Positions 1 through 53,959 of a DNA stretch of 53,959 nt are shown here, in pieces. Origin of the DNA: Octopus sinensis (taxonomy: Eukaryota); contig NW_021833953.1 of assembly GCF_006345805.1 (NCBI RefSeq), positions 1-53,959 on the forward strand, in the 5' to 3' direction. Every line of letters begins with the position of its first letter. Position 1 is the first letter of the stretch. A program made the position numbers and the translations under genes. Under the pieces are notes generated by a model. It worked only from the letters and a program-made list of their open reading frames with translations, was not told where the DNA came from and searched no databases.

Positions 1-119
1 ATGCACGCTTTAATTAATTAAATAAATATTAAGGTTTTTTATTATTTTTATATTATTATCTCTTTTTTTTAGTGGAGAAATTAACAAAAAATATAATTTT
101 ATTATAATCTGAGCATGTC

Positions 120-152
120 GGTCCAAAATAAAACCTGGTCCAAAATAAAACC
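120..152. repeat. Two tandem copies of GGTCCAAAATAAAACC; possible subterminal repeat of a DNA transposon
   Basis: Exact 16-mer at 120-135 and 137-152, followed by GGTCACAT. Confidence 0.6.
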
Positions 153-599
153 GGTCACATTTATTATATAAAATAATCGTTGGATAATTGTATGTCCTTA
201 AGCATAGTCACTGCATCTGGACCAAATAAAATTCGAGCGATTTCAAAAGCCACTGGTTTAATTAACTTTTCCCCTAGAATTATGTGGAAGTCTGTTTTTT
301 TACAATAATAATTGAAACCTATTTGTTTTACATATAAATTAAAATTACAGCATATGATGCTTCTAATCTCGGTTAATTTTGGGATTTATTAAACCATTTA
401 AGGTTTGGCTGTTAATCAATTTTTTTGATTTTAAAATATTTATGTGAGCAACAATTTTCTGAGTGTACAAACTTTTTGTGTCGTCTAAGTTAAGAAAGTT
501 TCAGTGAACTGTTTCCCAAAAATCTATGGCGATTCATGCATTTTGTCTTTATTTAAAGAAATGGATTTAGTGACCAAAGTAGACAACAGCAATGAAAAA

Positions 600-1250
600 A
601 CTTTTTATAAAATTTTCTTAGAATAAAAAATCTCAACAATGTTAGTTAAATTTCCTGTTTCTAGGATTGGCTTCCCGTTTGAGGTTACCATAATTACACA
701 TTTAGCAAAAATTCGTCTGGCCTTTAACCAAGGTGCAAAAGCTTTCACATTATGAGCCTCAAAATAAGGTCATAAACCAATCTCTGGAAAATCACTCATT
801 CTAGCTTAGAAACTGGGAAATGCTAGTGAGCTTATTTTCTCTTTTTGTTGAACTCTCCGAATGGTAGCGCTTATTCGAGGATAAGACAAGCCAGGCATTA
901 GATATTAAGTATTGACTAAAGTCATTTCCTGAGGTTTCTTCGAAGTAAGAAATAGCAGCAATCTCAAATACATTTATTAGCATTGTCCACATAGAACAAG
1001 CGATATTATCGTCTTTTGTCTTATTACTGATATTTTGAGTTAATCTACAAAACTTTTGTTTACTTAATGTTTTGCCTTTTTTAGTTGCACTATGAATGCA
1101 GCCCTGAACGTGCCACTAAACGATACACTGATCCGTTAAAAGTAGTTGGTCAACAACAATGTCTAAATAGCTAACTCAACACATTCTTCAATAAGAACAA
1201 AACTTTAAAACTGCCTTGTTGACATTGAATTTTACACCACATTCACTACG
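600..1250 (-). mobile_element. Possible degenerate Mutator (MULE)-like transposase remnant
   Basis: Minus-strand fragments VQGCIHS and ISYFEETS loosely resemble the MULE GCxFH and YFExTW motifs. The region is AT-rich and contains many stops. Weak support. Confidence 0.3.
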
Positions 1251-1517
1251 TCACCTAGCCAAAATAAAAAAGAATGAGTACGCCCGTAAAAATCATACCC
1301 AGATTTTGTACTTTTAATTCGAAAGAGATTTTCTTTTTGACATATAGTGACTACTGATAAAAAATATAGGCACATGCATAAATCTACAAAACAAAAATAA
1401 GCCTATGTACATGACTAACTCTGTTTTAAAGCACCTACAAAGCTCAACAAACAACAGAGAGAAAGATAATGAGAATTAGTAAATATGTGATAAACCAAAT
1501 CAAGAAAGAAAAAGTAA

Positions 1518-2525
1518 TCAAACGAAAGTGACAGTCTCAGCCTCCTGCCACTCAATCTTATTATTGATGAGATCATGAAGAGACATGCAAGAACGAAGGA
1601 GAGAATTGATATACACCACCAATAATTGGTCGTTAATTTTAACATTAAAAGGCTGCCATACAAATAAACAATACCTCTACAAACTCGTCCACTGGAGGCA
1701 TAAGAGTGAGGATCTCCTGAATGCCGAAAGCAATCTTGTTGGGGACGGGAGTGGCCGTGTCCAAATAATGTTCCAAAAAGTCCCCAATCCTGACAAGCTG
1801 ATCAACCAATGCTCGAAGTCCAATAATTTGCCCAGTGATTCTCGACGAAAGAGTGCCGTACACATTTTTCCCGACGTCCCTGGCAGTGAATAAATGTCTC
1901 TCACCGGAGAAGGTGTTCCACTCCCACTTCCTCGGCCTCCTCTGCCCCAATCTCGCTGGGAATACGCTCAAATGTATTTTCGGGGACTCCCCACTCGGCC
2001 ATTTCCCCCACCATTCGATAGGCCTGTGTGGGCAAGTCAAACGTGGAGGAAAGTGACTGAATGACCACAAGAACCTTAATATAAATAGAAAAGAGGACTG
2101 GATCAGTGCAGAACTGCTTAAATAGGAGGTGGATGTCCATGTCGTTGAGGTAGAGAGTGTTTCCGTTGTGATACCACCCCACAATCCTCTCCTTGGCTAA
2201 AATAACACACAGGACATACCAACCTGTCACTTTTTTGAACATATCGGACATTTTTTCGAGATAAGTCGAGTCAATGAACCATAAACTGGAGTCTTCAACA
2301 TCCTGGTCGTATGGCACTATGGGATGACTGGATAACAGTACAGCCGTAGCTGTTGGTTATCTCCAACTCGGTCCCCACTCGATACCCCAGCAATACACCC
2401 AGTACACGGTCCACTGTTGTATTCTTGGATATTCTCGTGTAGTGGTCAGCCACGTTGAGAAGGACGAGAGGATGGACTATTATTTTGCTGACTAATTTGG
2501 TTGTGTCAGTGTACACAGGATTCAT
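1518..2525 (-). CDS. PSMD7: 26S proteasome non-ATPase regulatory subunit 7 (Rpn8/MOV34), 5 micro-introns
   Basis: MPN-domain motifs VHPLVLLNVADHY, ERIVGWYH and PSEIGAEEAEEVGVEHLLRD are joined by GT-AG introns of 25, 27, 24, 25 and 22 nt. Confidence 0.96.
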
Positions 2526-2612
2526 TTGTACAACAAGATTATTTTTTAAATTTAAAATTTAATTTAATAAAAAAATATTTATTTTTATTAGTAGGTGTCT
2601 TTGTGTAGCAAA

Positions 2613-5600
2613 ATGAGGGCCACTTTTTCCAACATGGCCAAATTCGCCAACACAATGAATCTGCCCAAGACAACCCTCCCCCTCTCACAACGAGGTCTCC
2701 CCGACACAGAAAAACGTCTCCACAAGGTATATCCGTCCACCCAACCACTAGACCTGTGACATGGACAATCTATACAATTGGCAGCACAAAAGAGAAGGAC
2801 TTGAGACCTTCATCCTCCACGACGGGCCACCATATGCCAACGGAGATGTCCACATTGGCCACGCCCTGAACAAAGTTGGTCCTCTTCTTCTCCTCCCAGA
2901 TCTTGAAGGATATCACCAACCGATATAAATTACTGAGAGGTTTCCGAATACATTTTATTCCCGGCTGGGACTGTCACGGTCTCCCCATCGAGTGGAGAAT
3001 CCGCGACTGTTGGAGTGACAAATCCCTATCTTCCGTGGATTTACGGAATAAAGCACGTTTATTTGCAGAGGAGGCCATTGAGACACAAAAAAAGGCTTTT
3101 CGTCGTTGGGGGGTAATGGCCGACTGGGACAGACCTTACAAGACGATGGATCCTCAATACCAGGCCAACCAGATCAGGGCTTTTGGACTGCTGTATGAGA
3201 AAGTAGTCCATTCCTATATTGTGGGGACTCATCTACCGGAAACTGATGCCTGTGTATTGGTCTCCCGTCACCAGGACTGCCCTCGCGGAGGCCGAGTTGG
3301 AGTACAACCATAAACACAGCAGGTTGGGTAGTCCACTTAAATTAGTCAATCGGTCTTTGTGAGGTTCAGACTGAGCAAACATCCCTTCGATGGCCAGGCT
3401 GTGTTCGCCCTTGTGTGGACTACTACAGCCTGGACACTCCCGGCCAATGAGGCAATATGCTATAATCGGGATTTTGAGTTGTGTTTGTGATTTATGGCAG
3501 ATATGGGCTATATTTGTCGGGTTCGGATTTGTATGTTATTTCCACTGCATTGGCCGCCCGTGTGGCCCAGCAAACACAAATGCCTCTTCGATTGATGCGA
3601 ATTATTTCGGGTTGTGTTTGGGAGGCATTGACAGGTCATGAATTGGAGAACTGTCGATATCTCCACCCTTTTAAAATGACAGAACGTGGTTTTATAAATT
3701 CTGAAAAAGTGACGAATGAGGAAGGGACTGCCCTCATGCACTGTGCCCCCTCCCATGGCCACGAGGATTATTTAATTGGACTGAAACACTCTCTCGAAAT
3801 GGTTGGCCTTCACTTTCACTTCAGGAAGATATTGTGGATGAAGGAGGAGTACTGAGGGATCACTCCGGGCTGGGGGGACTCAACATACTCGATGATACAG
3901 CAGAGAGTGAGTGTAATTGATGTAGGCTAGTAATCCAGACCATTGGTCGAGATGTGGTGGGTGTGTGTCCCCTCATTCACTCTTACCCCTACGACTGGCG
4001 CAGCAAAACGCCTGTCATTCTTAAACCCAGCCGACAGTGGTTTTTTGACTGCGAACGTATTAGAGAACGAGCTATTGTAGTGTTATCTGTACATTGCAGG
4101 AGTTGGTCAGCCAATTGGACGTGTTTCCGCCTGTCTTTCTACGACAGTTGGTCAGTCTGGTCAAAAGTCGTCCCACTTGGTGTATTTCCCGACAACGGTC
4201 GTGGGGAGTGCCCATTCCCGTGTTCTACGATGGGGAGACTCCAGTGGTGAATAGGTGGCCTTTTCTTATGACCGAAGAGTCCTTATTAGGCACATTGAAC
4301 AGGTCATTCGAGAGGAGGGGAGTGATGTCTGGTGGACTGCTCAGATTGGGGATATTATTCCCCCACGTGTGTGTTCAGAGGCAGGGATTGAGGTGGGCAA
4401 ATTGAGAAGGGGGACTGATATTATGGATATTTGGATGGACAGTGGGCTGTCTTGGCTGACGGTTATTCCCCACGTGCCGGCAGACATGTATTTGGAAGGA
4501 CACGACCAAATCAGAGGGTGGTTTCAGTCCTCCCTCCTTATGTGTGTCGGTCTCCACTCCCGTCTCCCCTTCAAGTACTGCTGAGTGGCCCACACAGGTC
4601 TCTGGCTGTCCACGGATTCACTACGGACGAGAAGGGACTCAAAATGTCCAAATCAGTGGGAAATGTGCTCAGTCCGTGGTATATCACTGAGGGGGACATG
4701 GGTGTGACCACTCTCCGCTGGTGGGTCGCCTCCACGTCCTTCCAAGCTGACGGGACATGCTCATCCTCCATTCTGAGAGATATGTTTGAAAGGACATTTC
4801 AGATGAGGAAGTTTATTCGATTCATGTTGGGATGTGTCCACGATTTGGATGGGCTTTCCAGTCCTCGGAGTGCATTGGATCATCACTTTCTCCATTCCAT
4901 TCAAACTGTTGACCATTCTGTCCTCCCATCACTCCTTATTCTTAGATTGTGGCTGCTTTTGACTCATGCAAGTTTAGTCTTGTCCTCAAACTTCTGGAGG
5001 ACTACAGACAGTATGTCTCCACCAGCTACTTCTCTCGTATTAAACATCGGTTGGACATTTTGAGTATTTCCAAGACTATATTGCTTCCATTCAAGTTCTC
5101 CATCCAGGAAGTCTGCTCAGTCAGTCATTCTTTGCTGTCTGGATTTGTTTATGTTTGCTTTGGCGCCGATTGTGCCTCATTTGATTGAGGAAGTCTACGA
5201 ACACCACCCTTTTAGATCTGGTAGTTCGTCTAATTATTCCAGAAATCTCGTTTTTTAAGAAAAAGTGGCCATCTTTGAATATATACTCGACTGCCAACCA
5301 GCAGGTCGTCCAGAAAGTGAATGTGCTGCACCAATTCAATAAATCATTCAAAGACAAGTCGATTGACCTCAGTCGGTTTATTCTCCATGTTCACGACCTT
5401 TCTTTCCTGGTGTGTTCTCGCAATATTTCAGGACATGACCACTCCTCTCGATGGACGTGAATATTCTGATCTCGTGGAGGTGTTTCAATGTTCTGACGTG
5501 ACTGTTTCCTCGTGTCCTCCAAAGGGCGATAATTACATAGAAATTGATGGTAATATTGCTGGTGTGCAGTCTAGGTCTGTGTATATCATTTGAGCCATCA

Positions 5601-5705
5601 AACAAATCCAAATGTCTCAGATGTCGGAGATTTGTGGTCGACAGTTCTACTCCCCTTTGTTCTCTTTGTTTGGAAATTGTTTCCAATCATTCAAACAATT
5701 CTTAG
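2613..5705 (+). CDS. IARS2: Mitochondrial (bacterial-type) isoleucyl-tRNA synthetase, about 16 micro-introns
   Basis: [16 protein letters not shown] (HIGH), [73 protein letters not shown] at 4641-4655, and a C-terminal KCLRC...LCSLC zinc finger. Confidence 0.97.
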
Positions 5706-5750
5706 ACTTAAGATGGTTTTGTTTAGTAAGCACATGTAAGAAAATATAAG

Positions 5751-6320
5751 TTAATATGTTTGGAATGAGCTAATGTGAGCTGAGTGTACCTGTGGATAGG
5801 AATGTTCCAACTAACCAATTCGTCTTTAAACTGAATCATTTCCAAGAGTTCGTCCGTGGAAACAGCGTCGGTGACGAGACAGGCAATTTTGTAGATCATT
5901 TGATCCTCGACGATACTTTCTCCCCACTCCAGTCCGACTAGTGAAATGTTCCTGATGTGAGAATCCACCAAGGAGGCATCACAGTCCTGCATTCTTATGT
6001 CGATCACCATCAAATATTTTTCTGTTTTCCCGTCTGTCATAAGGACATGACATTACTGGTGTATTCCGGAGAAATATTCTCGAGGGTCGTGTCGTCCACT
6101 GACAGTCTCCGCAGACGTGTCAATGCCGCAATGTGTGTGTACCACCTCAGGAGGTGAGGGTAGTCGGAGGAGGGCACATTGTGGGCCAGATTGTGGAAAA
6201 CTGAATAGTCTAGGGAGGAGACTTGGTGGCTGTCGAACTCAGGACTACAACTCACCCATCTATGTAGCTTCGACTGGCCAAGAATGAGTTGAGTAAGTTC
6301 AGATCATCAAAACCAACCAT
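5751..6320 (-). CDS. EEF1B2: Divergent elongation factor 1-beta family protein, 3 micro-introns
   Basis: N-terminal LNSFLASRSYIDG...YPHLLRWYTHI and C-terminal GNE-like HIRNISLVGLEWGES...IACLVTDAVSTDELLE. Introns of 26, 23 and 26 nt. Paralog identity is uncertain. Confidence 0.8.
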
Positions 6321-6374
6321 ATCGTCATTTAAATAACGTAATAAAAGCTTTTATTAACTCATAATATCAACTAT

Positions 6375-7945
6375 CTAGATTATCTCTAATCCTGTTATTC
6401 CAAATTTCAACCTATTAAACTTTTTGAATATTTTTTGCAGTTCTTGATCGAAACTGATCTCTGAGTGGTGGCCAGAACATTCAACTACCTGGCTGGACGT
6501 CGTTTTTTGGGACAAAAGTCACTTTGTTTTCAATTTTCGACAGGGGACGGCTCTGTCTGCCCACAGGGTCGAAGGATCGTTTAGGTTCCCTTATGTCTCT
6601 TTGTTTATAGTTCTGAGTAATAGACTGAATGTACTGAGGGGCAGTCGACTTGTTCGTAGGTGTTTATCTCCTTTTGGTCAATCTCGGATGACTTGAATTT
6701 TGGGTTCAGCAAATTGTTATCGACTTTTAAGCACGGAGCCGTTTGTTTTTTAATGGACTGTTGCCAAGGCATATCTTAAATGATATTCGATGAATATTAC
6801 TGGGAGGTGGGTGGTCTGGATGTCGCAGGTTGGGGAATCTATAAAAAATAAGTCAAATACCCAACTGTCTGTCAGAACTGGTCGGAAATGCTATCACAAG
6901 TCAGTCAGAGCACTAAAACCGTTAAACGCAGACTTCCTTCAACATGAATATATGCAATACCTTTTCTCCAACAGATCAGGATTATTCTTTCTCTACCGGA
7001 TTAGTGACTATGTGCATTCTACCCTGTTCAGCAGATTGACCTCGTAGTCCTATGATATAACCCCATAGACAGTTACGTTTGAAAGTGCATTCAGTTCTTG
7101 TTTGTGGACTTGAATCACGTCGATCAAGTCGCTGGGAATGTATTCCATTTCCTCGCTTCGTTCGGTCAATTCTTCTTTTTCGTTTAAGATTTGGTCGTGT
7201 GGCTCGAAAATGTTGAGTACACAGTTCTAGATGGTGAGACTAAGGCACCAGAGTTGGCTTGATCTGTCTCACAAACATGCAGCCAACGTAGCGCACTTTT
7301 TTGACCAGTCCGTACAACAGGGATTCTTGAAGAGCGAGGATTTCCTTCGAGTAGTTATTTCGGGATTCGATTGCGTTGGACAATTCTGCCCGAGAATGTG
7401 TCTTTTCTGCACTTTTCAGTCATCGGGGTACTTTTATTTTTCACAATCCTGTCCACTGCATACGACAGACGTTTCAGTGTGATTAATTTGTTTTTGATTT
7501 GTCGGTCGTAATCCTTGCTATAACTCGAGTAGTCCTCCTTCCACATGTCCAAAATCCCCATGAACATTTTACCCGATTCCAAACTCATTGTGCTGTACAT
7601 AAACAGATTAACCAACATTTCCAAGACTTGTAGTTCATGTACACTGTTTGCTAATTCAGATGTGATCTGCAGGATTATCGAGCCCAGGTCTTTGCAGCCT
7701 GTCAGGGAATACATAAAGTTCCCAATGGTCTGAAGACTGGTCACGTAGGCACTCAATATGGGCTGGATTGCCTTCAGAGCCACGCCTACGACTAGATAGA
7801 CTTATTGAACTCAGTTTGTTGGACTTGGCAATAAACTCTTCGAACAAAGACATGTTTTCCTATCAATAGAACACTCCTATACTTTCATGCTGCTGAAGGT
7901 TTTGTTAAATATTGTTTCTAACTCTCCTATTCCTCTGTCGTGCAT
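6375..7945 (-). CDS. MTSS1: MTSS1/MIM-like IMD (I-BAR) domain protein
   Basis: ELETIFNKTFSSMK|ENMSLFEEFIAKSNKL...GCKDLGSIILQI...DMWKEDYSSYSKDY...CMFVRQIKPTL aligns with the MIM IMD domain. The start codon and C-terminal exon structure are less certain. Confidence 0.82.
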
Positions 7946-8064
7946 CTCGTTTTCCACGATTACTTCTATTTAAATCAAGCGTCATTCGGCTGTAATCCAA
8001 GCAGTAAATATATCCGATATATTCCTTCTCGATGAAATGCCAATTTTGAAAAAAGGCAATTCCT

Positions 8065-10542
8065 ATGACGACGATGAGTGCCATGTCAGACCACACTTTC
8101 GAACACGATGTAAACGACGTGGTTGACGAGGTTGTGGGTACCCCGATTTGTAGTACTTGCACTATATGAGTTACGAGAACACCCGTCAGGCCCTCAAGAA
8201 GGAAAGGTCTTCTCAAAAAAGTAGTATCGGCATGAAGACAAAAAAGGAAGTGAAGGTTGGGGACTGTGATATGGACGCAGACGAGGTTACTGCAGTTCTT
8301 GGAAGACGGTGACCGTGATTCATTCGCGGAGGAATGGGCAGTGGCCTTTGCCGGTTTGAAAAACAAATCAGCAGTGGATACAAAAAACAAAATGCGATTT
8401 TATGTTGAGATTTTCTTTGCAACGTTCGAGCACAGGGAGCCTGCAAATGTTTTTGTGTTCGCTGACTTGCCAGTTCGACGAGGAAGCCAATGCTCAGCGC
8501 CTACAGTTATTTAAAGACTTTTTGGAGGCCGAAGGTGCCGAACTGGGTCAGTCAAGGGATTTCTTTCCATATTGTGCACTCGTCTGTATAAAGAATCCGA
8601 GGACTCACCGAGCATTCAAAAACATATTCACGGAAGACTGGGTGACTAGTTTGAGAGGAAAACTTGAAAAGTTTATGAATAAATTCTACAAAACAGAGCG
8701 GCCTCGTCTCTTCGATCTAAGGGTATCTGTCCGATAACGTTTATTGCCAGAAAAACACAATTTGCAAATGTAAAATTGAGGTGTTTACTTGATAAGCATG
8801 TGACAAGGTCGAACGGGAACGGGACTTGATCGAACGACGTCTGGAAAAAGCAGTCAAGCAACTGAACGAGGTGGAAATTGATTATCGGAACCTAATCGAC
8901 ACTGCCAGTCAATTAATCGATGTTCTTGAAGACACGGTCAATGGCAAAGTGGTTGAGGAGTCCTCACATGTGTGTAGCTCACTCCGGAGAATTTGGACGA
9001 CATTGCCAAGAAAATGTTCAGAAATGAGGGGACCAATCGAATCATGTCCAGTAGAGCGTTCTTCCAAGTAAATCGGGCAAGTGAGAGAATCCCAAACGAG
9101 CCAAAGTACATGCAGACTGTGAGTAGTTCAGGGAAAAGGGAGAATCGAGCAGACTTGACTTTGACAAGATCAGACAGACAATATCAGAAAGTGATGAGAT
9201 GAAGACATGTCTTGTGTTGCAGGCTCTCCGATGGGTATGAAAGTGGCATTTATTCGTCAGAAACTAACCAGGGCAACCAAACAACGACGAAAGGATATTC
9301 TGACCAGTTTCATCAACAATGACATTATTGGGTGCAGAAGACTGGTGGACTACCAGAAATACGTTGTCAGATGTTTCAAGTCGACATGTACAGAAACTCG
9401 CCAGTACATGGCCCGCTTTATTAACTCGTTGGCCTCGCTTGCCCGTGGTGGGTTGTCTGTGGTCAGTCTGTAGGGAGAGACTATTTGACTAATTCGCCTA
9501 CTTTGCTGGTCTCAATGATATCAACAATGCGTGAGGAAGAAGGGGACACGGTGACTCGACAGCATTTGATAGGGGCAATTCAAAAACTCACTCTGCGGTC
9601 AGTCCAACTGAATAAGACAGTTAGACGTCCATTCCAAAAAGAAATGATAAAAATGAACTTGATTGAGTGGATCATGGAACAACTAGAGGACTATCGAAGA
9701 CTGTCCGACTACTCTCTTGAGTATGGAGTGGCCCTCCTAATGAATTTGTGTCTTCTCCGAGCAGGGAGAGAACGGTGCGTGGGGAATGCAGGCAAATATT
9801 TAAAGTTGCTGTTGGAATTATTGTGCAATCCAAACCCCGAGGTAATCTCTTCATATAGTGTAGATTCAACCATATGTCCACGGGACGATATACACGCTCC
9901 TTTCAGACCCCAGAGTCAGGGTTGTGGGGAACTCGATGGTAGGCCTACTGCTGATTCCCAGAACATGGAAACCCATCTCACGGAAATTATCAGAAACAGC
10001 ACATCTGAGAATGCAAAACAGATCCAACACATAATCAGGCGTTTACAGGGTTCTGATTGTGCTCATTGCAGACGATTCTGACTACCAAGCAAAGTCAGAC
10101 GACGAGGAAGAGCCGGATAACAGCGAGGTACCCTGTGCCCACATCCCCAGGATGACCCTGATGTGATGGAACCAGACCTGAATGAAGGGGAAATACTGAA
10201 TGTCCAAAACATGCTCAGCGGAGACTCACTGCTAAACCAGGAATACTGCGTGTCCTCAAAGCCTGGAAATGATTTTTACATGAGTCGGCCGACCACTCCA
10301 ATGAAGCCTCCCCCACGAACAGTCCAGCCTTCTCGTACTAAAATGGAGTCTGACCAGCCTGAGGGTAAAACTGATGACTCATTTCAGTGGCTGACAACAA
10401 CGTACTGCCCGTGATGACTATCGATACAAAACTTGAGTTCAAGTTGTCTAATCATGAATATAGTCTTAGAAACTACGACGCTGTCTTTGTAGCTCGACCA
10501 CGAATTGCCAGAACTCCCGATGTGGACATAAAAAGACGATAG
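8065..10542 (+). CDS. ARMC9: LisH domain-containing protein ARMC9 (ciliary)
   Basis: LisH-like VVDE|YLHYMSYENT, KMRFYVEIFFA, FLEAEGAELGQSRDFFPYCAL, TRQYMARFINSLAS, TRQHLIGAIQKLTLR, SDYSLEYGVALLMNLCL and C-terminal RPRIARTP. Confidence 0.93.
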
Positions 10543-10644
10543 ACCAATTCTTCTTGATTAATTGGGTTTAATTAACTCTTTTTGTCAAAGAGAACAATTA
10601 GTCTGTAATATCAGAGAAGTATTAATTGGCTGGTTACTACGATA

Positions 10645-11380
10645 ATGTCCATTCGTGTGGTGGTTTGTAAAAGTTTTGAGGAAAATGACTCATACGGCGA
10701 GTGTTTGTCAGAGAAGTATAGCACTAAAATCTTCAATGTGATTAAATTTGTCCACATAAATGAGTCCGAAATGACATTGAGCCTCCGGGACGACACACTT
10801 GACGGTATCACCAGCCAATCATCCCTAAGGAATCATATTGACTAGTCCTCGAGCAGCGCATATATTTTTGACCCACCTCGACTCAACTCACATTTGGGTC
10901 GATAAGAAAATATTTTGCGTAGGCAAAAGAACAGCTTCAATTGTCCTCAAACTGAAAAATGTTGTAGTCGCCGAAGGACCTCAGGCTCTGCCACAATCCA
11001 TCGCCAACTCAGTCCCCCCTGAGGCACACCTGCTGTACCCTCACAGCAACATTGCCAACCCTCGCCTGCCTCGAGAACTGCGACAAGCCGGCATTAAATT
11101 GACTCAACTGGCTGTTTATGAGACTATCCCGGACGATGAGGGGGTCATTGCGTTAGAACGTCATTTGGCAGTCCAAACACCCCAATTTCTCGTGTTCTTC
11201 AGTGGGTCAGGCGTGAGAGCGTGTGCTCGCCTACTGACCGACAAAATGGACTCCCAAATTGTAGCCGTGGGGGAAAGTGCCGAGGAGGAACTCAACAAAT
11301 TGAATATCTCCATAACTGGCTATCTCAGCACTCCCTCACCACAGTCCCTACTGGCCTTAATTAATACTCACATTAACTAA
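10645..11380 (+). CDS. UROS: Uroporphyrinogen-III synthase, one 25-nt intron
   Basis: D|GIILTSPRAA, IFCVGKRTA, LAVYET, FLVFFSGSGV, IVAVGESA and STPSPQSL match the HEM4/UROS family. Confidence 0.9.
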
Positions 11381-11413
11381 CAATAATCAAAAAGAACAAA
11401 GTAAGAGTAACAA

Positions 11414-11976
11414 CTACATTCCGGGAGGACCAGGAGGCATGCGTGGGGGCATCTGTCGGGGGACGGACTGTCCATTCAAGGGTAGGCGAGTGGCCAGAGA
11501 CTGTTGGAAGGGAGGAGGCATCATGGGGGGTCTCATGGCCGAGGGGTGCATCATGGAAGGGGCAGGCAGACCCACTCCTCTCGGGGCAGTTTGTAAAGCC
11601 GGGTTTGTCATAGGGACACCTCTCCCAGCCATTTTAGCAATTCCTGGGTTGACGGGGACGGTGGCCTGAGGGAGTCTTATGGCTGTCTCCTCGGGGGGTG
11701 GACGTCCTTCCACGGTCATCAACATCAAATGCTCCCCTCGGAGAAGGACAAAGCCAAGAGAACGCTTTTCTTCTCTTTCCTCTTTGGTTTCCCTGTTCTT
11801 GATAATTCGGAATTCGTCACAGTCCCCCAAGACCACGTTCATATGTCGATCAAACCCTTTCATTGTGCCGACTAGTTGGCGACCATCGGACAGTGTCAGT
11901 CGCATTCGAAAGTTCAAAAACTGAATTACTTTACCACTTCTTGGTGCCTATAATTAGAATACATAATAAGCACCAT
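11414..11976 (-). CDS. SNRPB: Small nuclear ribonucleoprotein SmB/B'
   Basis: ATG, a 26-nt intron, then [16 protein letters not shown]...[16 protein letters not shown]...[18 protein letters not shown] and a Pro/Met-rich tail. Confidence 0.96.
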
Positions 11977-12070
11977 CCACACAAGACACAAATACACACA
12001 CTGTCCTAAACGCGATATTTATTATACTTGAATATGTATTAATAATCATATATATTACTAATTTGAGAAT

Positions 12071-15000
12071 ATGACTTACAAAATGTTGTCTGAACGTGTT
12101 GTGGTGATGTTTAATAAATTCATTTCCAGGAACACAGTCCGAGAAAAGCAGCCAAAAATGACCGCAAAGCAAGCCTATTTGCTCAAAGAATCCAATCAAA
12201 ACACGATTGTGGACTCCCCCTCAATCCAGCAGTCCAAAAGAGCCATCAAAGTCTGATCGACGGCAGTGGACTTTCCGTGTTGGACAGAAATCGAGAGGCT
12301 GAGGCCATCAGACTGGAAAATACCCATTTTCTCGAACAATTTTCTTCCTCAGAAATACTGGCCGAAAAAAAGCGAGTTCTGGACATGATTGGTAGACAGT
12401 CCAGTCAAATGTAGACCCTCAAATTCTAAAATTCGTAAAAAATGGAAAATCTACGAAAGCAAGTCCAAAAAAGTCAAAAAATATCCCAAATCACGTATTT
12501 GAGTTGATGGGAGGGGATTGGCTGCATATGGATTGTTTGGAAGCAGACAAACTGGAATGGATGAGTTGCCCTGAGTCATCAAACGAGGAGGCCACTCTAA
12601 GATTTGACCTGCGGGGGAATATTATGTCAGACGAGTCGGCTGATTCCTCTCTCTACCACCACAGCAGTGAGGTTGTGATTAGTCTATTCCTGTTAGAAGG
12701 CCGGATATTGTTTGGAGGAATTGGTTATGCTTGCTCATAGTTCATATTCTGGGCAGAGACTGCTAGCTTGGAATACACTGACCAGTATTATAGATCAGGT
12801 TGTGTGATTGTGTGATTCAGACACTCAACATGGGGAAGTATGGGAGAGAACAGTCTGCTTTAATTGTCGAGGGAATCCTCCAGTCGGGAGTTGTCTTTCT
12901 GCTGCGGTGGCTTCTCGATGAGGGGACAAAGTCTATGATTTGTGCAGCAGTGGAGTGTATGTATCAATTGCTGGTGAGGGAGGATGACGAAGTGAGTTTA
13001 TTCGGTCACTCCAAGAGGGCTCTGGACATGCTAGCACTCTCTTCCCTCTCATTAGTCTTCTCCTTCGATGTGCAGGTTGAGGGGGAGTCGGTCACTGATC
13101 TTGTCCAGAAGGATGTAGTCGAGGTGGAGTGTTTGCTTATGCCAGGGACTGTTGGCCATGTCTCTCCTTCCCAGACTGGCCTTTTTGTTTGGAGTCAAAT
13201 CACACGCCCTTTTTGAGACCATTCAGCAGAAGGATGAATTCAGAATGAGGATTGTGGATCTTTTAATTCGTATTTCCAGGAATTCTGCCAAAACATGTGC
13301 CCTCGTTTGTCCCCTTGTCTCAGTCTGGTAGATTTGCACGTGTCCCCACATGATCGACTCTCTTCTCGGGTGTTTTGAATCACATCCAGTGGAGTCCCCT
13401 CGTCTTGTTGTCCGCATCCTTAAACTGTTTTCTCTCATGTGCCTCAACTGTCCAGACTTTGCGACTCTTTTGGTGTCCCGTTGATATTTTAGTTGCAGAA
13501 CGAGAATGTCTGTTTCTGGAATTGTCTGTCGACCTTTCCCAACTCGATGCTTTCTCTGTTTGTTAAAAGTGCATGTTTAGCCAACATGTCTTCTGTTGGT
13601 CGGCTGTATTCCTTATTTCCCGATTCTGACGTCTTTGTCAGAGTTTCCTTTTACTGTGTTTGGGAGTTTTCCGTGGAAGACATTTTGGTGGAATTCGACC
13701 ACCTCACACTTATAGCTCAGAGTCGTGTTCGACAAATAGTTCTCTGTCTAAGATCTATTGCAGACCTGCTGCCTTGATTTGTACAGAATGCTGACTCCTG
13801 TTTTGTACATGGCCAATAATCTCGTCCAAAAGTGTCCTTCAGAAGTCAATATTTCGAAATATGCGGTCTCGTTCTGTCAGGTGTTGGCCGACTGTGATCA
13901 ACTGAAGGACAATTTGATTTATACGTTTCAGTCATTGTGGTGTGTTTATAATGTCACTAATCGTAGGAAGCACTCTTTTGGACGGTCGGAAAGGACATGC
14001 CCTGTAAAGAATTTGCCAATCATCATCAATAAGTATTGTAAGCACGAAAACCCTCCTCCCGACTGGGATTCGACGCCCATTTCATTTGTAACACAACTCG
14101 TGCAGTTCCTACTCACTGCCAGGGATAGTCTATTGGGAATGGTGGGGAATGTTGCCAAGTTATCTGATTGGTTTGTAAGGGCATACTTGTCAGGACATGT
14201 CACCTGTGATGGGTTGTGTTGTCTGTTGGCAAAATATGAATGCAGACTTGTTTATTTGCTCATAAAACTAAAAATGAGTGACCATGTGAGTGTTCAATAA
14301 TATATTTAGTGCACGAATGAGGACATATTGTTGTACTACGACTGCAGTCGACTGCTGGTCGAACGACTGTGTGCAGGCCAAAAGGGAATGCTTGTGGATA
14401 TCCTCGAGAACGTGTTGTTTTCTCCACACTGTTTAGCAGTAATAAAGTAGGGAGTCTTTCTTAATAAAGAACGGAATGTAATTTGAAGGATACATTTTGT
14501 TGTGTGGAAAGACTGGCTGGTCTGTATAGAGGTGTGGTGGTGGGTGATTTGAAAGGCCGTTTAATGCCAGTTGACTGGATGTACTCTCCTCTCGCGACTA
14601 TAAAAAAGTAGTATCTCCCATATATGTAGTGACGAGTCTGGTGAGAAGGACGCACTGAGTGTTCTTACTTATATACATTTAATTGAATCGAGGAGTGTCT
14701 GTTCTGCTGGATTTGAGAATATGTTTCGATGTGTCTCAAACATATACATTAACAGTCAGTTGGGTTTGTTATTTGTAGGCACTCTTTATTACAACGAAAA
14801 GATCTCTCAGTTGCTGGTCGATCTGGTATTGTTGTTCACCAACAAGACAATTAACACAGATATTCTGGAATGTTCCAGAATGTTCGACATTCAGTTGGAA
14901 TTTTTTCTGATCTGGTAGGTATGATCAACTACTCCAGAACTACTCATCAATGTCCTATGCAGAACTGTCTCACACACTGCTTGTCCTCTCTCCTTGTCGA

Positions 15001-15499
15001 CAAAACTTTCCCGTGAAATATCGCCAGCAGTTGTGGTCCACATATTCTTCCGGTCTCTACTCTATTCGTGTGAGTGGACTGAATTGCCCTGTATTCATTA
15101 ATCCTCATGTTAATAGTCCATCTCCCCTTATTTGTGGCCCAAGGAGATAGATGCAGACATGATTATGCACTACCTCACTGCTTTGGCTGCTAAACAACTT
15201 GATTCTTCTGAGAATCCTTTCATATTCGCTGTGGCTCTCCATCACGTCAATTTTTATTTTATGACCACTACGCTGAATGACATATCCGCCACCAACAGAA
15301 AATATTTGACAAATATCTTCAATTCCTCAAAATATACAGTTTTGCTATCTTTATATCAAAGGAATTACGGGATACTATTGTGAGGTTCCACAAAATACGG
15401 ACGGAAGGCACAGGGGAATTCATTAGCTACTACCCACGTGATTCCCTTCCGGTTCTTAGAGTCAACAGATTTGCTGAGTTGGAACTCTTGCCTTTATAA
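12071..15499 (+). CDS. RPAP1: RNA polymerase II-associated protein 1
   Basis: KASLFAQ, IRLENTHFLEQFSSSEILAEKKRVLDMI|DPQILKF (RPAP1_N) and LRFDLRGN...LYHHSSE|KAGYCLEEL (RPAP1_C). The start is at 12071 or 12083; several internal exon borders were not resolved. Confidence 0.9.
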
Positions 15500-18036
15500 A
15501 TCACTTTTTTGCACTCTTTTGACTGTTCCTGAGGCCATTTTGTAGTTTAGCCGAATCTAGCAAAGTAGCAAGTCTGGGTGGATTAGGAGGGGGTAGTTTG
15601 TATATGACGAATATGAGATGGTCATCTTTAAAAAAAAGGAGGTACACTGTAGAGGGACCCTTTCTATAGTTTAAAAAGAAGAAATATTAGTTTAAAAAGA
15701 AACGACACCAGAAACCGAACCAGACTGTTAGTTTTGTTAGTAATTAGATCAGGTTAAACCAAGTAAGCCACTAAGGCGACAAATGGGATGAATCCGGCCA
15801 ATAGCCCATTCCCTCCTATAAATAGAATATGGTCCGTCACCCATCACGAGATTTCCATGAGAGTCGTGCATTTTTGGCTTTGGAATTGCTAAAAATTAAA
15901 CTTGCGCCATTTAACTTACGAATTTCTGTGGCCACTGATTGGAGAAAGGTCAAAAATATATCATAAATACAATTCTATATTATAAACTCTCGAATACCGC
16001 AAAATCTTCCGTACTAGTCCCCGATTTTGATAACATTTTTTGTTTCATTTTCTAAAACTAAAATTTACATTCGTTACTAAGAATTCCACGGCATGTTCTT
16101 TTACTTTATCGTTGAGGTCCACTAATAGAGCATTATTTAATAGAATAATTACTTATTAGTTGAGAATAAGGCGGCATAATCGGTGAAATATTAGTCTAAT
16201 CTATAGAATTAAAATATTTCACCGCTTCCGGCTGATTAGTAAGAGAATTTAACGTTGTATTGAAATGATGGTATAGTTGATTCTAAAATATATATAACTC
16301 GAGCACCATATAATTATTGGATTCAATATTAATTTCGACAGATGAATTTATTGCCATCACATGTGTCTGAAATTATTTAATAAAAAAACTTGAAGAGTTT
16401 GATATGCCTGAGTGTCACCTAATAATATTAAATTATAATATATACTAATCGACATTTTTAATGTCAGTAAACTCGGAATAAGAATCATCTTTAACTGATG
16501 CAAATAAAAATACGGCAATTATTTTCTTTTCCATGGGTTCTCCTCTAATCTTAAGTAACATATATGTGTAGCGTTTCAAATATTCTTTCTATTATTTAAT
16601 TTTAATTTTGGAACCGCTAACTCTTCATTGGCAACAGTAGACACTAAATTCGTTTTCATGTTCGTAAGATATATATATGACAACATAGATTCATACAATT
16701 TGAGGAAGATTCAAACTTGGATGTTGATTTAAATAATTATTCAGATTATCACTGAAGGATTTAGACGTTGAGGTTCCCTACGATTTAAGAATAGCAAATT
16801 TTTTACAAGTTGTTCTTGAACAGCATTTGCAATCTAAAAGTAAACAAATTAATATACAGCAACAATGTGTATTTGGGTAAAACTTGTATCACCATGAATA
16901 TCAGCTATTGCGAACTGGCTTTACAATATAAATTCTACTTGAAAATTGACATCAGCTGAAATGTTGTCCATATGCATGACTATGTCAGGGATGATGTCCA
17001 TCTAAAAATAAAACACAGTTAAATACAGTCAAACGCCTTTGGAAGCACATTGCTAAGAAAGGATCAGCTACTTATCAATACCTGAAATGTGAGCAGAGAA
17101 AAATAAGAAGATCGCGATCATTGTTCTAATCTTTTTTACGACTATTTATATTGGTAGGATATAATTAAATTTAGCGTTAAATTTCGGAGAATTGTTACAT
17201 TTTTCTTGGTTTTTAATTAATTTTGCATCTATAATTCCCTTCCTCTTGCATCCATAATTAAGCAGTCAATTATCTTTGAAGAGAATATCTCTGTAGAAGC
17301 GATTGGGACAAGGGAGTTTGTAATAGAAATTGATCATCAAATTCAGATTATGAATTTTAAGGCTAAAGATGGCTTTGTGAAATGTCCAAAAATGATATTT
17401 TTTAGAATTGCTAAAATAATAATTTTGTTTGTGATAATCTCCAACTTTTTACATGAGACAAACTGTTTTTGAATCATTTTTTAATTAGTATCAAGGAATG
17501 ATTTAAATCATTCTTGTAATTTTTGTTATAATTTTTTGAATTTTTCGAATTTTTTCTACATTTTTCATTATTGGTTTTTATTAAAAAGTGGTAAAATTGA
17601 CTGTTAAAGTGGCAGTATAAAGTGGTACCTGACCCTGACGACACCATGAAAATTGTCCGGTTTTTCGAAAAGCACGGTTTATCGAGGTTTTGGGATATAT
17701 GAAAATTATCTTATCAAAAGGACATTAAGTAAGATTCTATTTATTGAGAAATGCTTTGAAATCATTAAAGCCAAAGGATTTTATGAATGAAGTTGCTTTC
17801 GCCTGAATAATAGAAATCACAGAGTGAAGAGATCTAGCTATCTGAAACCATCCCCAAATGACTATATTGAAAAAGACTGTAACGGAGTTATACTGTACCT
17901 ATAACACTGCACTTGTGGTCTTTCTATCTGGGAAATTCAATTTGACAAGGATACATAAATTCATTATTATTAACCCAATTAAATTTTATATTCATTGTAA
18001 TTAGAATAAGTGTATCTATAGTCACGACACACTTTG

Positions 18037-19145
18037 ATGGAGACTGTTCAGAACTTGTTTCTGCTGGATACTATTTCTAGAAATGTCAACAAAAAACTAA
18101 TGTCAAACAAAAAGGAAACAATTTTGCTCTCGCTAATAAAATCTGGGGACTACGAGTGCTTCTTTGACTTGGGACAGCTATACCTGGAGAACGTATGCTT
18201 GTTCTGAAGGAAAATCAGGGCGACATTGAAGAAGCCTTCAGAATGTTAGAGAACGGCAGCAAACATGACATCCAGGCAAAATATCAGCTTGCAGTACTAC
18301 ACTTTGACGGAGTCTTGGGTCAGTCTGATCATGTAAATTGTAATCGACTATTAACAGAAGACGGGGATGAGACTGATGAAGCAAGTCGCATGTGCGGAAG
18401 AATCCTCAGACAAAAGTGCCGTTGTGAGGGCTGCACAGTACAACATTGGCCAGGCGTATCTCCACGGAGTCGGCGTGGAAGCAGACTACGTTGAAGCTAT
18501 CAAGTAAAGAGGAGTTTTCACAAGGGTTTTTTAAACTGGCTGCAGAAAGCGGTCTTGCAAAGGCTCAAACGGCCCTGGGATTTATTTATTCGGATTTAAA
18601 AAGCGATTTGATGGACTTGGAAAAGGCATTCGTGTATCATTCGGATGCCTGCCGCAACGGGAGCGTCGAGTCACAGGGTTGATGCTTTGTGCATGTACAG
18701 GAATTGTCGGATCTATGTACTTGTTTGGCTTTGGGACTACTCCCAACTTGGACAGTGCCATTAAATATCTGAGGGACGCAGCACGCCGAGAAAATATATT
18801 AGCTAAAGGACTGTTGGTGACTTGTTATCAAAAATGTGGCTTTTTCCGTCAGGCATTTGATCTGGCTCAGAGGTGAGAACAATTTTCAAATGTCTTAGAG
18901 TCGCAAATCTAGAAGATCAGGTCGACAGGATTGCACAGGACACCCAATGCTCTTCTTTTCTCGTGAAAAGAGGAGTCTGCTATGCTTCATTTCTGGTAGC
19001 TCGACACTACCACAAAGCGGGAGATGGGTTTCTAAGCAATGTTTATTATTCAAAAGTATGCATTTTGTTCTACCCACAGGCTATTAGGATGGATCCTGAT
19101 TTGAGTTTGACTCTCTATATGGCCGATCTATACGGACATCTTTGA
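18037..19145 (+). CDS. LRP2BP: LRP2-binding protein (Sel1-like repeats)
   Basis: FDLGQLYLEN|GDIEEA, AKYQLAVLHFDG, AQYNIGQAYLHGVGV, DLEKAFVYHSDACRNGSVESQG and YYSK|AIRMDP are collinear with vertebrate LRP2BP. Confidence 0.9.
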
Positions 19146-19551
19146 TTATAAAATTAATTCAGAATTAATTTAATTGTCTTTTTCCTCCTTTCGAACACTG
19201 CATTGAGGCGTTATTTGTGCTGGTAGATGAAAGTATGTAAAAGAAGTTTGTTTTTTTTATAATTGAGAGCTATTTGTTCAGTTTGATCTATTTCTGTCTT
19301 TATGTTGGATTTTTTTAATTACGCCCCTGTTGGATGATTGGGCAACGACGATAAAATCCTAGGTCCTAGGTCTTAAGCAGTCTCCAATGACATGTTCAAT
19401 GTGAAGAGAAAGTCGAGGATGAGTTTATTTTTAAAAGATTTGTTATTTTTATAAATCATCAATTTCCATGTGATGTCAATAGTCTGAAATAATTCATTTT
19501 ATTAAAGAATGAACAGTTTTTCATTTCCAAATGAAATGTTTACATTGCTTT

Positions 19552-20050
19552 AACTGAGTGAACCAAGGCACAAGGGTATTCTTTCGATAACTGAAATATT
19601 TAAAATGAATAGATTGAATAATGCTTGGCAAAGTGGGACATTGTGGTATATATTCAGACAAAATTAATTTAGATTTAATATATTCCTTAATAAAATACAT
19701 TCATTGATACAAAATCTACTGATGATCTGAGAAATAAGAGACGAAATGTGTTGAATTGCTTAAGATCTAACATTTCTTGTAAAGAATATTTAAAGTTTAG
19801 TAAAATTTATAACTATACGACTTGTTAAACTTAAAAGATGCCAAATTATTCACACATTATACATGGAACAAGATTGATAGTTCCTTAATATTCAAATGCA
19901 TTGCTTGAACTGAGAGAACCAAGACACAAAGGTATTCTTTCGATAACTAAAATATCTAAAATGAAAAGTTTGAATAAAGCTTGTCAATGTGGGACACTTT
20001 GGTATATATTCAGACAAAATTAATTCAGATTTAATATATTCCTTAATAAA
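19552..20050. repeat. Diverged direct repeat of about 143 bp (19552-19694 and 19908-20050)
   Basis: Both copies share GAACCAAG-CACAA-GGTATTCTTTCGATAACT...GGTATATATTCAGACAAAATTAATT-AGATTTAATATATTCCTTAATAAA, offset by 356 bp. Confidence 0.85.
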
Positions 20051-20401
20051 CTAAATCCCCGAAATTGGCGGATTTGAGGGACTTTACTGTAGTCAGTTTT
20101 TTATAGACGTATCTTTTTGTTTTCTAGATATGCTAAATGTGTCATTTTCTTTATAAATTTAGTGACTTGAGGAATAAATGTGACATTTTAAGACATTTTA
20201 ATTACCAAAGGACCAAGGTATGCCAGTTAATTATAATCTCCTGTGATCTCCAAAGCTTCAGCCAAAGGGCCAGTTAGATAAACATCTACAACTATAAAAA
20301 AGTTATTAAAGTTAGAGGAGTCCGTTTTACTATATTGTATTTGGATATATCATTGTAATTATTTTAAATATGATTTGATTTTTTTGTCTTTGTGGGTTTT
20401 T

Positions 20402-23400
20402 ATGGATTGCACTTTATTTGTCGAGCATCTTGACTTACTGGTCGACAAATGTGGAGGATTGTTGGTCAGAATATACAACTATAAAAAGGTACATTCACAC
20501 TGACAGTGTTAGATGTTGTCCGACTCCTCGTCCCATTCATGGCTGGGAGACAAAAATGTCGAGTCTGCCTTAAAGTCAATTTCCAAGAAGCACAATTCTC
20601 TCAACCTAAAATCTGTAAAAATTTTCCTACCAATCAGAACTATGCTTTATCCGTGGGGCCCCTTCGTGGTGACATTATTAAAGATATGGGTCCCCTCTAC
20701 TCTACACTTCTCGACCTCCTCAATCTCCTCGTCTCGCCTGTTTGGTTACTTTTAGGACAACCTCCGACCATTCGCCAATTTACTAAATGGACTAAATCTC
20801 CGTTTGGACATTGTACTCCCTCCTGATTGACCTAGTCCAGGGGTTCTCAACCTTTTTAGCTCAAGGGCCAAATCGATAATTAAGATTAGCTTCGCGGGCC
20901 GCACAAAAAATATTTTATATATTTTTATATTTTCCATTTTACTAAATATTGATTCGCATAAATATGTAGATTCATATATGCATTGTGTGTTATATTTTTG
21001 AATTTGTTTTGAGGAATTAATTCGTAAAAATTAATAATGGACGCATTTTTGAACAATGCCGCCAGTTCTATATCATGTTGTAAATTAATGAGTTCTAGTT
21101 GAAACTTTGCAGGCGCATCCTTAATTTCCACGCTGAATGGAGTTGCGAATATTTTCATCAAAGGAAGGAATTCTTTAAAATTCTAAAAATTAAATTTATA
21201 TAAATGTACCCCAAAACGTGCTTCAAATTGATTAATGAAATCACCAATTATGAATATGTTTAACCTTAAGAATGAATAATTAAATTTAAACATTATTAAA
21301 AAAATTACAAAAGTTAGTTACTCTAGAGGGGCCGCAAACAAAATCCTGGGGGCCACATGCGGCCCCGGGGGCCGCATTTGAGAACCGCTGACCTAGTCGA
21401 CCAATCCTTACCCAGGATGCTCACTCGTCCAGTTGGTGGCTGATCTGGTCTCGTCTCTCCTTCTGATTGGGGACATGCCCAACCTCCAGTCACTGATCAC
21501 CCTCTATTTCTACTGCCACTCCTCTGTCCATGGAGTACGACTAGAGTTGCCTCAGACTTGCCAATTATAGGGAATTCACTCGATTGGGTCACTTTCTTGT
21601 AGAGTGTGGGGCACCCTTCAGCAAACTAAGGAAAGAGGTGGGGACATTTGCAGGGGTTGGTGGCTGTCTAATCCTCAGGTCGTGGGGACATGTCTCCACT
21701 CACTCTTCACTCTCAATACTCAGTTGCCAGACATCCCTCCCTTTCGACTGGCCAGATTGACACTCCGTCTATTATTTGTCTCTACTTTAGTTACTTCGTT
21801 GGCTGTGACTGGGGAAGTGGTCAAGGACAGTCTGTCTTCTTATTTCCTCGAAACTATACGTACATTCCCGCTGGTTTGTCTTATCCGGGACGAGGTCAGA
21901 AATGTCCATGACCTCTTTTCTCGCTGTTTTGCGGCTATAAAACTGTTGGAGGTTGATTGGTCATTTTATAGTCAACTTGCTTCTAAAATGGAATTGAGGC
22001 AGAATTCTATCAGTCATTTGTTAAATGTGTACTAATATGGCTAGTCTGGCCGACAGGAAAGAGAAACGACTGTTTCTGTTGGGATTGATGGAAGAATTGT
22101 GTTCAGAAATGGGGAGAGGGTTTATTCCAGAAAGAGTAGTCGTCTTATCTTACTAAAGTTGTGTCTCATTTCCAAATTGATGGAGCATTCTGTCGACGAG
22201 ATAAAAGCAGTCTTGTCAGCCACTGTCCTCGTGCACTCCAAACGTGTCAAATTGGAAGGCGACCTCAATGACAGGCACACAAATACAGTAACCTGCAGGT
22301 CAGTTGGGGGACTAGTATATATATTGGGACGCCTACATAATATGTGTTTGATTGGCAAGTCTGTTGCGTTAGACTACATCAAATCACGGTGCCATCACAT
22401 TCTCTCTCGATTGGAGGTTGTGTCGTGTGTTTATTCCAGGAGTCCGACGATGTGATGATATTATTGAGACAAGCCATTTCTAGCCCAGTCGACCATCTGC
22501 GAGTTGTGCAGACCATTTACAGTCAACGAGGACTGTCTGTATCCCCTGATCTTTCAGAATTGTTATTTATACTCCCCCTTCTGCACGGATACGAGCATTG
22601 GTTGTCAAACAAGTGTGATCTTTCCTCATATTTGTACTCCACCTGGTTATTCCCAGTTTTCCTCCCCGTTTGCTTGAACAACACATGCATGTTTGCATTA
22701 GTGATCCTGACAGAACCCCCTTCTTATTGGGGTATATGCGAGTATTGGAAAGTGTTGGGGGGTGTCTCCATCGACTGTGTCCCGAGGAGGTATCCTTGCT
22801 AGTAATGACAGCACTCCTCCCTTTTGGCACTGTCAGAGAACATGTCTCTCAAATTGGTGGAGGCAGTGAGTTGTGCTGTGGTGAGACACATTGAGCAGTC
22901 CTTCCTGGTCAGACTAAGGATGATCGAACAAGTATGTCCCACTGTTATGCCAGATTGACTGTCCACTTGTCATGGCTGCCCGACTGGTGACTAAACGTGG
23001 AGTGGAGTACTCCGAGTGGAGTCCAACTCCTCTGTCCTCTCTCCTACGGGTTGTTGGGGCACAGCACAGACCAGTACTGCTCAGTGCAGTCAAGGCACTA
23101 TTCCTTAAGTAAGTGAAACAATTATTCCAGACTGGTGGGAGAGTGTGCTGGTTTGATGCCCTCCCGTGCCCTCAGACGAGTCAGAATTATACGAGAACTG
23201 TCGATGGAGACAGTGAGTGAGGAGAGTGTGGTGGAAGGAATGCACCGAGTGTATTGTGAGGTCATCCTCCAAGCTATTGCTCGTCGTGAAGTGCTCTACT
23301 CATTTGCCCACGACTGTTTTGTGGGGATATGCCCTCTGGATGGGGATACTCTATTTGATTTGGAGGAGTATACGTCACCCACTGGTTGTCTGTCCATAGC

Positions 23401-24232
23401 AGTAGTCATAGAACTTGTGGCTTTGTCATCTCTCATTGGTGAACAAGGGATTGTCCTGATTGCCCAGAAAGTGTATGCTCATGTGGTGGATCAGTTCAGA
23501 GAGTTGATGGTAGTATGTGTTTTGTGACTCCAAGAATATCTCATCCCAACTGCACTCACAAATCAAGACCGTCCATGCCAATTTGGGGGATGTCGGTCTC
23601 CTTAGTGAGTCAGTCAAGACATTTCAGAGTAATGAATATGGTCAGTCTAAGGGAGTGCCCGTCGTGAATTGGATGTCTTTTTCAACCGGCTGGTGGTTGG
23701 AAGTGTCCTTCTCCAGTACCGTTCCATGCTTCTTAACAACTCATGTGCTGGTTTTAATGAGTTGGGGGAGTGCTTGGATGACAGTCCGGGTGTCTATTGT
23801 GTTCATATTGACAGAAAATGCCTTCCATTCGCTGGCTATTCTCATTGCGGTCTGCCTCACTCGTCCGTCGGTTTATAATAACCTGAAATACTACGAGGAA
23901 TACGATGGTGGCATTTTTATGTCTAAAGAAGGGTTTTCCAATAACGTGGCCTCAATTTCCGCGTTCATCACAGCCTTCTTTCCTCTTCTGGCCACGGAGG
24001 AGTCGGGAGTGTTCACACGAGTGGAGGACATGGTGAAACTAATTCTTCTGGTTCCACTCTCAGAGTTACTGTAGACCTGTTCTGCTGTGATGTGCAGTGA
24101 ACATTCTCCCGAGATGATGCATGTGAGTGTGTACAGGGTATGTCCTCCTTCTTAGTGTAGGTGCTGCATGCTACTCAATATCTCTCTCACGACGTACTCG
24201 AGCAGTGGCTATCTAAGCCTGTTTTTGTTTGA
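20402..24232 (+). CDS. NCKAP1: Nck-associated protein 1 (Nap1/HEM-2, WAVE complex subunit), with a transposon at one splice acceptor
   Basis: GLLVRIYNYKK|...SWLGDKNVESALKSISKK, EFTRLGHFLVE, CLIRDEV, LHRLCPEE, FDLEEY, EGFSNNVASI and YLSHDVLEQ are collinear with NCKAP1. Confidence 0.92.
20838..21390 (-). mobile_element. 553-bp internally deleted hAT (Buster/SPIN, GTF2IRD2-like) element
   Basis: TIRs CAGGGGTTCTCAA and CAGCGGTTCTCAA; perfect 8-bp TSD ACCTAGTC at 20830-20837 and 21391-21398. The internal ORF FATPFSVEIKDAPAKFQLELINLQHD...FYELIP matches the hAT transposase C-terminus. Confidence 0.95.
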
Positions 24233-24308
24233 TTTTGTTGATTTATTTTCTCTTTATTTATTGTTTAGTTACGTAGATTATTTTTGGAATAAAATATTTA
24301 AAATAGTG

Positions 24309-25117
24309 ATGGACCCTGATTTGGTTGCAGTTGTATTGTTGTACTCTTAGTATATCTACGGTGGTAGTCTTGGGGCCTGTAAGAAGACAATTCGGTCAGC
24401 AGTGATGTTTATCGCCATGCAGTCCGGTTATGAGGTGATAGAGGAAGCTGCTCTTTCTGCTCTTGTCGAACTGCTGATTGTCTGTAATTCTATTTCTATC
24501 ACTAAGGATATGTGTGAGCTCACCAAGGATGCACATGACCTTTGCGAACACTCCAGTCGAACTCTCCTAGTGCCTCGAGACGTCCAACTGGCCTACACAG
24601 AACTGGGAGGGAACATCGAAGACCTCATCTCTTATGGGGAATGGGCCACAGCTGCTAACGGCATTCCTCCAAATGTGATTTCGGTCACTCCGGAGAGACC
24701 TCTATTGACTGATATTGGGGACAAGCAGCCTCTGCCTTCCCACCTCCCAGACCATGTTAGACCATTTCCCGATCCCCACACTTATTTGAGGACTCCGAGT
24801 GTGGCTGGGGAGTTCACCGACGAGCGAAATCAGCGAATCAAATCCACGGAGGACATTCGCTCTATTTTTGGTGCTGTGGCCAGACTACGAGCTCATGAAT
24901 CCACGTTTGTCGAACTGGGCAACACTGATTTCCGCAGTTGTGGATTGACTATTACTTTTAGTTTTGTATCCGAGAGGAGTGCAGTGCTACCTCCATGGCT
25001 GCCACGATGCAGAGTATCAAGATTCTGCTCAACCTCCCCCTTCTGAAGCTTCCAAAAAACTATATGAGGATGTTTCTTTCTCTTAGACACACACTCAGAT
25101 TTGTATTGTCGGATTAG
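24309..25117 (+). CDS. TAF8: Transcription initiation factor TFIID subunit 8
   Basis: Histone-fold SGYEVIEEAALSAL...LCEHSSRT...DVQLAYTELG and TAF8_C motif HLPDHVRPFPDPHTYLRTP. Three introns of 27, 27 and 25 nt. Confidence 0.93.
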
Positions 25118-25599
25118 TCCGTTCGTATTTAGCAATCTCCATTCTTTGGTTGTCTATGATTGAGTTGTAGTTAGGGCATGTCCAAGTTTTCTAAGAAATG
25201 CAGGGTGTCTGTAAAATAAATGAGTTTATTTGGATTGTCCAACTCAAATACAGTTTACTTTTGGTTGGTCGCCATTTCTATAAGTCGTCATTTCGTACAA
25301 AAATGTTTTTTACGAAGGAAATTTCTTTAAAAGTTAAAAATTTTTGTTACAAAAATAATTTTTTGGTGTAGCATGAGGAAGTCTTCTATATCCTATAATC
25401 AGAAAAGAGAATTATAAATTATTTTATTGACTATTCTCTAAGTTTGAGGCGTATTTCAGAAATTTTCTCGTCACATTAAAAAATCAATTTTGATAGGTGC
25501 AATTAATGATGCTAGTCGTTTTTCTAAACTTGGTTATTCATTAATTGATTATGAAATCATTACCTAGATAGGTTTAAAATTTTATGGCTATTGTTTAGA

Positions 25600-25850
25600 T
25601 TTGTAATATGACTGGATGTTAATAAAAGAACACTATTGATAAACCAAGATGTTTCAAAAACATGAACGTTGATGAGTATTTATAATGCCATAATTCTTCA
25701 AAGGCTTGGATGAACATGTAAATATTTAACGAATGATTATATAATTGGAACATGACTCTCAAACAAAAACAAAGGAACATAGTTTGTAGACTATTGTCTT
25801 TCTCATAAAATAACAATCGAATTAAGCATGATAAAAAAATTTTAATTTAA
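25600..25850 (+). mobile_element. Degenerate pogo/Tigger DDE transposase remnant
   Basis: CNMTG...KPRCFKN...NSSKAWMN.IFNE.LYNWN..LKQKQRNI with in-frame stops. A possible TIR start CAGGGTGTC lies at 25201. Confidence 0.7.
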
Positions 25851-26231
25851 ACATATAATTGAAAAAATAAATTACGGCGAAGCAAATATTGAATGCTATA
25901 AAAAATTAACGCTGAAAAAAGGAATATTATTTTCGTAACTTGACGGGAAAAGGGAAGTATTGTCTCCAAAAGAAGCTTTTCGATTCTTCAGCCCGAAATG
26001 CTGAAAAAAATTTATCTGGTAATTATTGTTGAATACTTGAAGAAAAAATATCTACTTGAAGAATCAGTTTTAATTAATAAAAAACTGGAGGTCGGTGCCC
26101 AGAACAAGTATCTACTGGACCAGATTTTATCAAAATGTCTTCATTCCATCCTATGCAAAAGTGCTACGGAGGATTTGGTGAATGTCACAAACTCTAGTCA
26201 CTGGCTGGCCAAAGGCAATAATTCCCTAAGG

Positions 26232-26496
26232 GAGGGGTGGCTAACCAGTCGATCGCCTTCGATATATAAATTGCTAATTATATTTTTGTATTTGAATTAT
26301 TATAAAAATATTAAAAACCTGCCACTCTCAAAACAGTCTTGTCAGAAGTACTGAAAGTATTTCTGAAAATCTTGCCAAAAATCCCATTAACTTGTAATTA
26401 TAAAATAAAAATTTTGTTATTAAAATATATAAGTCGATCGCCAAAAAATCGCAATATGAAAAGTAGCTCGCCGGTGAAAAACGTTGGCCACCAGGT
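26232..26496. mobile_element. Degenerate hAT-like MITE
   Basis: The ends GAGGGGTGGCTAACCAGTCGATCGCC and AAGTAGCTCGCC...AAAAACGTTGGCCACC resemble hAT termini. No intact TSD. Confidence 0.45.
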
Positions 26497-26549
26497 CTGA
26501 AGACTTATTCTTTCTCGTGCAAGAAAGAAATTAATTTTTTGCAGAACAT

Positions 26550-26810
26550 AACTCAGTATGTTCCCACTGCATGAGATGAAAGAAGACAGTCGATCACTGT
26601 GCCACTAAATGTGAAAAGATGTTACATGGGGATTATGTCAAGAGGCATGATGAAGTAGTGAGTTGCATCCACTTTCATTTTTGTCGAGAATTTGGATTCA
26701 GGAATGATAAAAAACACATTCGGTAGAATCTGTATCGGCGAATGGTTGAAATCAGAGTGAACACATTTATAAAGACTGACATCGTCGTGGAACAAAGACA
26801 CTCGTTGCAA
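26550..26810 (+). mobile_element. RLE-type (R2/R4-like) non-LTR retrotransposon remnant: zinc knuckle plus RHD
   Basis: CSHC.R.KKTVDHCATKCEKMLHGDYVKRHDEVVSCIH...IRVNTFIKTD, with two stops. Confidence 0.8.
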
Positions 26811-27359
26811 GCTTATATATGTAATATGGAAGATTACTCAGCCAACACATAGGTGTTTCCACAACATGGTAAACCTCCTTTGGGATACACTATTTCACAA
26901 TGTTCGAGTATCTTGGAAAAAAGTCGCTCAATTGAATGGGCAACCATGGTCGGATAAAAGTTGAAGACAAATATTAGACTTTGAAAAAACCCGAATTAAA
27001 CAAGCAAAGAATGCAATATTAAAATTCCAATAAAAATGTTAATAGGCGTTAGGTGTCCCCTAGCGTTTCCATATCCAATTGGAAGTTCCAACTGACATGA
27101 TGGACCACGTAACGCCACGCTAAAATTCAGAAAGTGAAAGATCGCTATTCGCAATTGTGTCGTGCCAGAAGGACTCTCCCTCACGAGCAAGGTAACGTTG
27201 ACGACAATTGACCCCCAGCTGGAAAGTAGCCTCCTTTGGATTTGAACCCACAAAAGTCCATAACTAACTCTTCAGCCAACGGGGAAAAAACATTAGACTT
27301 AGCACGTGTCATGTGGTTCACCGTTTTTGGTGGCCTCAGATACAACCTTAAATTGTATC

Positions 27360-27700
27360 CAAAACTAAACGTTTGTCAACATCCATTCAGAGGACCTCCC
27401 ACTGGACAGCACTTCCTTTAAGCTCGGGCACTTTGTTGAGGAAAATCCTGGACCTGGAAAGAAAATCAATATATTGAGCCTGAATATCAACGGAATTATG
27501 CCGGAACATCGGGAAAGGTTGCGAGAACTGCTGCGAATACCATTGATAATTGAAGCGTGGGATGAAACTAAAAGAACAACAGCAACGAATTGCTTCGAAA
27601 AAGCATTTAACAATTGGGCAAAGCAGGACACTCCGGATGCCTCTACTATTAAGGAGGACTCTACGGTTTCAGATGATAACGAAAAATCAAGTGAATAAAA
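27360..27700 (+). mobile_element. APE-type non-LTR retrotransposon remnant: 2A-like motif and start of the endonuclease
   Basis: VEENPGP at 27435-27455 is immediately followed by KINILSLNINGI and a loose IIxxxxETK motif. Confidence 0.6.
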
Positions 27701-28339
27701 ATGATGAAGATATAGAAAAAATTGGTTTCTGTGATGCAATGTGTGCAATTGAGACTGGAAAAGTTTATTCTACAAAATTCACCTTCAAATATACCAATTA
27801 TGGGTAAATTACGAAATATAATGCAAAAAAAACTTGTAATAACTGATTTTATGTGTAAAAATAAATAAATTCGAATTTTCTAAATTATTTTGAATTTTCG
27901 TTAGAAAAAAAATCCACTGTATTATCGATGTAGCATGTTTGTTACTCTCAATGAATATACAGTAGAATCATTTTTATCAAATAATTGCATCAAAGTAATA
28001 CTAAATGTTTAAAATTAATTTTTTACGAATATAGAAAAACGGAGTCCGGACCTATTAAACGTGCTCATTGTAGATGGCAGGAATGATTTTTGTCGTTATA
28101 GTTAACAGTTATTCCGGGTGTTCCATGTTTATTGATATCAGAGTAAACTGATACATTCTCCAATCAAATATTAGACCAAAGGTACTAAGTTCACGTTAGC
28201 GTTGTAAATCAGTGCTAATTCGCTAGCTAAAGACCGTATTTAAAAATTTGTTTGATTTGAACTTGTTTAGAAATTGTTATCTTAAATAAAGCATAAAATT
28301 TATTTGCGTCTAAAAGAATTATCCTCATGTATCAGCAAC

Positions 28340-28920
28340 CAGAAGATCTGTAAGATCCAAATTCGTTTCCATTAGACAATTAAAAAATGTTGAATGCAGT
28401 GACTTTCTTTTAATCTTTTCATTTATATGTTTTTTTTGACTTCTTTAATTCTAAATGTAAAAAGAACTTTAAAGACGAATAATTTGCTCTGCTACTCATT
28501 CAACAGTTAAACTCAGCGGAATGTGAAAACTCTCAAGATCTTATTCACTTTTCAAAAATTGACCCAGGAACCGTTTAAAATATATAAATCCATAGATTTC
28601 TCTAATTGGTCCATAAATCATAACCGATAAAAAATATTATTTAAAGCTATCTTCTATTAATATTTATAAATTTTCTGTCGCCAGAGCTAACAGATTTAGA
28701 ACTGGCAGATCCAGTGCTGATGTTATCTGGATGGCTGCATTATGTCAAAAATACAAACAAAGCGCCGAGATACTCGGAATTGACATGTCCAGAGCATTCA
28801 ATTCAGTTCACAGAATTAAACTCGTTAGAATACTCACAATATTTTTAAATCAGGACTAAATCAGTATCATCGTAAAGCTTCTTCAAGCCACTCAGAATTC
28901 ACCGAGGAAAAATCATTGTG
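28340..28920 (+). mobile_element. RTE-like reverse transcriptase pseudogene fragment
   Basis: FRTGRSSADVIW...CQKYKQSAEILGIDMSRAFNSVHRIKLVRIL (RT domains 2-3), with stops and deletions. Confidence 0.8.
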
Positions 28921-29423
28921 AATAAAGTTTGTATTTAAAAATTATTTTAGGCAAAAAAATGAACTTTTTTACACTATTCGTAAGTTTTGAGCATTATTGC
29001 TCAATAATTATTGAGCAATAATAAATCTAATTAAAAAACAGAACCAGTGAATTTTCCAATCGAGGAAGCATTTACTGATCTACAACAGATTCGTTTCAAT
29101 TCAGATCTATCAAACCGAATTTATTCAAAATATCATATTTTTTAAATCATTCTTAAAGGATATTTCTGATTATCGACTATAAAACACATTTCAATAATAA
29201 ATCTCTCATATTTCTGTTTAAATTTTAAACTTTAAAATAATGAAAAAAATAATCCCCATAGACCGCAATTTTTTGTTCAAGTACTGCACCCATAAGTAAC
29301 TAGTATTGTACATTGTTATTTTATATTTTCTATCAATAATTAAAACTTAAAAATGTTCCTCCATTTAATCAATGTCATCAACATAAACACAATTATGTAA
29401 ATTAATCGATTATTTAATAAAGA

Positions 29424-29720
29424 TCACTGGCGTCTCCCGAAAGCTTCCTTTTGTCGTTCAAGAACAAGTCCGTCTGGCGAGGGCTCATCAAAGTCAAACT
29501 TTTTGAGGACACCGACGGGGCAATACTGCTTGTTTAGTTTATTTAAAATGTATTTTCTTGCGGTATTAAGACATGGGCCACATGCAGATATAAATGCAGA
29601 TGTTTTTTTGTCGGAAATGTCCAAGAAATTCAAAAATTTGCTATTTTGGTTTGGTTTATCTTGGCTGCCGAATTTAAAAAGATTTCTTGTCGGGAAGCGG
29701 GTAGTCCGGCCATATGACAT
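29424..29720 (-). CDS. Intronless 98-aa ORF of unknown function
   Basis: ATG to TGA in a local GC-richer island with an A-rich context upstream of the ATG. No family recognised. Confidence 0.3.
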   Translation of the reverse strand: MSYGRTTRFPTRNLFKFGSQDKPNQNSKFLNFLDISDKKTSAFISACGPCLNTARKYILNKLNKQYCPVGVLKKFDFDEPSPDGLVLERQKEAFGRRQ

Positions 29721-30351
29721 TTATTATTCCTCGAAAAAATGACCACAAGACAATTATAAGTTTTATAAATATTGACAATTATTGGAATCGCCAAATAAGT
29801 AAAAATGAAATTTTAATTAAAAAGAATTCTTCTTTTCAAGAAACTTTACTAAAAATTTCTACTTGTAAGTAAAGAAGAGTGGTCGAGAATCTGCTGGCAA
29901 CTTTCTTGTTCACAAGTTCGATTCCCAGCGGCTCCTGTGCCGGAAGCTCCGTTTAAGTTCTACGAGTCATGGATATCTGATCACATATGGATTCCAAATA
30001 TGAATGGATTTTCGAGTGAGATGTCAAAAGCTTTCTGACGTCCCAACAGCCGCACTACAATTAAAAGAAAACTTTAAGACAAGTTTTATTCTGCTTATAC
30101 TCATTTTGCACAAACAACTTTAACTCGTTGCCTAAAAACTTGAAAGTCTTTTTGTCTTCATTAATTATCATTCGATAGGTCACCTCTTGTTGAGTTCAAA
30201 ACAAAAATTCTTGTTTAATGGAAAAATAATATATAATTTGATAACAAAGATACCTAAAAGTCTTATCTATGTGGAATCTTATGTGTAAGTCTTTGCATTC
30301 CTCGGAATTGACACAAGTACTTCGATTTTGGTCAGCAATTTATAATAGTTT

Positions 30352-30433
30352 AAAATGGACTCTGACTAGCCTGAGGGTAGAACTGATAATTCATTTCAAT
30401 GGCTGACAACAACGTACTGCCCGTGATGACTAT
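30352..30433 (+). pseudogene. 82-bp duplicated fragment of ARMC9, including an intron
   Basis: 76/82 identity to 10340-10421 by manual alignment. Confidence 0.93.
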
Positions 30434-31480
30434 GTCAAACTTTTATAGATAATCCTGTAAATAAATATCATCAGTAACGAGAAACCAATAAATCTGTCTG
30501 TGGGAGTACACAAAAATATTACAAAATTGCGTTTACAATTCTGTTAGTGAAGTTAGAAAATGCAAACAAATTTTAATTGAGGCTATCATGAGTGAAATTA
30601 ATCTTCTGAATTTACTTCGATCCTTCATATCGTCAATGCTACGAAGAAGAGACTTGAAGAATTCAAAAAATGGGTGGAAACTTATTGTAAAAGACGAAAT
30701 TCAACAAACATGAATCAATGTGATATCAAGAAGGTCGATGAAGGTAGAAAGGTTAACCAAAAACAAGACAATTTACTCCCTGTGAATGTGGAAATTTCTA
30801 AATGTAAAAGGTGTCTTGCAAAAATAAATATACAAAACAAAATTTGAAAAAGTATGTCAAATAAAAAACCAACTTCAAAAATATAGTGGAGTTCCTCATG
30901 ATCTTTCATGTATGTTTTTAGTCAAATACTAAATTCCTTAACTTTGTAATAAATCAACAAAACTTTAATTTTGTGACTTACTCGAGATTAGAAAATCTTT
31001 TTACAAAAAAATGATACGATTGTAGAAATGATCAAAAATCTGAGACTTAAATCGGTTTATAAAAAAGAACTACTTTTCCTTTTAAATTTTATATTTTTCA
31101 TAAAAATTGTTTTAACAATTCAGGAAATACGTAAAAATTTTTTTTTTATATGATCGAATCTTGCGTTTCTTTTACGATTATTTATATTTCGTCATTCTCT
31201 AAATCTTTGTTTCGGTTCAATATTACATTTGGATTAAGTTTTTCTAAACTTTCAGAAATTAGTATGATTACCTGATAAAGGATTATTTTTAACAAAAGAC
31301 AAAAGATTAGGATTATTTGATTACCTGACGAAAGACGATTTTGTTTATGTATAATTTCATTTTTTAAAATTCAATAGTGCCCCAAAAATTTCGTAGAGCA
31401 AATTGGGCTTATATTTAAGAGCTAAAATGCTATTTTTACTTTTTATACTTTTTTTTTCTTTTTTAATATAAAATTGAAAA

Positions 31481-31680
31481 ACAGTGGAAGTGGAGTAAAG
31501 GAGGAAGTATGACATCCTTGCATACGAGCTAGGGCTGATGCACCAGTGCAAAGTCCATGTCATCCCGTGTGTGATGATACTTAAGGTCACCAAATATCAC
31601 AAGAGGTACTTAAGACAATTGGGCTAGATAAGTCTCTACAGGCTTAGCAGTCAACTGTTCTTAAGAAGACTCTTTTTAAA
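31481..31680 (+). mobile_element. RLE-type non-LTR retrotransposon C-terminal remnant
   Basis: TVEVE.RRKYDILAYELGLMHQCKVHVIP...VTKYHKRYLRQLG...STVLKKTL. Confidence 0.75.
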
Positions 31681-31699
31681 TGCTATTTATTTTTTAATG

Positions 31700-33040
31700 C
31701 TAATTTAAATTTCCTCAGAATTCAAAGATGAGTTCTATATTGCTGAAGATGGCCTTTTATTTTGTTCTCTTTGTGTATCAAAAGTCAACTATTCAAAAAA
31801 TTCTCAGTCGATTCTCATCTTTCTTTTTTAAAACATCAGAACAATATGCGTATAAATTTGTTATACTATTATAGGTCATTCATGTAATTCAGTTCAAACA
31901 ACATTAACTGAATCAAAGTAGATTCGGTTAATGAAACGATCACACAAGCTTTTGTACAATCAAACATCCCGCTATACAAATTAAATAACGATTCGATCAA
32001 AAAATGTTTGAAACATAAAATTAACACTCCCTCCGAATTTTCATGCAGAACTATGGTAAATTTTTGCCGAAAAAAAGATAAATGAGTTGAAAAAATTATT
32101 AACGTATTAAAATTTATTTTTTAACTTTTAAAAAGAAAAGATTTTTATAATAATTGATGAAACAGATATCCGAATGAAAAGTTTTGCAGTGATTCTAATT
32201 GGGATCATTCGCTTTCCAACAAAATCCTATTTGGTTGAATGCAAACCACTGGAAAATCATGCCAATGCTTGTATCATCTGCCAAATAATAGATGATGTCA
32301 GTAGAGAAATGAAGACAATTTTTATCTATTAATTTCAGATGCCGCTCATTATATGATTTCTGGTGATATAAAAGTATGTAAATAAATAGGTGGTAAAACT
32401 TAGTGGTCATGTATAACAACATGCATCATGTGACTTGTGTTTCTCATTTGTTATACAATACGGTTTTACGTATAAAGTGTGCATATCCGAAAGTAGATGG
32501 TTTAATTTCAAGCATTAAAGCAAAAAACCTAAGACTTCGTAATTTGTTCAAGGATGTAGGATACCCATCTGATGTGGTAATTTTTTTTAATTTTGCAGAT
32601 GGGGAAGTTGGTTTAAAGGAGCGAAATATTATTTCATTAATTTCGAAATAATTTGTGAAATTGTTTTCAGTCAGATTGAGTTTTAGTATCAAATGCTAAC
32701 ATCATGTAAATAATCCAGATATTAAACTTAAATTAACGGAGATGATATCCAATTATTCACAAATAATCTTCTTATAGATCTTCTTAAAAGTTCGGAATGC
32801 TGCGATTACTCAATCAATCTTCATTAATATTATGATATAAAAGGACTACATTTTTATGATGACAAGAAAAGATTAAAAATGATATGAACAAAAGAATGGA
32901 GGAAAATGGATTTAAATCCATTATTGAAATCACTGAACCGAAAATTAGCCAACAAGATTATTTTTTACTTTCACGCAGTCAGGCATCCTCTGCATCTGTT
33001 GAAAGAGAAATTAAAATGCTGAAAAATATTTAACTTCAAT
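31700..33040 (+). mobile_element. Degenerate hAT-like (CGGBP1-related) transposase pseudogene
   Basis: LFCSLC...SHL zinc finger, AFVQSNIPLYKLNN, IIIDET, LSDAAHYM, HVTCVSHLLYN...PKVDGLISSIKA and SASVER, with many frameshifts. Confidence 0.75.
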
Positions 33041-33177
33041 GATTGTTATCTGGAAAATCTTCAAAAGGCGGGGACAAAATGAAGAAAAAAAGAAAATGGT
33101 GATATGATGAAGAAAATATAAACGTGGGATATAAATTTATTATTAGACGTGAAAAACTAGATAATTATGATCTAGAA

Positions 33178-33760
33178 CAGCGGTTCTTGACCTTTTTCAA
33201 ATTTTTGATAAATTGTACCCCTTGGGGTTAAAAATGAATCCCGCGTACCCCCTATCGATTTTTAAATTTTTACATATCTTTTTTTGAGATAAATGACTTA
33301 ATTATAAAATATAAATTATTTTCTAACTAAACAAAATCAATAAAATATTTTATGCTTAAAAAGTGTAAAAGATTTAATTCTAGTGAGATATTTGTTGTTG
33401 CTTTTCTGCAACAAGTTTTCTAATATTCGAATCCATGTTGCTAAGAGCGATTAGCATATCATCTCCAACTTTCAATCGATTTCGCATAAGTATATGTTGT
33501 TGGATAAGGAATTAAATATTGCATACTAGCCATAGTCAATAACAAATACTTTGGAATCATTTTACTCCAAAATTCCATAAGTGTCCAGGAATTGAAACAT
33601 ATCTGAATAATCACAAAAATTGTAAAAGTAACCCTTGCAGTCGCAGAGCTTTTTAAATCAATTAATTCTTGTAGAAAAGGAAGTTCCTGAGCCTCATCAA
33701 TCTTACCAAAAAATGGTTCTAAAATCCAATCGGGAACAATCTGATCGCTATTATCGATTA
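33178..33760 (-). mobile_element. 3' end of a Buster/Charlie-type hAT element (ZBED8/SCAND3-like)
   Basis: TIR CAGCGGTTCTTGA flanked by ATCTAGAA. Minus strand reads PDWILEPF...LQELIDLK...EFW...PYPTTY...RNRLKVGDDMLIALSN...QQISH*. Confidence 0.85.
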
Positions 33761-34439
33761 AATTAAATTATGTTCCTTAAATATCGCTTTTTTCGTTAGA
33801 ACTCCTACCGCCAAATCCAAATTCAATGATTTCCGCCTCAATTGATTTAAGTGACCTGTCTATCGACATATTGGGTTTCTTTTTTAGAAGGACTGCTTTT
33901 TAAAACGCCTACCTTTCATTGGTTTTTTTAGATTTTGAGACTTTTTGTGCTTCCAGTTCTATAGTCTCGGTCTGCGTATAGTTTTCATTATATTTTGAGT
34001 CTATTCGTCTGGTTTCAATAGATACCCTGCTTTTTAAGACTTTTGCTTGCAAACGATTCTTTCAAACTAAAGTCACAGTTTGCTGTTTTTTCTATTTTAG
34101 TAATCTAATTAAGTTTTTTTGAGTTATTTTAGCGTGAAAGTTTATTTTGATTATCTTAGTTTGTTTTGATTTACAAGTTGAAAAAATATTAAGTATTATT
34201 GATCAAATATATATTTCAAAAATGGTCATCTACGATGTTAAATGCCGTTATCTACAGAACCGGATTTACCTAGAAGGGACTCACACGCAAGAATCAAATG
34301 ATATACCAAATATATCTGAAGTTAGTAAAGATACGTGTCCACTTAAAGAAATGAATGATGATTTATTCAAAAATATACACACAAGTCATTAAAAAAAAAA
34401 GAATTTTGAATAGTGTTATATTGTTCAAGAAAATTCAAA

Positions 34440-34800
34440 AAACAAGGAAAGATCATTAACGAGGCACCGAAGTGTCTCTTCATGACAACTCCAATTATAA
34501 TAAATCAACACAACTTTTCTTCAGGACTATCCGGATCAAGGGCACAGAGAATTCTTGTGAGTCTTTCGGCTTTTCGACCAGTTGTACTAAGCCAGTTTCA
34601 GTGCGAAACATCTTGTTTTTTCCAACTGTTCCATTCTCCTCCGTATAGCCATCGTAGCCATATGTGAGAACTGGCTGTACATGTAGATGTACGTTTCCGG
34701 ACACAGATACAACCTGGTTAAGCTTTTAAGGATCCTTGCACTTTTTTTCCTCGGATTTGCTACGAGCCATTTCATCAGCATATATCATGAGTTTGCTAGT
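34440..34800 (-). mobile_element. Possible RTE-like non-LTR C-terminal remnant
   Basis: Fragments ARILKSLTRL and HVQPVLTYG resemble the post-RT PVLxYG motif; frameshifted. Confidence 0.4.
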
Positions 34801-36060
34801 ACGTACGGATGTTTGCCACAACGAGTTTGAAAAGAAATGGACTCAAGACCGACACTACGGAATGCCCCTTTTAAAATTTTGTTTAGACGTAATGAAATAA
34901 ATCGAGTCGCAGAATTACAGTGATTGAAGGTTTGCGACAATACAATTTTACGATAAGTGAGCGGGAACCTGAAACGTAGTTAAATAATGGATTAGTAAAT
35001 ATTGTTAATCGTTTTGTTAGTCTCTGAAGTTTTTTACTGCTGGCATGTCAAATTAGTCTCAGATTGAAGAAGTAATCAAATGGGGAATACAGTGCGTGGA
35101 CCCAATCGTAAAACCACTTTGTCACTATTTCGATTAGACAATTATAATTCACAGCTGTATTCCGCCATCTCTGCCGTTTCAGAAATGACTGTCTGCCTGA
35201 GTTCTTCTATGGGAATAAAGGAACTCGTTGAAAGACGAAAACTCGTGAAAAAGAGAAGAATAACAATTTGTAGAAAATTCTCATTAAGTAAAAATAAATT
35301 CATTTCTATATGGCTTTTTAATCTCTCTTATAAACACATTGAGTTCTCATTTTACCTTTGATCAGGTTTCAGAACGTCACAGTCAACTAAAAATAATATC
35401 CATACATAATTCCAAAGCCGATTCTTATCTGCGCCTTGTCTCAAGTCTGAATTCGGATTTAATTCTATAAAACTGCCAGTCAGAGATCTGTTTTTTAGAA
35501 TAAGTAAACGGCATCCAATTGACATATTTATTCAAGTCACGAATGGATGCCTCATTCAAACCACCAAAGGTTTATTAGCACCCAATGATGAATTATATAT
35601 AAAGGTGAATAAATGTAGTTGTGAAAATAAATGTTGATGGAGCAATCGTTGATGGGAATCAGAGTGATGTCTGAGAGGTTTCGTTGTAATTGGAAAAGTA
35701 AAGAAGTGCGGGACAATGCTAAGAAGGCATCCAAAGTAATCCGAAGTCGATTATAAATAGGAACTGATTGTGTATCTGTTAAATCTGAAAAAAAGAAATA
35801 GAGGGACAAGTGGGCATCCAATAATGAATATCAACCCTGATAACATTATAGATGGAACAACCGAAAGAGGCAAAAACAGAAAAATCAAACAGTGTACTCA
35901 AAATCTTGCTGAAAATTTTAAAACGCCAGAATAGAGTAGATAAAAAGGTTTTAGACGAGCTGTAAAAAGCGCATATTATCCAGAAATATTTCAAACTGAT
36001 CCCCTGAAAAAATTAGCTCGATTGATATCACACACGTGGAGAACTGAGAAGTGATCTTTT

Positions 36061-39000
36061 AATTACGCAAATATTACGTAATTTATTGCATAATCTCAAG
36101 TACCCCCATATGCTCACATTTAGGGACATCCCAAAATGCATAATATATTACGCAATTTATTACATAATCTCAAGTAGCCACATATAGTCACATCTAAAGA
36201 GCTCCCAAAATTGCATAAAATATTACGCAATTTATTTCATAATCTCAAGTACCCCCATATGCTCACATTTAAAGACCTCCCAAAATTGCATAATAAATTA
36301 CGCAATTTATTACATAATCTCAAATACCCGCATATGCTCTCGTCCAGGGAGCTCCCAAAATTGTATAAAATATTACGTAATTTATTGCATAATCTCAAGT
36401 ACCCCCATATGCTCAGATTTAGGGACATCCCAAAATGCATAATATATTACGCAATTTATTACATAATCTCAAGTAGCCACATATAGTCACATCTAAAGAG
36501 CTCCCAAAATTGCATAAAATATTACGCAATTTATTTCATAATCTCAAGTACCCCCATATGCTCACATTTAAAGACCTCCCAAAATTGCATAATAAATTAC
36601 GCAATTTATTACATAATCTCAAGTACCCCCATATCCTCACATCTAAGGAGCTCCCAAAATTGCACAAAATATTACGCAATTTATTGTATACTTTCAAGTA
36701 CCCCTATATGCACACATCTAGGGAGCTCCCAAAATTGTATAAAATATTACGTAATTTATTGCATAATCTCAAGTACCCCCATATGCTCACATTAAGGGAC
36801 ATCCCAAAATGCATAATATATTACGCAATTTATTGTATACTTTCAAGTACCCCTATATGCACACATCTAGGGAGCTCCCAAAATTGTATAAAATATTACG
36901 TAATTTATTGCATAATCTCAAGTACCCCCATATGCTCACATTAAGGGACATCCCAAAATGCATAATATATTACGCAATTTATTACATAATCTCAAGTAGC
37001 CACATATAGTCACATCTAAAGAGCTCCCAAAATTGCATAAAATATTACGCAATTTATTTCATAATCTCAAGTACCCCCATATGCTCACATTTAAAGACCT
37101 CCCAAAATTGCATAATAAATTACGCAATTTATTACATAATCTCAAATACCCGCATATGCTCTCGTCCAGGGAGCTCCCAAAATTGTATAAAATATTACGT
37201 AATTTATTGCATAATCTCAAGTACCCCCATATGCTCACATTTAGGGACCTCCCAAAATTGCATAATATATTACGCAATTTATTGCATAACTTCAAGTACC
37301 CCTATATGCACACATCTAGGGAACTCCTAAAATTGCATAATATATTACACAATTTATTGCATAATCTAAAATACCCCCATTTCCTCACATCTCGGGAGCT
37401 CCCAAAAATGTATAAAATATTACGTAATTTATTGCATAATCTCAAGTACCCCCATATGCTTACATTTAGGGACCTCCCAAAATTGCATAATATATTACGC
37501 AATTTATTACATAATCTCAAGTACCCGCATATGCTCACATCCAGGGAGCTCCTAAAATTGTATAAAATATTACGTAATTTATTACATAATCTCAAGTACC
37601 CCCATATTCTCACATTCAAAAAACTCCCAAAATTGCATAATATATTACGCAATTTATTGCATAATTTCAAGTACCCCTATATGCACACATCTAGGGAGCT
37701 CTTAAAATTGCATAATATATTACGCAATTTATTACATAATCTCAAGTACCCGCATATGCTCACATCCAGGGAGCTCCTAAAATTGTATAAAATATTACGT
37801 AATTTATTACATAATCTCAAGTACCCCCATATTCTCACATTCAAAAAACTCCCAAAATTGCATAATATATTACGCAATTTATTGCATAATTTCAAGTACC
37901 CCTATATGCACACATCTAGGGAGCTCTTAAAATTGCATAATATATTACGCAATTTATTGCATAATCTCAAGTACCCGCATATCCTCACATCTGTGGAGCT
38001 CCCAAAATTGTATAAAATATTACGTAATTTATTGCATAATCTCAAGTACCCCCATATGCTCACATTTAGGGACATCCCAAAATGCATAATATATTACGCA
38101 ATTTATTACATAATCTCAAGTACCCCCATATTCTCACATTCAAGGAACTCCCAAAATTGCATAAAATATTACGCAATTTATTGTATACTTTAAAGTACCC
38201 CTATATGCACACATCTAGGGAGCTCCCAAAATTGCATAATATATTACGCAATTTATTGCATAACATCAAGTACCCCAATATGCACACATCTAGGGAACTC
38301 TTAAAATTGCATAAAATATTACGCAATTTATTGTATACTTTAAAGTACCCCTATATGCACACATCTAGGGAGCTCCCAAAATTGCATAATATATTACGCA
38401 ATTTATTGCATAACATCAAGTACCCCAATATGCACACATCTAGGGAACTCCTAAAATTGCATAATATATTACGCAATTTATTGCATAATCTCAAGTACCC
38501 GCATTTCCTCACATCTCGGGAGCTCTCAAAATTGTATAAAATATTACGTAATTTATTGCATAATCTCAAGTACCTGCATATGTACACATCTAGGGAGCTC
38601 CTAAAATTGCATAATATTTTACGTAATTTATTGCATAATCTCAAGTACCCGCATATGTACACATCTAGGGAACTCCCAATATTGCATAATATATTACGCA
38701 ATTTTTTGTATAATCTCAAGTACCCTTATATCATCACATCTAGGGAGCTCCCAAAATTGTATAAAATATTACGTAATTTATTGCATAATCTCAAGTACCC
38801 CCATATGCTCACATTTAGGGACCTCCAAAATTGCATAATATATTACGCAATTTATTACATAATCTCAAGTACCCCCATATCCTCACATCTAAGGAGCTCC
38901 CAAAATTGCATAAAATATTACGCAATTTATTCCATAATCTCAAGTACCCCCCCATATCCTCACATCTAGGGAGCTCCCAAAATTGCATAATATATTACGC

Positions 39001-42000
39001 AATTTATTACATAATCTCAAGTACCCCCATATTCTCACATCTAAGGAGCTCCCAAAATTGCATAAAATATTACGCAATTTATTGTATACTTTCAAGTACC
39101 CCTATATGCACACATCTAGGGAGCTCCTAAAATTGCATAATATTTTACGTAATTTATTGCATAATCTCAAGTACCCCCATATTCTCACATCTAGGGAGCT
39201 CCCAAAATTGCATAAAATATTACGCAATTTATTGTATAATCTCAAGTACCCCTATATGCACACATCTAGGGAGCTCCCAAAATTGCATAATATATTACGC
39301 AATTTATTGCATAATCTCAAGTACCCCTATATGCACACATCTAGGGAGCTCCCAAAATTGCATAATATATTACGCAATTTATTGCATAATCTCAAGTACC
39401 CCCATATCCTCACATCTAAGGAGCTCCCAAAATTGCATAAAATATTACGCAATTTATTTTATAATCTCAAGTGCCCCCATATGCTCACATTTAAAGACTT
39501 CACGAAATTGCATAATATATTACGCAATTTATTACTTAATCTCAAGTACCCCCATATCCTCACATCTAAGGAGCTCCCAAAATTGCATAAAATATTACGC
39601 AATTTATTGTATAATCTCAAGTACCCCTATATGCACACATCTAGGGAGCTCCTAAAATTGCATAATATTTTACGTAATTTATTGCACATCTCAAATACCC
39701 GCATATGCTCACATCCAGGGAGCTCCCAAAATTGTATAAAATATTACGTAATTTATTGCATAATCTCAACTACCCCCATATGCTCACATTTAGGGACCTC
39801 CCAAAATTGCATAATATATTACGCAATTTATTGCATAACTTCAAGTACCCCTATATGCACACATCTAGGGAACTCCTAAAATTGCTTAAAATATTACGCA
39901 ATTTATTGCATAAAATATTACGCAATTTATTGCATAATTTCAAGTACCCCTATATGCACACATCTAGGGAGCTCCCAAAATTGCATAAAATATTACGCAA
40001 TTTATTGTATAATCTCAAGTACCCCTATATGCACACATCTAGGGAGCTCCCAAAATTGCATAATATATTACGCAATTTATTACATAATCTCAAGTACCCC
40101 CATATGCTCACATCTAGGAGCTCCCAAAATTGCATAAAATATTACGTAATTTATTGCATAATCTCAAGTACCCCCATATGCTCACATTTAGGGACCTCCC
40201 AAAATTGCATAATATATTACGCAATTTATTACATAATCTCAAGTACCCCCATATGCTCACATCTAGGGAGCTCCCAAAATTGCATAAAATATTACGCAAT
40301 TTATTACATAATCTCAAGTACCCCCATATCCTCACATCTAGGGAGCTCCCAAAATTGCATAATATATTACGCAATTTATTACATAATCTCAAGTACCCCC
40401 ATATGCTCACATCTAGGGAGCTCCCAAAATTGCATAAAATATTACGCAATTTATTGTATAATCTCAAGTACCCCTATATGCACACATCTAGGGAGCTCCT
40501 AAAATTGCATAATATTTTACGTAATTTATTACATAATCTCAAGTACCCCCATATTCTCACATCTAAGGAGCTCCCAAAATTGCATAAAATATTACGCAAT
40601 TTATTGTATACTTTCAAGTACCCCTATATGCACACATCTAGGGAGCTCCCAAAATTGCATAATATATTACGCAATTTATTGCATAATTTCAAGTACCCCT
40701 ATATGCACACATCTAGGGAGCTCTTAAAATTGCATAATATATTACGCAATTTATTGCATAATCTCAAGTACCCCCATATCCTCACATCTAAGGAGCTCCC
40801 AAAATTGCATAAAATATTACGCAATTTATTTTATAATCTCAAGTGCCCCCATATGCTCACATTTAAAGACTTCACGAAATTGCATAATATATTACGCAAT
40901 TTATTACTTAATCTCAAGTACCCCCATATCCTCACATCTAAGGAGCTCCCAAAATTGCATAAAATATTACGCAATTTATTGTATAATCTCAAGTACCCCT
41001 ATATGCACACATCTAGGGAGCTCCTAAAATTGCATAATATTTTACGTAATTTATTGCACATCTCAAATACCCGCATATGCTCACATCCAGGGAGCTCCCA
41101 AAATTGTATAAAATATTACGTAATTTATGCATAATCTCAACTACCCCCATATGCTCACATTTAGGGACCTCCCAAAATTGCATAATATTACGCAATTTAT
41201 TGCATAACTTCAAGTACCCCTATATGCACACATCTAGGGAACTCCTAAAATTGCTTAAAATATTACGCAATTTATTGCATAAAATATTACGCAATTTATT
41301 GCATAACTTCAAGTACCCCTATATGCACACATCTAGGGAACTCCTAAAATTGCATAAAATATTACGCAATTTATTGTATAATCTCAAGTACCCCTATATG
41401 CACACATCTAGGGAGCTCCCAAAATTGCATAATAAATTACGCAATTTATTACATAATCTCAAATACCCGCATATGCTCTCGTCCAGGGAGCTCCCAAAAT
41501 TGTATAAAATATTACGTAATTTATTGCATAATCTCAAGTACCCCCATATGCTCACATTTAGGGACCTCCCAAAATTGCATAATATATTACGCAATTTATT
41601 GCATAACTTCAAGTACCCCTATATGCACACATCTAGGGAACTCCTAAAATTGCATAATATATTACACAATTTATTGCATAATCTAAAATACCCCCATTTC
41701 CTCACATCTCGGGAGCTCCCAAAAATGTATAAAATATTACGTAATTTATTGCATAATCTCAAGTACCCCCATATGCTTACATTTAGGGACCTCCCAAAAT
41801 TGCATAATATATTACGCAATTTATTACATAATCTCAAGTACCCGCATATGCTCACATCCAGGGAGCTCCTAAAATTGTATAAAATATTACGTAATTTATT
41901 ACATAATCTCAAGTACCCCTATTCTCACATTCAAAAAACTCCCAAAATTGCATAATATATTACGCATTTATTGCATAATTTCAAGTACCCCTATATGCAC

Positions 42001-45000
42001 ACATCTAGGGAGCTCTTAAAATTGCATAATATATTACGCAATTTATTACATAATCTCAAGTACCCGCATATGCTCACATCCAGGGAGCTCCTAAAATTGT
42101 ATAAAATATTACGTAATTTATTACATAATCTCAAGTACCCCCATATTCTCACATTCAAAAAACTCCCAAAATTGCATAATATATTACGCAATTTATTGCA
42201 TAATTTCAAGTACCCCTATATGCACACATCTAGGGAGCTCCCAAAATTGCATAATATATTACGCAATTTATTGCATAATCTCAAGTACCCCCATATCCTC
42301 ACATCTAGGGAGCTCCCAAAATTGCATAAAATATTACGTAATTTATTGCATAATCTCAAGTACCCCCATATGCTCACATTTAGGGACATCCCAAAATTGC
42401 ATAATATATTACGCAATTTATTACATAATCTCAAGTACCCCCATATGCTCACATTTAGGGACATCCCAAAATTGCATAAAATATTACGTAATTTATTGTA
42501 TAATTTAAAGTACCCCTATATGCACACATCTAGGGAGCTCCCAAAATTGCATAATATATTACGCAATTTATTGCATAACATCAAGTACCCCAATATGCAC
42601 ACATCTAGGGAACTCCCAAAATTGCATAAAATATTACGCAATTTATTGTATACTTTAAAGTACCCCTATATGCACACATCTAGGGAGCTCCCAAAATTGC
42701 ATAATATATTACGCAATTTATTGCATAACATCAAGTACCCCAATATGCACACATCTAGGGAACTCCTAAAATTGCATAATATATTACGCAATTTATTGCA
42801 TAATCTCAAGTACCCGCATTTCCTCACATCTCGGAAGCTCTCAAAATTGTATAAAATATTACGTAATTTATTGCATAATCTCAAGTACCTGCATATGTAC
42901 ACATCTAGGGAGCTCCTAAAATTGCATAATATTTTACGTAATTTATTGCATAATCTCAAGTACCCGCATATGTACACATCTAGGGAACTCCCAATATTGC
43001 ATAATATATTACGCAATTTTTTGTATAATCTCAAGTACCCTTATATCATCACATCTAGGGAGCTCCCAAAATTGTATAAAATATTACGTAATTTATTGCA
43101 TAATCTCAAGTACCCCCATATGCTCACATTTAGGGACCTCCCAAAATTGCATAATAAATTACGCAATTTATTACATAATCTCAAGTACCCCAATATCCTC
43201 ACATCTAAGGAGCTCCCAAAATTGCATAAAATATTACGCAATTTATTACATAATCTCAAGTACCCCCATATCCTCACATCTTAGGAGCTCCCAAAATTGC
43301 ATAATATATTACGCAATTTATTACATAATCTCAAGTACCCCCATATTCTCACATCTAAGGAGCTCCCAAAATTGCATAAAATATTACGCAATTTATTGTA
43401 TACTTTCAAGTACCCCTATATGCACACATCTAGGGAGCTCCTAAAATTGCATAATATTTTACGTAATTTATTACATAATCTCAAGTACCCCCATATTCTC
43501 ACATCTAAGGAGCTCCCAAAATTGCATAAAATATTACGCAATTTATTGTATACTTTCAAGTACCCCTATATGCACACATCTAGGGAGCTCCCAAAATTGC
43601 ATAATATATTACGCAATTTATTGCATAATTTCAAGTACCCCTATATGCACACATCTAGGGAGCTCCCAAAATTGCATAATATATTACGCAATTTATTGCA
43701 TAATCTCAAGTACCCCCATATCCTCACATCTAAGGAGCTCCCAAAATTGCATAAAATATTACGCAATTTATTTTATAATCTCAAGTGCCCCCATATGCTC
43801 ACATTTAAAGACTTCACGAAATTGCATAATATATTACGCAATTTATTACTTAATCTCAAGTACCCCCATATCCTCACATCTAAGGAGCTCCCAAAATTGC
43901 ATAAAATATACGCAATTTATTGTATAATCTCAAGTACCCCTATATGCACACATCTAGGGAGCTCCTAAAATTGCATAATATTTTACGTAATTTATTGCAC
44001 ATCTCAAATACCCGCATATGCTCACATCCAGGGAGCTCCCAAAATTGTATAAAATATTACGTAATTTATTGCATAATCTCAAGTACCCCCATATGCTCAC
44101 ATTTAGGGACCTCCCAAAATTGCATAATATATTACGCAATTTATTGCATAACTTCAAGTACCCCTATATGCACACATCTAGGGAACTCCTAAAATTGCAT
44201 AAAATATTACGCAATTTATTGCATAAAATATTACGCAATTTATTGCATAACTTCAAGTACCCCTATATGCACACATCTAGGGAACTCCTAAAATTGCATA
44301 AAATATTACGCAATTTATTGTATACTTTCAAGTACCCCTATATGCACACATCTAGGGAGCTCCTAAAATTGCATAATATTTTACGTAATTTATTACATAA
44401 TCTCAAGTACCCCCATATTCTCACATCTAAGGAGCTCCCAAAATTGCATAAAATATTACGCAATTTATTGTATACTTTCAAGTACCCCTATATGCACACA
44501 TCTAGGGAGCTCTCAAAATTGCATAATATATTACGCAATTTATTGCATAATCTCAAGTACCCGCATATCCTCACATCTGTGGAGCTCCCAAAATTGTATA
44601 AAATATTACGTAATTTATTGCATAATCTCAAGTACCCCCATATGCTCACATTTAGGGACATCCCAAAATGCATAATATATTACGCAATTTATTACATAAT
44701 CTCAAGTAGCCACATATAGTCACATCTAAAGAGCTCCCAAAATTGCATAAAATATTACGCAATTTATTTCATAATCTCAAGTACCCCCATATGCTCACAT
44801 TTAAAGACCTCCCAAAATTGCATAATAAATTACGCAATTTATTACATAATCTCAAATACCCGCATATGCTCTCGTCCAGGGAGCTCCCAAAATTGTATAA
44901 AATATTACGTAATTTATTGCATAATCTCAAGTACCTGCATATGTACACATCTAGGGAGCTCCTAAAATTGCATAATATTTTACGTAATTTATTGCATAAT

Positions 45001-48000
45001 CTCAAGTACCCGCATATGTACACATCTAGGGAACTCCCAATATTGCATAATATATTACGCAATTTTTTGTATAATCTTAAGTACCCTTATATCATCACAT
45101 CTAGGGAGCTCCCAAAATTGTATAAAATATTACGTAATTTATTGCATAATCTCAAGTACCCCCATATCCTCACATCTAGGGAGCTCCCAAAATTGCATAA
45201 AATATTACGCAATTTATTGTATACTTTCAAGTACCCCCATATGCTCACATTTAGGGACCTCCCAAAATTGCATAATATATTACGCAATTTATTACATAAT
45301 CTCAAGTACCCCCATATTCTCACATCTAAGGAGCTCCCAAAATTGCATAAAATATTACGCAATTTATTGTATACTTTCAAGTACCCCTATATGCACACAT
45401 CTAGGGAGCTCCCAAAATTGCATAATATATTACGCAATTTATTGCATAACATCAAGTACCCCAATATGCACACATCTAGGGAACTCCTAAAATTGCATAA
45501 TATATTAAGCAATTTATTGCATAATCTCAAGTACCCGCATATCCTCACATCTGTGGAGCTCCCAAAATTGTATAAAATATTACGTAATTTATTGCTTAAT
45601 CTCAAGTACCCCCATATGCTCACATTTAAAGACCTTCCAAAATTGCATAATAAATTACGCAATTTATTACATAATCTCAAGTACCCCCATATCCTCAGAT
45701 CTAAGGAGCTCCCAAAATTGCATAAAATATTACGCAATTTATTGTATAATCTCAGTACCCCTATATGCACACATCTAGGGAGCTCCCAAAATTGCATAAT
45801 ATATTACGCAATTTATTATATAATTTCAAGTATCCCTATATACACACATCTAGGGAACTCCTAAAATTGCATAATATATTACGCAATTTATTGCATAACT
45901 TCAAGTACCCCTATATGCACACATCTAGGGAACTCCCAAAATTGCATAAAATATTACGCAATTTATTTCATAATCTCAAGTACCCCCATATGCTCACATT
46001 TAAAGACCTCCCAAAATTGCATAATAAATTACGCAATTTATTACATAATCTCAAATACCCGCATATGCTCTCGTCCAGGGAGCTCCCAAAATTGTATAAA
46101 ATATTACGTAATTTATTGCATAATCTCAAGTACCCCCATATGCTCAGATTTAGGGACATCCCAAAATGCATAATATATTACGCAATTTATTACATAATCT
46201 CAAGTAGCCACATATAGTCACATCTAAGAGCTCCCAAAATTGCATAAAATATTACGCAATTTATTTATAATCTCAAGTACCCCATATGCTCACATTTAAA
46301 GACCTCCCAAAATTGCATAATAAAATACGCAATTTATTACATAATCTCAAGTACCCCCATATCCTCACATCTAAGGAGCTCCCAAAATTGCACAAAATAT
46401 TACGCAATTTATTGTATACTTTCAAGTACCCCTATATGCACACATCTAGGGAGCTCCCAAAATTGTATAAAATATTACGTAATTTATTGCATAATCTCAA
46501 GTACCCCCATATGCTCACATTAAGGGACATCCCAAAATGCATAATATATTACGCAATTTATTGTATACTTTCAAGTACCCCTATATGCACACATCTAGGG
46601 AGCTCCCAAAATTGTATAAAATATTACGTAATTTATTGCATAATCTCAAGTACCTGCATATGTACACATCTAGGGAGCTCTTAAAATTGCATAATATATT
46701 ACGCAATTTATTGCATAATCTCAAGTACCCGCATATCCTCACATCTGTGGAGCTCCCAAAATTGTATAAAATATTACGTAATTTATTGCATAATCTCAAG
46801 TACCCCCATATGCTCACATTTAGGGACACCAAAATGCATATATATTACGCAATTTATTACATAATATCAAGTACCCCCATATTCTCACATTCAAGGAACT
46901 CCCAAAATTGCATAAAATATTACGCAATTTATTGTATACTTTAAGTACCCCTATATGCACACATCTAGGGAGCTCCCAAAATTGCAAATATATACGCAAT
47001 TTATTGCATAACATCAAGTACCCCAATATGCACACATCTAGGGAACTCCTAAAATTGCATAATATATTACGCAATTTATTGCATAATCTCAAGTACCCGC
47101 ATATCCTCACATCTGTGGAGCTCCCAAAATTGTATAAAATATTACGTAATTTATTGCATAATCTCAAGTACCCCCATATGCTCACATTTAAAGACCTCCC
47201 AAAATTGCATAATAAATTACGCAATTTATTACATAATCTCAAGTACCCCCATATCCTCAGATTTAAGGAGCTCCCAAAATTGCATAAAATATTACGCAAT
47301 TTATTGTATAATCTCAAGTACCCCTATATGCACACATCTAGTGAGCTCCCAAAATTGCATAATATATTACGCAATTTATTGCATAATTTCAAGTATCCCT
47401 ATATGCACACATCTAGGGAACTCCTAAAATTGCATAATATATTACGCAATTTATTGCATAACTTCAAGTACCCCTATATCCACACATCTAGGGAACTCCT
47501 AAAATTGCATAATATATTACACAATTTATTGCATAATCTAAAATACCCCCATTTCCTCACATCTCGGGAGCTCTCAAAATTGTATAAAATATTACGTAAT
47601 TTATTGGCATAATTCTCAAGTACCTGCATATGTACACATCTAGGGAGCCTAAAATTGCATAATATTTTACGTAATTTATTGCATAATCTCAAGTACCCGC
47701 ATATGTACACATCTAGGGAACTCCCAATATTGCATAATATATTACGCAATTTTTTGTATAATCTTAAGTACCCTTATATCATCACATCTAGGAGCTCCCA
47801 AAATTGTATAAAAATATTAAGTAATTATGCATAATCTCAAGTACCCCTATATGCACACATCTAGGGAGCTCCCAAAATTGCATAATATATTACGCAATTT
47901 ATTTATACTTTCAAGTACCCCCATATGCTCACATTTAGGGACCTCCCACCCAAAATGGCATAATATATACGCAATTATTACATAATCTCAAGTACCCCCC

Positions 48001-51000
48001 ATCTCACATCTCTAAGGAGCTCCCAAAATTGCATAAAATATTACGCAATTTATTGTATACTTTCAAGTACCCCTATATGCACACCATCTAGGGAGCTCCA
48101 AAATTGCATAATATATACGCAATTTATTGCATAACATCAAGTACCCCAATATGCAACATCTAGGGAACTCCTAAAATTGCATAATATATTAAGCAATTTT
48201 ATTGGATAATCTCAAGTACCCGCATATCCTCACATCCGTGGAGCTCCCAAAATTGTATAAAATATTACGTAATTTATTGCTTAATCTCAGTACCCCCATA
48301 TGCTCACATTTAAAGACCTTCCAAAATTGCATAATAAATTACGCAATTATTACTAATCTCAAGTACCCCCATATCCTCAGATCTAAGGAGCTCCCAAAAT
48401 TGCAAAAATATTACGCAATTTATTGTATAATCTCAGTCCCCTATATGCACACATCTAGGGAGCTCCCAAAATTGCATAATATATTACGCAATTTATTCCA
48501 TAATTTCAAGTATCCCTATATGCACACTAGGGAACTCCTAAAATTGCATAAGATATTACGCAATTTATTTATTGCATAACTCAAGTACCCCTATATGCAC
48601 ACATCTAGGGAACTCTAAAATTGCATAATATAAATTTTACACAATGTATTGCATAATCTAAATAATACCCCATTTCTCACTCTCGGGAGCTCCCAAAATT
48701 GTAGAAAATATTACGTAATTTTATGCATAATCTCAAGTACCTGCATATGTACACATCTAGGGGCTCCTAAAATTGCATAATATTTACGTAATTATTGCAT
48801 AATCTCAAGCTACCGCATATGTACACATCTAGGGAACTCCCAATATGCATAATATATTACGCAATTTTTTGTATAATCTCAAGTACCCTTATACATCACA
48901 TCTAGGGAGCTCCCAAAATTGTATAAAATATTACGTAATTTATTGCATATCTCAAGTACCCCCATATGCTCACATTAGGGACACTCCCAAAATTGCAGTA
49001 ATAAATTACGCAATTATTACATAATCTCAAGTACCCCAATATCCTCACAATCTAAGGAGCTCCAAAATTGCATTAAAATATTACGCAATTTATTACATAA
49101 TCTCAAGTACCCCCATATCCTCACCTCTTAGGAGCTCCCAAAATTGCATAATATATTACGCAATTTATTACATAATCTCAAGTACCCCCATATTCTCACA
49201 TCTAAGGAGCTCCCAAAATGCATAAAAAATATTACGCTATTTATTGTATACTTTCAAGTACCCCTATATGCACACATCTAGGGAGCTCCTAAAAATTGCA
49301 TAATATTTACGTAATGTATTACATAATCTCAAGTACCCCCATATTCTCACATCTAAGGAGCTCCCAAAATTGCATAAAATAGTACGCAATTTATTGTATA
49401 CTTTCAAGTACCCCTATATGCACACATCTAGGGAGCTCCCAAAATTGCATAACTATATTACGCAATTTATTGCATAATTTCAAGTACCCCTATATGCACA
49501 CATCTAGGGAGCTCTTAAAATTGCATAATATATACGCAATTTATTGCATACTCTCAAGTACCCCCATATCTCACAATCTAAGGAGCTCCCAAAATTGCAT
49601 AAAATATTACGCAATTATTTTATAATCTCAAGTGCCCCCATATGCTCACATTAAAGACTTCACGAAATTGTAATATATTACGCAATTGATTACTTAATCT
49701 CAAGTACCCCCATATCCTCACATCTAAGGAGCTCCCAAAATTGCATAAAATATACGCAATTGATTGATAATCTCAAGTTACCCCTATATGCACACATCTA
49801 GGGAGCTCTAAAATTGCATAATATTTTACGTAATTTAATATATTAATTCAAGTATCCCATATACACACATCTAGGGAACTCAAAATTGCATAATATATTA
49901 CGCAATTTAGGCATAACTTCAAGTACCCCTATATGCACACATCTGGGAACTCCCAAAATTGCATAAAATATTACGCAATTTATTTCATAATCTCAAGTAC
50001 CCCCATATGCTCACATTAAAGACCTCCCAAAATTGCATAATAAATTACGCAATTTATTCATAATCTAAATACCCGCATATGCTCCGTCCAGGGAGCCTCC
50101 CAAAATGTATAAATATTACGTATTTATTGCATAATCTCAAGTACCCCCATATGCTCAGATTTAGGGACATCCCAAAATGCATTATATTACGCAATTTATT
50201 ACATAATCTCAAGTAGCCACATATAGTCCATCTAAAGAGCTCCCAAAATTGCATAAAATATTACGCAATTTATTTCATATCTCAAGTACCCCCCATATGC
50301 TCACATTAAAACCTCCAAAATTGATAATAAATTACGCAATTTATTACATAATCTCAAGTACCCCATATCCTCACATCTAAGGAGCTCCCAAAATGCACAA
50401 AAATTATACGATTATTGTATATATAATTCAGTACCCCTATATGCACACATCTAGGGAGCTCCCCAAAATTGCATAATATATTACGCAATTAGTGAATTAA
50501 TTTCAAGTATCCCTATATACACACATCTAGGGAACTCCTAAAATTGCCATAATATATTACGCACATTTGCAGGAACTCAAGTACCCCTATATTCACACAT
50601 CTAGGGAACTCCCAAAATTGCATAAAATATACGCAATTATTTCAGAATCTCAGTACCCCCATATGCTCACATTTAAAGACCTCCCAAAATTGCATAATAA
50701 ATTACGCAATTTATTACATAATTCCAAATACCCGCATATGCTCTCGTCCAGGGAGCTCCCAAAAATGTATAAAATATTACGAATTTATTGCATAATCTCA
50801 AGTACCCCCATATGCTCAGATTTAGGGACATCCCAAAATGCATAATATATACGCAATTTATTACATAATCTCAAGTAGCCACATATAGTCACATCTAAGA
50901 GCCCCAAAATTGCATAAAAATTACGCAATTTATTTCATAATCTCAAGTACCCCATATGCTCACATTTAAAGACCTCCCAAAATTGCATAATAAATTACGC

Positions 51001-53959
51001 AATTATTACATAATCTCAAGTACCCCCCATATCTCACATCTAGGAGCTCCCAAAATTGCACAAAATATACGCAATTTATTGTATACTTCAAGTACCCTAT
51101 ATGCACACATCTAGGGAGCTCCCAAAAATTGTATAAAATATTACGTAATTTATTGCATAATCTCAAGTACCCCCATATGCTCACATAAGGGACATCCCAA
51201 AATGCATAATATATTACGCAATTTATTGTATACTTTCAAGTACCCCTTATGCACAATCTAGGGAAGCTCCCAAAATTGTATAAAATATTACGTAATTTAT
51301 GCATAATCTCAAGTACCTGCATATGTACACATCTAGGGAGCTCTTAAAATTGCATAATATATTACGCAATTTATTGCATAATCTCAAGTACCCGCATATC
51401 CTCAAATAGTGGAGCTCCCAAATTGTTAAAAATATTACGTAATTTATTGCTAATCTCAAGTACCCCCATATGCTCACATTTAGGGACATCCCAAAATGCA
51501 TAAATTATGACGCAATTATTACATAATCTCAAGTACCCCCATATTCTCACATTCAAGGAACTCCCAAATTGCATAAAATATTACGCAATTTATTGTATAA
51601 TCTCAAGTACCCCTATGCACAAATCTAGTGAGCTCCCAAAATTGCATAATAAATTACGCAATTATTGCATAATTTCAAGTATCCCTATATGCACACACTA
51701 GGGAATCCTAAATTGCATAATATATTACGCAATTTATTGCATAACTTCAAGTACCCCTATATAACACATCTAGGGAATCCTAAAATTGCATAATAATTAC
51801 ACAATTTATTGCATAATCTAAAATACCCCCATTTCTCACATCTCGGGAGCTCTCAAATTGTATAAAATATTACGTAATTTATTGCATAATCTCAAGTACC
51901 TGCATATGACCAATCTAGGGAGCCCTAAAATTGCATAATAGTTTTACGTAATTTATTGCATAATCTCAAGTACCGCATATGTACACATCTAGGGATACCC
52001 AATATTGCATAATATATTACGCAATTTTTGTACATTCTAAGTACCCTTATATCATCACATCTAGGGAGCTCCCAAATGTATAAAAATATTACGTAATTTA
52101 TTGCATAATCTCAAGTACCCTATATGCACACATCTAGGGAGTCTCCAAAAATTGCATAATATATTACGCAATTATTGTATACTTTCAAGTACCCCCATAT
52201 GCTCACATTAGGGACTCTCCCAAATTGCATAATATATTACGCAATTATTACATAATCTCAAGTACCCCATATTCTCAATCTAAGGAGCTTCCAAAATTGC
52301 ATAAAATATTACGCAATTTATTGTATACTTTCAAGTACCCCCTATATGCACCACATCTAGGGAGCTCCCAAAATTGCATAATATATACGCAATTTATTGC
52401 ATAACATCAAGTACCCCCAATATGCACACATCTAGGGAACTCCTAAAATGCATAATATATTAAGCATTTATTGCATAATCTCAAGTACCCGGGCATATCC
52501 TCACATCTGTGAGCTCCCAAAATTGTATAAAATATACGTAATTTATTGCTTAATCTCAAGTACCCCATATGCTCACATTTAAAGACCTTCCAAAATTGCA
52601 TAATAAATTACGCAATTATTACATAATCTCAAGTACCCCCATATCCTCAGATCTAAGGAGCTCCCAAAATTGCATAAAATATTACGCAATTTATTGTATA
52701 ATCTCAGTACCCCTATATGCACACATCTAGGGAGCTCCCAAAATTGCATAATATATTACGCAATTTATTCCATAATTTCAAGTATCCTATATGCACACAT
52801 ATAGGGGAACTCCTAAATTGCATAATATATTACGCAATTTATGCATATAACTTCAAGTACCCCTATATGCACACATCTAGGGAACTCCTAAATTGCATAA
52901 TATATTACACACAATTTATTGCATAATCTAAAATACCCCCATTCTCACATCTCGGGAGCTCCCAAAAAATGTATAAAATATTACGTAATTTATTGCATAA
53001 TCTCAAGTACCTGCATATGTACACATCTAGGGAGCTCCTAAAATTGCATAATAATTTACGTAATTATTGCATAATATCAAGTACCCGCATATGTACACAT
53101 CTAGGGAACTCCCAATATTGATAATATTACGCAATTTTGTATAATCTCAAGTACCCTATATCATCACATCTAGGGAGCTCCCAAAATTGTATAAAATATA
53201 CGTAATTTATTGCATAATCTCAAGTACCCCCATATGCTCACATTTAGGGACCTCCCAAAATTGCATAAAAAATTACGCAATTATTACATAATCAAGTACC
53301 CCAATATCCTCACATCTAAGGAGCTCCCAAAATTGCATAAAAATACGCAATTTATTACATAATCTCAAGTACCCCAACCTCACATCTTAGGAGCTCCCAA
53401 AATTGCATAATATATTACGCAATTTATTACATAATCTCAAGTACCCCCCATATTCTCACATCTAAGGAGCTCCCAAAATTGCATAAAATATTACGCTATT
53501 TATTGTTATACTTTCAAGTACCCCTATATGCACACATCTAGGGAGCTCCTAAAATTGCATAATATTTTACGTAATTTATTACATAATCTCAAGTACCCCC
53601 ATATTCTCACATCTAAGGAGCTCCCAAAATTGCATAAATATTACGCAATTATTGTATACTTTCAAGTACCCCTATATGCACACATCTAGGGAGCTCCCAA
53701 AATTGCATAATATATTACGCAATTTATTGCATATTCAAGTACCCCTATATGCACACATTAGGGAGCTCTTAAAATTGCATAATATATTACGCAATTTATT
53801 GCATAATCTCAAGTACCCCCCATATCCTCACATCTAAGGAGCTCCAAAATTGCATAAAATATTACGCAATTTATTTTATAATCTCAAGTGCCCCCATATG
53901 CTCACATTTAAAGACCTCCCAAAATTGCATAATATATTACGCAATTTATTACATAATCT
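36061..53959. repeat. 75-bp tandem satellite of about 238 units, running to the end of the window
   Basis: Consensus CTCAAGTACCCCCATATGCTCACATCTAGGGAGCTCCCAAAATTGCATAATATATTACGCAATTTATTGCATAAT (37% GC). Recurrent variant units of 74 and 99 bp, and multi-kb higher-order duplications. Confidence 0.99.

Follow-up and report, generated by a model that had tools for sequence, protein, structure and literature searches.

Introners are DNA transposons with TIRs and TSDs that insert into genes and are removed from the transcript as introns, with the TSD supplying the 3' AG (reviewed in PMC11282704). Introners and introner-like elements (Micromonas, Aureococcus, and others) create new introns within exons, carry one splice site, and are multi-copy across genes. 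In maize, Wessler and colleagues reportedly found in the late 1980s that Ds and dSpm insertion alleles are spliced from pre-mRNA and are leaky; removal there relies on cryptic sites within the element or close to it, and the protein is usually altered. In classic duplicated-acceptor constructs, the site nearer to the donor tends to win unless the exon context favours the other one; no study of this competition is known from an organism whose introns are ultra-short. Animals with introns mostly shorter than 30 nt include dicyemids and myxobolid myxozoans (PMC13644364), and raise the question of how ultra-short introns are recognised and from where the rarer long ones originate.

The locus described here, in which a hAT element duplicated the 3' splice site of a 23-nt NCKAP1 intron, shares features with each of these systems. 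It resembles introners in having an element with TIRs and a TSD, the latter providing the AG. However, the donor belongs to the original host intron, an existing intron is enlarged at its pre-existing position with the old acceptor intact and competing, and one copy is present in the window (the whole stretch of DNA analysed, 53,959 nt); the element brings neither a splice site of its own nor a new intron position. With maize Ds and dSpm it has in common a hAT-type element lying within transcribed sequence that the spliceosome could remove (here as a potential only), whereas an exact restoration of the protein is available here because the authentic acceptor was duplicated. The two identical acceptors also recall competition between duplicated 3' splice sites, and the predicted TIR stem recalls yeast intron stems that loop out intervening RNA (PMC12350175). 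Should the distal site be used, the intron would be lengthened and the mRNA unchanged, as with intronic transposons in long-intron genomes; however, the host intron here measures only 23 nt, so that no insertion can avoid either interrupting a core splicing signal or duplicating one.

The window corresponds to contig VCDQ01010308.1, an unplaced fragment of approximately 54 kb in the long-read assembly of Octopus sinensis. Judged from gene structure and gene content, it most likely stems from a dicyemid parasite, most likely at low coverage as parasite DNA in an octopus assembly, and it may represent a single haplotype of the parasite population. Henneguya salminicola was considered as a source and found unlikely (the window codes for a mitochondrial-type IleRS), as was a myxozoan source generally (the ciliary protein ARMC9 is encoded in the window).

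The NCKAP1 gene (20402–24216, plus strand) runs from an ATG at 20402 to a TAA at 24214–24216 and codes for 938 aa, with 17 short introns and one possible intron of 584 nt. The gene model was anchored on tblastn matches to human NCKAP1, whose sequence served as a guide only, and was validated independently via Pfam and PDB. The product scored 168 bits against PF09735 (E 3.6e-49; curated cut-off 27 bits) and matched PDB 3p8c_B (E 6.8e-24) in four collinear stretches (14–205, 290–380, 518–590, and 762–919). With an open, collinear frame, a Pfam score above the cut-off, and a solved structure as match, the gene belongs to the NCKAP1 (Nap1) family. Models based on minimum intron length or codon usage only were wrong, placing for instance a 36-nt intron at 21535 as opposed to the homology-based 25-nt intron at 21546–21570. 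A homologue search with a first rough protein model of 958 aa found none, an exact look-up of 10 window ORFs gave no match (a weak test, since these ORFs had non-ATG starts), and an Rfam scan of positions 1–36500 gave no match. The sole database protein for the locus is a mis-joined RefSeq model.

In the homology-anchored model, the 17 other introns are all GT-AG and 22–31 nt long, with a median of 23.5 nt when the ancestral 23-nt intron is included. The initial annotation had regarded the 584-nt intron as the only long one among about 65, which holds within the NCKAP1 gene; when frame-joining GT..AG pairs were tallied by length across the window, noise was too high for the number of approximately 65 to be confirmed. 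Exon 4 (20756–20812, plus strand; DNLRPFANLLNGLNLRLDI) ends in phase 0 with residue 113 and is followed by the fully intact ancestral intron (20813–20835, plus strand; GTACTCCCTCCTGATTGACCTAG; 23 nt, phase 0), with its donor GT at 20813–20814 and the proximal acceptor AG at 20834–20835. Its branch-like motifs are CTGAT (20823–20827) and TTGAC (20827–20831), and in length and motifs it resembles the other 17. Positions 20813–20835 cannot be coding, since reading through them yields LDIVLPPD and then a stop. Exon 5 (21397–21545, plus strand; STNPYPGCSLVQLVADLVSSLLLIGDMPNLQSLITLYFYCHSSVHGVRLE) lies beyond the element and is followed by the aforementioned 25-nt intron.

The element (20838–21390, minus strand) is a non-autonomous hAT and internal-deletion derivative of 553 bp and 32% GC, recognised from its TIRs and TSD, from relatives sharing its terminus, and from a putative transposase remnant. 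It is flanked by two TSD copies, ACCTAGTC at 20830–20837 and ACCTAGTC at 21391–21398, which are identical at 8/8 positions; the right copy contains the distal acceptor AG (21395–21396). Read as ACCTAG|TC, the TSD takes in the final 6 nt of the intron together with the exon's first 2 nt, and the AG is duplicated in the way the initial annotation had described. The left TIR (CAGGGGTTCTCAA, 20838–20850, plus strand) and the right TIR (CAGCGGTTCTCAA, 21378–21390, minus strand) match at 12 of 13 positions. The terminal motif of hAT TIRs is YARNG; the element ends, CAGGG and CAGCG, both fit it, and they differ only at the variable N, where relatives carry either G or T. The 8-bp TSD and the short 13-bp TIRs with YARNG at both ends identify the element as a hAT, and the coordinates and sequence features given earlier for donor, TSD, TIR, stop, and intron lengths were all correct. 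The CTGAC at 21388–21392 consists of the terminal CTG of the right TIR and the AC of the TSD.

Two correctly oriented TIRs framed by a perfect 8-bp repeat go far beyond what chance would produce. The sequence without the element, i.e., the empty site, would read ...CTGATTGACCTAGTCGACCAATCC... (also given as ...CCTGATTGACCTAGTCGACCAATCC...), and the terminal sequence defining inverted pairs of the family is CAGSGGTTCTCAA. No further copies of the TIR 13-mer were found elsewhere in the window, and 36 kb of unique sequence contain a single TIR copy. An assembly artefact or chimeric origin, with the insertion existing on no real chromosome, is very improbable: the contig is indeed unplaced and derives from a long-read assembly of the host, but a perfect duplication around an oriented TIR pair, at a TA-centred target typical of the family, points to real transposition and not to a mis-join.

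Part of the element's interior (20839–21182, minus strand), antisense to NCKAP1, is a putative degenerate remnant of a transposase C-terminus that includes ...YESTYLCESIFSKMENIK... and occupies two frames (20967–21182, then 20839–20982 after one frameshift). It matched a remnant adjoining the same TIR in one metagenome relative, L030 (phmmer E 5e-5), which itself matched PF05699 with an E of 0.0075 and 16.5 bits, below the Pfam cut-off of 21.4 bits. Pfam searches gave no match for the window remnant or for hAT-like fragments at 31.9–33.8 kb, a protein search with the remnant found nothing, and BLASTP detected no similarity between the remnant and the hAT-like fragment at 33 kb.

An identical 20-nt terminus is shared by 120 metagenome loci, with which the element and the window have nothing else in common apart from the weak C-terminal remnant match to one relative. 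An 8-bp TSD with 0–1 mismatch was found in 34 of these same-terminus relatives. The target consensus across the 120 relatives is nYYTARRn, with T at TSD position 4 in 110/120 and A at position 5 in 105/120, and TA occupies positions 4–5 of the window TSD as well. The TcBuster target consensus is nnnTAnnn with an 8-bp TSD (PMC3499496), in agreement with the family found here and with the TA-centred, Buster-type target proposed at the outset. The likeness to Buster-clade hATs thus comprises the 8-bp TSD, the fit of ACCTAGTC and the 120 relatives to nnnTAnnn, and the YARNG termini; in contrast, the element has no intact transposase and its interior shares only the weak C-terminal remnant with one relative. 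The consensus is both Buster-like and acceptor-resembling, and it is solely from this target preference that putative membership of the Buster clade is proposed.

Under the family profile, the actual insertion site ranks 41st of 3246 in the NCKAP1 gene, and acceptor-duplicating positions carry 11.9% of the target weight while making up 3.9% of positions. Target preference thus favours acceptor-like sites approximately 3-fold per position, which sustains, within NCKAP1, the acceptor preference suggested in the initial annotation. Since many genes have been lost from dicyemid genomes (PMC6736024), NCKAP1 might be dispensable in a reduced parasite, with the insertion as the first lesion of gene loss and its acceptor position, expected by chance in about 12% of hits, without meaning. 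We consider this improbable: the 938-codon frame is open, GT-AG is kept in 17/17 other introns, collinearity with human NCKAP1 extends from residue 14 to 919, and a second lesion is absent from the gene.

The two acceptor modules, TGACCTAG|TC, lie 561 nt apart and agree at every position from −10 to +2. At the proximal site, donor, branch site, and AG have all been preserved with ideal spacing, and they are transcribed approximately 560 nt ahead of the distal site. After the proximal AG the frame continues as TCC AGG GGT TCT CAA CCT TTT TAG, so that the first in-frame stop (TAG, 20857–20859, plus strand) would give a product of 113 + 7 aa. After the distal AG (21395–21396) the frame reads TCG ACC AAT CCT TAC (STNPY). 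The corresponding long intron (20813–21396) is a GT-AG intron of 584 nt that restores the frame: the join 20812|21397 gives ...LRLDI|STNPYPGC..., gapless against ...VFFDI|TVNFDLTK... of human NCKAP1, which bears out the collinear restoration noted earlier. Upon enumeration, an intact protein resulted from splicing 20813 to 21396 only. A TAG at 21394–21396 is in frame with exon 5, and acceptors upstream of 21396 are unproductive because this codon would be retained. Rescue by two introns, with the proximal AG and a second intron inside the element, was rejected, as the sole usable GT before the first stop (20843) would leave 7 nt of sequence and put the remainder out of frame; a 23-nt GT..AG at 20843–20865 reads into a TAA. 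Metagenome contigs searched for an empty site or spliced cDNA yielded neither. The original wording, that the element had turned a 23-nt into a 584-nt intron, stands insofar as the 584-nt intron is the only productive option, but overstates the case in speaking of a conversion. The perfectly spaced proximal AG, already raised there as a caveat, is the main weakness of that reading.

This intact site is also an argument for a null or strongly hypomorphic allele, in which the 23-nt intron would be removed at the proximal AG and the stop after 7 codons would lead to a 120-aa product or to decay. The insertion would then be recent, heterozygous, or polymorphic among the parasites, and its presence in the assembly due to chance. 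The donor, branch site, and AG required for this are untouched, and a donor-nearer 3' splice site is usually preferred under intron definition and among duplicated 3' splice sites. The insertion is young, since both TSD copies are perfect and the proximal AG is still present and without compensating mutation; a null allele would have to be young in just this way, and the point therefore counts against use of the distal site. The intact downstream frame is likewise expected for a young insertion. A random hit in NCKAP1 would duplicate an acceptor about 12% of the time under the family profile, so that the placement is no strong coincidence, and an unplaced 54-kb contig of most likely low-coverage parasite DNA fits an allele captured by chance. 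Nevertheless, the disrupted haplotype of a conserved WAVE-complex gene would have to be the one assembled, the window's sole TIR copy would sit in the only self-rescuing configuration by a chance of approximately 1 in 8 among genic hits, and surviving transposon copies are expected mostly outside genes. We regard a null allele as a serious possibility, though a somewhat doubtful one.

We favour, with a probability of roughly 0.5, the reading that the allele is tolerated because the distal acceptor is used, probably alongside unproductive splicing to the proximal one. A young non-autonomous hAT with a Buster-like, TA-centred target inserted at ACCTAG|TC across the 3' boundary of intron 4 in NCKAP1, and gap repair copied the 8-bp site, producing two identical acceptor modules. 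The original acceptor and the whole 23-nt intron now lie upstream of the element, and the copy directly before exon 5. We infer that the old donor at 20813 is spliced to the distal AG at 21396 often enough for the allele to be tolerated, while the proximal acceptor would compete and its products, stopping after 7 codons, would be lost to mRNA surveillance. The authentic exon beside the distal site may aid its use. A sole TIR copy in a self-rescuing genic site would be likelier if such insertions survive selection. Dicyemid introns have a mean of 38 bp (PMC6736024) and a median of 27 bp, with one third of predicted introns being at least 30 bp (PMC6543705); long introns thus exist in dicyemids, which was counted in favour of use of the 584-nt intron.

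The TIRs may contribute to distal splicing as well. In a predicted fold of 611 nt, the 13-bp TIR stem had a pairing probability of approximately 1 (−18.2 kcal/mol, and −28.3 kcal/mol with flanks), and the donor was predicted to be unpaired. Within the pre-mRNA, such a stem may fold the element away as a loop, so bringing the acceptors side by side, as yeast intron stems (zipper and downstream) reduce the effective distance between splice sites (PMC12350175). Both AGs were predicted to be paired (P(unpaired) ≤0.04), so that the fold favours neither acceptor.

A wider reading would be that Buster-like hATs, whose nYYTARRn target resembles the YTAG|R acceptor, land disproportionately on dicyemid micro-intron acceptors, with the TSD recreating branch site and AG and the TIR stem looping the element out. 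Such insertions would be self-rescuing and a main source of the rarer long introns in this genome, in which introns mostly measure 22–30 nt. The idea is a variant of known introner logic, and we consider it unlikely; if true, it would mean that the spliceosome of an animal with ultra-short introns is able to skip a proximal AG whose spacing is perfect. The element may have come to the parasite from its cephalopod host. Irrespective of this, the locus constitutes a natural experiment, in which a single donor faces acceptor modules identical from −10 to +2 at 23 nt and 584 nt, and the relative use of the two junctions would tell length measuring to the nearest site from redirection through exon context or a TIR hairpin. 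Without distal splicing, the locus is simply a fresh knock-out allele; with it, insertion at an acceptor whose AG is carried along in the TSD would be a concrete route by which micro-introns grow.

Exon 4 of the NCKAP1 gene ended at 20812 with the codons CTC CGT TTG GAC ATT and was followed directly by a 23-nt intron (20813–20835, GTACTCCCTCCTGATTGACCTAG). The target site duplication (TSD) octamer ACCTAGTC was present twice, at 20830–20837 and 21391–21398, and enclosed a 553-bp AT-rich element (20838–21390; 32% GC). The 8-bp target before insertion, ACCTAG|TC, thus spanned the intron/exon boundary. The reading frame was TCC AGG GGT TCT CAA CCT TTT TAG after the proximal AG (20834–20835), and TCG ACC AAT CCT TAC after the distal AG (21395–21396). 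Donor, intron, TSD and both readings had been described in the initial annotation and agreed with the window sequence. The element started with CAGGGGTTCTCAA and its other end was the reverse complement of CAGCGGTTCTCAA; these terminal inverted repeats (TIRs) matched at 12 of 13 positions, and the 13-mer occurred in the window, with up to two mismatches allowed, only at the two ends of the element. Judged from the sequence, the perfection of both TSD copies implies that the insertion is young, while the single TIR mismatch was uninformative on age because TIR position 4 was variable among MITE relatives. That the insertion is an artefact was considered very improbable.

An 8-bp TSD, TIRs of 13 bp and terminal CAGGG/CAGCG are consistent with hAT transposons, whose end motif is YARNG. 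A few JGI metagenomes yielded at least 120 contigs with an exact match to the 20-nt terminus CAGGGGTTCTCAACCTTTTT; these contigs had only this terminus in common with the window. They came from a handful of samples, and many were MITEs with TA-centred 8-bp TSDs; 34 copies (143–320 bp) could be paired with a second TIR and showed agreeing 8-bp TSDs. The 8 nt flanking the 120 termini gave the consensus nYYTARRn, with T in 110/120 and A in 105/120 at TSD positions 4 and 5. This fits the published TcBuster target nnnTAnnn (PMC3499496) and bears out the Buster-type, TA-centred target proposed earlier. Antisense to NCKAP1, the element carried a degenerate piece of coding sequence, broken by a single frameshift (...PFSVEIKDAPAKFQLELINLQ...YESTYLCESIFSKMENIK...). 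It gave no match in a Pfam search and matched a remnant in the metagenome locus L030 that occupies the corresponding place next to this TIR (E 5e-5). The L030 remnant resembled the hAT dimerisation domain at a sub-threshold E of 0.0075. Assignment of the element to hAT is well supported by these sequence features, and the target preference, its one basis, supports a Buster-like affiliation. Reverse-transcriptase-like ORFs were also present in L030 and in a second such locus, L113. Elsewhere in the window, hAT-transposase-like fragments were seen at about 31900–33800 (plus, ...LLISDAAHYM...; minus, ...LPFLQELIDLKSS...EFWSKMIPKY...); they were negative in Pfam, and no resemblance to the element inserted at 20.8 kb could be detected.

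All positions of the pre-insertion NCKAP1 gene were scored with the 120-site target profile, by which the real insertion site ranked 41st of 3246. Positions duplicating an acceptor AG made up 3.9% of the gene but took 11.9% of the weight and were thus enriched 3.1-fold under a profile taken from relatives in other organisms; even so, a random insertion in NCKAP1 would strike such a site about once in eight. The earlier suggestion that the family may prefer acceptors gains a real basis from this enrichment, as a possible attraction to acceptor-like sequence within the NCKAP1 gene, gauged with a profile from other organisms.

A rough first conceptual product matched the Pfam family Nckap1 (E 2e-25) and, in PDB, chain 3p8c_B of human NCKAP1 (E 1.6e-15). 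Gene models from codon usage alone misplaced introns and were rejected; the final model was therefore built by a splice-aware dynamic programme anchored on tblastn matches to human NCKAP1, whose sequence served as a guide only. It ran from the ATG at 20402 to the TAA at 24214–24216 (938 aa), and matched Pfam with 168 bits (E 3.6e-49) and 3p8c_B in four collinear stretches (residues 14–205, 290–380, 518–590 and 762–919), indicating that in this model the frame 3' of the insertion is intact. That NCKAP1 is dispensable was considered unlikely. The model contained 17 short introns of 22–31 nt (median 23.5 with the ancestral 23-nt intron included), some internal ones being uncertain. Donors conserved scarcely more than GTA, a T/A pair at −9/−8 was common, and 7 of 18 acceptors ended in TAG, five of them as CTAG or TTAG. 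Against these 17 introns the 584-nt interval from the old donor to the distal AG (20813–21396) is a clear length outlier in the modelled gene; the initial claim of a sole long intron among about 65 thus stood for NCKAP1, the gene sampled. Just upstream of the NCKAP1 start, an AT-rich region held 158-nt direct repeats (19543–19700 and 19899–20056; 90% identical, 356 nt spacing).

The old intron was kept whole 5' of the element, through exon position +2. The copy on the exon 5 side reproduced the old acceptor from −10 to +2 (TGACCTAG|TC), because the terminal TG of the element chances to equal the old −8/−7, and a branch-like CTGAC (21388–21392) was composed of element CTG and TSD AC. Since intron 4 is of phase 0 and ends in TAG, all acceptors upstream of 21396 retain an in-frame TAG at 21394–21396. 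Use of the proximal acceptor would give a product of 113 + 7 residues, and the sole GT ahead of the stop at 20857–20859, at 20843, leaves 7 nt and a shifted frame. The left end of the element also held a 23-nt GT..AG of typical micro-intron size (20843–20865, GTTCTCAACCTTTTTAGCTCAAG); a two-intron rescue through it after proximal splicing ran into a TAA and was rejected. Enumeration of possible rescues hence left 20813 to 21396 as the sole route to full-length protein. Across this junction the alignment to human NCKAP1 was gapless (LRLDI|STNPYPGC vs. VFFDI|TVNFDLTK in 3p8c_B). Both the stop after seven codons and the restored, collinear frame noted at the outset were upheld. In sense orientation the element contained no AATAAA and three ATTAAA. 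In the predicted fold of a 611-nt RNA the TIRs paired with a probability of ~1 (−18.2 kcal/mol), in a stem lengthened through the palindromic CUAG of both TSD copies (−28.3 kcal/mol). The donor was unpaired and both AGs were paired, so the fold joins the two acceptors and favours neither. Stems that shorten the effective splice-site distance are documented in yeast (PMC12350175), and such an effect may apply at the NCKAP1 locus.

An exhaustive search with one window NCKAP1 exon returned a single database protein, which matched the exon at 100% identity: XP_029656592.1 ('TFIID subunit 8-like [Octopus sinensis]'), encoded on the 53,959-bp contig VCDQ01010308.1 of the O. sinensis assembly GCA_006345805.1. 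In this RefSeq model (23204–25046) an NCKAP1 exon with its end at 23509 is wrongly joined to the adjacent TAF8 across a spurious ~840-nt intron; a second call (238 aa, 18367–20826) fuses Sel1-repeat exons with the 5' portion of NCKAP1. Micro-introns of this kind defeat standard annotation. From open segments within about 1900–15000 and 18100–25050 we recognised a JAB/MPN protein (1904–2356, minus), a mitochondrial-type IleRS (about 2750–5100, plus), ciliary ARMC9 (9425–10078, plus), uroporphyrinogen-III synthase (HEM4; 10829–11377, plus), an LSM/SmB protein (11417–11947, minus), a Sel1-repeat protein (18168–18873, plus) and TAF8 (24351–25043, plus). Several features argue against an octopus origin: the introns of 22–31 nt, the strong divergence of the window proteins, IleRS reaching a best identity of 58%, to the mitochondrial type, and the gene set, which includes ciliary ARMC9. 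In the animal kingdom such short introns have been described from dicyemids and myxobolid myxozoans alone (PMC13644364). Dicyemids are ciliated parasites of cephalopods (PMC2222250, PMC12953835) and live primarily in the renal organs. The window is probably best read as a dicyemid contaminant of the host assembly.

Further along, an ORF at 27369–27695 (plus) carried a 2A-like motif (GHFVEENPGPG) immediately 5' of an endonuclease-like start (INILSLNINGI), and downstream lay a reverse-transcriptase-like fragment (28617–28856, plus; ...DMSRAFNSV...); together they may form a non-LTR retrotransposon, for which Pfam was negative. An 83-nt duplicate (10339–10421 and 30351–30433; 93% identity, 20 kb apart) had one copy inside an open coding segment (...ESDQPEGKTDDSFQWLTTTYCP) and the other adjoining a transposon-rich region. 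The contig ended within an 18-kb tandem array (36069–53959) of about 240 copies of a 75-bp unit (82–89% matches; higher-order periods 150 and 225) with strong GC skew (about −0.37), which extends off the contig end.

We put at roughly 0.5 the probability that the allele is tolerated through the distal acceptor, probably with mixed splicing. Splicing may be tipped towards the distal acceptor by the authentic exon and by the TIR stem. The single copy in 36 kb of unique sequence occupies the only self-rescuing kind of genic site, NCKAP1 is otherwise intact, and dicyemids splice longer introns too (mean 38 bp vs. a median of ~27 bp; one third of predicted introns ≥30 bp). However, nothing is missing from the proximal module, which has ideal spacing and is the first to be transcribed, and the proximal AG persists without compensating loss. 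The insertion also appears young, and the contig may represent one haplotype of a parasite population; a young null or hypomorphic allele is a serious, though somewhat less probable, alternative to tolerance.

Elements of the hAT type are known to be spliced out of maize transcripts, from which the present case differs in setting and geometry. Introners are transposons that are spliced out like introns at an AG contributed by the TSD (PMC11282704); the AG would likewise be TSD-supplied here, whereas a pre-existing micro-intron was struck on its acceptor. What sets the locus apart, as read from the sequence, is this strike on a micro-intron acceptor and the predicted competition between its duplicated copies. 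The NCKAP1 insertion is a single case in which full-length protein would require splicing of a putative 584-nt intron, and the value of the locus lies mainly in how directly testable it is. If the distal acceptor is spliced, a long intron would have arisen in a genome of tiny introns.
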